Position numbers and translations under genes: made by a program
From: a virus
Lineage: Duplodnaviria > Caudoviricetes
Length of the DNA stretch: 64,000 nucleotides
Strand: one strand, 5' to 3'
IMG/VR virus record: IMGVR_UViG_2852501635_000002
Location: 9,493 to 73,492 of that record
Notes under the pieces: model-generated
The model's database searches: none
The model's input: the letters and a program-made list of their open reading frames with translations, nothing else
Told to the model about the DNA's origin: nothing
In this document: in pieces, positions 1 through 64,000 of the stretch
How positions within the stretch are numbered: the stretch's first letter is position 1
Layout: each line of letters opens with the position of its first letter

Positions 1-131
1 AAAAGGGCGCTGAAGCTGTTGTTAGTAGAATGGTTGATTATGCATTTGCTAACGCGAGCATTGCTACTAAGTTATTCCTTGAAGCTACCAAAACAAAACT
101 TGGATTTCATGACTAAGCCCATCCGTGGGCT

Positions 132-722
132 TTATCTCGCCGTAACCCCGAACTCACTGCTCGGCTGTTTTTTCAGTTTTAATGTTTTGCGTGTATCTGG
201 TGCTGATTTTTCTGGGAAATTTAACCAAGCAAACTCACCGTGTAATTGTTTTGCTGCTTCGTCGTATGCTTTGGCGGCTTCAATTTTGTTAGCATATAAA
301 CCTAAGTGAGTAACTTTACTGTTACAGCAAATTTGCGCTTGCCATTTTCTTACGGACTTCATCCAACTAACGCCTTTATAGCCGCTTTTGTTGTTGGCTC
401 TGATTCCTTGGTTGTGCTGGTTTTGGTTGTGAGTGCAAATTCGCAAATTTTCAATTCTGTTATTTAACTTGTCGCCGTCGATATGATCGATGTGCATATT
501 AGGGCAATTACCGTGAACTACCGCCCATATTGCCCTATGCTCTATTGCTTGACCTACCATTGACACATTTACTCGCCTGTATCCCCTGTGGTCTATAAAG
601 CAGGATAATGGCTCGCCTGTTTTCTCTTTTACTAGGCATCCTTTTTCACTGTCATAACAAATGCCTTTAAAATTTGATTTAACGTATTTGTCGCTGAATC
701 TCATTTGAAATACACCTCTCAT
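132..722 (-). CDS. HNH homing endonuclease with C-terminal AP2 domain
   Basis: HRAIW...IDHIDGDKLNNRIENLR motif, then SGYKGVSW..W.AQI..HLG...EAAKAYD AP2 motif. Confidence 0.9.
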   Translation of the reverse strand: MRGVFQMRFSDKYVKSNFKGICYDSEKGCLVKEKTGEPLSCFIDHRGYRRVNVSMVGQAIEHRAIWAVVHGNCPNMHIDHIDGDKLNNRIENLRICTHNQNQHNQGIRANNKSGYKGVSWMKSVRKWQAQICCNSKVTHLGLYANKIEAAKAYDEAAKQLHGEFAWLNFPEKSAPDTRKTLKLKKQPSSEFGVTAR

Positions 723-756
723 ATTTATAAGGAATATTTCTTATGAAATTGCATCT

Positions 757-823
757 CATTGCCGTTCTTACCTGAACCCGCCGAGTGCCCGACGCATGGT
801 TTAAAGTCGCGCCGTTCGACTAT
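757..823 (-). ncRNA. putL: putL-like RNA antiterminator (HK022 type)
   Basis: Minus strand ATAGTCGAACGGCGCGACTTTAAACCATGCGTCGGGCACTCGGCGGGTTCAGGTAAGAACGGCAATG closely matches HK022 putL as recalled; lies just downstream of oL. Confidence 0.85.
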
Positions 824-858
824 CTTTTATCTCTGGTTGCCCTTCGATGATTAAAATA

Positions 859-895
859 TACCTACAGGTAATTTAAAAGTAAATACCCAAAGGTA
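859..895. promoter_or_regulatory. oL operators (TACC-N4-GGTA at 859-870 and 884-895)
   Basis: Same palindrome recurs between cI and cro. Confidence 0.75.
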
Positions 896-1030
896 AACAA
901 TTTAACGCAAAAAGTTTACCTGATTGTTTTTTCAGATAATTTATTTTCAAAAAAATCTCAGATTGGAATGTAGGTCACTTATTTCGAGGGGAGAGGGCAC
1001 AAAAAAGCCCTCGCGTGGAGGGCTGGGAGA

Positions 1031-1855
1031 TTATCTTCTTTTAGGTTTTGTTCTATGCTTGCTTGTTTTTTTTCTAACTTCTGATCTGGCTACTTTATCT
1101 TCCCACCAATCTGGCATGGGCTCTGGGGTTACTTGTAGTATGTCTGCAATTGCAGAAATTAAACTATAAGATTGAATCCCATCTATATGTTCAGATAGAG
1201 TTGGTGATACATCTTGCCTTAATGGGTCTAAGATGAAGTCTATTCCTTTTGTTCTTGCGTGTTTAGCTGCCGGGACAAAATCTGAGTCACCAGCCACCAA
1301 AACCATTACATCTACTAATTTTTCATATGCAAGCATGGTTATATCCATGCCTAGCTTAATGTCTACAGCTTTTTGTTTTATGTCGTAATGAAAATCATCA
1401 TTGGTCAGTTGTTCCCATTTTTTCCGGCCAGCAAGAAGATCTTTGAGCGTGTGTTCATTTATTTGCCAACGCTTACTATCAACTAGTGTTCCCATTCTAA
1501 GGGCTGTTTTTCTGCTTTTCCTTAACTCTTCATGGAGTTCTGTTCTTAGAATATAAGATGGCTCTAGTTTAAAATTTTTCCTTGGTGGCGACGTGTGCCC
1601 TTTTTCGGCTGGCAACGGGTACCTTGTTTGTATATCAAGAGGTGGGCAATCGTAGAAATAAATTCGGTATAATTCCAGTGGAGATCTATGCTCATGAGAG
1701 CCATGTCTTTTGTTCAAGTGATACTGAACAAGCCCCCATATTAATTTCATTAGATGAGATGCATTTAAATCATGACCTTTAAAATGCTTACGCCTTACAG
1801 CGTTAACTCGTGAGATAAAGAATCCTGCATCAATAAGAATAGCTGTCTTTTTCAT
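1031..1855 (-). CDS. NYN-domain (PIN-like, LabA/DUF88) ribonuclease
   Basis: AILIDAGF, RIYFYD, QKAVDIKLGMD, LVAGDSDFVPA motifs. Confidence 0.9.
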   Translation of the reverse strand: MKKTAILIDAGFFISRVNAVRRKHFKGHDLNASHLMKLIWGLVQYHLNKRHGSHEHRSPLELYRIYFYDCPPLDIQTRYPLPAEKGHTSPPRKNFKLEPSYILRTELHEELRKSRKTALRMGTLVDSKRWQINEHTLKDLLAGRKKWEQLTNDDFHYDIKQKAVDIKLGMDITMLAYEKLVDVMVLVAGDSDFVPAAKHARTKGIDFILDPLRQDVSPTLSEHIDGIQSYSLISAIADILQVTPEPMPDWWEDKVARSEVRKKTSKHRTKPKRR

Positions 1856-1863
1856 AATCAAAT

Positions 1864-1921
1864 AAAAAACGCCCAGAGCCGTTATGTAGATATTAACTAT
1901 TGTCTACGAACGGGGCTGGGC
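1864..1921 (-). ncRNA. Long hairpin plus U-tract leader upstream of NYN gene (candidate RNA antitoxin or attenuator)
   Basis: GCCCAG-CCCCGTT-CGTAGA...TCTAC-ATAACGG-CTCTGGGC then GTTTTTT; TTGACA (1957-1962) and TAGTCT (1933-1938) promoter upstream. Confidence 0.5.
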
Positions 1922-2024
1922 TTGACGTCCTTAGACTATTCCAGTTGCCAACCCAATGTCAACAACTTTTTTAATTATTTTATATCAGACTTAGATGCCA
2001 CACCCTAAAACGTGTCGTCAGGCA

Positions 2025-2159
2025 TTATAGCCACGCTATACTCACAGCGATATAAAGTACAAATACCCAGAATGCACCTTTTACCAATAGGTAAATTAGA
2101 TTCCAGATTGCGGTATCTAAATTCACTAAAGCCTGAAAAAAATCATTTATATGTTTCAT
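2025..2159 (-). CDS. 44-aa hydrophobic membrane peptide flanked by 18-bp direct repeats
   Basis: Hand translation MKHINDFFQALVNLDTAIWNLIYLLVKGAFWVFVLYIAVSIAWL; repeats at 2006-2023 and 2160-2177. Confidence 0.55.
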   Translation of the reverse strand: MKHINDFFQALVNLDTAIWNLIYLLVKGAFWVFVLYIAVSIAWL

Positions 2160-2184
2160 TAAAACGTGTCGTCAGGCCATTGGG

Positions 2185-2883
2185 TTAGCCGTGGAACTTA
2201 TAGGTAATAGACTGGCTAACTAGCACCTTAGCGCATATATAAAGCCCATTAATAGCATCTTCGTCTAGATACCAAGTTTCATATCTAGGGTTGTCAGATA
2301 TAACTGCTAGGCGCTTGTACTGTTTCTGCAATCGCTTTATGTAGAGCTGGTTATCCAATACGAACACATAAATCCCGTCACCATCAAAAAAGTTTGTGGT
2401 TATATCTACGAATATCTGATCCCTAGGTTCGAACGTTTCAGCCATCGAATCACCTTTTACAGTGATCATCTTTATCGTATTTGAAGGTCTGCCACCGAAT
2501 AATCTTTTGGCTTCATCCGCTGAATACTCAATAGCCGTGATAGTCTCTATAAAATCATCGATAACCATCACGCCAGCACCTGCGCTCGCTTCTACGTCTA
2601 GTATTTCAACCTTGAACTTATCATTATGTTGTGGTGGGGTAAATTCTGATTCTGTTATACCATCCATCCATCCAGAAGGGAGTCCCAATGCTTTCTGAAT
2701 AGCTAAAACCATCTTATCCCCGATTCTCTTGTAACCAGCCTTTGTCGGTGGATACAGCATCCTAGATACATATGACTTATCCTTGCCTATAACACGAGAA
2801 AACTCTTCTTGCGTCTCATATCGGGAAACAAGTTCGGCTAGTTTTTGACGTCTTTTTTCATACAAATCATTTTCATCTTTCAT
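2185..2883 (-). CDS. cI: CI-like repressor (HTH plus S24 peptidase)
   Basis: N-terminal HTH, VKGDSM catalytic Ser and YIKRL Lys; divergent from cro. Confidence 0.92.
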   Translation of the reverse strand: MKDENDLYEKRRQKLAELVSRYETQEEFSRVIGKDKSYVSRMLYPPTKAGYKRIGDKMVLAIQKALGLPSGWMDGITESEFTPPQHNDKFKVEILDVEASAGAGVMVIDDFIETITAIEYSADEAKRLFGGRPSNTIKMITVKGDSMAETFEPRDQIFVDITTNFFDGDGIYVFVLDNQLYIKRLQKQYKRLAVISDNPRYETWYLDEDAINGLYICAKVLVSQSITYKFHG

Positions 2884-2904
2884 AACTAAATCATCTATCA
2901 AAAA

Positions 2905-2956
2905 TACCTTCTGGTAAATTGCCTATAGGTATTGATATTTAATTTACCTGCGGGTA
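2905..2956. promoter_or_regulatory. oR operators (2905-2916, 2920-2931, 2945-2956)
   Basis: TACCTTCTGGTA, TGCCTATAGGTA, TACCTGCGGGTA between cI and cro. Confidence 0.75.
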
Positions 2957-2991
2957 TATTTATTCTATGTTTAGGTAAACAAGGACAACAA

Positions 2992-3219
2992 ATGGAACAA
3001 TTACGGATATTCCTAAATTCCCTTTCTGTTTCTGAGCAAGAGATGTTTGCTAAAAAATGCGGAACTTCAATTGGTTACCTCAGAAAAGCTTTAGCAAAGG
3101 GCTCAAAACTAGGAGTTGCCTTATGTGTGGCAATTGAAGTTAACAGTAACTCAAAAGTAACCAGAAAAGACCTCTACCCAGATGATTGGGAAAAGAACTG
3201 GCCTGAACTGGCAGCTTAA
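2992..3219 (+). CDS. cro: Cro/YdaS-like repressor
   Basis: FAKKCGTSIGYLRK HTH, VTRKDLYPDDW tail, position. Confidence 0.85.
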   Translation: MEQLRIFLNSLSVSEQEMFAKKCGTSIGYLRKALAKGSKLGVALCVAIEVNSNSKVTRKDLYPDDWEKNWPELAA

Positions 3220-3242
3220 TAAAGATTAAAAACAAAGCAGTA

Positions 3243-3294
3243 ACTGAACGGCACAGTATATTGTCGGCCCCGAGGATCTGCCAAAACGGATGGC
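3243..3294 (+). ncRNA. putR: putR-like RNA antiterminator
   Basis: ACT-GAACGGCAC-AGT...GTCGG...GGATGGC shares putL architecture; located after cro where nutR would be. Confidence 0.65.
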
Positions 3295-3421
3295 TAAAAG
3301 TCGGATGAGGGAGAAAGAGACACTATCCCGACAATTATCAACAATCCGCTCATATGGAATGAGCCACGGATCATTACTGCTGTTCCCAATATGGGAAGTA
3401 ATCTAAGAAGGAATTTAACAA

Positions 3422-3754
3422 ATGGAATTATCAAACGAACGCAAATTTCGAGAAATCGAATCAAAAATCATGAAAGGGATACTTGTTACTGGCGCTAGAG
3501 AAGTAGCGAAAAGAACGGGTATTCACGAATCACAAATATCTCGCTGGCAATCTCAACAATCTAAAACGCAATTAAGCTTCATACAACGTTGTGCAAGGCT
3601 TTTAGTTGCTATTGGGTATGAGACACCAGATGACACAGTGATATTGCAAGGTGATGAGGCTAGGGCGTTAATTCAGATGCTTGAACATGTCAAAGCACCA
3701 AAAAGAAAAGCCCCAGCGGTAACTGAGGCTTCTCAACAAATGGACTTAATTTAA
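3422..3754 (+). CDS. cII: CII-like activator
   Basis: GAREVAKRTGIHESQISRW matches lambda CII HTH. Confidence 0.88.
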   Translation: MELSNERKFREIESKIMKGILVTGAREVAKRTGIHESQISRWQSQQSKTQLSFIQRCARLLVAIGYETPDDTVILQGDEARALIQMLEHVKAPKRKAPAVTEASQQMDLI

Positions 3755-3775
3755 CAACAACCCAATGAGGTAATT

Positions 3776-4459
3776 ATGAATCAAATAACTACTTTAGTAA
3801 ACAGTGGTGAATTAACCATGAGTAGTCGTGAAATTGCAGACCTTACAGGCAAGAGACACGACAATGTGATGGCTGATATCCGTAAGATGTTGGTTGAAAT
3901 TCAATCTCCTGAAAAGTTAGGAGATTACATAGACACTAAAAACAGAACACAGCAAATGCTTCTGCTCAACAAAGAAGAATGTTTGTGTCTGATTTCTGGT
4001 TACAGCATCAAGTTAAGAATGGCAATCATTAAACGCTGGCAAGAACTTGAATCTCAAAAATCCCTCATACCTCAAACGCTGCCAGAAGCTTTACGACTCG
4101 CTGCTGACTTGGCAGAGCAAAAACAAATCGCAGAACAGAAATTAGCAATTGCAGCGCCTAAAGCTGAATTTGTTGATCGCTATGTTCAAGCTACTGGATT
4201 GCTGGGTTTTAGAGAGACAAGCAAATTACTAAAAGTAAAAGAGAACTTCTTTAGAGAATTTCTACTTTCAAAACGAATTATGTACAAGTTGGCTGGAAAA
4301 TTAACACCTTATTCAGAACACCTTGACGCAGGGCGTTTTGATGTAAAAACAGGTGAGAATCAAATCAACGGTCACGCATACACACAAGTTAAATTTACGC
4401 CTAAAGGAATTCAGTGGATCGCTGGGTTACTGGCTAGAGAGCAATTGGAGGCAGCATGA
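3776..4459 (+). CDS. Rha plus KilAC (Roi-like) antirepressor-family protein
   Basis: TMSSREIADLTGKRHDNV Rha domain; PQTLPEALRLAAD...APKAEFVD...FTPKG KilAC domain. Confidence 0.88.
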   Translation: MNQITTLVNSGELTMSSREIADLTGKRHDNVMADIRKMLVEIQSPEKLGDYIDTKNRTQQMLLLNKEECLCLISGYSIKLRMAIIKRWQELESQKSLIPQTLPEALRLAADLAEQKQIAEQKLAIAAPKAEFVDRYVQATGLLGFRETSKLLKVKENFFREFLLSKRIMYKLAGKLTPYSEHLDAGRFDVKTGENQINGHAYTQVKFTPKGIQWIAGLLAREQLEAA

Positions 4460-5394
4460 CAGATACAGCGGAGGTATTCCAGTTCCCTGCAATCAAGCAG
4501 GAGGAAAAGAGAGTGGCGAGCCTTGATGAAGGTTATTTTCGTCTAGCTACAAGCATAGGAAATTTAAAGCCTAAATTAAAAATGTCTGGACATGAGCACC
4601 AAGTGTTTGATGCTGTAATTATGTGTACGTTCGGATGGAATAAATCAGAAGATAAGGTAACGAACACGTACCTAGCAGAAATGACAGAGCTTGATGATTC
4701 AGATATCAATAAGGCGCTAAATAAGCTAGCTAATAGACGAATAATAAATTTAAGAAAATCAGGAGGTTTTAAAATTGTTAGCGTCAATAAAAACCTCAAT
4801 GATTGGGTTCTAAATAGACAAAAAACATCAACTACTAAAACACCCAAAAAGTCGGGTAAAACCACCCATAATGTTGGGTGTTTTAACCTTTCAAGTTTGG
4901 AGATATCACCCAACACCAAAGACAGTCTTACCAAAGATAATAATATTAATAATTCTTCGTCCGAGAATTCTAACGAATCCTCTGACAGACCATCTGAAAA
5001 AGTTTTATCCGTTAAGCCTGATGCGGTTGTTAGTTCACCCAAAGGTAACAAATGGGGTAATGCTGATGACTTGAAAGCTGCTCAATGGATTTACTCGCAA
5101 GTCCTGATTGTAAGTCCTACGGCTAAAGAGCCTAACTGGTCGTCATGGGCTAACGATATTCGCCTGATGAGGCAACTAGACGGGCATACCCACCAAGATA
5201 TTTGCAGAATATTTAAGTGGGCTAATCGTGACTCGTTCTGGTGTAGCAACGTGTTATCTCCCGCAAAGTTACGTGAGAAATGGGACACATTGACCATACA
5301 GAGCCAACAACCCAATCGAGGTAAGCGACAGGTTGATCCTGAACCAGCACAGAGCTGGAATACTCGTGAAGCATGGGAGAATGATTTTATATGA
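4456..5394 (+). CDS. Replication initiator, lambda O-like (iterons ~4835-4915)
   Basis: VASLDEGY, TFGWNK, WANDIRLMR, FWCSNVLSPAKLREKWD. Confidence 0.9.
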   Translation: MTDTAEVFQFPAIKQEEKRVASLDEGYFRLATSIGNLKPKLKMSGHEHQVFDAVIMCTFGWNKSEDKVTNTYLAEMTELDDSDINKALNKLANRRIINLRKSGGFKIVSVNKNLNDWVLNRQKTSTTKTPKKSGKTTHNVGCFNLSSLEISPNTKDSLTKDNNINNSSSENSNESSDRPSEKVLSVKPDAVVSSPKGNKWGNADDLKAAQWIYSQVLIVSPTAKEPNWSSWANDIRLMRQLDGHTHQDICRIFKWANRDSFWCSNVLSPAKLREKWDTLTIQSQQPNRGKRQVDPEPAQSWNTREAWENDFI

Positions 5395-6077
5395 AGACTA
5401 ATCTGGCTACTGCAATCGCTAATCGTGATGCAGGCACATTGGCTAGAATGGCTCAGGGTAGCACCCCGCAAAAAGTTGTAAATAATCATGCTGAGCAACT
5501 AGTCGATGTATTATTCCGAAATCTGAAACAAATATTCCCAGCCTCAGTAAACACCATTTTCAAAAACGAGTCAGAGGAGCTTACTGCAAAGCGACAATGG
5601 ATCGCCGCCTTTGCAGAAAATGGAATTACTACCAGAGAGCAACTTCAAAACGGTATGCGACATGCAAGAGCAAGTGATAACCCTTTCTGGCCTGCTGTTG
5701 GTCAATTTATCAAGTGGTGCAAGGAAGAAGATTATGTGGCTCTTGGCTTGCCTGACGAGGAACAACTTTACGAACTCTATCGAGAATACTGCAAAATGCG
5801 TGGCTGGCGTGAAATGAAATGGCCCTCAAATGCTTGCTACTGGATGGTTACCAAAATTTATTCTGAGATGCGAAGTAAAAGCCTAACGGATAGTGAGGTT
5901 AAAAAGCTTTGCGCCAAAGAGTTAAGAACCATGACTGTAAGAATCAAATCAGGTGAAACTATTCCAGCGCCAGTTAAACAAATACCTCAGTTACACATTC
6001 CAACCAGCAAAGAAAGATCATTAGAACACCTTGCTTCAATTAGAAAGAAATTAAATATTAACCCTAAATCTATTTAA
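5391..6077 (+). CDS. Replication protein P (helicase loader)
   Basis: [28 protein letters not shown]. Confidence 0.9.
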
Positions 6078-6087
6078 GGAAATAAAC

Positions 6088-6999
6088 ATGAACTTTTTCA
6101 AAAATGCGATTGTATATCGTATAACTCGTGACATTCAAATTTCAGCAGAACAACTTGAAGAGGCATTAAAAACTTTAGAATTTACACCATGTAGTAGCCA
6201 AGATATGAGTCGCGCTGGCTGGGTGTCACCACTTGGTAATCACGGTCAGATGTTAACTCATGTTGCTGGCAATCAGATTTTACTCTGCCTCAGAAAAGAA
6301 GAAAAAATATTGCCATCGACAGTTATCAAGGAAGCTCTACAAGAAAAAATAGAAAAACTCGAAAATGAGCAAGGTCGCAAGCTGAAAAAGACAGAAAAAG
6401 CGACATTAAAAGATGAGGTTATTCACTCTCTCTTACCTCGCGCATTCAGTAAATATTCTCAAACTCAGATCTGGATTGACTTGGATAAGCAACGAATTAT
6501 CGTTGATGCCAGTAGTTATAAACGCGCAGAAGATTCACTTGCGCTACTCCGTAAGACACTAGGCTCACTGCCAGTCATTCCACTTCACACCGAGCAACTA
6601 ATCGAGCTAACACTTACCGAATGGGTCCGTAACAATGACACCCCATCAGGATTTATGCTTCATGACGAAGCTGAGTTAAAAGCGGTGTTAGAGGAAGGCG
6701 GTATTGCTAAGTTTAAAAAGCAAGATTTAGCTTCAGACGAAATTGCTACCCATATTGAAGCCGGTAAACATGTTACTCAGTTATCAATGGAGTGGCAAGA
6801 GCGCATCAGCTTCACGATAACCGATAGTCTTATGCTTAAGAAAATCAGCTTATCTGATGTTTTGAAAGAGCATAACGACGACATTCATCATGAAGATTAC
6901 GCTCAACGATTTGATGCTGATTTCATTCTGTTTACTGGTGAATTTTCCGTGCTGATCGATGAATTAGTATCTGCGCTAGGTGGCGAATCTAAGGCTTAA
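6088..6999 (+). CDS. rdgC: Recombination-associated protein RdgC (phage-borne)
   Basis: [42 protein letters not shown]. Confidence 0.92.
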
Positions 7000-7018
7000 C
7001 ACGCAAGAGGATTTTTAG

Positions 7019-7354
7019 ATGAACATTAAACAATTACAGCAACAAATCCATCAACAAAATAAATCTGCTGGATGGTGGGATAACCCACGCGAAAAAGGAA
7101 CGTTACTCTGCCTTATTCATTCTGAAATTAGCGAGGCGATGGAGGGTGAGCGCAAAGACTTAATGGACGATCACTTGCCACATCGAAAAATGGCAGAGGT
7201 TGAACTTGCTGATGCTGTTATTCGTATTTTGGATTATGCCGAAGCTTTTGATTATGACATTGAAAGCGCAATAACTGAAAAGCTCGAATACAACAAACAT
7301 AGAGCAGATCATCAGCGTGAAAATCGCATCAAGAAGGGCGGAAAACAATTCTAA
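7019..7354 (+). CDS. MazG-like nucleotide pyrophosphohydrolase
   Basis: LIHSEISEAMEGERK...EVELADAVIRILD. Confidence 0.8.
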   Translation: MNIKQLQQQIHQQNKSAGWWDNPREKGTLLCLIHSEISEAMEGERKDLMDDHLPHRKMAEVELADAVIRILDYAEAFDYDIESAITEKLEYNKHRADHQRENRIKKGGKQF

Positions 7355-7367
7355 CAGGAGGCATCTA

Positions 7368-7661
7368 ATGCAGGGAACTAATTCAACCGAAAGAAAAATT
7401 AACATACCAGCCGAACTTAGTGAAAATACAGCAAATCTTGTTGTTAAATTTGCTGAAGCCATGGCAGAAAAATTACATAAGTCTGAGAAAAAATACGGGT
7501 ATTCAGACGAATGGATGGCTAATAGCTGGGGGTTGGATTGTAAGAATCAATTCATGCGACACATACAGAAAGGCGATCCTGTTGATGTGGCTAATTATTG
7601 CGCGTTTATGTTTTATCACGGCTGGTCAACTATGCTCCCACCAATGCCAGAGGGTGAATGA
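7368..7661 (+). CDS. Conserved phage hypothetical protein
   Basis: RBS AGGAGG; KGDPVDVANYCAF motif. Confidence 0.7.
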   Translation: MQGTNSTERKINIPAELSENTANLVVKFAEAMAEKLHKSEKKYGYSDEWMANSWGLDCKNQFMRHIQKGDPVDVANYCAFMFYHGWSTMLPPMPEGE

Positions 7662-7777
7662 TGAACGAACGCAAATTAAGACTAGAAGCTATAGCAATTT
7701 GGCAAAAGCTAATTTTGCAAGCTAAGCGAAAATACCAATGGTGGGAGTTGTAGCAGCATGGAACAGGAGAGCTAACA

Positions 7778-7996
7778 GTGAGTGACCTAATAACATTGAT
7801 GTACAAAATCAGCATGAACCTATTTTGTGGGTTAGGCTTTGCAATGGCATTTATCATGCTGAAAGTATTTGATGGGGATAATAACTGGTTCGTTATCACG
7901 ATGAAGGTTATATCAGCAGCAGCGATAATCCTCTGGTTAATATCTATGGCGTACATTTGTTTTTTCTTATTCAACAACGTGTTTCTGGAAAAATGA
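7778..7996 (+). CDS. Small membrane protein
   Basis: Two hydrophobic segments, RBS. Confidence 0.5.
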   Translation: MSDLITLMYKISMNLFCGLGFAMAFIMLKVFDGDNNWFVITMKVISAAAIILWLISMAYICFFLFNNVFLEK

Positions 7997-8009
7997 ATAG
8001 GAGGCTAAC

Positions 8010-8453
8010 TTGGAAGCAGATTTTCTCTTCCACGAATCAACCAAAAATACCGCATGGCAACATCTCAAAGAAGTTCTAGCAACAAACCAACCACACCGAA
8101 TCACTATCAAGCCTTGGAAAAACAAGCGTTCACTATCTCAGAATTCCACTTTTCATTTGTGGTGCTCAGAGATAAGTAAATACCTATGTAAGAACAAAGC
8201 CAATTACACACCAGAAACCGTTAAGGAGATGCTTAAGCATACATTCCTAGGTTACGAGGTGGTCGATATGGTTGACGTTACTACACAGCTTACAGAGCGC
8301 GTAAGGACACTTCGGAAAACATCAAAACTTGATACTGGTGAAATGTTCCACTTCATGGGGCAGGTTGAGCGCTGGGCGGTAGGTATAGGTTGTTTCGTGA
8401 CGATACCAAACAATTCGGAATACATGAAACTCAAGGAGCAGCAAGAGAGATGA
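8010..8453 (+). CDS. NinB/YbcN-family protein
   Basis: KRSLSQNSTFHLW...TSKLDTGEMFHF. Confidence 0.85.
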   Translation: MEADFLFHESTKNTAWQHLKEVLATNQPHRITIKPWKNKRSLSQNSTFHLWCSEISKYLCKNKANYTPETVKEMLKHTFLGYEVVDMVDVTTQLTERVRTLRKTSKLDTGEMFHFMGQVERWAVGIGCFVTIPNNSEYMKLKEQQER

Positions 8454-8809
8454 AACTTAAAAATATTTTAGATGCCATGCGGTGTGGAGCTAACTGGTTA
8501 TTTGGAATGTATCAGCGTCCATACCTTAAAGAGTGGGATGATTATCTAAATTACCTGATCGACGAATGTAGTATTGCTGATGAGCGTTATCGCGTAATCA
8601 TATTTAATGATGGCGGTGAAAAAGTAGAGGTTTGGAAAGAAAATAAATACTACGGATATGGCAATCAACACAATGTTTCTGGTGGTGAGGCGTATGAGTT
8701 CAGGCCGTCATTCAGAACGATAATTAAATTATCAAACCTAGTTGATAGTCGTGAGAAGAATCGAGTGAGTTCTTTCGCCCGTGAGCTAAAGCAGAAGGTG
8801 AGAAAATGA
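8450..8809 (+). CDS. Hypothetical nin-region protein
   Basis: Coupled ATGA overlap, no recognised motif. Confidence 0.6.
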   Translation: MKLKNILDAMRCGANWLFGMYQRPYLKEWDDYLNYLIDECSIADERYRVIIFNDGGEKVEVWKENKYYGYGNQHNVSGGEAYEFRPSFRTIIKLSNLVDSREKNRVSSFARELKQKVRK

Positions 8810-9030
8810 CAGACAACGTAAATAACCCGCCACACTACGCATCAGGTGATATTGAATGCATAGATGCCATTAAAGCCAGCATGACTAAGGAGGCGTTTCT
8901 AGGCTATCTCAAGGGCAATATTCAAAAGTATGTCTGGCGATACGAAAAGAAAATTAATCCAGTCGAAGATTTGAAAAAGGCTCGTTGGTATATGAGTCGA
9001 CTCGTTGAAGAAGTGGAGACTGAAAAATGA
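8806..9030 (+). CDS. DUF3310 protein
   Basis: DNVNNPPHY...IECID...GNIQKYVWRY.KK..VEDLKKARWY. Confidence 0.88.
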   Translation: MTDNVNNPPHYASGDIECIDAIKASMTKEAFLGYLKGNIQKYVWRYEKKINPVEDLKKARWYMSRLVEEVETEK

Positions 9031-9145
9031 CGCCAGAAGAAAAGTTAAAGCAATATGACGAGAAGTTAGAAGAGGCTCAGAAATTGGTTCGATTTATCGA
9101 AGAAAGTCGCCGTGAGCACATTAACCGCTACAACTTAAACAGGAA

Positions 9146-9601
9146 GTGATCATGACTGAAGAACAATACAGGACTTATGCACAAGTGATAGTGGCTGGTC
9201 GTGAGTTTATCTCATTTAATCACAACACCATTTCAGCGGTAACAGGATTAACGCCAGCAAGAGTTGGAACTATTTTAAGAAAGTTGCTTGCATTCCAGTG
9301 TGTGGAGCATGTCGAAACAAAGAGCCGTAAACGCACTCGCCCAATCAATAACTACGCAGTAACAGACGATGCAATTACTCGACTGAGAAGCCAGTTTGAA
9401 AAAGAGCGTCTGGCTAACCTTCCACTCTTCCCTAAAGCTAAAAAGATTGAAGCAAAGAAACCTAGAAAAGTGCTGGATGATTTTATGTGTGGATTGTTAT
9501 TTGTCGATAAAGCCAACGTCTCAGGCATGGGTAATCCGATGTTGATGAAAATAGACTCGTTACTCAAAGGGGTTCGCAATGAACTGCATGTCATGCAATA
9601 G
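9146..9601 (+). CDS. Hypothetical protein, possible winged helix
   Basis: ORF in nin operon. Confidence 0.55.
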   Translation: MIMTEEQYRTYAQVIVAGREFISFNHNTISAVTGLTPARVGTILRKLLAFQCVEHVETKSRKRTRPINNYAVTDDAITRLRSQFEKERLANLPLFPKAKKIEAKKPRKVLDDFMCGLLFVDKANVSGMGNPMLMKIDSLLKGVRNELHVMQ

Positions 9602-9701
9602 ATCACTAACAGATGATGAAATTTACGTGTGTAGCAAGTGTGCTGATGAATACGCTCATTTGGAAGTGATGGAGAAAATCAAAGGAGAGGGAGATGAGTA
9701 G
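9579..9701 (+). CDS. NinF-like zinc-finger peptide
   Basis: Hand translation MNCMSCNRSLTDDEIYVCSKCADEY... Confidence 0.6.
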   Translation: MNCMSCNRSLTDDEIYVCSKCADEYAHLEVMEKIKGEGDE

Positions 9702-9838
9702 CAAGTCATTACGAAAAGCACTTAAAGAAAATCCTGAATGGGTAAAGCGATATCTTGGGCTAGATAAACCATCAAAAATACGAACCCGCCACGTAATTCT
9801 ATTCTTTTCGATTATCACATTGTTAATGGGGATCGTGT

Positions 9839-10129
9839 ATGGCTAACTTACGCAAAGAAGCTAGAGGTCGTGAATGCCAAATTAGAATGCCTGGTGTCTG
9901 TAATGGTAATTCTGAAACTGTCGTCTTAGCTCATTATCGAATGTCTGGCATTTGCGGTACCGGAATAAAACCTAATGATATTTTTGGTGCTTGGGCATGT
10001 AGTGCTTGTCACGATGAATCAGATAGACGTACCCACTACGTCGATGCTGAATACGCAAAGCAATGTCATTTAGAAGGTGTTATTCGTACTCAGGATATTC
10101 TCATCAAGGAGGGTAAGATTAAGGTATGA
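9839..10129 (+). CDS. DUF1364/YbcO-family protein
   Basis: LRKEARGRECQIR.PGVCNGNSETVVLAHYR...ACSACHD. Confidence 0.88.
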   Translation: MANLRKEARGRECQIRMPGVCNGNSETVVLAHYRMSGICGTGIKPNDIFGAWACSACHDESDRRTHYVDAEYAKQCHLEGVIRTQDILIKEGKIKV

Positions 10130-10491
10130 ACGAGTATCAATTAAAATTGCCGTGGCCACCTAGCAATAATACATACTGGAGGCATTGTAGAGGACGGCAT
10201 TATATCTCACCCAAAGGCACCAACTACCGAAAGCAAGTAACAGATTACATCAAGCAACATAACCTAGACGTCAAAACCACTTCCCGCATCAAAATAGTCA
10301 TCACAGCAAATCCCCCAGATAAACGACAAAGAGACCTCGATAACTTGCCTAAAGCGGTTTTCGATTCGTTAACTCATGCCGAATTTTGGGGCGATGATAG
10401 CCAAATTGATGATATGCGGATCCGTCGAGGTGAAAAGGTTACTCATGGCTCATTAGATATCACGATATGGGAGATAGATGATGTTCACTGA
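10126..10491 (+). CDS. rusA: Holliday junction resolvase RusA
   Basis: LPWPPSNNTYWR, RDLDNLPK, DDSQID. Confidence 0.93.
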   Translation: MNEYQLKLPWPPSNNTYWRHCRGRHYISPKGTNYRKQVTDYIKQHNLDVKTTSRIKIVITANPPDKRQRDLDNLPKAVFDSLTHAEFWGDDSQIDDMRIRRGEKVTHGSLDITIWEIDDVH

Positions 10492-10672
10492 CTTAATCGC
10501 AGCTATTGAAGAAGCAAGATATTTAAAATACAAATCAGGCGGTCGAGTTAACTTCTGTGTAATGCAAGTTATGGACTATATGGAAGTGGTAAGCGGGCTG
10601 ATGGATGGTGTCAGGGTTTTATATACAACTGCCAATGATGATTATCACACAGTATTACCGGAGGCGAGATGA
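10478..10672 (+). CDS. Hypothetical protein
   Basis: Coupled ORF between rusA and Q. Confidence 0.6.
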   Translation: MMFTDLIAAIEEARYLKYKSGGRVNFCVMQVMDYMEVVSGLMDGVRVLYTTANDDYHTVLPEAR

Positions 10673-11172
10673 GCTATATCGGAGAAAAGGAATTAACAGA
10701 TGAGCAGTTTCGCTGGCTTGATGGTTGGTTAAATCTGTGGGGGGCTTGGGTATATTCTGGTCGTATCGATATTCGCATGATCAATATGATTTATAAATTC
10801 ATGCAAACAGTTGAGCCAAGTAAAAACCCATCAAGACCTATGTGCAATGACGATGAAGGAATGTTGATTTCTCAGGTCGTAGATTCAGTCATCGCCACTG
10901 ACACACAGGCTTATGGAATATTACTAAGTTATTACGCTCACGGATCATCTAAGTTGTCGATTGCATCTTACTATCACCGAGTTGCAAAACCACGCAAAAT
11001 GCAAACAAGAGGGGGGAATAAATACGCCAAGCCATCTCATAGAACTTGCAGGAGAGAAGTCGATGAAAAACTCAAAGCTGCTCAGTGGTTATTGTACGAA
11101 CCTCTGCGAAATGCAATGAATAATCGTAAACGTGTAGCTAAAGTAAAGAAAATAGCTGAACTTTGCTATTGA
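10669..11172 (+). CDS. Late antiterminator Q
   Basis: WLNLWGAWV...PMCNDDEGMLISQVV; last gene before late promoter. Confidence 0.85.
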   Translation: MSYIGEKELTDEQFRWLDGWLNLWGAWVYSGRIDIRMINMIYKFMQTVEPSKNPSRPMCNDDEGMLISQVVDSVIATDTQAYGILLSYYAHGSSKLSIASYYHRVAKPRKMQTRGGNKYAKPSHRTCRREVDEKLKAAQWLLYEPLRNAMNNRKRVAKVKKIAELCY

Positions 11173-11197
11173 CATTAATGGACAAATGGACAACAAT
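11169..11197 (+). promoter_or_regulatory. Late promoter pR' with direct-repeat Q-binding element
   Basis: TTGACA-17-AACAAT with ATGGACAA repeated in the spacer. Confidence 0.5.
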
Positions 11198-11245
11198 TAT
11201 AAGGTAAGTTGCTTTACGTGACTCTTAAGTTTGCTTACCTCATTC

Positions 11246-11269
11246 AAGACCTCGCTACGGCGGGGTTTT
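11246..11269 (+). terminator. tR'-like intrinsic terminator
   Basis: AAGACCTCGC-TACG-GCGGGGTTTT. Confidence 0.7.
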
Positions 11270-11315
11270 AGCTTATAAACATTGAAAATAATGCATATTT
11301 CCCATATTGTACTTG

Positions 11316-11425
11316 TGTGTTAAGTAAGTACGGTCGTGGGGTGCTGACATCCCCGATCTGAGCACAATCCTCGGCAAGGGATTATGCTTAATGAAAGCCT
11401 GATAGAGATATCGGGCTTTTTTTTT
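11316..11425 (+). ncRNA. Candidate standalone sRNA
   Basis: TTGAAA-17-TATTGT promoter (11282-11310), two hairpins, terminator 11394-11425, no ORF. Confidence 0.45.
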
Positions 11426-11439
11426 GTATCTAAAATCCG

Positions 11440-11506
11440 AACAGTGCCCCTCATAACCTCTACGCAGAACGGAGAAATCTGGTTTGCGATACGTTTGGGG
11501 CTTTCT
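11440..11506 (+). ncRNA. 67-nt structured element, orphan copy of the RNA upstream of the satellite Abi gene
   Basis: 66/67 identical to 57434-57500; GCCCC/GGGGC outer stem and inner GAAA tetraloop stem. Confidence 0.6.
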
Positions 11507-11614
11507 ATTTTAATTCCCCGAATTCGAGGGAATAAGTTTTTGATATTTATCCAGAGTGCTTATTTGCATTGTGGTAATCCAACTCTCCGGAAATTCCGGA
11601 TAGTTCACATTCAG

Positions 11615-11638
11615 AAGATCGCTTAGGCGGTCTTTTTT
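11615..11638 (+). terminator. Intrinsic terminator after hairpin cluster
   Basis: AAGATCGC-TTAG-GCGGTCTT-TTTT. Confidence 0.7.
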
Positions 11639-11713
11639 CGTATATATTAATTTGCCTTTAGCTTTATATCTTCTTGTCATAAAATGTAATTTGGATTTTT
11701 GCAAGGAGATGTA

Positions 11714-12481
11714 ATGAGCCAATTAGAATTGCCATTAATTTCTAGGCAGGAAAACAATGTAGTTATTTCACAAAGAGCTCATGATGGATACATAAATGCT
11801 ACTGCAATGTGTAAAGCGGCTGGCAAGTTGTTAGGGCATTATTTGGAAAATTCAACAGCTAAATCATTTCTATCTGAGTTGTCAGCCGATATCGGAATTC
11901 CGATATCGGAACTAATTCAAACAGTTAGAGGTGGATTTCCTCAAATGCAAGGCACTTGGGTTCATCCGCAGGTAGCCATCAACTTAGGTCAATGGGCTTC
12001 ACCTAAGTTTGCTGTTCTTGTTTCAAAATGGGTATTCGATTGGATGTCTGGTGCAAAACAGCATCAATCAGCGATGCCATATCATGTAAGGCGTTACTTA
12101 ATTAATCGGGAAAAAATACCGCCAACTCACTTTTCTATGCTGGATCAAATGACTTTAAAGTTATTAGCTCCATTAGAATCTAGAGGGTATATGCTCCCAC
12201 AAAAACTTATGCCTGACATATCTTTAGGTAGATTCTTTAGCGATATTCTCAGGGCTAGAGGTTATGATCCTGATTCATTTCCTGTTTATGAGCATGAATT
12301 TGATGATGGAAGAAGACCAGTTGTTGAGGCAAGGCTTTATCCAAATGAGTTAATGACAATGTTTAATTTTGAAATTAACAACTGGATAAAGAATAAATCA
12401 ATAACTTACTTTAAGGGTAAAGATAAAGAAGCATTACCTCATCTGAATGATATAATATTAGCCTTACCAGCCCCAGAGTAA
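11714..12481 (+). CDS. KilA-N domain protein
   Basis: DGYINATAMCKAAGK...QGTWVHPQVAINLGQWASPKFAV. Confidence 0.92.
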   Translation: MSQLELPLISRQENNVVISQRAHDGYINATAMCKAAGKLLGHYLENSTAKSFLSELSADIGIPISELIQTVRGGFPQMQGTWVHPQVAINLGQWASPKFAVLVSKWVFDWMSGAKQHQSAMPYHVRRYLINREKIPPTHFSMLDQMTLKLLAPLESRGYMLPQKLMPDISLGRFFSDILRARGYDPDSFPVYEHEFDDGRRPVVEARLYPNELMTMFNFEINNWIKNKSITYFKGKDKEALPHLNDIILALPAPE

Positions 12482-12616
12482 TTATGAATCACTTATAGCA
12501 AGCCTCACTTTTAGTGGGGCTTTTTCGTATATGCCGACCACAGAATCAATCACAACACCTCACGTTCACACAAGAGCTGTGAGTCGGCGTTCTATTAACT
12601 AATCAGGACTACATAT

Positions 12617-13006
12617 ATGCAAGAGCCGTTAACAGGCACAGCAACCGCCTCGTTAGCGGGTGTCTCTATTGTAGGTCTCTATTCAGGTATGGACGCAGGC
12701 GTTGTTATCGGTGCGTTCGCAGGGGCGGTGATATTTGTATTGTCTGCTCATGATATCCGACTGTTAAAACGATGGGCGTATTTCACGGTTGCATTTGCGA
12801 TTGGGATATTAGGCGCTGATTTCATGTCGTCACTACTAAGTGGCATTGTTGGAGATAGAGAGGTTGATCGCTCTGTTGGTGCAATGTTCTCATCGGCTGG
12901 TTTGGTTGGTGTTTTGGTAACAATATCTAAACCCGGTGCGCTCACGGACAGTATCAACAACGTTATTAATAACCTGATAGATAAATTCAGAGGAGGTGGG
13001 AGATGA
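12617..13006 (+). CDS. Putative holin/antiholin
   Basis: Multiple TM segments, first in lysis cassette. Confidence 0.75.
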   Translation: MQEPLTGTATASLAGVSIVGLYSGMDAGVVIGAFAGAVIFVLSAHDIRLLKRWAYFTVAFAIGILGADFMSSLLSGIVGDREVDRSVGAMFSSAGLVGVLVTISKPGALTDSINNVINNLIDKFRGGGR

Positions 13007-13296
13007 CCATCTCAATGTTTTGGATTTACGTCAATTTTTTCTCATGCTTATTCGCTGTTATTCGTCTTGTTAACTATGAGCGTAACGGCGCTAAATACAA
13101 ATTTTTTCCGTCACTTATAGCATGGGTTCTCATTGTTATGCTGGGTTCTATCCCACTACGCATATTAACGAATGACTACGCCCATGCAGATCCATTTGAA
13201 GTCGGAATCAATATCACACTATGCGCGCTAATAATTCTTAGTCGTGGGAATGTGATGCAAATATTTAGAGGGGTTAGTAAAAATGACACTCGGTGA
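13003..13296 (+). CDS. Phage holin
   Basis: 3 TM segments, RGNV C-terminal motif. Confidence 0.8.
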   Translation: MTISMFWIYVNFFSCLFAVIRLVNYERNGAKYKFFPSLIAWVLIVMLGSIPLRILTNDYAHADPFEVGINITLCALIILSRGNVMQIFRGVSKNDTR

Positions 13297-13615
13297 GAAG
13301 CAACGAAAGTTCACTCGCATGATTGCGGACTTAATTATCTTTGCCTACGACAACGGCTATGAGCTGACGTTTTCAGAAGCATACCGAACGCCTGAGCAAG
13401 CACAGTTAAATGCCAAATCAGGTGCTGGTATTAAAAACAGCTTACACACACAACGCCTAGCTGTGGATTTCAACCTATTTAAAGACGGTAAATATCTAAC
13501 AGCATCAAGTGACCATAAATTACTTGGCGAATACTGGGAATCTATCGGCGGTACGTGGGGCGGTCGATTCAATGACGGCAATCACTACTCGTTAGAGCAC
13601 AATGGCGTTAAGTAA
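13283..13615 (+). CDS. Endolysin, M15-family peptidase
   Basis: EAYRTPEQ, SLHTQRLAVDF, WGGRFNDGNHYS. Confidence 0.9.
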   Translation: MTLGEKQRKFTRMIADLIIFAYDNGYELTFSEAYRTPEQAQLNAKSGAGIKNSLHTQRLAVDFNLFKDGKYLTASSDHKLLGEYWESIGGTWGGRFNDGNHYSLEHNGVK

Positions 13616-13616
13616 T

Positions 13617-14069
13617 ATGAATACGCTAACTAAGGTATTAGCCGGACTACTGGCAATATCTGCATTCTGGCTATGGTGGGTGATAGATGACTACGACAAA
13701 TTAAGCAAAGATTACAACATAGCAACCAATCAGTTATCTCAACAAGTCGAAATCAACAAAGACTACCAAGCCCGTATCACTCGATTAAATCAACTCGATA
13801 TTAAATACACTCAGGAGTTAGCCAGTGCAAAGAATGAAATTGACACTCTTCGTGATGCTGTTAACTCTGGTTCTAAGCGGGTGTATGTCAAAGCCGAGTG
13901 TCCAGCAGTCACCAAGAATCCCACCGAAAGCGGAAGCAATGAAGCCACCGCACGACTTAACAAAGCAGTTGAACAAGATTATCTACGTCTCAGAGAAATG
14001 ATAGTCGAGAACGAACAGCAAACTTTGTATTTGCAGAATTACATTAACACTGAATGCCTCGCTCAATAG
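13617..14069 (+). CDS. Rz i-spanin
   Basis: N-terminal TM, coiled coil, LQNYINTECL C-terminus. Confidence 0.9.
   Translation: MNTLTKVLAGLLAISAFWLWWVIDDYDKLSKDYNIATNQLSQQVEINKDYQARITRLNQLDIKYTQELASAKNEIDTLRDAVNSGSKRVYVKAECPAVTKNPTESGSNEATARLNKAVEQDYLRLREMIVENEQQTLYLQNYINTECLAQ
13834..14001 (+). CDS. Rz1 o-spanin lipoprotein embedded in Rz
   Basis: Hand translation MKLTLFVMLLTLVLSGCMSKPSVQQSPRIPP...; LSGC lipobox, Pro-rich. Confidence 0.85.
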   Translation: MKLTLFVMLLTLVLSGCMSKPSVQQSPRIPPKAEAMKPPHDLTKQLNKIIYVSEK

Positions 14070-14509
14070 CGGGGCTTTTTAATGGAGAAATATCATGGCA
14101 GCACAAGGTTTCGATACCCCAACTCAATTCCGTGAAGAGCTGGATAAAAGCATTCCAAAAGAATAAAAAAAGCCCAGCATGGGGGCTGGGCAAACTAACA
14201 AGATATCAATCAAAGTGTAGCGATAGCTACTTAGTATAGCTTAAGTAAATATATATATCAGCAATTAGATAAGTCGTTTATCCATTAAGGAGAGTGATCA
14301 TATCTTGACTGCTAGGAACAGACTAGAAGTGGCTTAGCAGTGTATCGCTAAGCTGCGAACTCTACGCATTTCACCGGCGCATTCACCGCGCAATTAAAAC
14401 ACTCACAGAACCTTACAGAAAGTCGAACCTGAGAAAAACCGTTAATGGTGTTTTCTGTGGGGCGGTTATTTCTGGTGAACAGGTTCGCTTTTCTATAAGG
14501 AAATACACC

Positions 14510-15196
14510 ATGTCTTTAGTGGAAATTAAAAAGTTTGATTTGTTAACTAGCTCTTCTGCAATTGCTGATGGAGTTAAAAAGAAACACAAAACAGTCATTC
14601 AGCTTGTTCGTCACTATGTCGATGACCTTAATGAATTTGGAAGGGTAGCATTTGAAATGCGATCCTTTGATACCGATGGTGGACGACAGAAACAACAGGT
14701 GGCGTTACTTAATGAGCAGCAGGCAACGTTGTTAATTACATATATGCGTAATAATGATGTTGTTAGGGCATTCAAGAAAAAGCTTGTTTCTGAATTCTTT
14801 AAAATGCGATCGGCTTTGGCTGCTAAGAAATTAGATAGAAACACATCAAGATTGGAATATAAGCCAATGACTGATGCAGTTAAAAAGTCGAGAGAAGAGC
14901 AAGGTAAAACTATTTCACCTCATCACTTCAGTAACGAGGCAGACTTAATTAATCGTATTGTGCTTGGTATGACATCTGCTAAGTTTCGTGTTCATAACGA
15001 AATAGGAAAGAAAGAACCTATTCGTGATTACCTAACTCCAGAGCAAATACATTGCGTAACCGAATTGCAAAGAGCCAACACAGTGTTTATCTCAATGGGA
15101 TGGAGCTTTGAACAACGAAAGGATGAATTAACTAAGTTGTTTAATAAAAACCATAAGCAACCATTACTCGATGAGATGCATAGATTGGCGGCGTAA
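14510..15196 (+). CDS. Rha-family regulator
   Basis: SSAIADGVKKKHKTVIQLVR, LLNEQQATLLITYMRN, HFSNEADLINRIVLG. Confidence 0.9.
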   Translation: MSLVEIKKFDLLTSSSAIADGVKKKHKTVIQLVRHYVDDLNEFGRVAFEMRSFDTDGGRQKQQVALLNEQQATLLITYMRNNDVVRAFKKKLVSEFFKMRSALAAKKLDRNTSRLEYKPMTDAVKKSREEQGKTISPHHFSNEADLINRIVLGMTSAKFRVHNEIGKKEPIRDYLTPEQIHCVTELQRANTVFISMGWSFEQRKDELTKLFNKNHKQPLLDEMHRLAA

Positions 15197-15278
15197 AATT
15201 GCGCTTTGCTTGTAAATCAATAAATTACCGATGCACTAAAAGTTGCATCACATGAATAGGCCCTAGTGGCCTTTTTTA

Positions 15279-15506
15279 TTGGGTGGAATATGTATGCAAA
15301 AGAAACCTGCTTTTATCGATCGAATTGAAGTGATAGTGACAATGAAAACTGGTGAGTTAATTTATGGATACACAACCTTACCATGCGACATTAAAGATGA
15401 AGGTAAATTCATTGAGCTAAGCGCTGATAAATGCGGATTAGATGTGATCTATGTGAACAAAGATGAAATAAGTTACGTGAAGTTTAGTTTCATCACCAAG
15501 GAATAG
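15279..15506 (+). CDS. Hypothetical protein
   Basis: ORF; small beta-rich, weakly similar to next ORF. Confidence 0.55.
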   Translation: MGGICMQKKPAFIDRIEVIVTMKTGELIYGYTTLPCDIKDEGKFIELSADKCGLDVIYVNKDEISYVKFSFITKE

Positions 15507-15508
15507 CT

Positions 15509-15694
15509 ATGTCAGAAAAATATCACGTAATAGCAACTAAGAAAGACGGCACAACCTATGAAGGCATGATGACTACTAAAGAGCCTCGGGTGACTAACGG
15601 GTTAATTGGCATCGCATCACTAGATGGCTCATGGGTATACATATCACCTGATGAGATTAGTGATATTAAATATGTGCCAGTAGTTGAACAGTAA
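15509..15694 (+). CDS. Hypothetical protein
   Basis: ORF with RBS. Confidence 0.6.
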   Translation: MSEKYHVIATKKDGTTYEGMMTTKEPRVTNGLIGIASLDGSWVYISPDEISDIKYVPVVEQ

Positions 15695-15841
15695 ATGATT
15701 ATTCATTTTAGAAAATTCTACAAATGTCATTCTTTGAGTGGCATTGATAGAGTTTTATATAGGTTTATATCCTTAACGGTGTCATTGATTGCCGGAGGTA
15801 TATAAACGAAACCAGTTAATTATTCTAAAAGAGGCTGATTA

Positions 15842-16282
15842 ATGGCGACTGAAAAGAAAATGGGTCGCCCTTCTGATTACTTACCAGAGGTGGCGGACGA
15901 TGTATGCGCTCTAATTGCCGATGGTGAAAGTTTGCGTTCTGTATGCAAGCGACCAGGAATGCCAAACACAACTAAAGTCATGCGTTGGTTGCGAGAATAC
16001 CCTGACTTTCGTGAACAGTACGCGAAAGCGATGGAATCAAGAGCTGATGCCGTGTTTGAAGAGTTGTTTGATATTGCTGATGATGTAACAGAAGAACCAT
16101 CGGCAGTTGCTAAGGCAAGGTTAAGGATAGATACCAGAAAGTGGGCTTTAGCAAGAATGAGCCCTAAAAAGTATGGGGACAAGGTAACTCAGGATATTGA
16201 TTTGAAATCATCTGACGGATCAATGTCACCGACAAAAATAGTTCTTGTTGCCGGAGGTAGCAATGACGGTAGCGAGGATTGA
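15842..16282 (+). CDS. terS: Terminase small subunit, Sf6 gp1-like
   Basis: MATEKKMGRPSDY.PEVADD...GESL..VCKRPGMP...AKARLRIDTRKWALARM.PKKYGDKVT. Confidence 0.93.
   Translation: MATEKKMGRPSDYLPEVADDVCALIADGESLRSVCKRPGMPNTTKVMRWLREYPDFREQYAKAMESRADAVFEELFDIADDVTEEPSAVAKARLRIDTRKWALARMSPKKYGDKVTQDIDLKSSDGSMSPTKIVLVAGGSNDGSED
16005..16024 (+). promoter_or_regulatory. Probable pac site core inside terS
   Basis: ACTTTCGTGAACAGTACGCG, copied exactly at 57076-57095; P22 and Sf6 pac sites lie inside terS. Confidence 0.6.
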
Positions 16283-17507
16283 AATACCACCTAAATTAAT
16301 TCCGGTTTTTGAAGGTAACTATCGCTATCGATGTTCACACGGCGGGCGAGGATCTGCAAAGACAAGAACATTTGCATTAATGACAGCGATTCGTGGCTAC
16401 ATGGCCGCAATGAATGGTCAATCAGGTGTAATACTTTGTGCTCGTGAGTACATGAACTCGTTAGAAGAATCATCAATGGAAGAGGTAAAGCAGGCAATAC
16501 GCTCTGTGCCTTGGTTAAATGATTTCTATGAACTTGGTGAGAAGTATATCCGCACAAAATGTCGCTCTGTTAGTTATGTGTTTGCAGGGTTGCGACATAA
16601 CTTAGATAGCATTAAATCTAAGGCGAGAATATTAATCGCCTGGGTTGACGAGGCTGAATCAGTATCAGAAATAGCATGGACTAAATTAACGCCCACTGTT
16701 CGTGAAGCTGGTTCTGAAATATGGGTGACATGGAACCCAGAAAGAGACGGAAGTGCTACGGATAAACGTTTTAGAAAGAATCCCCCTGATAATTCTGTTG
16801 TTGTTGAGATGAACTACGGAGATAACCCGTGGTTTCCATCAGTGCTTGAAGAAGAACGATTAAGCGATCAGGAAAGATTGGACTCTGCTACTTACGCATG
16901 GATTTGGGAAGGGGCTTATCTTGAAAACTCCGATAAGCAGGTATTAGCAAATAAATACGTTGTTAAATCATTCCCTGATGACTTATGGCAGAAAGCAGAC
17001 AGATTACTATTCGGTGCTGACTTCGGCTTTGCGAAAGACCCTAACACGCTATTGCGCCAATTCATTCTAAACGACTGCCTGTACATCGAGTACGAGGCAT
17101 ACGGAATAGGTGTTGAGCTTGACCATATGCCAGCGTTTTACGACAAGATACCTGAATCTCGCAAGTGGCCAATTAAAGCAGACTCCGCACGACCCGAAAC
17201 AATCAGCTATTTAAAACGCCAAGGCTTCAATATCTCTGCCGCTAAAAAATGGCAAGGTAGCGTAGAAGATGGCATTACACATCTGCGCGGATTCAAGCAA
17301 ATAATCATCCATCCTCGCTGTAAAGAAACAGCAAAAGAAGCTCGTCTTTACTCATACAAAACAGACCGGATCACTGGTGAGGTTCTTCCCGTTATTGAGG
17401 ATAAGAATAACCATTGCTGGGATGCGGTTAGATATGGGCTTGATGGGTATATCACACAAAAATCAAATGCAGGCCTATTGGTTCCAAAACGATTACTGAG
17501 GCGATAA
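16263..17507 (+). CDS. terL: Terminase large subunit, PBSX family (headful)
   Basis: GGRGSAKT Walker A, WVDEAE Walker B, GADFGF, NHCWDAVRYG. Confidence 0.95.
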   Translation: MTVARIEIPPKLIPVFEGNYRYRCSHGGRGSAKTRTFALMTAIRGYMAAMNGQSGVILCAREYMNSLEESSMEEVKQAIRSVPWLNDFYELGEKYIRTKCRSVSYVFAGLRHNLDSIKSKARILIAWVDEAESVSEIAWTKLTPTVREAGSEIWVTWNPERDGSATDKRFRKNPPDNSVVVEMNYGDNPWFPSVLEEERLSDQERLDSATYAWIWEGAYLENSDKQVLANKYVVKSFPDDLWQKADRLLFGADFGFAKDPNTLLRQFILNDCLYIEYEAYGIGVELDHMPAFYDKIPESRKWPIKADSARPETISYLKRQGFNISAAKKWQGSVEDGITHLRGFKQIIIHPRCKETAKEARLYSYKTDRITGEVLPVIEDKNNHCWDAVRYGLDGYITQKSNAGLLVPKRLLRR

Positions 17508-18862
17508 TGCAAGAAAACATGAAACTAGCCGTCAATCACATGGTGAGTGACGCGATAGCTCGTGCCCGTATGGCTTTGGTTAATCCAACCATGGGGCTTG
17601 ATGCGAAGCGATCATCTGCTTGGTGTGAATACGGATTCAAACAAGATTTAACCTTTGAGGATTTATATAAACTATTTCGCCGTGGTGGGATTGCCTTTGG
17701 TGGGGTAACAAAACTCGTAGGTAATTGCTGGAAAACATCACCTCAAGTGATTGAGGGTGACAAAGCAGATAAATACAAGAAAGAAACAACTTGGGAAGCT
17801 TCATTTAAAAAGTACGTGAATAAACGTATCTGGAAAGCATTCAAAGAAGCAGACCAGAAGCGACTTGTCGGTCGTTATGCAGGTTTAATTCTTCATATCA
17901 ATGATAGTGGGAAGTGGCATGAGCCCGTCACGAAATCAAAGCTACTTAAAAAAGCAACGCCAGCATGGGCGAATGCAATTAAGCCTACTGATTGGGTGAC
18001 GGATATTAACTCTCCTAATTACGGTCAACCTAGCATGTGGCAGTACACGGAGACGCTACCGAATGGTGGGACTAGAAATATCAATATCCATCCGGATCGG
18101 GTTTTTATTCTCGGTGATTATTCAGTTGACGCTATCGGTTTTCTTGAGCCTGCCTATAACGCCTTTGTAAGCCTTGAAAAGGTTGAAGGCGGATCTGGTG
18201 AATCATTTCTTAAAAACGCAGCAAGACAGCTAAATATTAACTACGAAAAGGAAGCTAGTCTTGATGAAATGGCAAGAATGTATGGTGTTGACATTGCTGG
18301 GTTGCAGGAAATTTATAATGAAGTAGCAAGAGAAATCAACGCAGGTAATGATTCGGTTCTTGTTACGAAGGGCGCAAATGTCAGCCCTATGGTCACTGCC
18401 GTATCTGATCCGACACCAACCTATATGGTTAACCTACAAACCGCATCAGCCGCAATGGATATTCCATCCAAAATACTTGTTGGTATGCAAACGGGCGAAA
18501 GAGCCAGCACCGAAGATCAGAAGTATTTCAACGCTCGATGTCAGTCACGCAGAGAAAGCGAGCTCTCATTTGAGATAGAGGACTTCATCGATCATCTAAT
18601 TAACATCAAGGTACTAGATCCTATCGGTGAGAAAACAGTTATTTGGGATGATTTAAACGAGCAATCAGCTATTGAGAAGCTCGACAGCGCTGAGAAGATG
18701 AGCAGAATTAATCAAGCAGCTCTCTCTACTGGTGAGCCAGTGTTTAGCGTCGAAGAAATTAGGACGGCAGCTGGCTATGAAAATGATAGTGAAGAGCCAT
18801 TAGGTGAAACTGATGAAGATACAGAAGATAAGGACGGCGATAAGACCCGGAACGAAAGCTGA
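17507..18862 (+). CDS. Portal protein (DUF1073-like)
   Basis: Follows terL; IHPDRV, IPSKILVG.Q.GERASTED. Confidence 0.85.
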   Translation: MQENMKLAVNHMVSDAIARARMALVNPTMGLDAKRSSAWCEYGFKQDLTFEDLYKLFRRGGIAFGGVTKLVGNCWKTSPQVIEGDKADKYKKETTWEASFKKYVNKRIWKAFKEADQKRLVGRYAGLILHINDSGKWHEPVTKSKLLKKATPAWANAIKPTDWVTDINSPNYGQPSMWQYTETLPNGGTRNINIHPDRVFILGDYSVDAIGFLEPAYNAFVSLEKVEGGSGESFLKNAARQLNINYEKEASLDEMARMYGVDIAGLQEIYNEVAREINAGNDSVLVTKGANVSPMVTAVSDPTPTYMVNLQTASAAMDIPSKILVGMQTGERASTEDQKYFNARCQSRRESELSFEIEDFIDHLINIKVLDPIGEKTVIWDDLNEQSAIEKLDSAEKMSRINQAALSTGEPVFSVEEIRTAAGYENDSEEPLGETDEDTEDKDGDKTRNES

Positions 18863-19742
18863 TCCAACATCAGTCGATAAACTAGAACGTGGCGCAATGA
18901 GAGAGTTTGCGAAACGCATTAGAAGAATATCAAAAGGCTATATTCAACTTCTTAATAGAATCCCCTCTGAGCCAGTCGTCAATAGAAAATACCAATTCGA
19001 TTTAGATCCTAACTATCTATCAATACTGTTGAGAGATGGTGAACTAATGGTTGATGAGGTGCTTTTGAATGGTGGCGAGTTTGGTAACTTTCTTTTCCTT
19101 GAGTATGTGAGCACAGCATACGAAAGAGGAACAGCACAGCAGTATGCAAACTTAGCACAGCAATCAACTGTCTACGCAGCAACTCAACAAAGTATTGCAA
19201 CGATACTGATGAGTGAGCCATATCAACTAAGAATGGCTCTAGTTCGCTCTCGTGTGTTCGAGGAAATGAAAGGGTTGTCTGGTCAGGTTAAAGCTGACAT
19301 GGCTCGCATTCTTACGGATGGTATCGCGAGAGGTTTAAACCCTCGTGAAGTAGCGAGAAACCTAACCAATCAAGCTGGCATTGAAACTCGCCGAGCTAAG
19401 CGGATAGCAAGGACAGAGATACCAAGCGCATTGCGTAGGGCACGATTAGATGAAGCTGACGAAGCCAAGGAAATGCTTAACCTTGAAACTCGTGAGATTC
19501 ATGTTTCAGCACTAAGCCCAACAACAAGAGCTAATCATGCAGCTAGACACGGGAAGATGTTTACGTCTGATGAACAACGTGATTGGTGGGCTCGTGACGC
19601 TAATTCAATTAACTGTAAATGCTCAACTGTAACCGTTCTTGTTGATAAAGACGGCAAGCCTTACAACAAGACTCTCATCAATAAACTATTAGAGGAAAAA
19701 GAAGCCATGAAAGAACGTGGTTATCAATGGGCGGAGGAATAA
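18813..19742 (+). CDS. Head morphogenesis protein (SPP1 gp7-like)
   Basis: RAKRIARTE, TTRANHAARHG, NCKCS. Confidence 0.88.
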   Translation: MKIQKIRTAIRPGTKADPTSVDKLERGAMREFAKRIRRISKGYIQLLNRIPSEPVVNRKYQFDLDPNYLSILLRDGELMVDEVLLNGGEFGNFLFLEYVSTAYERGTAQQYANLAQQSTVYAATQQSIATILMSEPYQLRMALVRSRVFEEMKGLSGQVKADMARILTDGIARGLNPREVARNLTNQAGIETRRAKRIARTEIPSALRRARLDEADEAKEMLNLETREIHVSALSPTTRANHAARHGKMFTSDEQRDWWARDANSINCKCSTVTVLVDKDGKPYNKTLINKLLEEKEAMKERGYQWAEE

Positions 19743-19745
19743 CTG

Positions 19746-21020
19746 ATGCCAATTCAAGTAAATGTCACGACAAAAGTTAATAGCGCCTCTATTCGGCGTG
19801 AAACATACAACGGTCGTGAACACATTATTATCCCAAGTTATACGCTTCCAGCAAACGTCATTATGAATGGTGGATTATATCCAGCAAGTGAGATTGACGC
19901 CCATTACCGAGAGTTAGAAGGCACTCCTGCGCCATTAGGCCACCCTACGCTTGATGGTCAGTTTGTATCAGCGCTTTCTTTCGAAGGTCTTAATGTTGGG
20001 TATATCGGCGCAGCAAACAGAAATGTTTCCAAGGTTGGTAATCGCATCTATTTAGAAAAGTGGATAGATGTAGATAAGGCTAAAGAGTCAGAAGGCGGCA
20101 AAGAAGTTCTTCAGCGCGTAGAAGCGATTGAAAACGGTGAAAGCTCAGAGCCAATTCATACGAGCGTCGCAGTCTTTCTTGAGCAGATTGAAGCAAGCGA
20201 AGAGCAGAAAGCGCAGGGTTATAACTGGATTGCAAAGATACACAGCATGGATCATGACGCAATTCTGCTCTATGAATCAGGAGCAGCAACACCAGATCAA
20301 GGTGTTGGAATGATGGTTAATGCTGACCAAGCCACAGAGGTTAAAACCAACAGTGGCGCTCTAGTTGGTGAAACTTATCGTGAAAAATCACATCGCCTTG
20401 AAATGGCCGCAAAGAAACAGTTCGTTGCTGGTGATGGTTACGTGTGGGTATCGGACTTCACAGACACTCATGCAGTAATCGTTATCGATGGAGGTAATGC
20501 AAAACTACATTCCTACACAAATGAAAATGGCAACATCACCTTTGATGCGCAAGGCGAAGAAGTTGAGCGTCAAGAGTCATGGGTGAAGGTTATAACAAAC
20601 AAACTTAAATCAGCTTTCAGTAAACCGCAGGCAAGCCCTGCAATCAATAACAGCACGGAGGGCGACATGCCTTTAACTCAAGAAGAAAAAACAGAGCTTT
20701 ATTCAGAAATCGGCAATCAAATTGCTGCGAATGTAACAAAAGCATTGGAAGGTATCACGTCAAAAATTGATACGTTACAAGCCAATCAAGATCAGTTAAA
20801 AGAAACTTTAACCGCAAATCAACGCGCAGAAGAAACCGAAATGCGCAAAGTAATTGCCGAAAAATACGGTGAAGTGGTGGCTAACTCACTGCAAGGTCAA
20901 GCACTGATCGACATGCATAAACAAATTGGTGACGCAGCAAGTTTGGCCGGCAACTCAGGCGCACAGCAAGAGCAAACTGGCGCACCAGACTATGCGGAAT
21001 ACTTTGGAGGTGCTAAATAA
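19746..21020 (+). CDS. Prohead protease/scaffold
   Basis: APLGHP, DHDAIL, GAA motifs; coiled-coil C-terminus. Confidence 0.75.
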   Translation: MPIQVNVTTKVNSASIRRETYNGREHIIIPSYTLPANVIMNGGLYPASEIDAHYRELEGTPAPLGHPTLDGQFVSALSFEGLNVGYIGAANRNVSKVGNRIYLEKWIDVDKAKESEGGKEVLQRVEAIENGESSEPIHTSVAVFLEQIEASEEQKAQGYNWIAKIHSMDHDAILLYESGAATPDQGVGMMVNADQATEVKTNSGALVGETYREKSHRLEMAAKKQFVAGDGYVWVSDFTDTHAVIVIDGGNAKLHSYTNENGNITFDAQGEEVERQESWVKVITNKLKSAFSKPQASPAINNSTEGDMPLTQEEKTELYSEIGNQIAANVTKALEGITSKIDTLQANQDQLKETLTANQRAEETEMRKVIAEKYGEVVANSLQGQALIDMHKQIGDAASLAGNSGAQQEQTGAPDYAEYFGGAK

Positions 21021-21469
21021 TGGCTATTAGTCGCTATCGCCGTGTAAACCTTGACGGTAAATCAATCACAGAAACTCGCGCAGCAAAAGCGGTTACGTTG
21101 CCGGGCACTTTTGTTGTTATTAACGCAGACAATGAGTTTTCTCAAGCTACTGCATTATCCGGACGCATTTATGTAGCTAATCCAGCATATCACCAAGGGC
21201 TATCTATTCGTGATGGCGTTCCGGTTGGTGATTCTCTAGTTGGTGAGTATGTAGAAGAAGGTCGAGAGCTGGCTGTGTTGGTTCCTGCTGGAACTTATAA
21301 AAAAGACTCACCGATCAAGCTTGGTGCTGATGGTAAAGGCGCTCTTGCATCTGCTGATACAGAATCAGTAATTGGCTACTCTCAAGATGAAGTGACGCTA
21401 AAAGCTGATGATTTCATTCGTGTTCGCTTTCGTGTTGGCACTGTGGCTACTGCAACTACTGATCAATAA
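21020..21469 (+). CDS. Head decoration protein
   Basis: Size and position before capsid. Confidence 0.65.
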   Translation: MAISRYRRVNLDGKSITETRAAKAVTLPGTFVVINADNEFSQATALSGRIYVANPAYHQGLSIRDGVPVGDSLVGEYVEEGRELAVLVPAGTYKKDSPIKLGADGKGALASADTESVIGYSQDEVTLKADDFIRVRFRVGTVATATTDQ

Positions 21470-21481
21470 AAAGGAAAAAAC

Positions 21482-22576
21482 ATGTTTTATACTGCTGAAA
21501 CTTTAGCAACAAATAGCCGACTGCAACGTCAGTGGGATAGCCTATGGGCTACACGTAATATCTATAACACGCAACATAACCTGATGATAAACCAGTATCG
21601 GAATGTTATGGATGGTGAGACTTTAGCGGCAAACCAGTCAGGCGGTTTCTCTAAGGACTTTTGGAAAGAAGTAGATAACAATATTATTCAGTTGCGCGAC
21701 CAAGAAACAGGCATGGAAATCGTCAATGATTTAATGGGCCTGCAAACAGTGTTACCAATTGGCAAAACAGCGAAACTGTATAACGTGGTTGGCGATATTG
21801 CTGATGACGTATCAATCAGCATCGATGGTCAAGCACCATACTCTCATGATCACACCGATTATGATTCTGATGGTGACCCAATCCCAGTATTTACCGCTGG
21901 CTTTGGTGTTAACTGGCGTCATGCGGCGGGTTTAAGCACAGTTGGCATTGATCTTGTTCTTGATTCTCAAACTGCAAAAATGCGTCAATTCAATAAGAAA
22001 GTAGTTAACTACTTCTTAAATGGTGATGCATCTATTAGTGTTGAGGGATACAAAGGCCAAGGCCTGAAAAATCACCGCAACACAGCGAAAATCGACTTAG
22101 GAGCTTCTGGTGCTAATATCGATTTAACCACAGCTGACTTGCCTGCATTGTTAGCGTTCTTTGGTTTTGGTGGTGCGTTCGGTCAGACTGCATTCAACAA
22201 CAAAGTGGACGCTTACGATGTTATGTGGGTGAGTTACGAAACATGGGGTAACTTAATCAAGCCTGTGGTTGTTTCTGTTGGTGCTGGTGCAGGTAACAGC
22301 GTGGTAAATGGTCGCATTATCGATACATTACTACCGTATGCTGGCGTGAAAGAAATTCGCCCTACTTATGCGCTTAAAGGCTCTGAGTTTATCGCTTATC
22401 AACGTCGTAAAGATGTAGTGACTCCGTTAGTTGGTATGGCAACAGGTGTTGTTCCTAAACCTCGCTTTATGCCACAGGAAAACTACAACTTCCAAATCAT
22501 GAGCGCAGCAGGTCTGCAAATTACTCGTGACGGTGACGGCAAGTCTGGTGTGGTTTACGGTGCTAAACTGAGCTAA
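21482..22576 (+). CDS. Major capsid protein
   Basis: 364 aa, position, GLKNH motif. Confidence 0.85.
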   Translation: MFYTAETLATNSRLQRQWDSLWATRNIYNTQHNLMINQYRNVMDGETLAANQSGGFSKDFWKEVDNNIIQLRDQETGMEIVNDLMGLQTVLPIGKTAKLYNVVGDIADDVSISIDGQAPYSHDHTDYDSDGDPIPVFTAGFGVNWRHAAGLSTVGIDLVLDSQTAKMRQFNKKVVNYFLNGDASISVEGYKGQGLKNHRNTAKIDLGASGANIDLTTADLPALLAFFGFGGAFGQTAFNNKVDAYDVMWVSYETWGNLIKPVVVSVGAGAGNSVVNGRIIDTLLPYAGVKEIRPTYALKGSEFIAYQRRKDVVTPLVGMATGVVPKPRFMPQENYNFQIMSAAGLQITRDGDGKSGVVYGAKLS

Positions 22577-22585
22577 GGATCTGCA

Positions 22586-22759
22586 ATGACAAAGTACGAG
22601 GTTATTATCCCTTGGCATGGTGTCGAAAAGGGTCAGGTGGTTGAGTTAGAAAATCTTCATCCAGCCTTTAAGGCTAATGTTAGAGCATTATCTAATGATG
22701 CCGCTGAGTTGGTCCCAGCCACACCAAAAGCCAAGTCTAAAAAAGACAAAGATGAATAG
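22586..22759 (+). CDS. Small virion-associated protein
   Basis: Hand translation MTKYEVIIPWHGVEKGQVVEL...; terminator follows. Confidence 0.7.
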   Translation: MTKYEVIIPWHGVEKGQVVELENLHPAFKANVRALSNDAAELVPATPKAKSKKDKDE

Positions 22760-22816
22760 CCGCGAAAGCGGTTTTTTTTATGCCCTCGAAAGGGGGCTTT
22801 GCTTTGTGAGGTAATC

Positions 22817-23215
22817 ATGATCACAAAAGAGCAAGCCAAAGAGTACCTGACAGGGCAGGGAATAGAATTACCTGATTTTATTCTCGATGCGCTTATTGAG
22901 CAGGTAGGCAGTATTCAAGAATGCCTTGATAAACACTATCCATCAGCAACTGCACTATTAATCCAGATGTATCTGCTTTCACTTATGGCGCTTGGTCAAG
23001 GTGATAAGTATATAAGCTCACAAACAGCACCTAACGGCGCTTCACGCTCATTTCGATATCAATCGTTTGGTGATAGATGGAAAGCGGCCGCATCCCTACT
23101 GCGTGGTTTAGATAAGCACGGTTGTGCTAATGATTTAATACCAGCCGATCCGACTCAAACTGCTCATGCTGGTTTGTGGATAGCGAAAGGTGGCTGTATG
23201 TGTAGGGGGGTGTAA
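22817..23215 (+). CDS. Head-tail adaptor
   Basis: Position; ISSQTAPNGASRSF. Confidence 0.7.
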   Translation: MITKEQAKEYLTGQGIELPDFILDALIEQVGSIQECLDKHYPSATALLIQMYLLSLMALGQGDKYISSQTAPNGASRSFRYQSFGDRWKAAASLLRGLDKHGCANDLIPADPTQTAHAGLWIAKGGCMCRGV

Positions 23216-23556
23216 TGAGTTCAGTTGCAAATTGGGCTTACACCTCGTGGGCTACTTTATGGGAAGCAAACGGAAAAGATAAATACGGCAAAGTTACATT
23301 CTCTGAGCCGGTTCATTTTCTTTGTGGTTATGGTAGCGAGCTTAAATCTGGAAAGTTGGATGTTGGCTCTGAAATTACCATTAAGTTGGTTTTCTGGACT
23401 GAGTATGCTGATGCTAAAAAAGGTGACTTTATCGCTATTGGTAAGCACTCAGGCGATCCGTTATCTGTCGGTGCTGATGAAATCAAATTCATCAAACGCG
23501 ATGAAGACCTATTTGAGCATATTGCAGATGACTACACTCTGATAACGGCGGTGTGA
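23215..23556 (+). CDS. Head closure protein
   Basis: Position in connector module. Confidence 0.65.
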   Translation: MSSVANWAYTSWATLWEANGKDKYGKVTFSEPVHFLCGYGSELKSGKLDVGSEITIKLVFWTEYADAKKGDFIAIGKHSGDPLSVGADEIKFIKRDEDLFEHIADDYTLITAV

Positions 23557-23557
23557 T

Positions 23558-23929
23558 ATGGGAGTAAAAGTAAGGGGTATTTCTCAAGCTAATGCAAACC
23601 TTAGAGCACTTGTTGGTGACATACAAGGTAAGAAAGTGATGAGAGCTATTCAGTCAGCTTTGTTGATTGGTAGTGAGCTATCATTCTTATACACGCCGAT
23701 TGGTGACACATCAACCCTGATAAACTCACAATTCAGAGAGGTCAAGATTAACGGAACATTAGTTACTGGCAGGGTTGGTTACTCCGCTAACTATGCAGTT
23801 TACGTTCATGATCCTAGAGTTAAGCAAAAATTCAGACGCTCAACGGCAAAGAAAGAGTTTCTAAAATTGTCCTTCGAGGAGGCGAGAGCTGATATAGACA
23901 GAGCACTTAAACGGGAGCTTCAAATATGA
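23558..23929 (+). CDS. HK97 gp10-like neck/tail-completion protein
   Basis: YTPIGDTSTLINSQ...VGYSANYAVYVHD. Confidence 0.8.
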   Translation: MGVKVRGISQANANLRALVGDIQGKKVMRAIQSALLIGSELSFLYTPIGDTSTLINSQFREVKINGTLVTGRVGYSANYAVYVHDPRVKQKFRRSTAKKEFLKLSFEEARADIDRALKRELQI

Positions 23930-24294
23930 TACACGAGAAGTTTGAGCGCTACTTAAACAGAGGTAATCTGCTCGATGGTTTCATCGTTCAATATCTGACG
24001 TGGAATGAGCAACCAGACGAAAAGACTCAGCAATATGCTGTTATTCAGCCTGATGATGGTAGCGGTCGATTTGCTGATTTGGGTGCTGATGATTTCGTGA
24101 CGCTTGTTCTAGTATCTGCACAGTGTGATCCCGAGCCTGCATTGATAAGAGCTAATGAAATTCTAAATTACGTCGCTAACAACTCGTTAGATTGCGAACT
24201 CAATTCAATCTACAACTTAGGCGGTCTACCAAGACCTATACCGACAGAAGAAGGGCGGTTTATCCTTAAGCTTTCTTTCCGCTGCACATCTTAA
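23926..24294 (+). CDS. Tail terminator protein
   Basis: Position before major tail protein. Confidence 0.7.
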   Translation: MIHEKFERYLNRGNLLDGFIVQYLTWNEQPDEKTQQYAVIQPDDGSGRFADLGADDFVTLVLVSAQCDPEPALIRANEILNYVANNSLDCELNSIYNLGGLPRPIPTEEGRFILKLSFRCTS

Positions 24295-24358
24295 ATTAAA
24301 CACATCTCAACAGGTCGCTTATGCGGCCTTTTTTATTTGTAAATAAAGAGGTTATAAC

Positions 24359-25114
24359 ATGTCACAATGTCCTGACAAAAAAGGGTTGGTGATGGGTAAT
24401 GCGGGAATTATCCGTATTGCAAAAGGCTGTCCTGACCAAGTACCAGCACAAGATCAATTCTTGCGCTTAGGTGCGCTAACAAGCAAGTCATTCGATTTCG
24501 GTATGGAGACAGTGACATCTAATGCTGATGACACCAAAGGCTTAACTGAGTCAATTGTTACTGGTGCTGACTTCACCATTAGTTTTGATGGTGAATTAAA
24601 GAAAGCTGGTGTAACCGGTTCTACTTCCGCGTTTGATATTGCCAAAGAAATCCTTGATGAAATCAAAGCAAGTCGCCAACCGTCATATTGGGTTCAACTT
24701 GATATGAAAGGCGATGGCTCTGATGTTGTTCAGGGTTATATGGCTTTCACATCTTGGTCAATGGAGTTTCCAACAAAAGAAATTTCCACTTATTCAGGTG
24801 AATTGAAAGTCTATGACTCAGACACCGTTGAATGGCTACAAGAAGAAATCGTTGTTGAAAGCGTTGCCGTTGAGCCATCCACCCTGTCTGTAAAAGTGGG
24901 TGAAACCAAGACATTTACTGTCAAATTTACCCCAACCGATGCGACGAACAAAAACTATACTGCTGTGAGCGATAAGCCGAACTTTGCAACAGTTACTCAG
25001 CTTGTGAATGTAGTCACCGTGCGTGGTGTTGCTGAAGGTACTGCAAATATCACTGTCACATCTGAAGATGGTAGTAAAACAGCAAAATGCGTGGTCACTG
25101 TTACCGCTGCTTAA
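24359..25114 (+). CDS. Major tail tube protein with C-terminal Ig-like domain
   Basis: LSVKVGETKTF...PTDATNK...AEGTANITVTSEDG Big_2 motif. Confidence 0.88.
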   Translation: MSQCPDKKGLVMGNAGIIRIAKGCPDQVPAQDQFLRLGALTSKSFDFGMETVTSNADDTKGLTESIVTGADFTISFDGELKKAGVTGSTSAFDIAKEILDEIKASRQPSYWVQLDMKGDGSDVVQGYMAFTSWSMEFPTKEISTYSGELKVYDSDTVEWLQEEIVVESVAVEPSTLSVKVGETKTFTVKFTPTDATNKNYTAVSDKPNFATVTQLVNVVTVRGVAEGTANITVTSEDGSKTAKCVVTVTAA

Positions 25115-25163
25115 TATTACAAAGGGTGCTTTCGAGTACCCTTGATAATATTCAGGAGGGATT

Positions 25164-25853
25164 ATGACGCCTATTTTAGAAATCGGTGAGATGGTTATCT
25201 CTACTGATAAAAATGATTACTTATTTAGACCATCGTTCATCAATATGACAAGAATCGGTGAGCCTAAACAGATTGTGAAAGCCTACGGTCAATTAAATGG
25301 CGCTGAGGTGCAAGAGTTAATTGCACGCGCCGTAATAAGCTACAGGGTTATTCCTGAGTGGTTAATAAAAGCCATTAGCAAGCCAACATATGGGCGTAAT
25401 ATCCTACAAACTGCAATGATAGTGATGCAGGCGTGTTGTGATGATGATTGTTCAGAAATTATTGGTGAATGGAGATCGGGTAAGCGAGGTATTGTCTATA
25501 AAAACGGTAAGATGCCAATCGCTGACATTATCGTCATTGCTCGAGAATTATTCACTCACGGAATTATCGGTAAAGCGAAGATCCGCAAACTTCAACGCAA
25601 TGAGGGCAAAAACGAATTCTCAGATGAGTTTATGGCAATTGACTACATTAGCTCAGCTCGTGCTCATTTTGGTATGAATCGTGATGAAGCCGAACAGTTA
25701 ACTATGACTGAATTTCAGATGATGCTCAAAGCTAAATATCCAGATGAGAAAGGATTTACTAAAGAAGAATATGACAACATCATGAAGCAAGATGATAAAC
25801 GCAATGATGAGCTGATCAGTGGTAAGCGTCGATTGGTGAGCAGGAAGAGATAA
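25164..25853 (+). CDS. Tail assembly chaperone-like protein
   Basis: Follows tube gene; AEQLTMTEF motif. Confidence 0.65.
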   Translation: MTPILEIGEMVISTDKNDYLFRPSFINMTRIGEPKQIVKAYGQLNGAEVQELIARAVISYRVIPEWLIKAISKPTYGRNILQTAMIVMQACCDDDCSEIIGEWRSGKRGIVYKNGKMPIADIIVIARELFTHGIIGKAKIRKLQRNEGKNEFSDEFMAIDYISSARAHFGMNRDEAEQLTMTEFQMMLKAKYPDEKGFTKEEYDNIMKQDDKRNDELISGKRRLVSRKR

Positions 25854-25933
25854 GTTCGTTTTTTGAAAGCGCCAATCCCAACCTTGTCCGAAGATAGCCG
25901 AACTGTAAATTTGAGTCGTTTTTAGGGTGGTGA

Positions 25934-25953
25934 TACTGTGTTTATATACAGTT
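25934..25953. promoter_or_regulatory. LexA (SOS) box
   Basis: TACTGTGTTTATATACAGTT = CTG-N10-CAG. Confidence 0.75.
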
Positions 25954-26103
25954 TAAGTCTCCTCTAAATAGAGATTTATCTCTTGTGATAGATAGTGATA
26001 CTCCTCTCGGAGGCACAAACTTTTATTGAAGTTAACTAAATGTTGTTTTACGATAGCCTCAGTTATTTTTATCAAATTGCGTAACTAGGCAGATAAATAA
26101 AGT

Positions 26104-26886
26104 ATGCAACCTATACACAAGTCTGAAGAATTACTTTCCAAAATGGCCTCGATGCTTCAGTCTGGACAGACAATCGATGATATGTCGCTAATGAGATACA
26201 TTAATGATATTAACAAGTATTTTTCTGGGCTTGAAAAGAATTACGCACTTGGTATTGCTTATGGACTAAATAAAAATATCCAAAAATCAATTTATTATTT
26301 TGAATTAGCTTTACAGGTTCCTAACGGTGATTATGCTCTTGGATATCTATCAATCATTTGCAATTTAGGATCGACAAGGCAGGCAAGAGAGCTATCTGCG
26401 AGACTTGCCACGGAATACGAATCAAAAATATTTGCTAAATTTGCATTCCAATATAGCTTGTTTTTTGCTGATTTAAAAATGATGGGTGTTTTCATGACAC
26501 AGTGGATAAAATTATCTCTAAATGAGGAGCGCATGAAATTACAGGAAGAGTTAAAAAAAGCTAGCTCAGCCCTGTCTAAATTTAGAGATATGGCTGGATT
26601 CTCTCAGCCAGAAACTGAGATGTTGTCAGGGATTATCATGGATCTAATAGATGACAATAACTATCAGGTGCTAAGTGTCGAGTACATTAGTGACAATAGA
26701 TTCGATGAGCCTATAAATTCATACATGGTAACAACAAACTGCTCAACGGCATCAACTTTAGCAGATATGAACATGGATTTAGCTTTTAAGTTCGCAGATC
26801 ATGAGGAATTTTTAGGTAAAAAGTTTAGCGTTTATATTAAAGGCTCTGATAGCGATGCAGGATCGGAGGCTTCGTCATGCCAATAA
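26104..26886 (+). CDS. Hypothetical helical (TPR-like) moron protein
   Basis: YALGIAYG...KSIYYFELAL; overlaps HEPN gene. Confidence 0.65.
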   Translation: MQPIHKSEELLSKMASMLQSGQTIDDMSLMRYINDINKYFSGLEKNYALGIAYGLNKNIQKSIYYFELALQVPNGDYALGYLSIICNLGSTRQARELSARLATEYESKIFAKFAFQYSLFFADLKMMGVFMTQWIKLSLNEERMKLQEELKKASSALSKFRDMAGFSQPETEMLSGIIMDLIDDNNYQVLSVEYISDNRFDEPINSYMVTTNCSTASTLADMNMDLAFKFADHEEFLGKKFSVYIKGSDSDAGSEASSCQ

Positions 26887-27284
26887 CATGCAGTGAGTTG
26901 CTGGATTTTGCTAGAGACTGTCTAGATAGGAACGATGAAGTAGGGTATAGAAACGCCATATCAAGAGCCTACTATGCCGCATATCATTGTGTTTATCCAG
27001 CACTTAGACATGGACCAAAAGATAATCATCAGGGATTAATAGATTATTTACTTGGTGACGGCTCAAAGGGTAGTGAAAAATACGATCCTAAAGCATTGAG
27101 AGCAATAGGATTTATGTTGCAAACACTGAAAGATAACAGGATCATAGCAGACTATAGGCTAGATAATAAGTTTGCTTCTGGTAAGAGAGATGCGGAAACT
27201 GCTATCCACCTCAGCTCTAATGTTCAAAATAAAATAATAGAAATTATAAGTAAAAAGCAAGCATCGATACCAAATTCCAACTAA
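26877..27284 (+). CDS. HEPN-domain protein
   Basis: RNAISRAYYAAYH...H...RIIADY. Confidence 0.8.
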   Translation: MPITCSELLDFARDCLDRNDEVGYRNAISRAYYAAYHCVYPALRHGPKDNHQGLIDYLLGDGSKGSEKYDPKALRAIGFMLQTLKDNRIIADYRLDNKFASGKRDAETAIHLSSNVQNKIIEIISKKQASIPNSN

Positions 27285-27400
27285 CCCACTCCGGTGGGTT
27301 TTTTATTGCCCAAATTTCACCACGCCTCTTAATTGAGGCTTTTTGCTTTTCTTTGCATCGCTGTCTATATAACATAAGTGCCCGTCCTTGGGCGTTATGT

Positions 27401-28219
27401 TTACTTGATTAATACAGGATGTTTTCCGTTTAAGCTTTCCTGTAACCGAATAAGAATTGAATATCCATCTTGGAGTCGGTCACGCAATCTGTAAGCAATT
27501 GGCGAATCGACACTGCATAATGCTGGATATAATTCAACTTTCCATGCGGTGTATATGGCTTCGTAATGTTTAGCTAGCGCATTTACGTGGTGAGCATCCA
27601 TATTACGATTAGCTCTCTCTTGAGTAACGTCTCGCGGGGTTTCTTTAGGAATGTATTCACCTTCCAAAGCATCAAGATAAGAGATTGCCAGCGGTATCTG
27701 CTCTGGTAACAGTTCATTGATATGTTCAACGCCGAACTCTTTGTGAATATGTTTCCATATATCGGGGTAAATATTACCAACGCCATGAGCAATTAAGCGC
27801 TCTGCTGTTTGGCGTAAAGGGATCAGTTCTTTGGCTGTTGATTGGCGAAAGTTGGTTTTTTGCTTAGCATCTTCTTTCTTAGTAAAGTAAAAATCCTCTA
27901 ACGCTTCGAACACATCCCATGCTTTGTCTGTATCTAACATTTTCGCATGACGAGCTGCGCCTCGCTCAGTCCAAAGTATAAGGCTTCTAACCTTGGTTGA
28001 TATTTGTAACTGACTCATTGTCAGTCGCAAATTATTAAGAGCATCACCGACAATCTTGAAGTAATGCTTGCCTTCGATAAAGCGTTTTTTATTACGTTTA
28101 AAATTTTGCTGAATATTATTAATTTCAGTTTCATAAACGTTAGCTAAGAGCTCGGTAGTAATTACGCGAAACCCGTTATGTTGAACAGGTGGTAAATTTT
28201 GAACAGTTAATGTGCTCAT
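27401..28219 (-). CDS. ORF6N-domain antirepressor-like protein
   Basis: RVITTELLA.VY, FIEGKHYF, LWTERGAARHAKMLDTDKAW. Confidence 0.9.
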   Translation of the reverse strand: MSTLTVQNLPPVQHNGFRVITTELLANVYETEINNIQQNFKRNKKRFIEGKHYFKIVGDALNNLRLTMSQLQISTKVRSLILWTERGAARHAKMLDTDKAWDVFEALEDFYFTKKEDAKQKTNFRQSTAKELIPLRQTAERLIAHGVGNIYPDIWKHIHKEFGVEHINELLPEQIPLAISYLDALEGEYIPKETPRDVTQERANRNMDAHHVNALAKHYEAIYTAWKVELYPALCSVDSPIAYRLRDRLQDGYSILIRLQESLNGKHPVLIK

Positions 28220-28971
28220 GCCGCTACCTCCGTGTTTAATAATTTAGCTAGTTTAGATAAACCTTTTGCTGTGACACGAACTTGTGATACTTGCTTATCT
28301 TCACCAGTAGAACTTTTAACAACGGTAACTTTGTGCTCAAGCAATCCTTGTTGGATTTTATCTTGATACGCAATCCAAGCTGTTCCAATACGGCGATAGA
28401 TCCATTTGCTATGACTCATTAAGTCAAACAGTGATTTAGGTTTAACTTGCAATTGCTTGGCTGCATCAGTAATACATAGAGAACCTTCTGCTTTAGCGAT
28501 ACGAGTTAAAGCGTCAACATCAGGCTTCATTTCTTCGACTTGGTGCTCAAGATGCATAACTTTTTCGGTGTAAGAAATTAAAGCATCACGTAAGAAAGCA
28601 GGGTCATTAAGCGCGACCATTGGATCAATAGATGGTTTAGCTTTGCCAGTTTCAAGGTCGTACCAGCGCTTAATTACTGCAGCACGGCGCTTTAAGTCGT
28701 AACCAGTGATAAGAACTTCAGTATGGTAACGGTCAAGGTTAAATTCTGAAACGTAACCACGAGAATCAATGGTTATAGAGATGCCGCTAGATAATGTAAC
28801 TTTATGATTTTTATAATGGTCGAAATCACGACCATCTTTTTTGATACCGTAAAGTTGCTCTGTCATATTCCAGATATCAACGTGAATATGTTTGACTTGC
28901 TTGTTTGTGAGCTCAGCAATCTCACGGCTAGACATGGTGACAACTTGGTTAGTAGTTGTTAAAGTATTCAT
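28216..28971 (-). CDS. Rha plus KilAC antirepressor
   Basis: TMSSREIAELT, LNDPAFLR, MKPDV, VRVTAKGL. Confidence 0.88.
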   Translation of the reverse strand: MNTLTTTNQVVTMSSREIAELTNKQVKHIHVDIWNMTEQLYGIKKDGRDFDHYKNHKVTLSSGISITIDSRGYVSEFNLDRYHTEVLITGYDLKRRAAVIKRWYDLETGKAKPSIDPMVALNDPAFLRDALISYTEKVMHLEHQVEEMKPDVDALTRIAKAEGSLCITDAAKQLQVKPKSLFDLMSHSKWIYRRIGTAWIAYQDKIQQGLLEHKVTVVKSSTGEDKQVSQVRVTAKGLSKLAKLLNTEVAA

Positions 28972-29044
28972 GACGTTATTTCCTATGTGTGGCGTGACGT
29001 TATCAGAAGCTCCGAAGGGTGCGACCGACGGGGCTTCATCTTTA

Positions 29045-29212
29045 TTAATTAATGCGTTCGTCATTTTTTAAACTCCAAACTAATCGCTGAAGAATTGCAG
29101 AGTTCAAGGATAATCCTTCTTCTCTGGCTTTTTTCTCTAAACTATCTTTGATTCTTTTAGGCATTCTTAAGTTATATCTCTCTGTTGCTCTTTGGGTGTA
29201 AAGTTCATCCAT
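29045..29212 (-). CDS. Arc-like ribbon-helix-helix repressor
   Basis: Hand translation ...RYNLRMPKRIKDSLEKKAREEGLSLNSAILQRL. Confidence 0.8.
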   Translation of the reverse strand: MDELYTQRATERYNLRMPKRIKDSLEKKAREEGLSLNSAILQRLVWSLKNDERIN

Positions 29213-29331
29213 TTTAGATCTCCTATTTAGTTTTGGGATTAAATTAATATCATGGGATTAATTTAACACCATTGCGCGTGGTGTCAAGTTAATCCTACAA
29301 TAGAATTCAATTTATTTTATTGGTGATTAAA

Positions 29332-29664
29332 ATGGCTAAATATCCAAGTCAATTACAAGACAAGTTCAATTTACGGCTACCTGATGGCATGAAGGATATT
29401 ATTGCTGAAAGAGCAAAAGCCAATGGACGCTCTATGAACTCTGAAATAATTCAAATGCTACAGGATGTTTTAGATAGCGATAGTAGAGGTGACGTTACTA
29501 CAGATGTGGCTGATAAAAACTATATTGAAGATGATTGGGTGGCAGGGATCAGGGCATATATGGAGTTTAAGAAAGGGGAAAAAGGGCAGACTTTACTAAC
29601 AATGGATCTTGATAAGATAAAAAAACTGAGTGATACGAGACAGAAAAAAGACAATAAAAAATAG
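29332..29664 (+). CDS. Arc/Mnt-family repressor (immI module)
   Basis: DKFNLRLPDGMKD.IAERAKANGRSMNSEI; divergent from arc-ant as in P22 immI. Confidence 0.88.
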   Translation: MAKYPSQLQDKFNLRLPDGMKDIIAERAKANGRSMNSEIIQMLQDVLDSDSRGDVTTDVADKNYIEDDWVAGIRAYMEFKKGEKGQTLLTMDLDKIKKLSDTRQKKDNKK

Positions 29665-29719
29665 CACTTAAGTTAAAATTTATTAAACTAATAACAAATT
29701 AACTAACGAGGATGGTGTT

Positions 29720-30130
29720 GTGAAAAGATTATTAATTACATCTATTTTATCATTATCAGCTTTATCATTAACAGGGTGCGCTAGTGTTTCACCGCCAACA
29801 CAACAGCAAATTGAAAGTGCCAGTTATGGGGCATTGCCTGACGACTATCAAGCTCAAATAAAAAATACAATGAGCGCTATGCTAAAGGATCCGTATTCAG
29901 CTCAATATACATTTCTTCAACCATTTAAAGGATATTCTCAAGATGGCGCTTGGGCACCATCTAAGGGGGGCGTGACTTATGGATGGGTAGCACCAGTTAT
30001 GGTGAACGCAAAAAATAGTTATGGTGGATATACTGGCGCTAAAAGGTATGTGTTTATGTTCTCTAACAGCATACTATATGATGTGACTGGAAATGATGTT
30101 TTTGGCCGAGTTGTGCCAGTAAATCAATAG
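29720..30130 (+). CDS. Lipoprotein moron
   Basis: LTGC lipobox; LKDPYSA and VNAKNSYGGYTG motifs. Confidence 0.8.
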   Translation: MKRLLITSILSLSALSLTGCASVSPPTQQQIESASYGALPDDYQAQIKNTMSAMLKDPYSAQYTFLQPFKGYSQDGAWAPSKGGVTYGWVAPVMVNAKNSYGGYTGAKRYVFMFSNSILYDVTGNDVFGRVVPVNQ

Positions 30131-30156
30131 TAAATCAACATTGAGGTAGCGGTGCC

Positions 30157-30702
30157 ATGGGGAAGATTAAGGTTATTTCTGGAATTTTAGGCGGCGTTGC
30201 GATTATTGCAGCGGTTGCAGCTTTGTCAGTAAATCTTGTTCCTGATGATAAGGCTAATGATAAACATCTAGCTGATTACTGCGCTGAAATGACAAGGTCG
30301 CTAATGAAGTCACCATCATCATATAAATTAGATGAATACTATATACGAGAATTACCACTAACTAGAAATGAGCTTGCAGAGATAGTGCAAATGGCTCCAT
30401 TTAATAATATTGATGATGCAATAGACAATGATAAGCGCGAGAGATCAAAAATTGAGATAATAGAAACATATATGGCTAAAAATGCCATGGGCGTTGAATT
30501 GGTTGGTAATGCAATATGTACTCTAAACAAAACAAACTATGGAAGCGCTGGAAGTAGCTATTCAATAATGAGCTTATCAATAAATGATGAAAATATTGGT
30601 GATATAAATTTAATAACAGCTGAATTAGCGGCTGATAAAAAAACTGGAAGATTGAACAGTAAGTCTGATTACATGAAAAAATTAAATTATATTTTCAATT
30701 GA
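30157..30702 (+). CDS. Membrane-anchored periplasmic protein
   Basis: N-terminal TM; MKSPSS...AKNAMG related to previous ORF. Confidence 0.7.
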   Translation: MGKIKVISGILGGVAIIAAVAALSVNLVPDDKANDKHLADYCAEMTRSLMKSPSSYKLDEYYIRELPLTRNELAEIVQMAPFNNIDDAIDNDKRERSKIEIIETYMAKNAMGVELVGNAICTLNKTNYGSAGSSYSIMSLSINDENIGDINLITAELAADKKTGRLNSKSDYMKKLNYIFN

Positions 30703-30770
30703 TAATATACATTAATTACACATTACAACCCTGCCATTCGGCGGGGTTTTTCATTTTAAGGAGCCGATAA

Positions 30771-33700
30771 ATGGCACAAGTAGGCGAAATTGTTTATCAA
30801 GTTCAAATGGATGTTCGGCAATTGCTTGCATCGCAACAGCAGTTAGAGCAACGCCTTAATCGTATGGATAGTAGCTTTAACCGAACGTCTCAGTCAGTAA
30901 ATAACACAGAGCGTTCAATGCAGTCTCTATCCAAAGTTGCGGCTGCTCTAACTGGTTATTTATCGGTTTCAATGGTTGCTAGTTATTCAGAGGCATGGAC
31001 TGAATTAAACAACAAGCTATCTAACTCAGTTCGCGCAAGTGAGTCACTTATTGATGTCACTCAACGAGTATTTGATATCTCTCAAGCAACGCGATCTAGC
31101 CTCGATGCCACAGCAACACTCTATGCGCGACTTGAACGAGGAACGAGAGAATACAACACATCAGCGGAAGACTTAGCAAAATTAACATCCATCATCAACC
31201 AAGGTTTTATCGTTTCTGGTGCTACTGCACAGGAAGCAGAAAACGCAATTATTCAGTTATCACAGGGTATCGCTTCTGGTGTTCTCCGTGGTGAAGAATT
31301 TAATTCAGTAGCAGAACAGGGTAGTCGCTTAATGGTTGCATTGGCTGATTCACTAGGAGTAAGTATAGGTCAGCTTCGTAAAATGGCAGCAGAAGGCAAG
31401 TTGACCACTGATGTTGTTGTAAAAGGGTTATTGTCTCAGGGGGATGCTATTGGTAAAGAGTTCGCTAAAACCACTCGAACAATGTCGCAGGCATTTCAAG
31501 AAGCAGGGAATAACTTAACTAAGTTCCTTGGTGAGAATACAACAATAAAGGCATCTATTAACGTATTCAGCGATGCTGTAATTACTGCAAGTAAGAGTCT
31601 CGATGAAATGGTTTTAGCGGTTAGTCTAGTTGCCTCCGTTGTTGGCGGTAGATACATTGCCGCAATGGGGTTGGCTATCAAAGCTAAAATGCAATCAGCA
31701 GTTGCAGCAAGGCAAGAAGCGATAGCAAACCTTCAAGCTGCTAGAGTAGCTGAACACAATGCAATAATGACGGCAAGAAAGACCGCTTTAGATTTAGCAG
31801 CAGCCAGAGCGTTAGTTGAGAAAGCGAAAACTGAATTTGCGGCCGCAAGAGGAACAAACGCAGAAGCAACCGCGCTGGCAAATTTAATTGCCGTTAGATC
31901 TGCCGCAACAACCGCGGCGATAAATCATAAGCAAGCAACGCAAGCGCAGACAGCAGCAATGGCTAACTCAGCCGCAGCAGCAAGAGCCGCTTCTGTATCT
32001 ATCGGTTTAGCTAATAAAGCTCTAGGTTTTGTTGGTGGCCCAGCAGGTATAGCAATGGCCGCGGGTGCTGCGATCATGTATTTCTACCAGCAGGCAAAAG
32101 AAGCAAGAGAAGAAGCAGTAAAACTTGCAGAGGGAGTAAATCAATTAACTGCTGAAATGAAAAACATGACAAGGGAACAAAAGAGGGCTGAATCTGCCAA
32201 GTTAAAAGAAGCGCTCCCTGAGTTAAAAAATGAAGTTCTAAACACCACTGTCGCTATGAAGCAAGCTGCGGAAAAAGTAAGAGAATTAGAGGCTGATTTG
32301 GCTTTAGCTAAAGTTGGAACAAGTAAATATGAATCCATAACAAAACAGCTAGCCGATGCTCAAGATAAGTTAGCAATTGCAACTGACAACGCAACAAAGG
32401 CGTCAAATAACTACAGTCGCACAAAAAATACCATATCTTTTATTCAAGCTGATCTTAATGGTGAGTTAAAAGAGGGAATTGATTTACTAAAAAGGGAAAT
32501 ATCTGTTCTACCAAGTGGCGCAAAGGGATGGGATTCTTATGGTTTTTCTATTGATAGGGCGCTGCAAAAAAAGAAAGAGTTTAATGGTGAAAAAATATCT
32601 TTCGAATGGTCTAAGGAGGGGATGGATTTAAGAAAATCACTAGAGCGTGAAATGAAGCTAGCTAACGCCAAAAGTGAAGTTGATAAGAGATTATTGCAAG
32701 TTGATTTTTACATTGAAGATAAAGGGATAACAGACGAAAGGGAAATATATCAACTAAAGCAAATAGCAATAGCAACTCAAAAAGCTCAAGATGCAGCCGC
32801 TGAGCGTAACAAAACAACCAAGGAATCAACCAAAGCCACAGATGCTGCTTATGAAGCACTAAAGCGCCAGAGAGAAGAAATTGAGCTTTTAAACAAAGGT
32901 TACAAAGACGGATCTCTTGAAATGGCTAAGTATGATGCAGTTAAGGCGTTGGGTGATACGGCATCCCCTAAGCAGATTGAAAAAGCGGAGCAGCTCGCAG
33001 AAGAAAAATACAACATTGAACGTAATCTAGCAGATAAGAAAGCCGCGCTTGAGCTTGATTTGGTTGCTAAAGCTAAGGAATCTCACGATAAGCAGTTGGC
33101 AGACTTAGAGCGGATAACAAAAGATGATGTATCTCTAACTGAACAGGCAGCAAGGCGTAAAGCTGAAATTGAGGCGGAATATCAGCAAAAGATAGCTGAA
33201 ATAAAGGCTAATAACGCTGTATCACCGCAAGATGACATCAAAGGGAAAGTAGATCCTGTTCAGCAACTCAAAAACGAACACGAGCGTAAACTTGCACTTA
33301 TTCGTGAGTTTGAAACAGAAAAAGGCGCTATTACTCAGCGTGGCTTAGAGTTAATGAATGCTGCTAATACTCAATATGAGCAAGCTAGAACTGATGCTAT
33401 GTATGAGCTTTGGAGAAATCAATCATTAGGAAACGAAGCTGCCGCGGCTGCACTAGATGCATTCTCTGGTAGCGCATCAAATGCACTTACAGGAATAATC
33501 ACTGGATCAATGGAGGCTTCTGACGCATTAAGATCAATTGGTAATACAGTTTTGAATAGCCTAATTAACACCTTTGTTCAGGCTGGAATTGAGCAAGCTA
33601 AAGCTGCTTGGTTTGGCGCAGCAGCACAGCAAAGCGCCATTGCAGCAACAACGGCGGTGCAAACGGCTGCTATCGGAACGCAAACGGCAGTGAGCACGGC

Positions 33701-34163
33701 AGCAGCTGCCACAACAACAGCCGCTTGGACACCTGCGGCAATTATGGCATCAATCGCGTCAATGGGGACAGCGGCGAAAATAGGTTTAGCCGCAATCGCT
33801 GTACTTGGCGTTGGTGCAATTGCTGGTGCTCGTAAAAATGGCGGCCCTGTTGACGCTGGTTCAATGTATCGAGTTGGTGAGGGCGGTAAACCTGAGATAT
33901 TTAAGGCTAACAACGGCCGACAATACATGATACCCGGTGACAATGGAAAGGTTATTTCTAATAAAGATATGCAGGGTGGTGGTATGAATGTGAATGTTGT
34001 CTTTAATGACTATTCATCTGGTGGCCACAAGTTTGATGCACAGGCATCACAAGATGGAAATACGCTAACTATTCAGGCGTTCATTATGGATATGGATAAC
34101 AAAGGCCCTATGCTTCAATCCATCACAAGAAACACATCGGCAACAGCGAGAGCAAGAGGTTGA
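30771..34163 (+). CDS. Tail tape measure protein
   Basis: 1130 aa, QLSQGIASGVLRGEEFNSV, GGPV...VGEGGKPE C-terminus. Confidence 0.93.
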   Translation: MAQVGEIVYQVQMDVRQLLASQQQLEQRLNRMDSSFNRTSQSVNNTERSMQSLSKVAAALTGYLSVSMVASYSEAWTELNNKLSNSVRASESLIDVTQRVFDISQATRSSLDATATLYARLERGTREYNTSAEDLAKLTSIINQGFIVSGATAQEAENAIIQLSQGIASGVLRGEEFNSVAEQGSRLMVALADSLGVSIGQLRKMAAEGKLTTDVVVKGLLSQGDAIGKEFAKTTRTMSQAFQEAGNNLTKFLGENTTIKASINVFSDAVITASKSLDEMVLAVSLVASVVGGRYIAAMGLAIKAKMQSAVAARQEAIANLQAARVAEHNAIMTARKTALDLAAARALVEKAKTEFAAARGTNAEATALANLIAVRSAATTAAINHKQATQAQTAAMANSAAAARAASVSIGLANKALGFVGGPAGIAMAAGAAIMYFYQQAKEAREEAVKLAEGVNQLTAEMKNMTREQKRAESAKLKEALPELKNEVLNTTVAMKQAAEKVRELEADLALAKVGTSKYESITKQLADAQDKLAIATDNATKASNNYSRTKNTISFIQADLNGELKEGIDLLKREISVLPSGAKGWDSYGFSIDRALQKKKEFNGEKISFEWSKEGMDLRKSLEREMKLANAKSEVDKRLLQVDFYIEDKGITDEREIYQLKQIAIATQKAQDAAAERNKTTKESTKATDAAYEALKRQREEIELLNKGYKDGSLEMAKYDAVKALGDTASPKQIEKAEQLAEEKYNIERNLADKKAALELDLVAKAKESHDKQLADLERITKDDVSLTEQAARRKAEIEAEYQQKIAEIKANNAVSPQDDIKGKVDPVQQLKNEHERKLALIREFETEKGAITQRGLELMNAANTQYEQARTDAMYELWRNQSLGNEAAAAALDAFSGSASNALTGIITGSMEASDALRSIGNTVLNSLINTFVQAGIEQAKAAWFGAAAQQSAIAATTAVQTAAIGTQTAVSTAAAATTTAAWTPAAIMASIASMGTAAKIGLAAIAVLGVGAIAGARKNGGPVDAGSMYRVGEGGKPEIFKANNGRQYMIPGDNGKVISNKDMQGGGMNVNVVFNDYSSGGHKFDAQASQDGNTLTIQAFIMDMDNKGPMLQSITRNTSATARARG

Positions 34164-34166
34164 TAT

Positions 34167-34643
34167 ATGGTTATTGATTACCCTGATTGGCTTCCTCTGG
34201 CACAGAAAGCCGATAAAAGCATGACGCTAGATACTGGCTTCTTGACAGATCAACCACAGGTAGGCGCACCGATATTTCAGAAGCTAACTGATGACTTAAA
34301 AACTGTATGGAGTGTGAATTGGATATTTACACTTCAACAGGAGCGTGCGTTTGCCCAATGGTTGCGAAGTCCTAACTATCTTGATAATTGCAATCGCTGG
34401 TTCAAGATGAAAATTAATCTTGGTGGTAGTGGACTGCAGGAGCAGGAATTACATTTTGTTTCCTATCCAGTGCAAACCAGTATTAATGGATCTTCTGTAA
34501 CATGGACTGGTCAAGTCATTAGTAAGAAACTTTATAATTCAGATGATGAATTCGACGATATTATCGTTGAGTTTCCGCCATCATTTGGAAGTTGGCTTGA
34601 TATTATCGTTACTGAGACTCTACCTAAGTATAAGGAGTTGTAA
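34167..34643 (+). CDS. Distal tail protein
   Basis: Position after TMP. Confidence 0.7.
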   Translation: MVIDYPDWLPLAQKADKSMTLDTGFLTDQPQVGAPIFQKLTDDLKTVWSVNWIFTLQQERAFAQWLRSPNYLDNCNRWFKMKINLGGSGLQEQELHFVSYPVQTSINGSSVTWTGQVISKKLYNSDDEFDDIIVEFPPSFGSWLDIIVTETLPKYKEL

Positions 34644-35113
34644 TGCCTACACTAAGAGAGTATCGGGCACAAAGGCCAAACAGAATACTTTATGAGACAC
34701 TGCAATTTAGTCATCCGTCATTTGGTGATATCTATCTTGTTTCTTATCAAATATTCCCAAAGGTTCTAGGTGGGGTTGAATATCAGCCGTGTAATTTCGA
34801 ACTATCTGACAGCCAGCAAAGCAGAACTCCCATCATCGACGCTAGTGTTAAATTCAGCCGTGTCGCACAAGACTTTAAACAGAAACTTAAACTATGGAAA
34901 TCGTTCAATAGAATGACACCCATAGAGGCCACTTATCGCTTATTTGATGAGAAAGACAAAGGTACGGCCATTACTCGATGGAAATTATTTGTGAAAGATG
35001 TGTCGATGGATCATGAAAGTGTCACTGTCACGCTATCTATGAGTAACCCATTGAATAAAAATATCGGACGCATTTATGAGCCACAAGAATGGCCTGGCTT
35101 GGAGGCTGTATGA
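34643..35113 (+). CDS. Minor tail protein (DUF1833-like)
   Basis: ETLQFSHPSF...Y.PQEWPGL. Confidence 0.72.
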   Translation: MPTLREYRAQRPNRILYETLQFSHPSFGDIYLVSYQIFPKVLGGVEYQPCNFELSDSQQSRTPIIDASVKFSRVAQDFKQKLKLWKSFNRMTPIEATYRLFDEKDKGTAITRWKLFVKDVSMDHESVTVTLSMSNPLNKNIGRIYEPQEWPGLEAV

Positions 35114-35502
35114 CAACTCAGGATTTCATCGATAAAACTATCGGTAAACCATGGAAAAACAGGTCTTGTACATTTGATGCTATGGATTGTTGGGGTCTCG
35201 TCGTTCTCTATTATCGTCACGCTCTAGGCATTGAGATCCACCATGACGCAGGCTATGAGTCGGAAACTGATTTTGTGACTTGCTATAAAAATGAAGTTGA
35301 GTTTTGGGAGAAAGTAAATCAACCAGAAAATAACGGAATATTTATAGGTTATATAGGCTCAAAACCCGCTCACATTGGCTTGATTATCGATGGTAACGCA
35401 TTACATAGTCGAGGTGAAAACGGCTCTGTGAGAATGGATAGGTTGATTGTGCTCGAGAGAAAATTCACTAAGTTGGAGTTTATGAAATATGCCAATAATT
35501 GA
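35110..35502 (+). CDS. NlpC/P60 tail assembly protein
   Basis: IGKPW, DCWGLV, HIGL, ALHS. Confidence 0.88.
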   Translation: MTTQDFIDKTIGKPWKNRSCTFDAMDCWGLVVLYYRHALGIEIHHDAGYESETDFVTCYKNEVEFWEKVNQPENNGIFIGYIGSKPAHIGLIIDGNALHSRGENGSVRMDRLIVLERKFTKLEFMKYANN

Positions 35503-37957
35503 AATTCAGCGTGTCGCTGGAATACCGAAAGAGAGAGTCGAGATAAAAGCCGGCTCTCTTTTTTTTGATTGGTTAAAAGAGCAAAATTTTCATCATGACG
35601 TTGATATCTATGTTAACGGCGTAAAGCTTAACGACGATGATCACCTTGACTTTATTATTAGTGAATTTCATCACATTCAAATATTTGACCAACCGAAAGG
35701 GATTATTGGCGATATTCTTAATCCAGTATTTAAGTTTGTTTCCAAGATATTTTCATTCTTAGCTCCCAAGGCACCATCATTTAGCGCCGCTGATGTGAAT
35801 GCAAAGGAAAGCCCTAATAATCGATTAACAGGTCAAACTAATATAGCGAGAACATATCAAGCCAGACCTGAAATTCACGGACAAGTGAGAGCCTTCCCAG
35901 ATCTCATTCAGCAATCAATGTTTGAATACATAGACAATAAAAAGATGGTTACTGAATGGATGAACTTTGGCATCGGTTACTACACGATTGAGAATGTGAA
36001 ATATTCAGAGTCTGAGCTGATCGCCCTTGATGGTGCCAGTTATCAGATATTCCAACCAGGTGAAGTGATCCCACAGATATTCGAGGGGTTTGAGTTCCCT
36101 GATGTTGACGGACAAGAAATACCGGGCCCGAATGAAAGTGACGAAATTCCACAATATAAGGCTACTGCTAACAATGTTATTTCTGGTGAAATTAAAGGTG
36201 GTGAGGCGGCCATAAAGATAGAGAAACAAGATGAGTTTCGATATTTTATGGATATCGTAAAGCCTAGATCAGTAAGCCTTGTTGTTAATGTGACTTATGA
36301 TACTCCGCAGGGTTCGGTTACAAAGGATATTAAGGTTGATGCTTATCTATCTGATGCGAAAGAAAGTGATGATGGCGCTATTATTTCACCAAAATATTAC
36401 TATGAATTCTTTTTCACTAATTTAACTGGTGGTGATTTGGCAACTCTACCGCCTAATGCAATAGTCAACACATCAAAGTTTATTCTCTATGACAACCAAT
36501 TCCTGACAGTAGGGCCTTTCTTCTCTCCACTTGATGGTGGTGAGTTATGGGTGCATTTAAATGCCCAACTTGGTGATGGCGATTATGCTAATGCAAGAAT
36601 TGAATTCTGGAAAGTTGATGAGAATAACAATGAAGTAGCTGGAACAAGAGAGTCATTCAATAGAGGGTTTCCATCTGCACCAAAAACAAAAACATACTAT
36701 CTGACGGAAAAATTCAAGCCGTTAGCTGGATATGGAAGATATGCGCTTCAACTAACTAGATTAGAAAACAGTAATGAACACAGCATTCTTAAGCTAGAGG
36801 AAGTCTTTATTGTTAGAGAGAGAATTAACGAAGTACATGAAGAAGATACACTTGTTAAGGTAGCAGTGAGGGCAACAGAGGCACCAACGGGAACAAGAGA
36901 GCGTAAATACAACGCACTGGCTACACGTCATGTTATTAGTTACGACATGAATAGCCGTAGCGTTGATTATACATTAAGACCATCACGATCATTTGCTGAT
37001 GCGGTCGCTCACACTTGGCTAGTTACCGCAGGGCAGCCAGAAAGCACCATAGATTTATATGGTTTGTATTCAATCTATGAATCACTTCCAGATAAGCGCT
37101 TAGGATATTTTGATTACACGTTTGATGATGAAGATGTATCACTGGGTCAGCGTATAGAAACAATATGCAACGTTGCTCGTGTTATTTCATTTTGGGATAA
37201 CGGCGTGCTTACATTTACTCGTGAGGAGGAAAAGAAATATCCATCTGGTACATTTAACAGGGCTAACACGACAGGAAATGGATTCTCGCTGTCTTATGAT
37301 ATGACAATGCCGAGTGGTAATGATGGTGTTGAAATTGAATATGTAAACCCTAAAACCAACAAAAAGACCTACCTTAAATATCGTATTGAAGATAACAAAA
37401 TAGTTAACAAGCCAGCTAAGAACCCTAACAAAATAACCATTCACGGTTGTCGTAATGAGTATCAGGCGACAGATAGGGCGCTATTAGAAATGGATAGGTT
37501 AATACATCAGCGCATGAGTATCAGTGTGCAAACTCTCGCAGATGGTGATTATGTTTATCCTGGTGACTTAATTATTGTTGCTGACACATACGATAAGAAT
37601 CAACAGGCAGGTTATATAGTTGAGAGGATCGGAAATCAATTTTCAACAAATGAAAAAGTTTTCTTTGATGGTGAGATGTTTGTTTGTATTACTGATCATT
37701 TAGGTAATACGACGGAAAGGTTTAAGGCTACACCAAGAATCGATACCGCTTACGGATTTATCGCTGATATACCTGACATCCAGATAAACATCTATGACGG
37801 TATGAATATTCAATCCCCGTCACGTTACGTTATATCCAATATCGTTGAAATGGACTCAATGAGATGGATTGTAAGCGACAAAAAGCCTAATTCGGACGGA
37901 ACTTATAGCATTACAGCAAGTGAGTATTTTTCTGCAAAGAAAGATTACAACGTTTAA
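35489..37957 (+). CDS. Tail tip/host-specificity protein (J-like)
   Basis: SPNNRL.GQTN.AR, RPEIHGQVRAFPDL; position. Confidence 0.82.
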   Translation: MPIIEIQRVAGIPKERVEIKAGSLFFDWLKEQNFHHDVDIYVNGVKLNDDDHLDFIISEFHHIQIFDQPKGIIGDILNPVFKFVSKIFSFLAPKAPSFSAADVNAKESPNNRLTGQTNIARTYQARPEIHGQVRAFPDLIQQSMFEYIDNKKMVTEWMNFGIGYYTIENVKYSESELIALDGASYQIFQPGEVIPQIFEGFEFPDVDGQEIPGPNESDEIPQYKATANNVISGEIKGGEAAIKIEKQDEFRYFMDIVKPRSVSLVVNVTYDTPQGSVTKDIKVDAYLSDAKESDDGAIISPKYYYEFFFTNLTGGDLATLPPNAIVNTSKFILYDNQFLTVGPFFSPLDGGELWVHLNAQLGDGDYANARIEFWKVDENNNEVAGTRESFNRGFPSAPKTKTYYLTEKFKPLAGYGRYALQLTRLENSNEHSILKLEEVFIVRERINEVHEEDTLVKVAVRATEAPTGTRERKYNALATRHVISYDMNSRSVDYTLRPSRSFADAVAHTWLVTAGQPESTIDLYGLYSIYESLPDKRLGYFDYTFDDEDVSLGQRIETICNVARVISFWDNGVLTFTREEEKKYPSGTFNRANTTGNGFSLSYDMTMPSGNDGVEIEYVNPKTNKKTYLKYRIEDNKIVNKPAKNPNKITIHGCRNEYQATDRALLEMDRLIHQRMSISVQTLADGDYVYPGDLIIVADTYDKNQQAGYIVERIGNQFSTNEKVFFDGEMFVCITDHLGNTTERFKATPRIDTAYGFIADIPDIQINIYDGMNIQSPSRYVISNIVEMDSMRWIVSDKKPNSDGTYSITASEYFSAKKDYNV

Positions 37958-38015
37958 TTAAATTCATTTCAACCATAGCCAGCCTAAGTGCTGGCTTTTT
38001 TTATTGGGAAATATT

Positions 38016-40304
38016 ATGTCTACAATTCCAACACAAAATCCAGTTCCAAGTGAAGCACCGCGCGACCTGAAATTTAACTCAGGTAAAATTGACGAGTTTG
38101 TTACGTCAAATAATCACTTTTACACTGACCGTTTTGGTGAAAAGCACTATACAATAGATGGTATTAACTATTTATCAAAACAGGCAATACTTAATTATGG
38201 CTATATCACGAAGAGGTCTTTTGAGTCGGGTAATACCATCATCAATCCTAACGATGTTCTTCTCTGGGAAAGTAATGGCGAGTACTACAGATGGGATGGT
38301 GAACTCCCCAAAGTAGTTAGCGCTACCTCAACCCCTGATTCAGCTGGAGGTGTTGGTAAAGGAAAATGGGTGGGAGTAGGGGATGCTACTCTAAGATCTT
38401 CACTGAAAGATAGTGAAGGTGCTTCCTTAGTTGGAGTTAAAGATGGTGGAACCATTCAGGGTAAACTGGACGAAATAGTAGATGAATTAAATAACCCGTC
38501 TTTTATAAAGCACACCTTTATGGAAGGAATAAAAAATATATCTGCAAGAATGGCCTCTGGAGAGGTAATCAAGATTGCATGCTTCGGTGATTCAACCACA
38601 GATGGAGACACCACAACGGAATTTATTAAAAACCCAACGGATGCGTCTGGCAACGCTATTGGTAACACAGATCACAATATGACCGCACCTAATGCATGGC
38701 CTAATATTCTTCAGGGGATACTTAGGGAAGCGTATGGGAATAATAATATTCATGTTTTTAATGCTGGCTATTCAGGCAAAAAAATTCACGATGGGTGGGC
38801 TGTTCGTAACTATGATAAGGCCATTACAAATAACCCTTATTATGGGAAGCCAGATATTACAATAATTGATTTTGGTTTAAATGACATTAAAGATGGGGTT
38901 GGTATACTTAATGATTACTTGGATCAAACTCAAATATTAATAGATAAAATAAAAGAGCAGGGAACTATACCAATTCTATTGACATCTGGCCCTTGCATTT
39001 GGAGTAATGATGATGGTAGTCAGATTGACAACAAACAAATATCACAACAAATTAATGAAGCGAAAAAATCAATAGCGAAGAAAAATCTTATTGAGATAAT
39101 CAATAAAGCTGATGCATTAAAAGAGGTTATTGAAAATAACTCAGATAACATTAAATGGATTGAAATAATGAAAGATGGACTTCATTTTTCAGACACTGGA
39201 CACCGAATTCAAGCGGGATTTTTATTTTCTATATTTTATGGTGATATTGTAAAATATAATAGAGGCAGGTTAGACATATCATCATTTGACTCAAGGTCTA
39301 ATTCTCCGTGTGGAGTAAATTGGAAATATTCATTTATCGGTTCTAAGTTTGGTGGTTATTCAAGAGTTCCTGAAAGCTATCTTGAAAATGGTAATGATTT
39401 AATAAAATTATTTGTATATTGCACATCTCCTTCAGCAAGCCTGTACTATATTAATGCAGATAATGACGGACAGGGGGTTATAGGGAATAACTCTACAATC
39501 AATGTACTTGCGTTTAATAAAAATAGCATTGAATACAACAAATCACCAAATGGCGTTGGGTTTAATTATGACGCAAACCCTCATAGAAGATTTGCTGATA
39601 AACCAGATTATGTATGTAAATTAAATTATGGGTTAAACGTAGTTACCTTAAAAAAACCATCTGTAAATACTATTACAGACCCATTTGGTTGTTTTTATGG
39701 TTATTTTTCTATTTCTGATTCATATGATGCAAATAACACAAATAATTTATTGAAAAGCAATGGATGTATATTTTCATCAGAGAAAATTTCTTCAGATAGA
39801 ATTAAAATAGAACAACCAGCAAGAGATATTGGTGCAAATTCGATATCTTTCATTAAGGATAAAACTGTTTCTTTGTATTTAGACTTAACTATAAGCAAAG
39901 GGTTTGGGTTAGGTTTAATGGGTGGTGTTTCAGATCTATCAAATTCAACTGATAACTATTCTGTTGATAAATGTTTAATGTTGTATCAAATAGATGAATC
40001 TAGAAAAGGGCTTTATGTTTACAGGGTCAGCAATAAAGGAGTGGTAGCGTTCGATAAATTGGTGGAGTTTTCAGCCAGTGAAGATAAATTACTAATTGAT
40101 TTTTCTTTGAAAGAAAACAATATATACATAAGCGTTTCAACATGGGATAAAAAAACAAATCACACCACTTTTACAATAAGTAGCGGTGATGTGTTAACAA
40201 TACCAACTTCTGGATATTTTGGAGGACTGTATCTAAACGGAAGCGCTCAGGGTGATAGTGGGAGTATATTAATAAATAAAGCGTTTACTGTAGTTAGTAA
40301 CTAA
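38016..40304 (+). CDS. Tailspike with SGNH/GDSL esterase domain
   Basis: Virion-binding N-terminus (DLKFNSGKIDE, YYRWDGELPK); FGDSTT, NAGYSG, FGLND, DGLH blocks. Confidence 0.85.
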   Translation: MSTIPTQNPVPSEAPRDLKFNSGKIDEFVTSNNHFYTDRFGEKHYTIDGINYLSKQAILNYGYITKRSFESGNTIINPNDVLLWESNGEYYRWDGELPKVVSATSTPDSAGGVGKGKWVGVGDATLRSSLKDSEGASLVGVKDGGTIQGKLDEIVDELNNPSFIKHTFMEGIKNISARMASGEVIKIACFGDSTTDGDTTTEFIKNPTDASGNAIGNTDHNMTAPNAWPNILQGILREAYGNNNIHVFNAGYSGKKIHDGWAVRNYDKAITNNPYYGKPDITIIDFGLNDIKDGVGILNDYLDQTQILIDKIKEQGTIPILLTSGPCIWSNDDGSQIDNKQISQQINEAKKSIAKKNLIEIINKADALKEVIENNSDNIKWIEIMKDGLHFSDTGHRIQAGFLFSIFYGDIVKYNRGRLDISSFDSRSNSPCGVNWKYSFIGSKFGGYSRVPESYLENGNDLIKLFVYCTSPSASLYYINADNDGQGVIGNNSTINVLAFNKNSIEYNKSPNGVGFNYDANPHRRFADKPDYVCKLNYGLNVVTLKKPSVNTITDPFGCFYGYFSISDSYDANNTNNLLKSNGCIFSSEKISSDRIKIEQPARDIGANSISFIKDKTVSLYLDLTISKGFGLGLMGGVSDLSNSTDNYSVDKCLMLYQIDESRKGLYVYRVSNKGVVAFDKLVEFSASEDKLLIDFSLKENNIYISVSTWDKKTNHTTFTISSGDVLTIPTSGYFGGLYLNGSAQGDSGSILINKAFTVVSN

Positions 40305-40368
40305 ATGCAACAGACACATATACTCGCTAGGATTCATCAAAAAATAATGAAATGTGGGTGATAGCTAA

Positions 40369-40599
40369 TCACTCACTCTTCAAATACTGCACTGATTTTC
40401 CATCCGGCAACTTCTTACTTCTCTCACGATAAAACGTTAATCGTTCATTAAAGTACGCTCGTAAATGTGCTGGTTGTTGTCTTTCAACTTCTGAGGCAAC
40501 AACTGGCATATTGAGGCGTTCTTTATATGCGACACCACTTGCGGCCAAATCGACATTAATCTTGTCTTTTTCTTCTTGAGTTAGGTTTGCGAGGTTCAT
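40369..40599 (-). CDS. holE: DNA polymerase III theta subunit homolog
   Basis: [32 protein letters not shown]. Confidence 0.9.
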
Positions 40600-40773
40600 A
40601 ACAGATCCAGTTAGTTTTTGGAGAGTATAGCAGGGTGGGAGAATTGATGGGACGAATTTGGGACAAGCAACATGAAGTAGCATAAGGCAACTTCAAGTAA
40701 CTTTAGGTAAGGTGGGACGTGTGAACGCTTGGTGAGACTGTATTTAGTTGATATTAAAGCATAATTCTACGCT

Positions 40774-40818
40774 CTTCTAAGCCGTAGGTCACAGGTTCGA
40801 ATCCTGTAGGGCGTACCA
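40774..40818 (+). repeat. 3' half of tRNA-Arg(UCU): prophage attR and probable satellite attL
   Basis: CTTCTAAGCCGTAGGTCACAGGTTCGAATCCTGTAGGGCGTACCA; anticodon loop, T arm and CCA present, 5' half absent. Confidence 0.88.
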
Positions 40819-40983
40819 TTCTCAAGTATTTTAACGTCTACAACAGTCCATAAAATCCTTATAAAATCAGCTATTACAAGAATTCCTAGTGTTTCAAGGT
40901 CTAGTTACGTCTATTGAAATCTACATATATGTGGGGGCATAATTGGGGGCATTATCCCGTTCAATGAAAATTGGTGCCCCCAG

Positions 40984-42195
40984 ATGAAGCTAACAGCCAG
41001 ACAAGTAGAGACTTCCAAGCCAAAAGAGAAAGCTTATAAACTTTCTGACGGAGGGGGCATGTATTTAGAAGTTGCTCCGAATGGTTCTAAGTATTGGCGT
41101 ATGAAATATAGATATGCTGGTAAAGAGAAAAGGCTGGCTTTAGGTGTATACCCATCAATATCACTCGCACAAGCTAGGGCGAAGAGAGAAGAAGCCAAGC
41201 GCATATTAGCGTTAGGTGATGATCCATCTTTAGTGAAGAAAGCAGAAAAGAGAGAGAAAGAATCTCAAGTAAATAATAGCTTTGAAAAAATTACGCTTGA
41301 ATGGCATGACTATAAAAAGCCGAATTGGTCAAAAGGTTATGCGGATGATTTACTAGAAGCCTTCCAGAAAGATATCTTTCCTTATATTGGTAAAGTTAGC
41401 ATTACAGAAATTAAACCGTTAGATATGTTAGAAGTGCTTCGGAAGTTAGAAAAACGCGGTGTGTTGGATAAGCTTAAAAAGATAAGGCAGGCATGTAACC
41501 AAGTATTCCGCTATGCAATTGTGACAGGACGGGCTGAGTATAATCCCGCATCAGAATTAGCCGGCGCACTGTCTACTCCAAAAGCTAAGCATTTTCCTCA
41601 CTTAAATGTGAATGAGTTACCTGAGTTTTTACAGGCACTATCTGTATGTAGTGGAAGTAAGATCACTCAGATTGCGACAAAGCTATTAATGATAACAGGC
41701 GTTCGTACTATTGAGCTTAGAGCTGCTGAATGGTCAGAAATTGATTTTGATAAAGCTATTTGGGAAATTCCAAAAGAACGTATGAAAATGCGTCGCCCTC
41801 ACATGGTGCCATTATCTACACAGGCCTTAGAATTATTCAAAGAAATACAAACCATAACAGGAAAGTTTAAGTATATCTTTCATGGTAGGAATGATGCTTC
41901 TAAACCAATGAGTGAAGCGGCCATAAATCAGGTTATCAAGCGTATTGGTTATGATGGTAGAGCCACAGGTCACGGATTCAGACATACAATGAGCACCATC
42001 CTGCACGAACAAGGCTATAACACTGCATGGATTGAGACTCAACTTGCACACGTTGATAAAAACTCTATTCGTGGAACGTATAACCATGCTCAGTATATTG
42101 ATGGCCGTAGAGAAATGCTTCAATGGTACGCTGATTATATGGATACTTTAGAGAGCGGGGATAATGTTGTCCACGGTAACTTTAAACGTGCTTAA
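40984..42195 (+). CDS. int: P4-family tyrosine integrase
   Basis: LSDGGGMYL, GVRTIELR, HGFRH, QLAH, YNHAQY. Confidence 0.96.
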   Translation: MKLTARQVETSKPKEKAYKLSDGGGMYLEVAPNGSKYWRMKYRYAGKEKRLALGVYPSISLAQARAKREEAKRILALGDDPSLVKKAEKREKESQVNNSFEKITLEWHDYKKPNWSKGYADDLLEAFQKDIFPYIGKVSITEIKPLDMLEVLRKLEKRGVLDKLKKIRQACNQVFRYAIVTGRAEYNPASELAGALSTPKAKHFPHLNVNELPEFLQALSVCSGSKITQIATKLLMITGVRTIELRAAEWSEIDFDKAIWEIPKERMKMRRPHMVPLSTQALELFKEIQTITGKFKYIFHGRNDASKPMSEAAINQVIKRIGYDGRATGHGFRHTMSTILHEQGYNTAWIETQLAHVDKNSIRGTYNHAQYIDGRREMLQWYADYMDTLESGDNVVHGNFKRA

Positions 42196-42411
42196 CCCAC
42201 CAGCAGACACATACAGAACCAGACAATAAAAGGTCTGGTTTTTTTGTACCGAGAAAGGGCATTAATAATATTTAATCATTAAATGTATGATGTGGCTGAA
42301 TTCTAACTAAGATGAGAAAAATCTTAATATACGCTTAAGAGTACACCCTAGTAGACGACAATAGACTATGCGAAGATGTGATAAATAAAACTGTTCGTTT
42401 CTTAAGCTTGA

Positions 42412-42427
42412 CTGTTCATTATTACAG
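42412..42427. promoter_or_regulatory. LexA (SOS) box between TTGACT and TATAAT hexamers
   Basis: CTGTTCATTATTACAG = CTG-N10-CAG. Confidence 0.6.
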
Positions 42428-42469
42428 TATAATATACCTAGTAGTACCGCAGTAGATCATTGTGGACTT

Positions 42470-43218
42470 CGCTCTTTAACACCTCTGCGCTGAAAAACGC
42501 GATATGTTCTTTAACAACGATGATGGCGAGCTGTGTGTTAGTCATCAGAACGGTGGCGCTGATAAAGCGACCAATGCTCTTTTACAAATTCGGGTATGCC
42601 CAGAGTAAATTCTCAGGGACAATCTGTCACGGTGGCGCTCTTGAAGCGCTGATATATGAATTTTTATCTGATTAGTAGCAGAACCAGCTTGTAACAAATA
42701 AGGAACGCTCAGAGCAATTTCTCCGAGCATATAAGTTTTATTGATAATCTTTATATTAGATTATCAGCTCTTTAAAATATGGATTCCCCCTTGGGTTGTC
42801 TTGAGGGGGCTAATGATAACCTCATTAGCATGTTGATGACTTCTCAACATAAATAATATTTGTAGCAAAATATGTACTGATAGCTACTTGTTCTTTAAAA
42901 ACTGACCTGCGCTCCTTGCAAATGGGAGCTTTTAGTAAACAACTTAATGATTTTGTTCTGTTTACTAAATATATGTAGTTCAGGTCGTTAATGGCAATCA
43001 GCTAAATTGAATAATATAATTGTAACTATTCAAATTAGTAAATTGTTCTTTGAAATTTAAGTCTCCGCCTTTGTGGAGTGTAGTTCTGTTCTTTAAAACT
43101 TATTTCGCTCCTGCATCAGGAGCAAAGCTCATATCTATATCAATGGAAATATTATCTTATCAAATATTCATTAATTATAGTTATGTTCTTTTCAAGGCTC
43201 TATGCACAGGCAGTGAGC
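42470..43218 (+). repeat. Array of boxA-like motifs each followed by hairpins (nut-like array)
   Basis: boxA-like 12-mers at 42470, 42505, 42575, 42766, 42889, 43044, 43087, 43184, plus a degenerate one at 42686. Confidence 0.7.
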
Positions 43219-43375
43219 ACAAATCAGTTTATTATTGAGATTGTTTTATTTTAAACAACAAGCCCCCACTCAAAAAACACCTTAAAATATAAACCATAAT
43301 ATGCGTTATTAACCTTATACATTTATGTATAGGGTTTTTTCGCATGTCTTTTCATATCACATTAAGGAAAATACT

Positions 43376-43573
43376 ATGAATAATCTGATTAGGCTTTCAG
43401 AGGTTTTGCGACGCACAGGTTACAGCAAAGCTTGGATTTATAGACTAATTAAAGAAAATGACTTTCCTAAACAAGTCAAAATAGGAGCTCGTTCTATTGC
43501 TTTTGTTGAATCAGAAGTAGATGAATGGATTGCTAATAAGATTGCTGAATCACGTTCTGGTGAGGTGGCATAA
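43376..43573 (+). CDS. alpA: AlpA-family regulator/excisionase
   Basis: LIRLSEVLRRTGYSKAWIYRLI..FPK.VKIG.RSIAFVESEVDEWI. Confidence 0.93.
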   Translation: MNNLIRLSEVLRRTGYSKAWIYRLIKENDFPKQVKIGARSIAFVESEVDEWIANKIAESRSGEVA

Positions 43574-43968
43574 TGAAAAAGAAAAACCACCCATCACAGG
43601 TGGCTTCTCAGAATAACGTAGCGTCGTCTATTCTATCAAAGAACCCACCTAAAAAACACCGTGCCCGTTTATATATGTTAGGTACTGGCATTAATGGCTT
43701 TACCGAGAATGAAATATTAATTCATTGCCGTTTATCGTCAGGCCGTAATTACCCAAATGAATTAGAGCGTTTATTGAATATCGAACTAGAACGCATTGAT
43801 GAGCCTAATCCTGATGGTATCGGATCACATTATCGTTACCGCTTTAAAACGGCTCAAGATGTGCAGAAGGTTATTAACTTAATAAATAAACGTGCTGAAC
43901 AAGGTAATTACCAACCCATAGATAACGCACTCATAAATAATATTTTAAGCCTGTACCCGACAAAATAA
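43573..43968 (+). CDS. Hypothetical satellite protein
   Basis: Coupled to alpA. Confidence 0.7.
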   Translation: MKKKNHPSQVASQNNVASSILSKNPPKKHRARLYMLGTGINGFTENEILIHCRLSSGRNYPNELERLLNIELERIDEPNPDGIGSHYRYRFKTAQDVQKVINLINKRAEQGNYQPIDNALINNILSLYPTK

Positions 43969-43980
43969 CGGAATAAAAAA

Positions 43981-44814
43981 ATGAAACTAAAAAATAACAG
44001 CTTAAATGCTGGTGGATTCGCTCACCCTGAAAACCACTCTAGCGATATTAAGGAATTATCTTTTGCTGAAATGCTGCCAGTAATTCAGGGAAATATTAAC
44101 GGGCAGATTATTAATGCAGTAAGTGCCAAAGCATTACACGAAGCATTAAGTGTAGGTCGTGATTTTTCTACTTGGATTATTGGCCGTGTTAATGAATACG
44201 CTTTTGTGGAAGGAACGGATTATCAATCAGATGATGACTTTAATATTCGCTGCTTACTTAATGAACAATATTCCCCCGTTTTGGGGAATAATACAAAACG
44301 TGGTCGCCCTGAAAAGGATTACTTATTAACGCTAGGCATGGCTAAAGAATTGGCAATGGTTGAACGTACCGAAAAAGGGCGCTTAATCCGGCAATACTTT
44401 ATCAAGTGTGAGGAAGCTCTACACAAAGTCGCGCCAACAATCACTAAGCAGTTACGGCATCAACTTAAATCACGCCTCAAAGTGGCTAGTTACTTTAAGC
44501 CGATGTGTTCAGCGTTAGAGCTAGCACGTATGGAGCAAGGCAAAAGCACACTACCGCACCACTACACAACTGAGTCAAACATGCTTAACCGAATTGTGTT
44601 AGGTGGACTCACTGCCAAAGCATGGGCGAAGCAGAACGGCATTATTGGCAATCCCCGTGATGCTATGAGCGAAACCCAATTAGAGCACCTTTCATACCTT
44701 GAGCAGACGAATACAACGCTAATTGAATTAGGCATGGACTATCACGCACGCAAGGACAAGTTAATCAGTCTATCTCAAAAGTGGTTAGCGCAACGTGTAG
44801 AGGTGGCGCAATGA
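43981..44814 (+). CDS. AntA/AntB antirepressor-family protein
   Basis: VSAKALHEAL.VGRDFSTWI, DYLLTLGMAKELAMVERTEKG..IRQYFI. Confidence 0.9.
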   Translation: MKLKNNSLNAGGFAHPENHSSDIKELSFAEMLPVIQGNINGQIINAVSAKALHEALSVGRDFSTWIIGRVNEYAFVEGTDYQSDDDFNIRCLLNEQYSPVLGNNTKRGRPEKDYLLTLGMAKELAMVERTEKGRLIRQYFIKCEEALHKVAPTITKQLRHQLKSRLKVASYFKPMCSALELARMEQGKSTLPHHYTTESNMLNRIVLGGLTAKAWAKQNGIIGNPRDAMSETQLEHLSYLEQTNTTLIELGMDYHARKDKLISLSQKWLAQRVEVAQ

Positions 44815-45536
44815 TTACCCTATGTTCAATAAAGGATATTGCCTACCAAGTGAATAATTCTCTACTGGCAGGTAATAACGTAAGTTCAACTTACACCACG
44901 ACTAATACGGTAGCTTTAAACTATGGTATTACGGGCAGTCAATCAGCGAAAATTTACGCCAATCAATCAATCCTAACCACCGTTGGAGGATGGGATAACA
45001 GCGATAACCTAAAACGTGGAGAATTTACACCATTTATTAAAGGTGATTTTTCTCACCTTTCTAAAGTCGGGAAATCTCGCTATTTATCGAGTGAAATTGA
45101 GTTTTTACAGTCCATAAAAAAGGGCGGCCAATCGGCTACCCTTGGGAACGTCGATATTAAATACCGAGCAAGTGAGAACTATAAGAATAGTATTCATCTT
45201 GTTATCGGTAAAGATGACAACCTTGAGTTAATACAAAAATGTGCAATACATCACTTGCACTTATGGGTAATTGTTGGCTATAGTGATCAGGCACTAGCAA
45301 AATCTAGTGTCAGGATTGGCGTTCTGAATTTGTACAAGGCGACACATGACGCGCCTAGCGTCTTTTTTTGTGTCAATGCCTACGCACACCTATTAAATGC
45401 GGTATTATATCGCACCGAATCTATGGTGGCGGCAGCAGAGCAACCGAAAGGTTGGCTGGTTTCCTTGTACGCCAGTAACGCCAACTCTACTGTCGTCACC
45501 ACCCCGAAATTGGCGTTTCTGGTGGTGACTCCTTAG
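44811..45536 (+). CDS. Ash-family ORF overlapping c4/CI RNA, with composite N-terminus
   Basis: GYS..ALAKSSVRIGVL, APSVFF, SMVA..EQPKG motifs. Confidence 0.7.
   Translation: MITLCSIKDIAYQVNNSLLAGNNVSSTYTTTNTVALNYGITGSQSAKIYANQSILTTVGGWDNSDNLKRGEFTPFIKGDFSHLSKVGKSRYLSSEIEFLQSIKKGGQSATLGNVDIKYRASENYKNSIHLVIGKDDNLELIQKCAIHHLHLWVIVGYSDQALAKSSVRIGVLNLYKATHDAPSVFFCVNAYAHLLNAVLYRTESMVAAAEQPKGWLVSLYASNANSTVVTTPKLAFLVVTP
45424..45501 (+). ncRNA. c4 / P4 CI-type antisense RNA
   Basis: Closing stem TGGTGGCGGCAG/CTGTCGTCACCA; loops CCTTGTAC (45463) and AACGCCAA (45477) complementary to GTACAAGG (45332, 45541) and TTGGCGTT (45316, 45510). Confidence 0.85.
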
Positions 45537-45559
45537 TATTGTACAAGGAGATCATCGTT

Positions 45560-45751
45560 ATGATGGCAACCCCTACCCAAACTCAATTCAAATTTTTGTT
45601 TCTGAGTATTAAACGTTCAGATACAACTGCTAAGCCTTGCCGTATCACTATTACCGCACCGAATGAACACGATGCAAGACTGATGCTTGTACGTGATTAT
45701 ATCCTGTCATTCGCTGGTCGCTTACCTGTTAAGGAGGTGGCTCATGCGTAA
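45560..45751 (+). CDS. Icd-like host cell division inhibitor
   Basis: FKFLFL...APNEHDAR..L...YILSFAGRLPV. Confidence 0.85.
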   Translation: MMATPTQTQFKFLFLSIKRSDTTAKPCRITITAPNEHDARLMLVRDYILSFAGRLPVKEVAHA

Positions 45752-45917
45752 TCCTCAACCTAACGATTTCTACACGCATAAAAATAATAGCGAAACCGCC
45801 AAAGTTCTATCGGTTCAATTCAACCGTGTGACCTTTCAGCGAGACGGCTTTGATAGTCCTGTCATTGTTCCATTAAGCCAGTTCAGCAACGAATACACCT
45901 ATGCAGGGAGGGCTTAA
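45744..45917 (+). CDS. DUF4222-like small protein
   Basis: PQPNDFYTHKN...RVTFQRDGF. Confidence 0.65.
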   Translation: MRNPQPNDFYTHKNNSETAKVLSVQFNRVTFQRDGFDSPVIVPLSQFSNEYTYAGRA

Positions 45918-45919
45918 TT

Positions 45920-46177
45920 ATGGGGCGTTATCCAGAAAACTATAAGCGTATTCAAGCCGAAATTTCGAACATGTTAGGCAATGACCTCCTTTTATCTTCA
46001 GAAGAACGTAGCCGTGACCGATTACTTAGGGTTCGAAAAGGTATGGCTCATATTCTTAGTGAAGTATTTCCTCTAATTGATGATCCCAAAAAACAAGAAC
46101 TCTATTACTGGTTGGAAGCCATTAGCCGTATCAGTGGCGCAGAAGCCGTAGACGCTAAATCGAAGGGGGAAGCATGA
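45920..46177 (+). CDS. Hypothetical protein
   Basis: ORF in operon with RBS. Confidence 0.65.
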   Translation: MGRYPENYKRIQAEISNMLGNDLLLSSEERSRDRLLRVRKGMAHILSEVFPLIDDPKKQELYYWLEAISRISGAEAVDAKSKGEA

Positions 46178-46353
46178 GCAAACCTATTCCATTGGACATA
46201 GCTGCATACAAGGCGCAGCAAAATAATTCATTACTTGCCGTTATCTTAGAGTTAGCAAGTAAAGATTGTTCGCGGGAGTTAATCGACCTCGTTTCTATTG
46301 CGTATGACTTTAATGCGGAAATATGTGAATCCCTCGAGGAGGCGACCAAATGA
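46174..46353 (+). CDS. Hypothetical protein
   Basis: Hand translation MSKPIPLDIAAYKAQQNNSLL...; coupled both sides. Confidence 0.65.
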   Translation: MSKPIPLDIAAYKAQQNNSLLAVILELASKDCSRELIDLVSIAYDFNAEICESLEEATK

Positions 46354-46559
46354 AAACAATCAAATTAAATGTTGGTCACTTATCTACCTTGGAAGAAGTC
46401 GAACACATCAACGAAGAACTTCAAGCGTTGTTAATCCCGCTGTTAACAGCTGTAGAGAATGAAGCTGAGACGGATACGCATTTTATGCTGAGAGCAGTCA
46501 ACCGCTTAGTGTGTGCTCAAGGAAAAGAAATCACAAAGTTGGTGGAGGTGATGAAATGA
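46350..46559 (+). CDS. Hypothetical protein
   Basis: Coupled ORF. Confidence 0.65.
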   Translation: MKTIKLNVGHLSTLEEVEHINEELQALLIPLLTAVENEAETDTHFMLRAVNRLVCAQGKEITKLVEVMK

Positions 46560-47167
46560 GACAAGTCACTATCAATGCCACCAGCTTAAGTCCATTCATG
46601 TATCAAGGTAAGCGAGTTGTCACCTTTGCCATGATTGACGAGGTACACCAACGCCCAACAGGTGCGGCTAGAAAATCATTCAATGCTCACCGTCAATATT
46701 TTACTGAGGGTAAGGATTTTTACCGCCTAACTGGACAGGATTTAGAACTGTTTAAACTTTGCGCGTCCATAAAACGGACGCACAAATATTCACCCATTAG
46801 TGATAAAGCCCGAGAAGTAACACTGATTACTGAATCGGGATACTTGCTAACCGTGAAGCCATTTAATGATCCACTTTCTTGGCAGGTACAAAACCAGCTT
46901 ATCGATGCATATTTTCGACTGTCTGAATTCCCTGAATTACAGCACATCAACATACCCACACTGGCAGAACTTGAAGCCATGCCAATTGGTGAGGCTCAGA
47001 ACTTGATTAGCCGCTTAGAGGCTGATTCTTATCAAGGGCACGGTAGGCGTGGCAGCTATGCCATGAACCTACGTCGCAAAGAGAAGAAAGCACTTAAACC
47101 AATGGTAATCGCCATTGAGCAAGCCTCGCAGCTACACATTCAGGATATGGGAGATTATCGCTCATGA
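46556..47167 (+). CDS. ORF6N-domain protein
   Basis: YQGKRVVTFAMIDEVHQRP.G.A, LITESGYLLTVKPFND.LSWQVQ. Confidence 0.88.
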   Translation: MRQVTINATSLSPFMYQGKRVVTFAMIDEVHQRPTGAARKSFNAHRQYFTEGKDFYRLTGQDLELFKLCASIKRTHKYSPISDKAREVTLITESGYLLTVKPFNDPLSWQVQNQLIDAYFRLSEFPELQHINIPTLAELEAMPIGEAQNLISRLEADSYQGHGRRGSYAMNLRRKEKKALKPMVIAIEQASQLHIQDMGDYRS

Positions 47168-47337
47168 GAACGTTTCTAATTGCAGGTTATGGCACAACAC
47201 TAAAAGGCCTAACACTAGGCATTAACAAGCAAGTGATATCTGCCAGCCTAAAAGATGCTCAGTCACAAGTGGTGCGAGAGGCGCAACGTGACGGTTTAAT
47301 TGATATCCGAATCAACTATGCGCGTGAGGTGAAGTAA
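47164..47337 (+). CDS. Hypothetical protein
   Basis: Hand-read coupled ORF MRTFLIAGYG... Confidence 0.55.
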   Translation: MRTFLIAGYGTTLKGLTLGINKQVISASLKDAQSQVVREAQRDGLIDIRINYAREVK

Positions 47338-47531
47338 TGACGCAAGAACAGAAACGTGAAATAGAGCAATTACTAGAACCGCACCAGTTAAAAGTATTAA
47401 TGCTAATCACCTTACTTTCTACGTGGTTGGAAGCAGAGGAATGCGATGAAACCAGAAACATGATCTGGGCTGTATTGACTGTTGTTTATTCAATTAGGGA
47501 TGAAATGAACGAAGCAGTAGAGGGTAAGTAA
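47337..47531 (+). CDS. Hypothetical protein
   Basis: Coupled ORF. Confidence 0.6.
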   Translation: MTQEQKREIEQLLEPHQLKVLMLITLLSTWLEAEECDETRNMIWAVLTVVYSIRDEMNEAVEGK

Positions 47532-48127
47532 TGAATATTTCTAATATTAACGCATTCGAACACAGTGAACAGGGTGTGATCCTCATTACTGAAGCAGCCA
47601 ACCAAGAGGCTATCAGCTATACCGAAGCATTAGAGGTATTAAACGATGGTAGCTTTGATGGTGATCTGATTTTTGGCTTTGAATTGGTTTTAGCTATCTG
47701 CAAGGGAGAGTGTGACGGCTTTTTTAATCCAACTAATCAGCAGCGTGTGATCTTGTGGCGTTGGATTGTAGCCGCTTCGTTTGTCGCAGAGCAAGCAGAC
47801 AATAACGGGACGCATCAAGTTGACAACGGCAGAGGTAAAACCATTACCGCCGCTATTTATCGCAACAAACATGCAACGTTAACCGTCTATGCCGCAAGCG
47901 AACGTATGTTACTAGCTAATCACATTGAGGGCGCTGCTTATGAGCACTATGGGGCAGAGAATGGCGCAATTATGGCAGTAAAGATATATAGGGATTTTAT
48001 CAATCTTGAGCCTAAACGCGGTTGCCGACTATCAGAACGAGGGCGTGAGGGGTTATCTGTTCTTCATGATGATCTAATTAGGGCGATAGAAGATGGTGAA
48101 TTTAGCGACACCGTAACCATTCATTAA
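47531..48127 (+). CDS. Hypothetical satellite protein
   Basis: 198-aa coupled ORF. Confidence 0.7.
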   Translation: MNISNINAFEHSEQGVILITEAANQEAISYTEALEVLNDGSFDGDLIFGFELVLAICKGECDGFFNPTNQQRVILWRWIVAASFVAEQADNNGTHQVDNGRGKTITAAIYRNKHATLTVYAASERMLLANHIEGAAYEHYGAENGAIMAVKIYRDFINLEPKRGCRLSERGREGLSVLHDDLIRAIEDGEFSDTVTIH

Positions 48128-48141
48128 AAGGACGCAATGAC

Positions 48142-48486
48142 ATGATAACGAAGAATTTTAAAGTTAATTCACTAGCGAATAGCTACGCAGCTGCTATTTA
48201 CCACGATATTACCACACGTAATGGCGGTGATTGGTTTTCGATGAAGGTAGGCAACAAAACGATTGAAGTTGCCATTATTGACGGTGTGAAAGGTATTCGA
48301 ATGCTCGTTGATAGCTATTTGCTGAAAGCCTTAAAAGGGCAATATCCCACATGGGAGGCAGTTGCTATTGGCTTGATAGAGCAATGTGTCATTAATGGAT
48401 ATGTCACAGGTTATGGTCGAGAGGTGTGGCAAAGCATGATTAATGATATGGGCGACTCTTTCGCTGATAAGGGGGCGTTTCAATGA
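48142..48486 (+). CDS. Hypothetical protein
   Basis: ORF coupled to primase. Confidence 0.65.
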   Translation: MITKNFKVNSLANSYAAAIYHDITTRNGGDWFSMKVGNKTIEVAIIDGVKGIRMLVDSYLLKALKGQYPTWEAVAIGLIEQCVINGYVTGYGREVWQSMINDMGDSFADKGAFQ

Positions 48487-51203
48487 AGCCGATTGATGTT
48501 ATCCGTGAGGTGAAGCTGAAAGCTAACGGACAATGGCAAGCTATATTATCTCACCTTGGGGCAGAAGTGCCCCTAAACACGCACACGGCTTGCCCTCATT
48601 GTGGTGGTAAAGACCGGTTTAGATTTGATAACAAGGACGGTAATGGCACGTTTATTTGTAATCAGTGCGGTTCTGGTGATGGATTAGATCTCGTTCAGCG
48701 TGTGTTAGGTGTCAGTGTAACCGAAGCTGCAAAAGAAGTTGCTAACATAATTGGTATTGATACCCGTTCAGCGTGTCCACCAGCCTACCGTCGTTCTGAG
48801 ATAAAAGCACAACAAGACGAACTGAAAGCGCAGCAAGCCGAAAAACAAGCTAACGAGAAGAGAGAGAAGCATAAACGCTTTATTGAACGGTATAACCGCA
48901 CTATTGCCAATGTTCAACGTGGGAGATCTGACTATCTCAAGGCTAAGGGGCTGCATGGTTTTGAAATGGATTTATTACAGGACGGTTCTCTTATCATTCC
49001 ATTATTGGACGCTGGTGGCGTTATTACTGGCGCACAAACTATTAAGCCTAATGGTGATAAGCGTTTGCTGTCAGATAGCGCAAAGTCAGGCAGTTATTAC
49101 CCCATCAATGAGCCTGTAAACGTCTCTACGGTGATTATCGCTGAAGGATTAGCAACCGCCCTAACGTGTCACTTAATCCAACCAGAAGCGCACACAGTTG
49201 CGGCAATTGATGCGGGAAACCTCATTCATGTAGCTAAGGTAATGCGAGTTAAGTATCCAGAGAGCAAGATTATTATTGCTGGGGATAACGATATTAAGCC
49301 AGGCCAAGACAATACAGGGAAATTAGCGGCAGAAAAGGCAGCTAAGGTGGTTAATGGTGTCGCTGTTTTACCCCCTACTGATGATAAAGCCGATTGGGAT
49401 GACTACCGCCTATCACACGGTATTGATGCGGCAAGACAGGCATTTAATGAAATATTAGAGCAGCAAGGAGGCAAGGTGATGATAGAAACTAGGGTAAGCA
49501 ATGAAGTCGTTAAACCTGACCCAATGAAGCCACGCATTGAATCACGTAAAGAGGGGGTATTTCTTGTTACACCGAAAGCCGACAAGGAAACAGGGGAAAT
49601 CATCAATCATGAGCAGTGGTTATCAAATGCTATCAAGCGGATCACTAAAGGTGTTAATGACCTCAATCAAGAGTATTTGATTATTGAGTGGGGGAATAAC
49701 AATGTTCAGGCAATACCGACAGGCGATATAGGAGAGCGTGAAGGATGGCGCACATTAAAAAACGCGGGGTTATTTGTCACTACCAAATCAGGATTAAGAC
49801 AGTCGTTTTCTGATTGGCTGTTACGTCAACCATTCAAAGAGGACTGGAGTATTACGAATAAATCAGGTTGGCACAAAGGCGCATATATCATGCCCGATGG
49901 TTCAATTATCGGCACACCTGAACAACCGATATTTTTTAACGGACAAAGCGCAGCAGCAACTGCCTACAAAGCAAGTGGAACGGTGGAAAGCTGGCGAAAT
50001 GATGTAGCGCGATTGGCTAACGGTAATAGTTTTATGATGTTTACGATTGGCGCCGCATTATCTGCACCGATGACGAGTCTTACGGGGGCTGACAGCTTTG
50101 GTATTCACATTTACGCTCAATCGACAGCAGGGAAAAGTACCACGGCAGATATGGCCGTGAGTTTATACGGTGATCCTGATTTACAGCGCTTAACATGGTA
50201 TGGCACTGAATACGGTATGACTAACGAAGCTGTAGCGCACAATGACGGACTTTTGTATTTGGATGAAGTCGGACAAGGGGCAGACCCTAAACACGTCTAC
50301 AAATCGGCTTACACGCTGTTTAATGGTAAAGGTAAGATCCAAGGTGCGAAGGAGGGCGGCAATAGGCAAGTTCAAAGCTGGCGGACAGTGGCCATTAGTA
50401 CAGGAGAAAAGGATATTGAGACCTTTTTATTAAGTTCGGGTGTGAAAGTCAATGCAGGGCAGCTAGTACGATTACTCAACATCCCTATTGAACGCGCCAC
50501 TGAACTACATGAATGTGAAACAGGGAAAGCCCACGCAGATTTAATTAAGATAAATTGCCGTTCTAGCTATGGGGCCGCAGGACGTTATTGGATTGAATAT
50601 CTATCAAATCATAAAGATGAAGCTAAAGAAGCCTATAGAACTGCACAACAACGCTGGAGTAAATTAATTCCGAGCAGTTACGGAGAACAAGTTCATCGAG
50701 CCAGTGATCGATTCGCTACTATAGAAGCGGCTTTGATAATGGGCCGTGTGATTACTGGCTGGAATGAACAAGATTGTAAGGATGCTGTTCAAGCCGCGTT
50801 TAACGCTTGGATTGCTGAGTTCGGCACAGGTAATAAAGAGATTGAACAGATTAAAGATCAGACGATCGCTTTTTTAAGTACGTATGGAATGAGTCGATTT
50901 GCTCCATTGCCTTATGATGAGCAATCTTTACCTATCAGAGAACTTGCAGGGTACAGAGTTAAATCAAACACGCAGGATGAAGCGCCCATATTATTTTATA
51001 CATTGCCAACAGTATTTAAGAACGAGATAGCCAAAACGTTCAATACGGACACTTTCGCTGATGCCCTGCATAAACTAGGTATTTTAAAAAAGCCTTCCAA
51101 TGGGAAAGGATATCAAGGCAGAACACCGCGTTTGAAACATTTAGGCAACATTCAGCAACGCGCCTATATTTTGATGCTTGTTCCTGATGAAGAGGAGGAG
51201 TGA
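48483..51203 (+). CDS. Primase-helicase (P4 alpha zinc finger, TOPRIM, DUF927)
   Basis: CPHCGGKDRFRFD..CNQCG, AEGLATA, AGDND, QSTAGKST, LDEVGQ. Confidence 0.93.
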   Translation: MKPIDVIREVKLKANGQWQAILSHLGAEVPLNTHTACPHCGGKDRFRFDNKDGNGTFICNQCGSGDGLDLVQRVLGVSVTEAAKEVANIIGIDTRSACPPAYRRSEIKAQQDELKAQQAEKQANEKREKHKRFIERYNRTIANVQRGRSDYLKAKGLHGFEMDLLQDGSLIIPLLDAGGVITGAQTIKPNGDKRLLSDSAKSGSYYPINEPVNVSTVIIAEGLATALTCHLIQPEAHTVAAIDAGNLIHVAKVMRVKYPESKIIIAGDNDIKPGQDNTGKLAAEKAAKVVNGVAVLPPTDDKADWDDYRLSHGIDAARQAFNEILEQQGGKVMIETRVSNEVVKPDPMKPRIESRKEGVFLVTPKADKETGEIINHEQWLSNAIKRITKGVNDLNQEYLIIEWGNNNVQAIPTGDIGEREGWRTLKNAGLFVTTKSGLRQSFSDWLLRQPFKEDWSITNKSGWHKGAYIMPDGSIIGTPEQPIFFNGQSAAATAYKASGTVESWRNDVARLANGNSFMMFTIGAALSAPMTSLTGADSFGIHIYAQSTAGKSTTADMAVSLYGDPDLQRLTWYGTEYGMTNEAVAHNDGLLYLDEVGQGADPKHVYKSAYTLFNGKGKIQGAKEGGNRQVQSWRTVAISTGEKDIETFLLSSGVKVNAGQLVRLLNIPIERATELHECETGKAHADLIKINCRSSYGAAGRYWIEYLSNHKDEAKEAYRTAQQRWSKLIPSSYGEQVHRASDRFATIEAALIMGRVITGWNEQDCKDAVQAAFNAWIAEFGTGNKEIEQIKDQTIAFLSTYGMSRFAPLPYDEQSLPIRELAGYRVKSNTQDEAPILFYTLPTVFKNEIAKTFNTDTFADALHKLGILKKPSNGKGYQGRTPRLKHLGNIQQRAYILMLVPDEEEE

Positions 51204-51236
51204 TTTCTTTCACGTCAGGAAAAAACGCTAATTATG

Positions 51237-51612
51237 GTTGTCTCAGTTGTCTCAATAAGAGAATAGAAAAGATAACTTATTAATATTTATAGTTATTATG
51301 ATTATTTTCTGAGACAACCCTGAGACAACATAAGCCCGTTTTGAGACAACCTAAGGCGTTTTTGAGACAACGCTGAAAAGTTTAGGTTAGCCCTTGGTTG
51401 GTTAAAAAAGTGGGTGAGACAACCGAATCAAAGGCTGAGACAACACGGTAATGAGAAAATAACCCTTAAAAATCAATTTATTGTAAAAATAAGGCGTGGG
51501 TAATCATGAGATTGAGACAACTCAAAATCATCAAGTTGTCTCAGAAAAAATATTTAATATAGCTTAATCAATAGGTTGTAAGTATTGAGACAACTGAGAC
51601 AACTGAGACAAC
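51237..51612. repeat. Replication origin: 13 TGAGACAAC iterons (10 direct, 3 inverted) plus IHF-like site
   Basis: Direct at 51310, 51321, 51342, 51363, 51415, 51436, 51513, 51586, 51595, 51604; inverted at 51237, 51246, 51535. Confidence 0.9.
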
Positions 51613-51658
51613 CCCTGATCGCGTATCTAATAAAAAGTTTTTTGAGGAAAAAGAAATA

Positions 51659-52113
51659 ATGGTCAGAGTGACTTTCTTATTAAGAAAAGATAACAATAAT
51701 GTAACCCCCCCCCACCAGCAACGAACACACCAAAAAGCGCACGGACTAAAAGGTCACAGGAAGCCTCAAAGCAATCGAAGAAGAAAAATAAGGCAGATGC
51801 TCACGCTAAAAAGAAACAATACCGTATCGACCGTATAGCGAAGCACTGGACGATATTTAATGAACCAGAGGCTAAACCACTGATGATAGGCATCAAGGAA
51901 GTCATGATTGCTGAGGTTAAAGATAAAGGGTTGGATATTCCAGAGAGCCATATTAAACAGGGATTACGATCATACATTAGTCGTAAAACCTATCTAAAAG
52001 CTCTTACTCTGGGCGGTAATCGTTTTGATATGAACGGGCGTCCTAAAGGAGAAATCACACCTCAACAACAAGCATTAGCAAAACAAATGCTGGTGGAATG
52101 GGCTAAAAAATAG
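51659..52113 (+). pseudogene. ProQ/FinO-domain gene frameshifted at a C9 tract
   Basis: KPLMIGI...LRSY.SRKTYLKAL..G..RFDMNG.PKGEIT; ATG 51659 joins this frame only with C10 or C7 at 51705-51713. Confidence 0.7.
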
Positions 52114-52187
52114 CAATGTAACAACCGCCAAAGCATAAACTGAGGTGATTATGTATAATTTGCCTTATCAACTAAAAGGATCACTAA

Positions 52188-52700
52188 ATGAAAAAAATCA
52201 TGATAACGGCTCTATTGGCTTTATTTTTATCGGGATGTGATAACAACCCGCCAGCACCCTACGGGTTTAAGTGGGGGCAGACTGTGGCGGATATACAAAA
52301 ATTAAATATTGCTGGCGCTAGCGAGTGCAAAGACCCAGCTTGCTCTATTATGGTAACACCTAGCGGAGCACATGGATTAACAACATTAATTTTCTATAAA
52401 GATTCAGGATTGGCACAAGTGGTACACTCAGAGCCACTGAACGAAACCAACAAAGATGATGTAATGGCAAGGTTTAATCATATTAGTAATGAGTTGAAAT
52501 CAATTTATGGTAATCCAACCAGTGAAATAATACGTATTGATGATGAGAATAACTTTATTGACTGTTTAAAACAAATTAGCTGTAGAGATATCAAGGCAGA
52601 ATATAACAAAGATGGTTATCGGGCATTTATCTCAATAGGAACGAGAAAAAAAGACGGGAGATTATTCATTTTCACCGATCACCAAAGACCTCTAAAATAA
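52188..52700 (+). CDS. Lipoprotein
   Basis: LSGC lipobox; APYGFKWG. Confidence 0.8.
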   Translation: MKKIMITALLALFLSGCDNNPPAPYGFKWGQTVADIQKLNIAGASECKDPACSIMVTPSGAHGLTTLIFYKDSGLAQVVHSEPLNETNKDDVMARFNHISNELKSIYGNPTSEIIRIDDENNFIDCLKQISCRDIKAEYNKDGYRAFISIGTRKKDGRLFIFTDHQRPLK

Positions 52701-52711
52701 GCTATACAAAC

Positions 52712-52735
52712 AAGCCGACCTTGAGTCGGTTTTTT
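52712..52735 (+). terminator. Intrinsic terminator
   Basis: AAGCCGAC-CTTGA-GTCGGTTTTTT. Confidence 0.7.
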
Positions 52736-52871
52736 GTTCTTATAGCCCCTATCATATTAATTTTTATAGAAATCTCCCTGTTTTATAGTCGTTTGTATTA
52801 ATCAATTATTGATTATTTTTTAATCCATTATATAATTGTATTGTATATAATTACAGGTTGGATAAATAAAC

Positions 52872-53045
52872 ATGAGTAAGCAAAAAAGAACCTTCAAGCC
52901 AGTGTCAATTGATAGTGAAATAATAGAACGCGTCAAAAAGTTTAAAGAAAAACAGGGTGAAAAAGATTTTTTCATTCAACGAGCACCTATTAGTCAATTA
53001 ATTCAAGGGTTACTAATTAATGCCTTACATAACGAGGGATTCTAA
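52872..53045 (+). CDS. Small RHH-like protein heading the tail operon
   Basis: Hand translation MSKQKRTFKPVSIDSEIIERVKKF...PISQLIQGLL. Confidence 0.6.
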   Translation: MSKQKRTFKPVSIDSEIIERVKKFKEKQGEKDFFIQRAPISQLIQGLLINALHNEGF

Positions 53046-53386
53046 TGGAAAAATTACAACGGTTAGCAAGCACTATAGCCCAGATTTATGTTGATAATTT
53101 AAAAGCTGAAACAGGAGAAACATTAGTAACTTATAACGGTATCACAGGTAAAGTTACCCCTGAATTACTGGCCGCTGGATTGTTTGATAATGCGGTATTT
53201 GCGGTTAAAGCGGATGGAGAAGAGATTGACGTTGAAGGTAAGGCGTATGATTTACTATCCCCGTTAATTAACTTATCAACAAAGCCTTACTCCCTAACGG
53301 GACAGGCATATAAATTGATTAATTTTCTCAATGTGCAGGCACTAAAAGCAGGAAGCACTTTATCAACCTTATCAGTTGTACATTAA
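53045..53386 (+). CDS. Hypothetical protein directly upstream of satellite TMP
   Basis: TAATG-coupled ORF; possible chaperone by position only. Confidence 0.65.
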   Translation: MEKLQRLASTIAQIYVDNLKAETGETLVTYNGITGKVTPELLAAGLFDNAVFAVKADGEEIDVEGKAYDLLSPLINLSTKPYSLTGQAYKLINFLNVQALKAGSTLSTLSVVH

Positions 53387-53402
53387 TCACAGGGAGAAAA
53401 TT

Positions 53403-56400
53403 ATGTATCATGGCGAAGGTTACACAGTATATGTAGATGCCGATACGGCCGGCCTTCTTGAGGCTAACCGTGAAATCGAAAAAGCAAGAAGAAAAATAAA
53501 TGATTTAGGCAACGAAGCAAACACCACAAGCAAATCATTTACTCAATTCAATAAATCAGCAATCGCGGTTTCCAGTGCGTTAAAAATGCCTGAAATAAAC
53601 CGCTTATCACGTCAAATGAGTGAATTGGCGGGGCAAATTGGCGCTGCTTCAATGGCAACAGATAAGGCAACGACTGTTAACGCGCGTTTTACAGGTGTGA
53701 TTAGCAATGTGTCTGGGCTACTAGGGGCGGGATATGTTTCTAATATTGGTAGCGCTACTGTTTCGCTCTTGCAACATACTCAAGGGGCAATTAATGCCAC
53801 ACAAGCCGAGGTTTTACATACTCGCGCTATTCAAATGAAGGCTCAGGCATTGCAAGCTGCTGCCTCCCAAGAAGTGATTAACGCCAAAAATCTTAAAGCA
53901 TCAACACAAGCAGAGCTAAAAGCAGCTCAGGCAGCGTTAGAACACGTTTATTCATTAGAAGGCTCTAATGATATCAAGCAGCGTAATTTAGAGTCACTTA
54001 GGGCACGACAGGCAGCAGTGCTCAAGGATGCTGAAATAACTTATCAAATGACTGCGAGTGAAGAAAATTTGCAGCGAGTGACTAAAGCCAGTAATGCGCT
54101 ACATGCTACGGAAACTAAAATAAAAACGCATTTAGCTACAACCGGAAAAGAAATTGCGCTTGTTGAGGCTAGAGTCGCTAAAGCAAAAGAAGCAGAAACA
54201 CTAGCAACTCAAAAATTAAATGCGGCATTAGCATTAGAGCAAAAAGCGAAAGCCACACTAGCCACTACAACAGACGCGGTGACCGTAGCTAATGGTCGCG
54301 CAGCCCAAGCGGCTAGAAGTCAATCCATTGCTATGCAAGGATTGCGAGGTGTTGTGGGGTTATTAGGTGGCCCAACGGGTGTTTTTATGTTGGCTACTGC
54401 TGGCGTGTATGCGCTATATAACGCGATGAATGATGACACCGCAACGAAAGAGTTTAATGACAGAGTAGATCAGTGGATTGATAAAATTGACGAACTGTCA
54501 GCCAAACAGGCTCGCGCTGTGGCTAACCGCTTAGGCGAGAAGATAGCGGAAACAACCACACAACTAGAGGGACAGAAAAAAAGTCTTTCCAGTGTTAATT
54601 CAGATCTAAAAAGATATGAAAATAGACTTGCTGATATTAATAAAGAGATTCAAAGACAAAAAGAACAAGGTTTTGAAGTAGGTAAGTCTTACGTTCAGGA
54701 TGATATAGTAAAGGAAATCGAAAAACTCACCAAGAAACAGCAGCAGTATGAGCTGATTATTTCAGAAGGTGAGCAGAATATTCGTCGCTGGACGGTATCA
54801 CAAGGTAAAGCCGCTAATATTGCAAAAGAGAGAGCAAAACAAACAGACGAACTCAGCAGAGCGGAATTAATTTATCAACGCCAAGCTAAAGGGATAGTTG
54901 ATGCTAACCAACAATTAGCTAGATCACTAGAGCTAGGCAGTGACGCAGCCGTTAAGAAAGAACAAGCCATCAAAGAGTTAGAAAAGGCTTTAATTGCTGA
55001 TGGTTTTGTTAAAGACTCCGAGTTATTTAAACAAAAAATACAAGAGTTAACGGATGAGCTTGATAAGAAGGCAAGTTTAAACCTTGCTAACTCTCTTGCT
55101 GAGATAGAGCAACGAACACAAGCCCTCACTATTGGCATGAAAGACGGTAAGCCTGCACTGGATGAATACAATGCCTCGTTACTGCTTATGCAAATGGGGA
55201 TAAAAAAAGGTTCGGCTACCTACAATACCGAACTCCCGAAAGCGATAGAGGCAATACGCAATTTACGTGAAGCTCAAGAAGCCGCACTAAATAGCAAATC
55301 AAATGCTAACAAGTCGTTGAAAGCGATTAATAAGGCAAATGATGCCATTAAAAAACAACAGCAACAGACTGAGACGTTAAGAAAAGAATTTGAATTATTG
55401 AGTTCTGGCGCAGCTAACGTAAATAGAGAGATGGCTATTTTTAACGCTGTTCAAAGTCTGGGTGCTGATGCGACAGACAAGCAAAAGAAAGCTATTGCTA
55501 AAGAAGTCGCCGAAGTTTTTGACCTCAAACAAAAAGTCGATGACTTTATTAAGTCGCAAGAAATTACTCCAGAGTTAAAACTTGCAAGAGCATTTAGACA
55601 AGAATCTGAAGAGCTTAAACGCATGTTTGATAATGATTTCATTGATGAAGAAACGTTTAAGGCGTTAGGCAATAAAGCAATGAAGGCATTTGATGCTGGA
55701 ATGGCTGAAATAAAAATAAACGCGGTTATTGACCCAATAACTGAAGCCAAAGGGCAATACGACCCGATACAAGCACTGGCTAACGAACACGCTAAGAAAC
55801 TTGAGATGATCCGCCAATTCGAAACAGAAAAAGGCGCTATTACTCAGCGTGGCTTAGAGTTAATGAATGCCGCTAATACTCAATATGAGCAAGACCGGTT
55901 AAATGCTCAATGGGAGATATGGCGCAATCAAAGCCAAGCCAATCAATTCTTAGCTGATGGGTTGGACGCATTAGGACAGCGCTCTACTAACGTACTCACA
56001 GGGCTATTAACTCAAACACAATCCATTAACGATGCTTTCCGTAATGTCGCCTTAACCATCGTAGACCAAGCCGTTGGCGCTCTGGTCCAAATGGGTATGC
56101 AACAAGTTAAGAATATGATTATGGGTGAAAGTATGGCGACAGCCGCTCAAGCATCTGCATTGGCTCAGGCTGCGGCAGCACAAGCGGCATGGGCACCAGC
56201 GGCATTAAGCGCATCAATAGCCACATTAGGCGCAGCAGTAGCAACGGGAACATCATCATATACGGCGGCTATGGCAGCTAGTAAAACGATGGGGTTGGTT
56301 GCTGGTGCTCGTAAAAATGGTGGACCCGTAAATGCTGGCTCTATGTATCGAGTGGGTGAAGGTGGTAAGCCTGAGATATTCAAAGCATCTAACGGTAGTC

Positions 56401-56633
56401 AGTACATGATACCGGGTGATAATGGTCGAGTTATTAGCAATCGACAAATGGGTAAAGGTGGTAATGGTGTCAGCATGGGTGATATGAACTTTACATTCCA
56501 AGTTCAAGCACCTAATGGCATTACTCAAAAGGAGGCGCAACAAATACAGCAAATGGTGAGAGGTACGGTTTATGACGTACTTGGTAACGAAATGCGTAGC
56601 GGTGGTGCTTTGGAAAAAGTAAGAAGTTGGTAA
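53403..56633 (+). CDS. Satellite-encoded tape measure protein
   Basis: Ala-rich coiled coil, LLGGPTG, C-terminal blocks nearly identical to prophage TMP. Confidence 0.88.
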   Translation: MYHGEGYTVYVDADTAGLLEANREIEKARRKINDLGNEANTTSKSFTQFNKSAIAVSSALKMPEINRLSRQMSELAGQIGAASMATDKATTVNARFTGVISNVSGLLGAGYVSNIGSATVSLLQHTQGAINATQAEVLHTRAIQMKAQALQAAASQEVINAKNLKASTQAELKAAQAALEHVYSLEGSNDIKQRNLESLRARQAAVLKDAEITYQMTASEENLQRVTKASNALHATETKIKTHLATTGKEIALVEARVAKAKEAETLATQKLNAALALEQKAKATLATTTDAVTVANGRAAQAARSQSIAMQGLRGVVGLLGGPTGVFMLATAGVYALYNAMNDDTATKEFNDRVDQWIDKIDELSAKQARAVANRLGEKIAETTTQLEGQKKSLSSVNSDLKRYENRLADINKEIQRQKEQGFEVGKSYVQDDIVKEIEKLTKKQQQYELIISEGEQNIRRWTVSQGKAANIAKERAKQTDELSRAELIYQRQAKGIVDANQQLARSLELGSDAAVKKEQAIKELEKALIADGFVKDSELFKQKIQELTDELDKKASLNLANSLAEIEQRTQALTIGMKDGKPALDEYNASLLLMQMGIKKGSATYNTELPKAIEAIRNLREAQEAALNSKSNANKSLKAINKANDAIKKQQQQTETLRKEFELLSSGAANVNREMAIFNAVQSLGADATDKQKKAIAKEVAEVFDLKQKVDDFIKSQEITPELKLARAFRQESEELKRMFDNDFIDEETFKALGNKAMKAFDAGMAEIKINAVIDPITEAKGQYDPIQALANEHAKKLEMIRQFETEKGAITQRGLELMNAANTQYEQDRLNAQWEIWRNQSQANQFLADGLDALGQRSTNVLTGLLTQTQSINDAFRNVALTIVDQAVGALVQMGMQQVKNMIMGESMATAAQASALAQAAAAQAAWAPAALSASIATLGAAVATGTSSYTAAMAASKTMGLVAGARKNGGPVNAGSMYRVGEGGKPEIFKASNGSQYMIPGDNGRVISNRQMGKGGNGVSMGDMNFTFQVQAPNGITQKEAQQIQQMVRGTVYDVLGNEMRSGGALEKVRSW

Positions 56634-56699
56634 TTAAAAGCGTGGATAAAAACCATAATAGGGCAGATTTCTGCCCTTTATAGTATTGAAGGGTACATA

Positions 56700-57068
56700 A
56701 TGATAAAGATAAAAGTATCTAAAAGGAAAGGTCGCAATCAATCATTTCTACAATATTGCCAGCATGTAGATCAACGAGTATCACGGGCTATGCAACGGTT
56801 TCTTTTCGATGCTGGAGCACAATCCGCAATTTATACGCCTATCGATACATCAACATTGATTAATAGTCAGTTTAGGGATGTTACTGTTAATGGTACAAAA
56901 ATAACGGGACGTATTGGTTACTCCGCCAGCTATGCCGTTTATGTGCATGATCCGAAAGTTAAGCAGAAATTTAAACGACCAACAGCTAAAAAAGAGTTCT
57001 TGAAAAAAGCGGTCGAGGAAACGCTACCTAATTTAACTAAGTATATTCATGAAGAATTGAAGAGTTAG
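56700..57068 (+). CDS. HK97 gp10-like neck/tail-completion protein (homolog of 23558-23929)
   Basis: YTPIDTSTLINSQFR..TGRIGYSA.YAVYVHDP.VKQKF.R.TAKKEFLK shared with prophage gene. Confidence 0.88.
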   Translation: MIKIKVSKRKGRNQSFLQYCQHVDQRVSRAMQRFLFDAGAQSAIYTPIDTSTLINSQFRDVTVNGTKITGRIGYSASYAVYVHDPKVKQKFKRPTAKKEFLKKAVEETLPNLTKYIHEELKS

Positions 57069-57075
57069 CCTTCAT

Positions 57076-57095
57076 ACTTTCGTGAACAGTACGCG
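57076..57095 (+). promoter_or_regulatory. Putative pac-site mimic
   Basis: 20/20 identity to terS 16005-16024. Confidence 0.65.
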
Positions 57096-57433
57096 CGTGG
57101 AAGGAAATATGCAAAAAACAACCAAAAAGAAACCAACCATTATTTTTATGATGTACCGACAATGCGCCTAATTGTGACGTGTGAACAATCCATCAACATT
57201 CACATAAGAGCCGATAGAGTAACAGGGGCAATCATGAGGAGTTTGTGAGGCAAGCAATCATTGAGAAGCTAAAAAAAAGCAACAGCACAAATAGCTAAAT
57301 CGCTATATGTATGTGTCAATAACTTGGTTATAGCTATATATATTGTGTTTACGTTAAAAAAATAGACAGGTAATTACAAGCTCATAATGATTAGCCCCTA
57401 GACAAGATAAATATATTCAGTATTATTTATCCC

Positions 57434-57500
57434 AACAGTGCCCCTCATAACCTCTACGTAGAACGGAGAAATCTGGTTTGCGATACGTTTGGGGCTTTCT
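57434..57500 (+). ncRNA. Candidate RNA antitoxin upstream of Abi gene
   Basis: Nested stems, TAGACA-16-TATTAT promoter at 57399-57426, T-rich tail. Confidence 0.6.
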
Positions 57501-57533
57501 TTTATCTACTATCTGATAATTTTCCATGCTGCT

Positions 57534-58529
57534 ATGCACCCTCTAAAACCTCATCTAACGTATTTTGACCAAATAAAAAAGCTAGAAAAACGAGGAATGA
57601 GTTTTGAGGATCTACCTCCTGAGCAGGCGGTAAAGAAAATAATGAATATTGGATATTACAGGCTATCTGGGTATTGGTATCCATTCCGTAAGTTAAAGTT
57701 AATCCCACCAGTAGCACCCGATGAAGCCAGACGTGAAGAAACATTCCTTGAGGGTACAACCTTTACAACGGTATACGCACACTATTTATTTGATGTAAAA
57801 CTAAGAAGTTCTATTTTTTATGGAATAGAACGAATTGAAACTTATCTTAAAGCAAAAATAGCTTACGAACTAGGTAAAGTATCCCCTACGGCATACAAAG
57901 ATAAGAATATCATCCAATACAGACATCACTACCGACATGATACATGGCTAGAAAAGTTAGATTCTTTAATAGAGCGAAATAGTGATAAAGATTGTATACG
58001 ATGGAATTTAGATAAGTATGGGGATATTCCTATATGGGCTATCGTTGATATTTGGGATTTCGGTACAATGTCTCGCTTCTACGGAATGCTTGAAGATAAA
58101 TACAAACATCAAATTTGTAAATCGCTTGGCTTTCTAAAGCCTAACTCAGCAAATGTAAGAGATGGACTGAAAACAGCATTAGAGCACCTTAATACAGTTA
58201 GAAACAGGTGTGCCCACCATGCGCGTTTATGGAATACCGATTTTTCAGACTCAAAAATTAGCATCGATGTGTTAGATAATATTGATTTAACAGCCTCGCG
58301 CTTGTCTCCAAAAAGCCCTGAACTATCAAGAATGGCAGGTATCATATTTTTAATATGGAGTCTGACCAAGAGAATAAGTTGTAATTCTACATGGCTAAGT
58401 TCAGTAAATGATCATTTAGAAAAACATCAGGGCGTTATTCCGTTTAATTCAATGGGATTCGATAATAACAATATCTCAGGATTAAAAAATCTATTGGATA
58501 AGGAAAAAGAACAATCAGCCCAATCATAA
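57534..58529 (+). CDS. Abi_2 (AbiD/AbiF) HEPN abortive infection protein
   Basis: IGYYRLSGY, IERIE, PIWAIVDIWDFG, RNRCAHH (RxxxxH). Confidence 0.92.
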   Translation: MHPLKPHLTYFDQIKKLEKRGMSFEDLPPEQAVKKIMNIGYYRLSGYWYPFRKLKLIPPVAPDEARREETFLEGTTFTTVYAHYLFDVKLRSSIFYGIERIETYLKAKIAYELGKVSPTAYKDKNIIQYRHHYRHDTWLEKLDSLIERNSDKDCIRWNLDKYGDIPIWAIVDIWDFGTMSRFYGMLEDKYKHQICKSLGFLKPNSANVRDGLKTALEHLNTVRNRCAHHARLWNTDFSDSKISIDVLDNIDLTASRLSPKSPELSRMAGIIFLIWSLTKRISCNSTWLSSVNDHLEKHQGVIPFNSMGFDNNNISGLKNLLDKEKEQSAQS

Positions 58530-58810
58530 GCCAACCCAAATCAAATAAACTTTAATGATTTTCAGGCGCGCTAGCAATAAGTTTTCGGACACGTTAGAAA
58601 GGTTGTAAATAGAGGCTGATAGCGACAAATATAGACATTAAATCCTAACAAATCCTAACGTTTTTCTAATACCTAGATCCTAAGTTTTCTTAAGGTAAAT
58701 TGCGCATTCAATGCTAAGATTTGCTAAGGTTTTACTATCCACTTAGTATTATGATTAGATAGCTGATAACTTCAGTATATGTTGGGAGTAGCTGTAATGA
58801 TAAAACTAAT

Positions 58811-59482
58811 TTGAGAATAGAAATGCTAATAAATAAATTAAAAAATAAAAATGAGTCACCAGAAGACATTATAGAGAATTTGATATATGCCTATCAAAAC
58901 TCAAGAGAAACATATGTTGAAAACAAGAGAGTGTTTCGTGGGCGTAGTCATTCTGTCTCGGGTATTTTTGAAGATCTATTTGCTGATTATTTATCAAAAA
59001 ATTTACCTGATAGTAATCAATATTTCGTAGACCAGCAGTTGTTTTCATCAGCAGCAAATATACGATTTTTCCCAGATATATTAATTATGAATGATAAAAT
59101 AAATCGCGATATCATAGACTTAAAGCTTGATTTTGGATGGTCTAGAAATGATGTTTTTTCATTTTGTGATACGTGGAATAAAAAAATAGATAAGTTAAAA
59201 GGAACGAGTTTCACTTTCAATGATGGGATAACTAAAGAAAAAAAGAATGGTTTTTTTTCTGATAATTTAAAATATCATGTAGTAGTTTCGACAAAATTAA
59301 ATAATGGAAGTAATTTTATTGAAATAAAAGATAAAGTGACAAAAAATTTGGAGCATGTTGAGTTATATATACTCACTGACAAGGTACATCCGAATGATTA
59401 CAATAGCACTGCCGAAGAACGGGTAAAAAATATACATATATGCATGAGTGAATTTTCAAGGTTAATGAATAATTTATCATAA
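58811..59482 (+). CDS. Hypothetical protein, possible PD-(D/E)xK nuclease
   Basis: FEDLFA...FPDILI...IIDLKLD; very AT-rich. Confidence 0.55.
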   Translation: MRIEMLINKLKNKNESPEDIIENLIYAYQNSRETYVENKRVFRGRSHSVSGIFEDLFADYLSKNLPDSNQYFVDQQLFSSAANIRFFPDILIMNDKINRDIIDLKLDFGWSRNDVFSFCDTWNKKIDKLKGTSFTFNDGITKEKKNGFFSDNLKYHVVVSTKLNNGSNFIEIKDKVTKNLEHVELYILTDKVHPNDYNSTAEERVKNIHICMSEFSRLMNNLS

Positions 59483-59594
59483 TAATATAATTCTTTTAGT
59501 TCTTAACGGACAAAAATATAGTTTAAATTGTCCGTTATTATAGATAGCAAAATTCGGTGATAACAAATTTTATACGTTAAAATCAATAGTTGCT

Positions 59595-60023
59595 TTAGTC
59601 CTGCAAATAATTCAATTTATTTACTATATTCTTGTGACGCCTCCATGCAGAATAGATATCTTTATCCCACGCTTTACCTGCCTTAGTTTGATAGCCTGCC
59701 TCATTAATCCGTTTAGCAATAATGCGCCCATTGGCTACACCCTCAGACAGTACAGAATTAACCACAGAAATGACAGCAGACTCATTATAGGTATAAGGTG
59801 GGATATCTGCCTTGCCAGCAATTAAAGATGCGAAAGACGATTCTAGGCGTTCCACCAGCGACAGTATGCGAGCGTCAGGATTACTGTCTGGGCGGTTTAG
59901 CTTCTCCTTGATAGCAGAGACTATCCATGCTGTTTTATCGCTACCAGAGTTCGATGCAGCATCATTAAACAGGGTTTGTAGTTCAGCAGGGAGACGAAAG
60001 GCAATAAGATTAGATTTACTTAT
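59595..60023 (-). CDS. RHH-like protein with recombinase-type DNA-binding tail; apparent start codon is ATA
   Basis: Open frame from ATA 60023: SKSNLIAFRLPAELQ...IAKRINEAGYQTKAGKAW. Confidence 0.55.
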   Translation of the reverse strand: MSKSNLIAFRLPAELQTLFNDAASNSGSDKTAWIVSAIKEKLNRPDSNPDARILSLVERLESSFASLIAGKADIPPYTYNESAVISVVNSVLSEGVANGRIIAKRINEAGYQTKAGKAWDKDIYSAWRRHKNIVNKLNYLQD

Positions 60024-60833
60024 GATAATAGTCCGTTATTAACTCAGTGAGCGCTTATTATATCAGCGTATAACACTGTTATACAGATTAGAAAATATAT
60101 CATTGCTAGTGGATTTAATGAATAAGTCCATAACTTAAAGTTAGAGTAACCTACTGTAAAACAAGCAAAGCGTATTCTTGCGCCTTGTAACGGATTGAAT
60201 ACATAGCAAAGCTCAAAAATGAGTGCTGTACTGTGGTGATTATCGCCATAGTCGGAAAGGGTAACAGTTGAAATGCTACCCTTGGTATCAAAACCACAAA
60301 TTAGTGATTTTAGCTAAAGTAGCTAAATATTAGCCAATACAGCTAACCACATAAACATAGTGGTACTATGATGATCCGTTGACTTTCAAACGTGAGGTAT
60401 CCACTAAGGTATCCACCGAAAAGGCTATATTTTACTGGATACTTTACCCACTAAATGTTGACAATTGTTAACATCAGAACCAGACAAAACCTGACATCAT
60501 TTACTTATTTTAGGTACGCAATAAATACGTATTTAATTCTCGCAATTCACTATAATTAAATAAAATCATGGTATTACATAAAGGTATGCAGAATAGTGCG
60601 CATTGAAATGATATTATTCGCATCGGTAACTATTTGATTATCCCGAGGCCGTCACTTTGGGGCGTACTGAAATAGCGTATTTCAATCTGCTAACGTGGTT
60701 GCCATTTTGATGGTTGCCACTTTGGTTGCCAGCAAAACGGCATATTTTACGCTAGTGGATTGATAACCTTTGATTGTTCCAATTCAGCACAATCAAGGTA
60801 TGGCGGAAATAACCACTCCTTTGAGGTATAGCC

Positions 60834-61022
60834 ATGTTACAACGAGAAACAATAGAAGCCGTTATGATGGAGTTAGCCCACCAGCAAGGGCATTCACTCA
60901 ATGGGCGTGATCGATTAGCGATTAGAACAGGTGTAGCACAGACAATGCAGGCTAAAGAACGTCACAGACGAAGAATGACAGCACCTACCTACCAATGGAC
61001 GAAGCCAGCACCAAAAAGATAA
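60834..61022 (+). CDS. Small hypothetical protein inside the site array
   Basis: RBS GAGGT, 62 aa. Confidence 0.6.
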   Translation: MLQRETIEAVMMELAHQQGHSLNGRDRLAIRTGVAQTMQAKERHRRRMTAPTYQWTKPAPKR

Positions 61023-61547
61023 TAGGTCGCCTTGAAATTAAGGGGACGTGAGGCTCTGAAATCGGAGGCTCGTCACTGGCTGGCAATATTCCAATAATGG
61101 CTACGAGGTAAAAGTAACCACAATGCAAATAAGCACTCTGGATAAATATCAATAAGTTATCTATGCTGAGAGATAAGATTACAACAAAGAGCGACGGCAA
61201 GATTACGGCAAGGTATTAACAATCAGGTTTCAGTCGGTCAATTTGACCGTTAGCAATAAAAACAATGTGTTGCCAACTCTTACCATTGGTCACTGAAACG
61301 ATGACCAATGAGCGTTAATCTGGTTTTGTTACAGAATTAAGTATTATCAATCAGTTGTATTTTGATTCCGTCGATTTACCGGAATTAAGTATAATCAACA
61401 GGTTATATCTACATACGGGATAATCCCGTATCATCATGGATAAATTAACGTTTAGATCACCCCTAGAAATTGGAATTATTACCTATACAACCTGAATCCT
61501 ACCAGTGTTTTATTTTAACCAATAGCTTATATTGTGATGGTATCAAG

Positions 61548-61835
61548 ATGAATAAACCAAAAATGAGAAAAGCAAAATCAATCAGGATCACCACATCAGG
61601 AACGGTAATCAAAGCACCTGAGCGAGTTAAAACAGCCACAGGTAAAGTTATGGCCACAATGACTATTCAGGCTGAGAGTGACAAGCGTAGCCCGTACCCA
61701 TTAAAGATAGTGGCATTCGATATTAACGCGCTGGAGCTAATGACCTGCCAGAAAGGAAACAAAGTAACTGCTACAGGTCGCTATGAATGGTTTAATGGTT
61801 ATCAGCTAACAGGGGCGCAGATAGTTGCTGGTTAG
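61548..61835 (+). CDS. OB-fold ssDNA-binding-like protein
   Basis: SGTVIKAPE, IVAF..AL, KGNKVTATGR. Confidence 0.6.
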   Translation: MNKPKMRKAKSIRITTSGTVIKAPERVKTATGKVMATMTIQAESDKRSPYPLKIVAFDINALELMTCQKGNKVTATGRYEWFNGYQLTGAQIVAG

Positions 61836-62146
61836 TAAAACTTAGTATCAATAGTTACATTAGGCTACTGGCCTACTTATACGCTTGACGTTAATGTTAT
61901 ATAAATTAATTTCTATAAGTCCGAATTGAGCATGGTTAAATGTACGCTAAAGTTAGTTGTATCAAAACTTACATGATGAATGAGATAAAAATATCCAGCA
62001 ACTATAGGTAACTATATAAGATGTTTTTGTTGGTCTAATGGCATATTTTCTCTGTATTTATTCGCTTCTGGCATTTTAGCCTTATAGGTTAGATTCAATG
62101 TGGGTCGATAGACTTGCTTGGATAACAACCTAAGAGAAAGCTTAAA

Positions 62147-62332
62147 ATGAATGATACAGATTTAATACTAGAAACTGATGTTTACAAATGGTTAGGACTG
62201 AAGCGTACGGCATTATGGCGACTAAAAAAGAAGCATGAATTTCCTCTCCCTGTTTTATACCGACCAGCAAAATATCGTAAATCATTAATTCAAAAGTGGC
62301 TTGATGATGGCGGGGTGAATAGAAAAAAATGA
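62147..62332 (+). CDS. AlpA/excisionase-like HTH protein
   Basis: VYKWLGLKRTALWRLKK..EFPLP...KW. Confidence 0.75.
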   Translation: MNDTDLILETDVYKWLGLKRTALWRLKKKHEFPLPVLYRPAKYRKSLIQKWLDDGGVNRKK

Positions 62333-62423
62333 ACACAGATTGAATCATACTCTCAGAATTTATAATTTAGTTGAGCTACCCTGAAAAATTCGAGGTAGTT
62401 CTCACTAATCAAAGAGGATGGTT

Positions 62424-62722
62424 ATGGAAGATGATTCACTTTTCATGGTAAAGGAATATGCAGCACTGCTTAAGCTTCTGAGTCGACTGTTTATAGAAAC
62501 CCAGCTAAGTATCATATGTTCCGTGTTGGCAGGTCATGGCGCGCCAGTAAAGAAAGCTTGAAACGATTTGAACAAGCTCAATTTGATAACAATCGCGATT
62601 ACCCAGCTGTCTTAACCCATAAAAGACAAAAAAAGGCTGATTATAAGAATAAATATGAGATTAGGATGCAAAGTGATGTGGCAAAAGAATTAGATAGGCT
62701 GTTATTTAAAGATACTAAATAA
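62424..62722 (+). pseudogene. Excisionase-like HTH gene with 1-nt frameshift near 62472
   Basis: MEDDSLFMVKEYAALLK joins ASESTVYRNPAKYHMFRVGRSWR in another frame. Confidence 0.6.
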
Positions 62723-62887
62723 AAATCAATTCCACGGGCAGCTGGTTAAATAACCATGTAACGATACTTAAGTTATATCGTTATGATGGAATATTAAGTA
62801 TACATAATAATAAAGTTGTATTTTATAGTTTTTGTAATCAATAGATAAAGATTAAACAGACTAGGGAATATTTTATGTAACCAAGTA

Positions 62888-64000
62888 ATGGAGATTAAAA
62901 TGAGTATAGTTTATGTGCCATGCATAAAAAACGGGATGAATGATATAAAGGCTTTATTAAATTTAAAGGAAGAGTCATCAGGTTATGTCATGCCTCTAGT
63001 GTTAACAGCAGGAACGCCTTATGGAGGGAATGGTGTAGATTTAAAAAAAGACTACTTACTAGATGAGTTTATACATAATTGGGATAAGCCATTCATTGTA
63101 GATGCCTCTAGGGCTGATTCAGATAGTGAGTCACTTTATAATTCCTACCACAACCTGACATCACAGCACGACAATTTTTCGGGTAAAATCACTTACTATT
63201 CAAGTATATATTCAATAAATAAAAAATTAATTCCAGCTATAAGTTGGCAGCTAAATGATGATATGAGAAATATTGTTCAACTCTCTCTGTATTTAGAGCA
63301 GCAATATGAAAAAATAGCAATAATCATTGATCCTAATAATAGTGAGAATTTAAATAGATTAGATACGTTGCTTTGTTTGTTTAAAGATAACTCAAGAATT
63401 ATTGTATTGCTTAATTATAATTCTATATATAACAAAGAATTACCTCAAGAGCATAAAGTTTTACCAGTGATTAGTAAATTAACCTCGCGTGGAGTGGGGA
63501 GTATAGTATTACTAAGTTCTTCATTCCCTCCAGTAAAACCTGCAATAAAAGATACATGGATACAGTCAGAGAACACTGATCTACTGTGGCAACTAACAAT
63601 GATGAATAAGTCACCCAGAGATAGCGTTATCTTATATGGTGATTATTCAGCCACATCACCTAATTCAGCAACAGAATATATACAAGGGATGCAAATAATT
63701 CCAAGTGTGACTTATTTTAGAGGCGGTATTTGGTATCAAATAAAATCAGGTGTAGACAAAGAATTTTCAAAATATAAAGACATAGCAAACGAACTAATCA
63801 GATTGGATTTCTTTCATGGCTCAACATTTTGTTGGGGTGCTGAAAATATTTATGATATTGCAACCAATAGAGACAGGAAAGGAGGCACCCCAGGAACATG
63901 GAATGGGTATAAAATTAATGTTCATGTAGAGGAAACGATCAGAATTTTAAAAGACTATTACAGTACTCCACTTGAAAATTACGATGAAGATAGTGAATAG
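62888..64000 (+). CDS. Beta-family protein (T4 beta-like)
   Basis: YVPCIK...AL, SSSFP, YGDY, W...H pattern. Confidence 0.7.
   Translation: MEIKMSIVYVPCIKNGMNDIKALLNLKEESSGYVMPLVLTAGTPYGGNGVDLKKDYLLDEFIHNWDKPFIVDASRADSDSESLYNSYHNLTSQHDNFSGKITYYSSIYSINKKLIPAISWQLNDDMRNIVQLSLYLEQQYEKIAIIIDPNNSENLNRLDTLLCLFKDNSRIIVLLNYNSIYNKELPQEHKVLPVISKLTSRGVGSIVLLSSSFPPVKPAIKDTWIQSENTDLLWQLTMMNKSPRDSVILYGDYSATSPNSATEYIQGMQIIPSVTYFRGGIWYQIKSGVDKEFSKYKDIANELIRLDFFHGSTFCWGAENIYDIATNRDRKGGTPGTWNGYKINVHVEETIRILKDYYSTPLENYDEDSE

Follow-up and report, generated by a model that had tools for sequence, protein, structure and literature searches.

The window analysed here, 64,000 nucleotides of an IMG/VR provirus record, contains a prophage and, next to it, a second element with the gene content of a satellite. 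The question raised by this locus is why twenty nucleotides of the small terminase gene of the prophage are found again, letter for letter, in non-coding DNA of the second element. The sequence ACTTTCGTGAACAGTACGCG was present in two exact copies, at positions 16005–16024 and 57076–57095, both on the plus strand, and the scan of the window returned no third site with up to two mismatches. The full 73.5-kb provirus record contained the same two copies and no more. Two or more matches of the 20-mer were observed in 0 of 100 dinucleotide-preserving shuffles, and by arithmetic two stretches of 40.7 and 23.3 kb are expected to share about 0.002 exact 20-nt matches by chance.

The first copy corresponded to nucleotides 164–183 of terS (codons D55–A61) and encoded (P)DFREQYA in frame; we propose it as the pac recognition core of a helper-type phage. 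The second copy, the candidate TerS recognition site or pac core on the satellite side, started 8 nt past the stop codon of ORF 56700–57068, and no ORF of 50 or more amino acids ran over it. Among satellites the conservation extended to position 57097, which is the 20-mer followed by CG. Comparison of the satellite half with the prophage by blastn gave 20 identities out of 20 and no extension (E 0.005, or E 1e-5 when the terS region was the only target), and in tblastn the TerS protein matched the satellite half with E 0.2 at the position of the 20-mer and nowhere else. The original prediction of an exact intergenic copy of terS nucleotides 164–183, in the same orientation and with no further terS homology nearby, was thus borne out.

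The prophage and the satellite-like element

The prophage occupied positions 1 to approximately 40.7 kb, with a GC content of about 40%, and corresponded to a siphovirus-like, pac-type phage with an Sf6-type TerS. Its terS gene (15842–16282, plus strand) matched PHROG 1482 (E 5e-56), and the protein aligned by phmmer over residues 1–125 with PDB entries 4dyq, 3hef and 4dzj (E about 1e-53), so that the homology to Sf6 gp1 was full-length and included the N-terminal HTH domain. The large terminase gene terL (16245–17507, plus strand; PHROG 3717 and PHROG 2) was followed by a portal gene (17507–18862; PHROG 146). The DNA identity of terL was 82.5% with Providencia phage PSTNGR2lys and about 73% with ES18-like phages. 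The tape measure gene was located at 30771–34163. Late-gene transcription of the prophage points towards the satellite, which follows it directly downstream (16005 to about 64000). In lateral transduction, P22 packages in situ rightward from pac; if the same happened here, which is speculation, a first headful started at 16.0 kb would take in the whole satellite.

The second element started at 40.98 kb and reached at least 64 kb, a size of at least 23 kb; its right end and attR lie beyond the end of the record at 64000. A tyrosine integrase gene formed the left end (40984–42195, plus strand; Pfam Phage_integrase, Arm-DNA-bind_3 and Phage_int_M), followed on the same strand by a gene for an AlpA-family, excisionase-like regulator (43325–43573; PF05930, E 7e-21) and by AntA-type and Ash-type antirepressor genes recognised by Pfam (43981–45536). 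Inside the antirepressor region Rfam placed an isrK-like RNA at 45291–45368 (RF01394, 65.7 bits) and a C4 antisense RNA at 45419–45506 (RF01695, 71.2 bits); the two RNAs in the Ash-type part (45291–45506) resemble the c4-ant immunity module of the P1/P7 style. An ORF6N gene preceded the replication gene, a primase/helicase with zinc ribbon, Toprim and DUF927 domains (48483–51203, plus strand; Pfam, and PHROG 1139 with E 5e-159). The repeat search showed, just past the primase gene, inverted iterons with GTTGTCTCAG units (51236–51613), which are perfect inverted repeats of 19–21 nt and likely mark the origin of replication. A gene for a 76-aa protein with a ProQ/FinO domain came after the iterons (51883–52113), and for ORF 52188–52700 Pfam gave a lipoprotein signal only.

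A tail module occupied the next part of the element. The tape-measure-like gene (53376–56633, plus strand; 1085 aa, PHROG 1107) contained the DNA repeats D1 and D2, and the C-terminal 419 residues of its product were 42% identical to the tape measure protein of the prophage (BLASTP, E 4e-79). The gene next to the 20-mer (56700–57068, plus strand; PHROG 5) encoded a tail-completion protein like HK97 gp10, with 59% identity over 98 aa to the product of the prophage ORF 23558–23929 (tblastn, E 3e-35). The same arrangement of a tape-measure-like gene and one small variable gene was observed in other satellites (window 53376–57068; locus L089, 1–2015; locus L102, 10341–13680), and the tape-measure-like genes of different satellites belonged to three different PHROG families. 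In locus L084, this gene shared 95.9% identity with window positions 33240–33384 over 145 nt, and 75–87% elsewhere. The existence of tail modules with nearly identical phage patches suggests tail hijacking or remodelling and recent recombination with helper-type phages.

Beyond the 20-mer, a variable cassette (57099–58579, plus strand) that is not present in sister elements contained an AbiD/Abi_2 gene (57489–58529; Pfam Abi_2, PADLOC AbiD), a frameshifted remnant of an RHH gene and a repeat of 75 nt that also occurs in the prophage. The RHH (CopG-like) gene was intact in locus L336 (17100–17250), where it stood immediately before the terS-like site; the remnant in the window (57150–57300) and in close relatives of the window stood after the site. 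The 75-nt direct repeat linked 57429–57503 in the cargo with 11435–11509 in the early region of the prophage at 96% identity, and a 44-nt inverted repeat linked 61117–61160 with 11532–11575 in the same two regions at 95%. The 75-mer was also found in unannotated DNA of three Proteus phages (87–88%). These repeats may correspond to a common cassette border or to a regulatory element. The cassette was followed by a conserved non-coding block (58580–58696, plus strand) with a TTTTCGGACACGTTAG motif and TCCTAAC repeats, which in most satellites lies beside the terS-like site. A second conserved non-coding block, with three TGGCAACCA units on the minus strand, was located at 60640–60740. Near the end of the record (62147–64000) we observed a second small AlpA-like ORF and, running off the end, a defence-hotspot cargo gene of the P4 “beta” type (62888–64000, plus strand; PF14350, PADLOC beta/PD-Lambda-2_C).

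Among the satellite ORFs tested against Pfam and PHROGs there was no match to a capsid, terminase or lysis family. The same searches and tblastn yielded no terS homologue, several small ORFs being without a known family; on the searches run, the element is a satellite without a small terminase of its own. No att sites were found: the best direct repeat between 40250–41050 and 51000–64000 measured 13 nt, and the window contained no tRNA gene. From this gene content we infer an integrative, phage-dependent satellite.

Conservation of the 20-mer and of its terS alleles

The scan of IMG/VR for the exact 20-mer returned 22 stretches, 13 of them within terS and nine non-coding. The left flanks of the nine were unrelated, corresponding to the end of the gp10-like gene in six loci, a hairpin in two and the end of another gene in one. 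Two right flanks were observed, in five and four loci respectively, and left and right flanks occurred in four combinations. The same gp10-like protein is encoded in six IMG/VR loci. Each of them had the exact 20-mer, and past it their DNA took two unrelated forms which diverged after 3 nt. The two right-flank forms differed by the cassette 57099–58579 and rejoined at 58580. The scan of GTDB species added two exact copies, one from Providencia sp. Me31A and one from Providencia heimbachae ATCC 35613, and both stood between flanks of a new kind. The Me31A copy was still identical at 20 of 20 positions, although the end of the upstream gene and the spacer of 6–7 nt had diverged. Counting copies of the 20-mer and of other terS alleles in IMG/VR and GTDB together, at least 19 non-coding copies were found at 15 or more loci; their left flanks were of at least five unrelated kinds, and their right flanks of many.

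The primases of the elements with the exact 20-mer were 52–99% identical to that of the window, and the tape-measure-like genes that the 20-mer follows in these elements fell into three PHROG families. Starting from the primase, nine of 22 relatives (59–99% identical) had the exact 20-mer 4.7–5.9 kb downstream of the primase gene, and 12 had no motif within the DNA fetched. In one of the 22 the match fell inside the primase gene; such matches, at loci L283 and L336, were set aside as probable chance.

The comparison of contigs, which reveals structural variants only, located the same borders. One contig joined 57095 straight to 58580, and contigs from two unrelated runs broke at 57095–57098. 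Because the flank forms switch and the contigs break at this place, the 20-mer appears as a conserved island with a recombination junction at either edge, and the variable defence cargo begins right after it, at 57096–57099. The signal was thus conserved across satellite variants in variable surroundings, and the comparative data show the pattern of selection, not that of a scar.

The terS alignment comprised 28 loci, of which 21 were unique, and the stretch of seven codons had been fixed beforehand by the match with the satellite. The synonymous background was counted as changed codons out of those encoding the same amino acid. Three diverged terS lineages of the Providencia type were compared. 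In L120/121, none of the seven codons showed a synonymous change for a background of 55 out of 100 (0.45^7 = 0.004, by arithmetic), and in L114, likewise, there was no change in seven for a background of 37 out of 104 (0.046, by arithmetic). In L118, one synonymous change was tolerated in the seven codons, which for a background of 30 out of 100 was not significant. The longest run identical to the window terS in L114 (26 nt) and in L120 (22 nt) was the 20-mer itself, and in L120 amino-acid changes were present on either side of it. This codon constraint fits a cis-acting role of the 20-mer DNA in the phage.

The search was extended to other terS alleles with degenerate patterns, which gave at least 111 stretches. 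In the GTDB scan of 401 genomes, allowing up to three mismatches matched 62, and a reversed-pattern control matched, on a rough count, about as many; therefore only hits with two mismatches or fewer, or with checked context, were used. One candidate, L328, was rejected as an unrelated coding match. Part of the apparent invariance of TTTCG..A..AGTACGC is by construction, because the search patterns came from terS.

A second satellite lineage, with integrases 33–70% and primases 50–57% identical, carried a site between the int gene and an ash or ORF6N gene. The site reads AGTTTCGTGACCAGTACGCG in L202, L329 and L324, and L326 has a variant beginning with CATTTCG. Together with the preceding G, AGTTTCGTGACCAGTACGCG corresponds to the terS allele of at least eight phage loci and of G176. 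Locus L323 had a mismatch at position 1. Two copies were found in at least four loci, L260, L272, L322 and L329, the distance between them being 45 nt in L272, 62 nt in L329 and 2.2 kb in L322, and in three of the four loci the copies were two different terS-type alleles; L260 had no recognisable satellite gene within 4.6 kb of its two copies. L322 (G248:C1), with copies at 12517 and 14759, combined the allele of the window with ACTTTCGAGACCAGTACGCG, an allele that the terS genes of L327 and L221 also have. In L272, the first copy had the form ending in GACAAGTACGCG, as in Sf6 nucleotides 162–182, where the Sf6 allele is GATTTTCGCGACAAGTACGCG, and the second was identical to the terS of L252 over 20 nt. 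The presence of two alleles may reflect the use of two helper lineages or the cooperative binding of a TerS ring.

The first allele was found in satellites of 36–43% GC and in phages of 42–43% GC (two at 53%), and the second in satellites of 46–53% GC and phages of 47–51% GC. Elements from hosts of about 50% GC thus carry the terS allele of the phages from those hosts; in this comparison, related satellites are non-independent, and the allele differences, C to G and A to C, raise GC and so also go with the GC of the host.

A candidate packaging signal and its alternatives

We consider it probable that the 20-mer at 57076–57095 is a functional cis site, copied from the recognition (pac) core that the helper TerS would bind within its own gene. 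The idea draws strong support from the combination of a sharply bounded island in mosaic satellites, the matching of terS alleles and the synonymous constraint in terS. In the model that we propose, a helper with this type of terS grows in the cell and the satellite excises and replicates. The TerS ring of the helper would then bind the satellite copy of its own site and recruit TerL, which would cut nearby, and headful packaging would load satellite DNA into helper capsids. The steps of TerS binding, cleavage and packaging are inferred from sequence comparison. Work by Leavitt and colleagues in 2013 reportedly placed the Sf6 pac within the part of gene 1 encoding the DNA-binding domain. In terS, the 3′ edge of the corresponding part is where the 20-mer falls. 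The putative assignment of the terS segment as the pac of the phage draws its support from the synonymous constraint and from this Sf6 work.

The original prediction went further, in that the satellite would be packaged by the unmodified terminase of its helper, the neighbouring prophage. Its central part found strong support, namely an intergenic 20-mer which appears to be a selected copy of helper terS and to act as a packaging signal; the “unmodified” terminase and the neighbour as helper stay conjectural. In the satellites the site is accompanied by TTTTCGGNCACGTTAG, by TCCTAAC repeats and, in L336 and L322, by an RHH gene; because of these satellite-specific companions, a satellite factor could take part beside the terminase. 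Against a pac copy directed at the neighbour, four other records of 60–73 kb with a satellite and an adjacent prophage were without an Sf6-type terS, as were two Providencia genomes with the satellite, and none of the eight isolate-genome identifiers of IMG/VR satellite carriers recurred among the terS loci. A satellite and its helper need not reside together. A matching phage was seldom found alongside the satellite, and the prophage of the window may therefore be a helper by coincidence of integration and not by rule.

The position of the site, precisely where the variable cassette begins, would also be explained if the 20-mer were a recombination footprint or module boundary, that is, a microhomology used in satellite–phage or cassette exchange and kept by descent or gene conversion, with no role in packaging. 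Satellites do recombine with this phage type, as seen in the L084 tape-measure-like gene, and the 75-nt and 44-nt repeats are two other short links between the cargo region and the prophage. A scar should however decay and leave a graded homology in its flanks, whereas the 20-mer was intact and its edges abrupt across elements with primases 52–99% identical. The 22 exact matches included no hybrid junction between a terS flank and a satellite flank, and neither the duplicates with two alleles nor the synonymous constraint in terS is expected of a scar. We regard this origin as unlikely. Chance, which the length of merely 20 nt might invite, is an explanation with almost nothing in its favour, given the shuffles, the expected number of matches and the recurrence of the non-terS copy, between varied flanks, at 15 or more loci.

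The remaining explanations keep the 20-mer as a functional site and change its purpose. TerS or another protein, such as the RHH protein or a factor recognising the TTTTCGGNCACGTTAG motif, might bind it as a decoy that titrates TerS and so interferes with the helper, a sensor of late proteins of the helper or an operator. The 20-mer is regularly found beside satellite-specific motifs that the prophage is without, the RHH gene abuts it in L336 and L322 and leaves a remnant after it in the window, and satellites are described as interfering with helper packaging in the ICP1 work (PMC11417361). Yet these motifs and the RHH gene shift or vanish (L324, the second copy of L322, L329) and the terS-like core stays constant, and TerS is the only protein for which a reason to recognise a coding segment of terS is known. 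A decoy would moreover share with a pac mimic the step of TerS binding, and bound TerS would normally recruit TerL. A purpose outside packaging thus seems improbable to us. An antisense RNA from the minus strand, pairing with the helper terS mRNA and repressing it, would have perfect complementarity over 20 nt, and a GC-rich hairpin, possibly a two-way terminator, lies beside the site in L089/L093 and in P. heimbachae. The flanks are however unrelated between carriers, so that no promoter or terminator is conserved, and the left flank in the window is the end of a coding gene without a hairpin. The minus strand of 57096–58092 gave no sigma-70-like promoter and the site no Rfam match, and we judge such an RNA very unlikely.

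Returning to the site as a copied packaging signal, its reach may be wider than this locus. A tentative generalisation, for which we would claim somewhat less than an even chance, is an undescribed, Enterobacterales-wide family of satellites, with integrase, AlpA, primase-helicase, a tape-measure and tail-completion module of their own and a defence hotspot. They would hitch-hike on pac-type phages via a bare copy of a TerS core of about 20 bp, which would track the local terS alleles, some elements carrying two. If true, the natural variation defines the DNA target of Sf6-family TerS as approximately TTTCG-N-GA-NN-AGTACGCG, and the copies are a natural “minimal pac” of 20 bp, stripped of coding context, in several alleles mirroring those of terS. 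Among small terminases, Sf6 gp1 serves as a structural model, yet the specific binding of Sf6 TerS to pac was, according to a review, weak and hard to quantify in vitro (PMC9611059). A 20-bp candidate with natural allelic variants makes the DNA specificity of Sf6 gp1 directly testable. As a bioinformatic rule, orphan terS fragments in satellites would pair satellites with helper types and locate pac sites.

Comparison with known packaging-signal mimics

Known cases of packaging-signal mimicry by satellites involve cos (P4, SaPIbov5) and, among pac phages, a single system (PLE/ICP1). A satellite family with an Sf6-type pac mimic is apparently undescribed, and likewise the intragenic origin of the mimic, the allelic tracking and the two-allele elements; our literature search found nothing on satellites with tape-measure genes or an Sf6-type pac mimic. 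The phage side of the match would follow P22 and Sf6 in having a short asymmetric site inside the small terminase gene, TerS being here a close homologue of Sf6 gp1. In P22, pac is described as a 22-bp site inside terS gene 3 (PMC9611059, PMC7672466). With the recognition site inside terS, TerS and its site travel together. Sf6 itself differs in having another allele at this place.

Gram-negative PICIs have an int-alpA-primase core with a terS/ppi/rpp module, in about 10–15 kb. The core is present here, no packaging or capsid module was found, and the element is at least 23 kb in size with homologues of tail genes. A parallel in this group is the EcCICFT073 type, which is also an Enterobacterales island with integrase, AlpA and primase needing a helper terminase. 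There, by the mention in PMC11417361, the satellite protein Rpp redirects the helper TerS to the cos of the PICI and so alters its specificity, whereas the identity of the present site with helper sequence, 20 of 20 positions with other alleles in other lineages, argues for an unchanged TerS specificity. Neither an Rpp nor a Ppi homologue was identified, several ORFs being of unknown function. Passive use of helper TerS and TerL via a copied packaging signal would be a feature in common with SaPIbov5 and EfCIV583, named in the same paper (PMC11417361) as PICIs carrying a helper packaging signal; these are Gram-positive PICIs with another gene content.

P4-like satellites are defined by sid, psu and delta and by a cos shared with a P2-like helper. 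No match to the sid, psu and delta families was found in any ORF searched, and the neighbouring prophage is of the pac type, with an Sf6-type TerS. It does have the integrase, the AlpA-type regulator, the alpha-type primase-helicase and the “beta”-type cargo gene. P2 and P4-like satellites have, in the account of Rousset et al. (2022, PMC9122126), no homology other than cos, which lies directly beside the defence hotspot. The present site shares both properties, as the only helper homology of its kind beside a hypervariable defence hotspot. The differences are that P4 uses cos and not a headful pac, and that this element has tape-measure-like and tail-completion-like genes.

A further parallel is given by the PLE satellites of the Vibrio cholerae phage ICP1, in which 14 bp identical to the ICP1 pac are needed for transduction (Boyd and Seed, NAR 2024, PMC11417361). 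As reported in that study, the 14 bp lie within an 89-bp region of 71% identity, are 100% conserved among variants and are non-coding (PMC11417361). Both cases have a short identity to a helper sequence, in PLE the packaging signal and here its putative equivalent, in non-coding DNA and conserved among satellite variants. No packaging proteins like Gpi, GpsA or GpsB of PLE were identified in this element. The identity here covers 20 bp with no similarity in the flanks, the copy of the phage is part of the coding sequence of terS and not of an intergenic pac region, and the proposed helper and its satellite are both temperate elements of Enterobacterales.

Follow-up and report, generated by a model that had tools for sequence, protein, structure and literature searches.

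Direct repeats are part of the pac site of phage SPP1, which extends into the beginning of terS (PMC4737164). In phage P22 pac lies inside terS (gene 3), and pac-like copies direct packaging, according to the accessible portion of PMC11260489, which also describes the pac site of phage ES18 as still unknown. Among satellites, the defence hotspot of P4 directly adjoins cos (available part of PMC9122126), and a 14-bp match to the pac site of phage ICP1 is needed by PLE (PMC11417361). The isolated DNA-binding domain of SF6 TerS exhibited little sequence preference on pac DNA in vitro, as far as the available sections of the report go (PMC4737164), and a review characterises cos and pac motifs as “often small, degenerate, or unknown”, which blocks the prediction of who mobilises whom (PMC11389934). 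It can be said that mimicry of packaging signals by satellites (P4 cos, PLE), the location of pac inside terS and the existence of pseudo-pac sites are already known. The locus described here is a non-coding array of short paired repeats, the words of which recur inside terS genes of phages. It was found in a stretch of 64,000 nucleotides (the window), which is part of a provirus record.

The island and its repeat array

The window is occupied up to about position 40300 by a prophage with a TerS of the Sf6 type, and a separate island extends from 40984 onward, with its right end beyond the window. Next to the tyrosine integrase and the primase-helicase (Table 1), the island carries AntA, Ash and ORF6N genes, an AlpA-like gene (a PHROG excisionase-regulator match) and a “beta”/PD-Lambda-2-like gene. 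No TerS or TerL was found among the island ORFs scanned, which were a part of all its ORFs, and none of psu, sid and delta was identified in the island. An ORF of 170 aa in the window was considered as TerS and dismissed, being lipoprotein-like and unlike the TerS-like protein of a related locus (L015). Between 53376 and 57068 there are a tape-measure gene of 1085 aa (PHROG 1107, E 2.7e-131) and a gene resembling Neck1/tail-completion proteins; no other structural genes were found in the island, so the combination is unusual for a P4-like or PICI-type element.

The array is situated in the 281-bp gap between the AbiD/Abi_2 gene and an ORF of 223 aa, and consists of three clean 21-bp units and one decayed unit, all on the + strand and all outside long ORFs. 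Each unit is built of a 7-mer repeated at a 10-bp period; the words differ from one unit to another, while the two halves within each unit agree. An earlier note on this DNA had described five tandem fragments here, four of them with 10-bp-period direct repeats, as resembling recognition regions of terS. The unit sequences quoted in it are present where it had placed them, and its reading frame does give ILTNPNV, ILSFLKV and MLRFAKV for units 1-3; the repeat is confirmed for these three, whereas the first unit, the core of which had been quoted from 58622 and the full span of which is given in Table 1, is decayed.

Table 1. Location in the window of the array units and of the surrounding features
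Feature	Position	Strand	Remarks
Tyrosine integrase with arm-binding domain	40984-42195	+	Pfam; left part of the island
DUF927/Toprim primase-helicase	48483-51203	+	Pfam
AbiD/Abi_2 abortive-infection gene	57489-58529	+	Pfam Abi_2, E 1.8e-50; PADLOC AbiD, E 7.4e-58
Conserved left flank	58575-58618	+	Contains the fifth fragment, 58579-58605 (KFSDTLERL)
Unit 0	58619-58639	+	Decayed; half-sites TAGCGAC/TATAGAC, agreeing at 5/7
Unit 1	58642-58662	+	TCCTAAC twice, 0 mismatches; terS segment of the ILTNPNV type
Unit 2	58677-58697	+	TCCTAAG/TCTTAAG, 1 mismatch; half-sites of the (L/I)LRNPKV terS type
TGCGCA hexamer	58701-58706		Between units 2 and 3
Unit 3	58711-58731	+	TGCTAAG twice, 0 mismatches; half-sites of the (M/L)LRNAKV terS type
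Candidate sigma-70 promoter of the 223-aa gene	58721-58749	+	TTGCTA, 17 nt, TAGTAT; overlaps unit 3
223-aa gene	58811-59482	+	Right of the array; travels with the last unit in L002-L007
Array II	60454-60497	-	Two units; 1.7 kb downstream of array I
Solitary unit	61828-61848	-	TACTAAG/TACTAAC

Pairs of 7-mers that start with T, with a 10-bp period and at most one mismatch, number 25 on the + strand of the 64-kb window, and the array (array I) is the sole cluster of two or more among them. The pattern TNCTAASNNNTNCTAAS, with at most one mismatch allowed, has 6 matches in the window against 1.3 expected, a count reached by 1 of 100 shuffles. No structured RNA was indicated in the array region (folding z = +1.9) and no Rfam family matched it, and the 281-bp gap gave blastn matches in phage and plasmid collections only at E values of at least 0.3. 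The exact 20-mer of unit 1 was present in one of 301 genomes in a scan sampled at the family level, so the element is not common at that level; the whole 4.7-kb stretch is present, as assembled contigs, in 15 sequencing runs.

The array is a feature of the island that borders variable defence cargo. AbiD adjoins it in the window, with the “beta”/PD-Lambda-2-like gene as further defence cargo on its other side, and in another member of the same island family (L013) the array is placed upstream of Abi_2 on the same strand, the reverse of the order in the window, so that the defence gene stands on the opposite side; variable defence cargo beside the packaging signal is a hallmark of P4. The protein of 223 aa had no Pfam, PHROG, PADLOC or NCBIfam match. 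A PD...D-x-K-like motif (FPDILI ... IDLKLD) was noticed in it by eye, and the gene may be a nuclease-type defence gene, as its sequence would suggest. The candidate promoter of this gene was likewise read by eye; it agrees at 8/12 positions, falls below the threshold of the promoter scan and is unlisted there.

The fifth fragment, which the earlier note had also taken for a piece of terS, belongs to a conserved left flank. The same stretch of about 45 nt precedes the arrays of L004, L005, L007, L013, L014, L031, L036 and L133, and a degenerate scan for its reading gave 9 loci, all of the non-coding array type by context (L133 was checked directly), with no terS ORF among the 9. Compared with 80 Sf6-type terS genes, 58579-58605 had 12/27 mismatches, and 60/60 shuffles were as good or better; against 278 terS loci it gave no blastn-short match at E<=1. 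The fragment is thus present and conserved beside arrays, but it is not a repeat, and its origin as a copy of terS is rejected on account of the shuffle test, the blastn-short search and its absence from terS ORFs.

Another companion of the units is the hexamer TGCGCA, of which the window contains 4 copies, one in the array at 58701 and one near array II at 60597. In 126 loci it reaches 1.83/kb within 50 nt of non-coding units and 0.24/kb elsewhere, a density about 7.6 times higher near the units when the kinship of the loci is ignored. The word AATTGCGCA(C/T) is often repeated next to TGCTAAG pairs in unrelated contigs.

Array II, for which counterparts with four or five units exist in L002 and L003, has the half-sites TGTCAGG, TGTTAAC/TGTCAAC and TGACAAG, and these had no counterpart among the terS loci compared. 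The stretch 60300-61450 of the window is poor in ORFs and rich in other repeats: TGGCAACCA occurs three times at a spacing of 12-14 bp (about 60690-60735), GTGGATACCT twice (about 60390-60415), TTTAGCTA repeats lie at about 60305-60345, and two copies of about 23 nt are found 49 bp apart at about 61330-61400. This stretch could be an origin or a control region of the island.

Identity of the units with a segment of terS

Unit 1 is identical to Terminase_2 terS genes at 21/21 positions, and at 23/23 when the two preceding A are counted. Its exact 20-mer was found at 24 viral loci, namely in 17 TerS-like ORFs and 7 non-coding arrays and nowhere else; the 17 ORFs are homologous, measure about 100-277 aa and lie on contigs with a GC content of 0.37-0.56, and the ORF of one such locus (L053) is Terminase_2 by Pfam. 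For unit 2, relatives carry a perfect TCCTAAG pair, which, together with a coding spacer, occurs at 53 viral loci, in 50 of them in frame within ORFs of at least 100 aa in a TerS context, reading (L/I)L(R/S)NPKV; taken whole, unit 2 reaches only 16/21 with the best of the sampled terS 21-mers. Unit 3 agrees at 19/21 positions with the commonest (M/L)LRNAKV form of terS, both half-sites being identical and the spacer alone different. The TGCTAAG pair with a coding spacer is present at at least 116 viral loci; 108 of the matches listed are in frame in ORFs of at least 100 aa, and the in-frame ORFs among the matches listed read (M/L)L(R/S)NAKV and come from contigs with a GC content of 0.28-0.70. 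All 8 of these ORFs tested by Pfam were Terminase_2. Two loci (L024 and L273) that had been taken for terS with the exact form of unit 3 were rejected, the ORF being a glucosaminidase.

The decayed unit 0 is identical at 16/21 positions to a terS 21-mer of the IATNCDV type, of which an intact unit is found in the array of L018. When 58560-58760 was compared by blastn-short with the 278 terS loci (1.16 Mb), matches at E<=1 were limited to 58640-58662 (23/23) and 58710-58733 (21/23), that is to units 1 and 3, and unit 0 had none. The likeness to terS is confined to the units, which are therefore not remnants of a gene, and the homology expected of a terS pseudogene beyond the short unit was absent from the array. 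It follows from these comparisons that the likeness to the LLRNAKV segment of Terminase_2, which the earlier note had pointed out, was correct, and that the best matches do fall in terS. Its description of the fragments as copies of the variable terS segment of other phages stands, by sequence, for units 1-3 and has to be abandoned for KFSDTLERL: a sequence carried by phages is equalled by unit 1 and by the half-sites of units 2 and 3, not by unit 0 or the fifth fragment.

A weak blastn match of unit 1 (E = 3) lies inside the terS of Streptococcus suis phage phiS10, and a second weak match falls in the S. suis satellite Javan574, where six units of like build form a non-coding array. Two Terminase_2 terS genes are present in a Providencia genome with the same island (G001). 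In each, a perfect repeat of 10-bp period directly follows the codons of the third HTH helix, with half-sites other than those of the array.

The segment was followed in a set of 81 terS genes, which comprised the best 80 of 136 relatives in a protein alignment and a gene of G001; because a match to one of the two search peptides had to contain ASEILTN, the set is biased in its proteins, not in their codons. In this set (best 80 of 136 and the G001 gene) the seven codons aligned to ILTNLNV are hypervariable and encode 23 different peptides, yet the half-sites agree within 1 mismatch in 69 of the 81 genes, against a background of 0.93% of 16,524 codon-aligned windows in the same genes. Among the 34 unique 21-mers of the set, a half-site differs from its own partner by 0.79 mismatches on average and from partners in other variants by 2.77. 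This matching of own pairs was reached in 0 of 10,000 shuffles, which ignore the relatedness among the genes. When synonymous codons were resampled, 3.5% of pairs fell within 1 mismatch, as compared with 27/34 observed. Nine words were seen as perfect pairs (TTGCGAC, TAGTAAC, TAGTAAG, TCCTAAG, TCCTAAC, TCTTAAC, TGATAAG, TGATAAC and TGCTAAC), and the two half-sites change together despite their different codon phases. In these genes the sequence is constrained as DNA and not only as protein, and a peptide so variable, over half-sites that remain matched and co-change, argues for a DNA site embedded in terS.

In an alignment of the query TerS with SF6 TerS (3zqp), ILTNLNV stands opposite NLQKPAI. 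The terS gene of SPP1 crosses the origin of its record (NC_004166.2), and bases 19-25 and 29-35 are both CGCACGT, again at a 10-bp period. This repeat falls in codons homologous to the variable terS segment. We take it to be the “box c” of SPP1, and base 1 of the record is presumably the pac cut. As judged from its sequence, the seven-codon segment is a DNA site, placed where SPP1 has a comparable repeat. Genes of this terS kind are found, for example, in sequenced phages of Klebsiella, Hafnia and Vibrio. In the terS of Vibrio phage CP-T1 (L135) no repeat occurs at the LLxNxxV position; a perfect 8-mer repeat with a 10-bp period (CTGTAGCG twice) is found there in the codons of the preceding helix.

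Related arrays and the turnover of their units

A search with the 223-aa protein led to six related loci (L002-L007). The related arrays hold from 1 to 6 or more units in differing combinations: there are six in L004 and about seven in L005, in the array of L007 one 10-bp copy of unit 3 is missing, and L006 (Providencia huashanensis, 2400-2885) has kept only the last unit, beside the 223-aa gene. The remainder of that array has been replaced by an IS-type transposase gene, the end of which directly abuts this last unit. Three units matching the IVRNSKV, IATNCDV and IVTNSNV forms of terS are present in the array of L018, which, like L015, is a DUF927-primase island. In L015 the array follows a gene of 175 aa that matches the PHROG “terminase small subunit” (E 1.3e-11), and the array region had no megablast match in complete genomes of E. 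coli. An integrase lies near the array in L021, and in L017/L032 yet another sequence is found downstream.

A set of 49 loci (508 kb) yielded 109 distinct non-coding units in arrays. Compared with independent terS 21-mers, 5 of the 109 are identical, 12 lie within 1 mismatch and 16 within 2, a limit that random repeat units of the same build attain 0.18% of the time; units 1-3 are in the 49 loci by construction of the search, whereas the other matching units had not been used in searches. The five identical units are terS 21-mers letter for letter, including the spacer and the flanking AT/GT. A metagenome scan for the form with a non-coding spacer gave 78 matches, of which 69 were TGCTAAG/TGCTAAG out of 16 possible combinations; 72 of the 78 are outside long ORFs, often near further pairs, and their flanks range from AT-rich to very GC-rich.

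Outside Proteobacteria, the Streptococcus satellite phage Javan574 (L009, 1490-1650) has six units between its integrase and repressor genes, each unit being an 8-mer repeated at a 10-bp period and followed by a T run, and each using a different word. Its first unit resembles the terS of phiS10 and of Javan84/85, and related arrays are present in Javan560, Javan594 and phiJH1301-3.

Upstream of the arrays of L004 (2608-2640) and L005 (about 2510-2545) there is an element of which 17 nt are identical to the resident Sf6-type terS, at 16004-16020 of the window in the codons of DFREQY. Over the whole 33-mer this likeness is marginal, 6/60 shuffles being as good, and it was not retained. The arrays of L025 and L029 begin with a piece similar to the same element.

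Interpretation and comparison with described systems

On balance, the array probably brings together pac-type sites recognised by TerS proteins of different specificity, by means of which an island with no terminase among its scanned ORFs could be packaged by several helpers; the argument proceeds by analogy with SPP1 and P22, after which the repeats inside terS would have a pac function and their copies on the island would direct its packaging. The site in terS would consist of two 7-bp half-sites one helical turn apart, placed in the codons for the end of the third TerS HTH helix and the following turn. Each unit would copy a different specificity type (ILTNPNV, (L/I)LRNPKV, (M/L)LRNAKV and, decayed, IATNCDV). 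The TerS ring of a matching helper, superinfecting or co-resident, would dock on its unit and recruit TerL, and the island, equipped with integrase, primase-helicase and AlpA-like genes and with no terminase among the ORFs scanned, would be packaged headful into the capsids of the helper. The holding of several types would widen the range of helpers that can be used. In favour of this reading are the identity of the units with terS, the joint change of the half-sites within terS, the turnover of units between related islands, the place of the array next to variable defence cargo, the array of the same build in the S. suis satellite and the negative outcome of the searches for RNA structure and RNA families.

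Several observations speak against this pac reading. No matching helper was seen in the same record or in G001, since the TerS of the resident prophage is of the Sf6 type and not Terminase_2, by which this prophage was rejected as the matching helper, and the half-sites of the G001 genes are other ones. Unit 2, taken whole, agrees at only 16/21 positions and unit 0 is decayed, and the orientation of array II, opposite and 1.7 kb downstream, is odd for a single packaging origin. The little preference of the SF6 DNA-binding domain alone, as given in the available part of PMC4737164, also weighs against it, as do the overlap of unit 3 with a weak candidate promoter and the presence of the unit-1 20-mer in only one of the 301 genomes.

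Because the terS evidence is the same for both, the units could instead be a decoy that titrates the TerS of helpers off the phage genome, as a means of interference or defence for a replicating island, with packaging of the island absent or secondary. The position of the array among anti-phage genes would suit such a role, and the presence of two arrays in an island, each with several units, would add to the binding capacity; however, so few sites per copy would bind little TerS unless the island were strongly amplified, the interference of satellites with TerS is, to our knowledge, carried out by proteins, and a sink has no need of the directionality seen in an array with all its units on one strand. 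A decoy is considered unlikely. A regulatory role would also fit an array that lies just upstream of a same-strand cargo gene in all relatives of the family and the unit 3 of which overlaps a candidate -35. The units would then serve as an infection sensor, bound by TerS or by another phage HTH protein reading the same words, which would switch the neighbouring cargo or defence gene on or off at its promoter; Abi_2 stands downstream on the same strand in L013, and the 223-aa gene kept the last unit beside it in L006 although the IS had taken away all the others. Nevertheless, no fewer than three sequences follow the array in different islands (Abi_2, the 223-aa gene and a further one in L017/L032), so that the fixed downstream gene and promoter of a single-gene operator were not observed, and in L006 it is the last unit alone that stays with the 223-aa gene. 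The candidate promoter is below the scan threshold, units far from it have no clear role, and in the Streptococcus satellite the units are directed at the 3' end of the repressor gene; we hold a sensor to be quite unlikely.

Response regulators, excisionases and replication initiators commonly bind direct repeats with a 10-bp period, and both a primase and an AlpA-like gene are present on the island, from which it could be proposed that the array serves some island or host protein as operators or iterons, its likeness to terS being convergent or incidental. Such an origin is improbable for units that differ while their halves agree, unlike iterons, and five of which, over the whole set of arrays, are exact terS 21-mers down to the spacer and the flanking AT/GT; moreover, 7 kb separate the primase gene from the array, which is not made of copies of one word beside an initiator gene. 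Hardly credible is functionless debris, either degraded terS remnants or products of slippage. The decay of unit 0 and the loss of a 10-bp copy of unit 3 in L007 are what debris would leave, but in each unit only 19-23 nt resemble terS and the flanks show no homology to it, several different types are concatenated in one orientation, and the layout recurs in distant lineages and at no fewer than 72 non-coding metagenome sites in the TGCTAAG-pair scan.

To return to the reading of the units as pac-type sites, a wider form of it is put forward tentatively and with more doubt than trust: in a very large group of Terminase_2 phages the pac recognition site may coincide with the 21 bases coding for the DNA-reading end of TerS, so that site and reader would co-diversify, and islands from Proteobacteria to Streptococcus might stockpile “pac libraries” for many helpers. 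The pac sites of most headful phages are unknown, and if the 10-bp pair is the recognition site, it could be read directly from thousands of phage genomes. The arrays would then list the helper types that an island can exploit, and the matching of helpers and satellites, together with the transduction of defence or other cargo, would become testable from sequence. It would mean that satellites widen their range of helpers by collecting signals rather than proteins, that helper-satellite pairs are predictable from DNA alone, and that a record of an arms race over terminase specificity can be read in sequence.

In the full-text literature, subscription journals and supplementary files excluded, no description was found of arrays of different pac mimics, nor, within the same limits, of a 10-bp pair in the reading segment of Terminase_2. 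SPP1 is comparable in that its TerS (G1P) is of the Terminase_2 family and binds direct-repeat boxes that reach gene 1; in contrast, its site is in the phage itself, is one site of one phage and includes upstream parts too, whereas the array of the window is non-coding, is borne by an island and places several types side by side. P22 likewise has its recognition site in the terS reading frame, and short copies of it elsewhere direct packaging (available part of PMC11260489), but its TerS is of a different family and its site is single and asymmetric with no 10-bp direct repeat, and the pac-like copies on the Salmonella chromosome are scattered single sites, not an array. Also comparable are P4 cos and PLE, where a dependent or terminase-less element has a copy of the packaging signal of its helper. 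In those satellites there is one signal for one helper lineage, while the islands described here combine several putative specificities in one array, and related islands differ in how many and which of them they carry.

Follow-up and report, generated by a model that had tools for sequence, protein, structure and literature searches.

A pac site may lie within or beside terS, the gene for the small terminase subunit, as in gene 3 of P22, the hexamer repeats of pacA in P1 and the pacL and pacR boxes of SPP1, and packaging is directional. The P22 pac sequence is quoted in the available part of PMC5261728. Phage satellites are known to copy such signals: in the available text of the studies concerned, EcCICFT073 is a satellite with two cos sites, Gram-positive PICIs carry a phage pac or cos site, SaPIbov5 being one with a cos site (PMC6092414), and a 14-bp pac mimic in the Vibrio element PLE is needed for transduction (PMC11417361). 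EcCIMP1, an E. coli PICI with helper Kapi1, is without capsid and terminase genes, and the accessible portion of its account states that the packaging mechanism is unknown (PMC11773190). For Gram-negative PICIs, Tommasini, Mageeney and Williams (2023), in the accessible part of their paper, describe integration, Bro, replication and late zones and a shared packaging site near the end (PMC10111431).

Here we describe a non-coding stretch that is probably part of an array of terminase-recognition (pac-type) modules in a PICI-type satellite without terS. As in P22, P1 and SPP1, the candidate signals are short repeated or asymmetric elements in or beside terS; unlike those of the three phages, the block at issue here (direct copies R1, R2 and R3 spaced 15 and 12, then an inverted R4) and the Terminase_2 8-9-mer pairs are not described as pac sites in the literature searched, and it is concerted change that points to such a role. 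As with EcCICFT073, SaPIbov5 and PLE, to the extent that the available texts describe them, a helper signal would have been copied by a satellite without the matching terminase specificity, leaving packaging to the helper terminase (PMC6092414, PMC11417361). Those three elements use one helper type and one or two copies of one signal, whereas the present array holds several classes from two or three TerS families, with a predicted packaging role; unlike theirs, its modules are each trimmed to the terS repeat block, and the set varies among related satellites. With EcCIMP1 as described in the accessible text, the satellite shares an integrase, AlpA, a primase, helper-shared genes past the primase and, towards the far end, a second alpA-like gene, whereas that text mentions no pac-like repeats (PMC11773190). 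It also shares the four-zone layout and the captured helper late genes of the PICIs of Tommasini et al.; the available part of that paper presumes cos packaging through one shared 258-bp stretch, whereas here we find putative pac-type modules of several classes (PMC10111431). Our literature search, which covered papers outside their supplements, returned none on multi-class pac arrays in one satellite and none on the phrog_1206 octamer block described below. Helper cos or pac copying by satellites is already established, and the search suggests that the multi-class array is new.

Results

A terminase-less satellite beside a lambdoid-type prophage

The window, that is, the whole 64-kb stretch of DNA analyzed here, is the right part of a 73.5-kb IMG/VR provirus record. 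A lambdoid-type prophage with a Q antiterminator, lysis genes, terS, terL, portal and tail genes fills bases 1 to ~40300, and a second element begins after it, at 40984. The features that matter here are listed in window coordinates.

15842-16282, Sf6-type terS of the resident prophage (PF20901, E=1.3e-43)
near 40794, tRNA-like 3' fragment, directly upstream of the integrase gene
40984-42195, + strand, P4-type integrase of the satellite (PF00589, PF22022 and PF13356 domains)
within 40984-51203, + strand, AntA/Ash/ORF6N "Bro-zone" genes of the satellite (Pfam and PHROG matches)
43325-43573, + strand, AlpA of the satellite (PF05930, E=7e-21)
48483-51203, + strand, primase-helicase of the satellite, 906 aa (Zn_Ribbon_Prim, Toprim_3, DUF927)
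51236-51613, inverted iteron-like repeats, just 3' of the primase-helicase gene
53376-56633, + strand, tape-measure homologue in the satellite (phrog_1107, E=2.7e-131)
56700-57068, + strand, neck/tail-completion protein in the satellite (phrog_5, E=1.2e-11)
57076-57095, + strand, exact copy (20/20 nt, repeat search) of the resident prophage terS stretch 16005-16024

By its gene content, the element from 40984 is a Gram-negative PICI-type satellite in a Providencia/Proteus-type genome: an integrase and AlpA stand at one end, a replication module of its own follows, and it is without a capsid and terminase set. None of the ORFs of at least 40 aa scanned between 40984 and 64000 matched terS, terL, portal or capsid families, and tblastn with 11 TerS queries against the window returned only the resident prophage terS and a 30-residue module at 60373-60462. 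The satellite tape-measure homologue is 75-79% identical in nucleotides to the tape-measure gene of the first prophage, and the tape-measure and neck genes (53376-57068) are evidently captured helper-like late genes. An Abi_2 gene is also present in the element.

The right end of the satellite was not located. The tRNA 3' fragment beside the integrase is a single occurrence in the record, and no repeat of at least 12 nt is common to the left end of the satellite and 56600-64000; in the genomes of five relatives each copy of the fragment that was found is listed on its own contig (two contigs in one of these genomes). Because the right end was not found, the array is placed inside the satellite by synteny with relatives. 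Collinearity with the window extends from the primase to 62499 in a metagenomic viral contig of 14.7 kb, which makes the array an inner part of a conserved block. The 20-mer at 57076, which is kept in 8 of 21 close relatives, sits outside the array segment 60388-61213 and is given as context for it.

Two spacers with an excess of direct repeats

The array occupies two non-coding spacers, one (60040-60833) between an RHH-like gene on the minus strand and an ORF of 62 aa, the other (61023-61547) between the same ORF and a weak SSB-like ORF. Its features, discussed below, are as follows.

59595-60020, - strand, RHH-like gene divergent from the array (from its translation; compared with relatives, the ATG start is ATA in the window)
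60381-60447, + strand, GGTATCCA class unit (R2 60396-60403; R3 60408-60415; inverted GGATAC 60437-60442)
60455-60474, strandless, 20-nt palindrome ATGTTGACAATTGTTAACAT with a TTGACA box (palindrome search)
60477-60498, + strand, AACCAGACA-A-AACCTGACA-TC unit, or ACCTGACA pair, spacing 10 (Terminase_2-like terS match)
60513-60532 and 60584-60604, + strand, two decayed GGTACGCA class units (alignment with relatives for the second only)
60696-60731, + strand, GGTTGCCA class unit, three perfect TGGTTGCCA copies spaced 15 and 12 (octamer and spacing of the terS site)
60834-61022, + strand, conserved small ORF of 62 aa between units (phrog_7271)
61172-61189, + strand, possible decayed sister of the NGKITAR unit, DKITTK (relatives carry ACGGnnAG variant rows)
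61194-61213, + strand, Terminase_2 "NGKITAR" class unit, ACGGCAAG-ATT-ACGGCAAGG (Pfam Terminase_2 ORFs)

All the repeats listed in the initial annotation of this segment are present in the sequence, with offsets of 1-2 bases. AGGTATCCAC stands at 60395 and 60407 (spacing 12), which puts the starts of the GGTATCCAC copies at 60396 and 60408; TGGTTGCCA is found at 60696, 60711 and 60723, with spacings of 15 then 12; and ACGGCAAG is found at 61194 and 61205 (spacing 11). Neither GGTATCCAC nor TGGTTGCCA occurs again on either strand of the 64-kb window. The frames quoted for these segments, KREVSTKVSTEKAI, NQTKPDI and DGKITAR, are correct translations, and no long ORF spans them.

The local excess of direct repeats is confirmed as real and far above chance. 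Exact direct repeats of at least 8 nt at 9-16 nt spacing number five in 60040-61547, compared with a mean of 0.18 and a maximum of 2 in 300 dinucleotide-preserving shuffles of the same segment, none of which (0/300) reached five; among 125 window tiles of this length, 60040-61547 ranks first, the median tile having no such repeat. In related Providencia and Proteus elements, the repeats stand at fixed distances from the neighboring small ORF. An Rfam scan of 56000-64000 gave a single sub-threshold match, and therefore no known RNA accounts for the region. Promoter-like sites were rarer than in shuffles in a promoter and terminator scan, BLAST of 59500-62400 against GenBank phages gave three short matches only, and the RHH-like gene at 59595-60020 matched no Pfam or PHROG family.

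An octamer block that changes in concert within phrog_1206 terS genes

The gene family from which the GGTATCCAC pair comes encodes proteins of ~200 aa with the N-terminus MAKRPDWEAIE and belongs to phrog_1206, "terminase small subunit" (E=3.5e-82). It matched 54 GenBank records, many of them annotated as terS, with the gene lying directly upstream of terL, and it has 569 relatives on viral contigs; its GenBank members include Providencia phage PSTCR7lys, HK639, SEN34 and GF-2. In the available text of the SEN34 paper, the packaging sequences of that phage are stated not to have been identified.

In these terS genes, three direct octamers, whose starts are 15 and then 12 nt apart, form a block (R1-R4) together with an inverted copy that comes after them. 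Across 70 distinct terS sequences we found five octamer classes, GGTATCCA, GGTTGCCA, GGTTCGCA, GGTACGCA and GGTTTCCA, and the class switches jointly at all three direct copies. An inverted copy of the same class stands at a fixed offset in 17 GGTATCCA, 8 GGTTGCCA, 2 GGTTCGCA and 1 GGTACGCA rows, while the GGTTTCCA class has no matching inverted copy in its three terS rows. Since the inverted copy codes for unrelated residues (ERIL, ERQL, EREL or ERVL), the concerted change argues for selection on DNA and not on protein. Moreover, the helix-turn-helix of TerS follows the octamer class (THxAINKR with ..CC; xExAIRKR or SDxAIRKR with ..GC) in a comparison of 39 distinct N-termini, which are few and not independent of one another. 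The joint octamer change together with this tracking therefore indicates a recognition site at the DNA level, and phrog_1206 terS appears to contain an element conserved in DNA beyond what the protein needs. We infer that this terS-internal octamer block is the pac recognition site of the phages that carry it.

The distribution of the block in viral contigs is consistent with such a role. A scan with the GGTATCCAC pair returned 94 stretches, with 97 classified matches, of which 50 lie in terS in the sense direction, none in antisense, 21 in satellite-family loci and 26 elsewhere; those in terS fall at the codons LVSKREVSTKVSTEK. The GGTACGCA pair behaves likewise (99/139 in terS sense). For the GGTTGCCA pair 13 of 135 matches are in terS sense and 118 outside terS, and for the ACGGCAAG pair 9 of 119 are in Terminase_2 terS sense and 110 outside; because most of their matches lie outside terS, these two pairs alone are not diagnostic, and it is spacing and context that are specific. 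The exact architecture X-N7-X-N4-X, counted over all collected loci, was found in 138 distinct contexts, a sample biased by the loci fetched by pattern: 113 are in terS sense, none in antisense, 20 in satellites (all in the gene direction of the satellite) and 5 elsewhere.

Modules of several terS kinds in one orientation

The initial annotation read the listed segments as fragments of terS. For 60388-60429 our alignments bear this out: the segment is 92-97% identical over 35-40 nt, in sense, to nt 174-224 of MAKRPDWEAIE-type terS genes. When 56650-62150 was compared with 80 terS loci gathered by TerS protein similarity alone, 12 of the 26 HSPs fell at 60387-60428, and all 12 were on the + strand and inside terS nt 174-224. 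At the protein level, tblastn of phrog_1206-type TerS against the window picked up residues 57-86 alone, at 60373-60462 (E=1.4e-5). In this unit R1 is degenerate (60381-60388, 4/8 positions).

The VATLVASKT segment, with its three TGGTTGCCA copies, was likewise correctly recognized as a terS-type repeat; in octamer and in spacing (15/12) it agrees with the GGTTGCCA class of phrog_1206, the class to which the terS of Providencia phage PSTCR7lys belongs. No clear inverted copy is seen in 60696-60731, and the segment gave no BLAST match among GenBank phages. As for the two decayed GGTACGCA class units, that at 60584-60604 corresponds to intact GTACGCA pairs kept in relatives, while that at 60513-60532, outside the alignment of relatives, was called from the window sequence only. 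Resident prophages of one Providencia and one Xenorhabdus genome have a terS of the GGTACGCA class (KEEVRKQVRTE), and one Xenorhabdus genome with a GGTACGCA-class terS has a satellite that carries a GTACGCA unit.

Two further units are of the Terminase_2 type. The NQTKPDI segment (60477-60498) corresponds, on the sense strand, to the codons ENLTKPDI of a Terminase_2-like terS; the terS of Morganella phage IME1369_01 differs from it at one position of the 21-nt repeat core. A permissive BLAST search placed 6 of 26 records in terS, among them those of IME1369_01, two Bordetella phages, Lactobacillus phig1e and Enterococcus EG-TP1, and the four terS genes inspected are all matched in sense, at a point 118-124 nt from the gene start. 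The DGKITAR segment, ACGGCAAG-ATT-ACGGCAAG, proved to be the NGKITAR codons of Pfam Terminase_2 terS genes, and its 20-mer is exact (20/20 nt) in a cyanophage terS. BLAST E-values of both units against GenBank phages are weak (0.1-6), and a single-protein scan for NGKITAR-type terS gave 7 loci, too few for an unbiased codon-level conservation test. The DKITTK segment may at best be a decayed neighbor of the NGKITAR unit.

The central claim of the initial annotation, terS-derived repeats from several kinds of TerS, therefore stands for four of its six listed segments, which map to terS genes in sense, and fails for MLTIVNI, the frame read across the palindrome. The 18-mer of the palindrome occurs in 18 viral stretches, nine of them relatives of the satellite element; none of the nine unrelated matches lies in terS (0/9), which rules out a terS origin, and six of these nine lie in an ORF that we take to resemble RegA of T4. 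The palindrome is probably an operator or promoter element. In BLAST controls with two neighboring repeat-rich segments, 0 of 6 and 0 of 24 records were in terS.

Altogether the array would comprise intact GGTATCCA and GGTTGCCA units, decayed GGTACGCA units, and a ACCTGACA pair and a ACGGCAAG pair of the Terminase_2 type. The proposed single orientation also held: all six unit calls in the window are on the + strand, and so is every one of the 68 made in 21 close relatives. These are not independent events, because the sequences are related. All modules, including the 20-mer at 57076, point along the gene direction of the satellite.

Unit content differs among related satellites

In other Enterobacterales, tandem arrays with up to six octamer classes occur in satellites that belong to the same family (proteins 35-60% identical); in four examples of this kind each class is a 12-spaced pair, often with an inverted copy. 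Arrays are also present in six elements that look unrelated, one relative has a tandem array of four ACGGnnAG variants, and sister-variant arrays are found in this relative and a second one. Unit content differs among close relatives as well, with an extra GGTTTCCA unit in three of them and GGTACGCA units in two. A full phrog_1206-type terS was found, with one query, in 2 of 10 genomes with a related satellite, a number too thin to argue either way.

Discussion

A model for multi-helper packaging

Each module of the array is, by alignment, a copy of the repeat block inside the terS of one phage class, and the identities to helper terS stretches (20/20; 92-97%; one mismatch in 21 nt; 20/20) are those expected of packaging mimics. 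We infer that helper TerS binds these copies in the satellite and makes use of them, and the array probably allows capsids of several distinct helper phages to take up the satellite. In the model that we propose, the satellite would first be induced and replicated; the TerS of the helper that is present would then bind the matching module on satellite DNA and recruit TerL, after which headful packaging would proceed rightwards, such that one satellite would be mobilized by several helper types. For the co-resident Sf6-type prophage, the matching module would be the 20-mer at 57076.

An alternative use of the same sites is that of TerS decoys, which would titrate or misdirect the helper terminase and depress helper packaging without packaging the satellite. 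The sequence evidence, copies of TerS sites in a satellite, is the same under both readings, and interference with helper packaging is common in PICIs and PLE according to the available texts (PMC6092414, PMC11417361). We nevertheless hold a pure decoy function to be unlikely, given that a satellite without its own terS needs recognition by a helper terminase, and that the uniform orientation suits directional packaging better than plain titration. Decoy and packaging roles may coexist.

The modules could also be neutral relics of terS genes that were captured with helper late genes and later deleted. Gram-negative PICIs do capture runs of helper late genes, as the accessible part of one survey describes (PMC10111431), and the present element contains tape-measure and neck genes. 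Furthermore, in five distant satellites ~50 nt more of terS coding sequence extends past the repeats, which shows that the units came out of terS genes and were trimmed later, an origin that relics would share. What makes this account very unlikely is the pattern of survival: the repeat block alone persists, with no other part of terS detectable; several classes, drawn from two or three TerS families, adjoin one another in a single orientation; the octamers stay perfect in the alignment of relatives while the spacers diverge; and arrays are found again in satellites with no more than 40-60% protein identity.

Very unlikely, too, is a role of the repeats as operators, promoter elements or iterons for the RHH-like regulator, AlpA or primase of the satellite, with an incidental likeness to terS. 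The array does lie between divergent genes (the RHH-like gene on the - strand, the small ORF on the + strand), the TTGACA palindrome that does not map to terS stands among the units, and there are iteron-like repeats at 60307-60346. For several independent classes, however, octamer, copy number, 15/12 spacing, strand and flanks all match the terS site, and in distant relatives, where the small ORF has been relocated across the RHH gene, the unit still lies ~380 nt from the RHH start. The trimmed modules, the adjacent classes, the shared orientation and the intact octamers count against this reading as they do against relics. Homology of the HE-PICI att type to a helper late gene was also considered and is ruled out by the many different units and their distance from the integrase.

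Consequences for satellites and their helpers

The packaging array may be one part of a broader arrangement, which we put forward tentatively and with somewhat less than even confidence: an evolvable "key ring" of helper cis-sites carried by PICI-type satellites of Enterobacterales, with modules for six or more octamer classes of a single TerS family, several Terminase_2/Sf6-type classes and possibly helper origin iterons and late-region spacers, through which many unrelated helpers might replicate and package one satellite. Modules would be gained by recombination from terS and lost by decay, and the phrog_1206 TerS together with R1-R4 would form a switchable recognition code that sets packaging specificity.

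Helper range decides how far the cargo of a satellite travels, and the cargo here includes the Abi_2 abortive-infection gene and other candidate defense genes. If the packaging reading is true, a multi-class array would explain how terminase-less satellites such as EcCIMP1 are packaged, and helper range would be predictable from sequence alone. For the widespread phrog_1206 terS family, the octamer block offers a candidate pac site and a candidate specificity code, and the array would mark where a possible lateral transduction of the DNA to its right starts and which way it runs.

Helper-type spacer sequences in the satellite

Two stretches of the PICI-type satellite have counterparts in prophage 1, the lambdoid-type prophage at the left of the window. 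The first, 61117-61160 (44 nt), is an inverted copy (95%) of prophage-1 positions 11532-11575, part of the spacer that separates Q from the lysis genes, and the same 44-nt stretch is also present in the Proteus phage vB_BPM-V3, again in the Q/lysis-gene spacer. The second, 57429-57503 (75 nt), is a direct copy (96%) of prophage-1 11435-11509 and is located immediately 5′ of the Abi_2 gene. Pieces of helper late-region spacer are thus-placed in the satellite on either side of its cargo, shared with the helper type.

A further stretch, 61232-61432, is ~89% identical to a spacer of the Providencia phage PSTCR7lys that is flanked by lysis genes and by a 260-aa gene, the latter directly 5′ of terS. 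The window has a 260-aa ORF of its own (11699-12481, KilA-N). Within 61232-61432 we found:

61235-61249 and 61415-61429, perfect palindromes
61287-61310, hairpin

The hairpin was found again in 12 of the 80 terS loci gathered by TerS protein similarity, ~800 nt upstream of terS.

Repeats within the array and in related satellites

Interspersed with the terS-repeat units of the array are other repeats, and two related satellites carry units akin to the NGKITAR unit, the Terminase_2-type terS repeat:

60643-60660, conserved GAGGCCGTCAC block, related to the GAGGCTC repeat and upstream of it
61050-61071, GAGGCTC, two copies at 15-nt spacing
L035:3600-3760 and L036:4440-4540, four sister units in a row, ACGG[CA/GG/TA/CG]AG-NTT-repeat, with a GGTTTCCA unit after them

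By BLAST, neither the GAGGCTC repeat nor the GAGGCCGTCAC block mapped to terS genes; across the 80 terS loci, these repeats gave one 27-nt match, antisense, upstream of a single locus. From their sequences, the rows in the related satellites look like a series of variants of the Terminase_2 NGKITAR site, graded in specificity.

Adjoining genes and candidate replication sites

60018-60020, minus strand, start codon of an RHH-like gene
60307-60346, two iteron-like repeats of ~19 nt (TTAGCTAAAGTAGCTAA / TTAGCCAATACAGCTAA)
62147-62332, second AlpA-like gene, right of the array
62888-64000, P4 "Beta protein" family gene (PF14350), likewise to the right and cut by the end of the record
51236-51613, perfect inverted repeats of 19-21 nt built of GTTGTCTCA units, directly 3′ of the primase-helicase gene

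In the RHH-like gene bordering the array, whose product matched no Pfam or PHROG family, the start-codon position reads ATA in the window and in one related satellite (L007) and ATG in each of the 27 remaining relatives listed; with ATA, the start may be weak or the gene may have been inactivated. EcCIMP1 is likewise published with two alpA genes, the second of them at the far end (PMC11773190).

The inverted repeats at 51236-51613 are likely a replication origin of the satellite. The iteron-like repeats closely resemble, at a BLAST E-value of only 3, the four iterons that Yersinia phage vB_YenM_06.16-1 has within its gene for "DNA replication protein O" (L593:655-750), and may duplicate an origin site of a helper.
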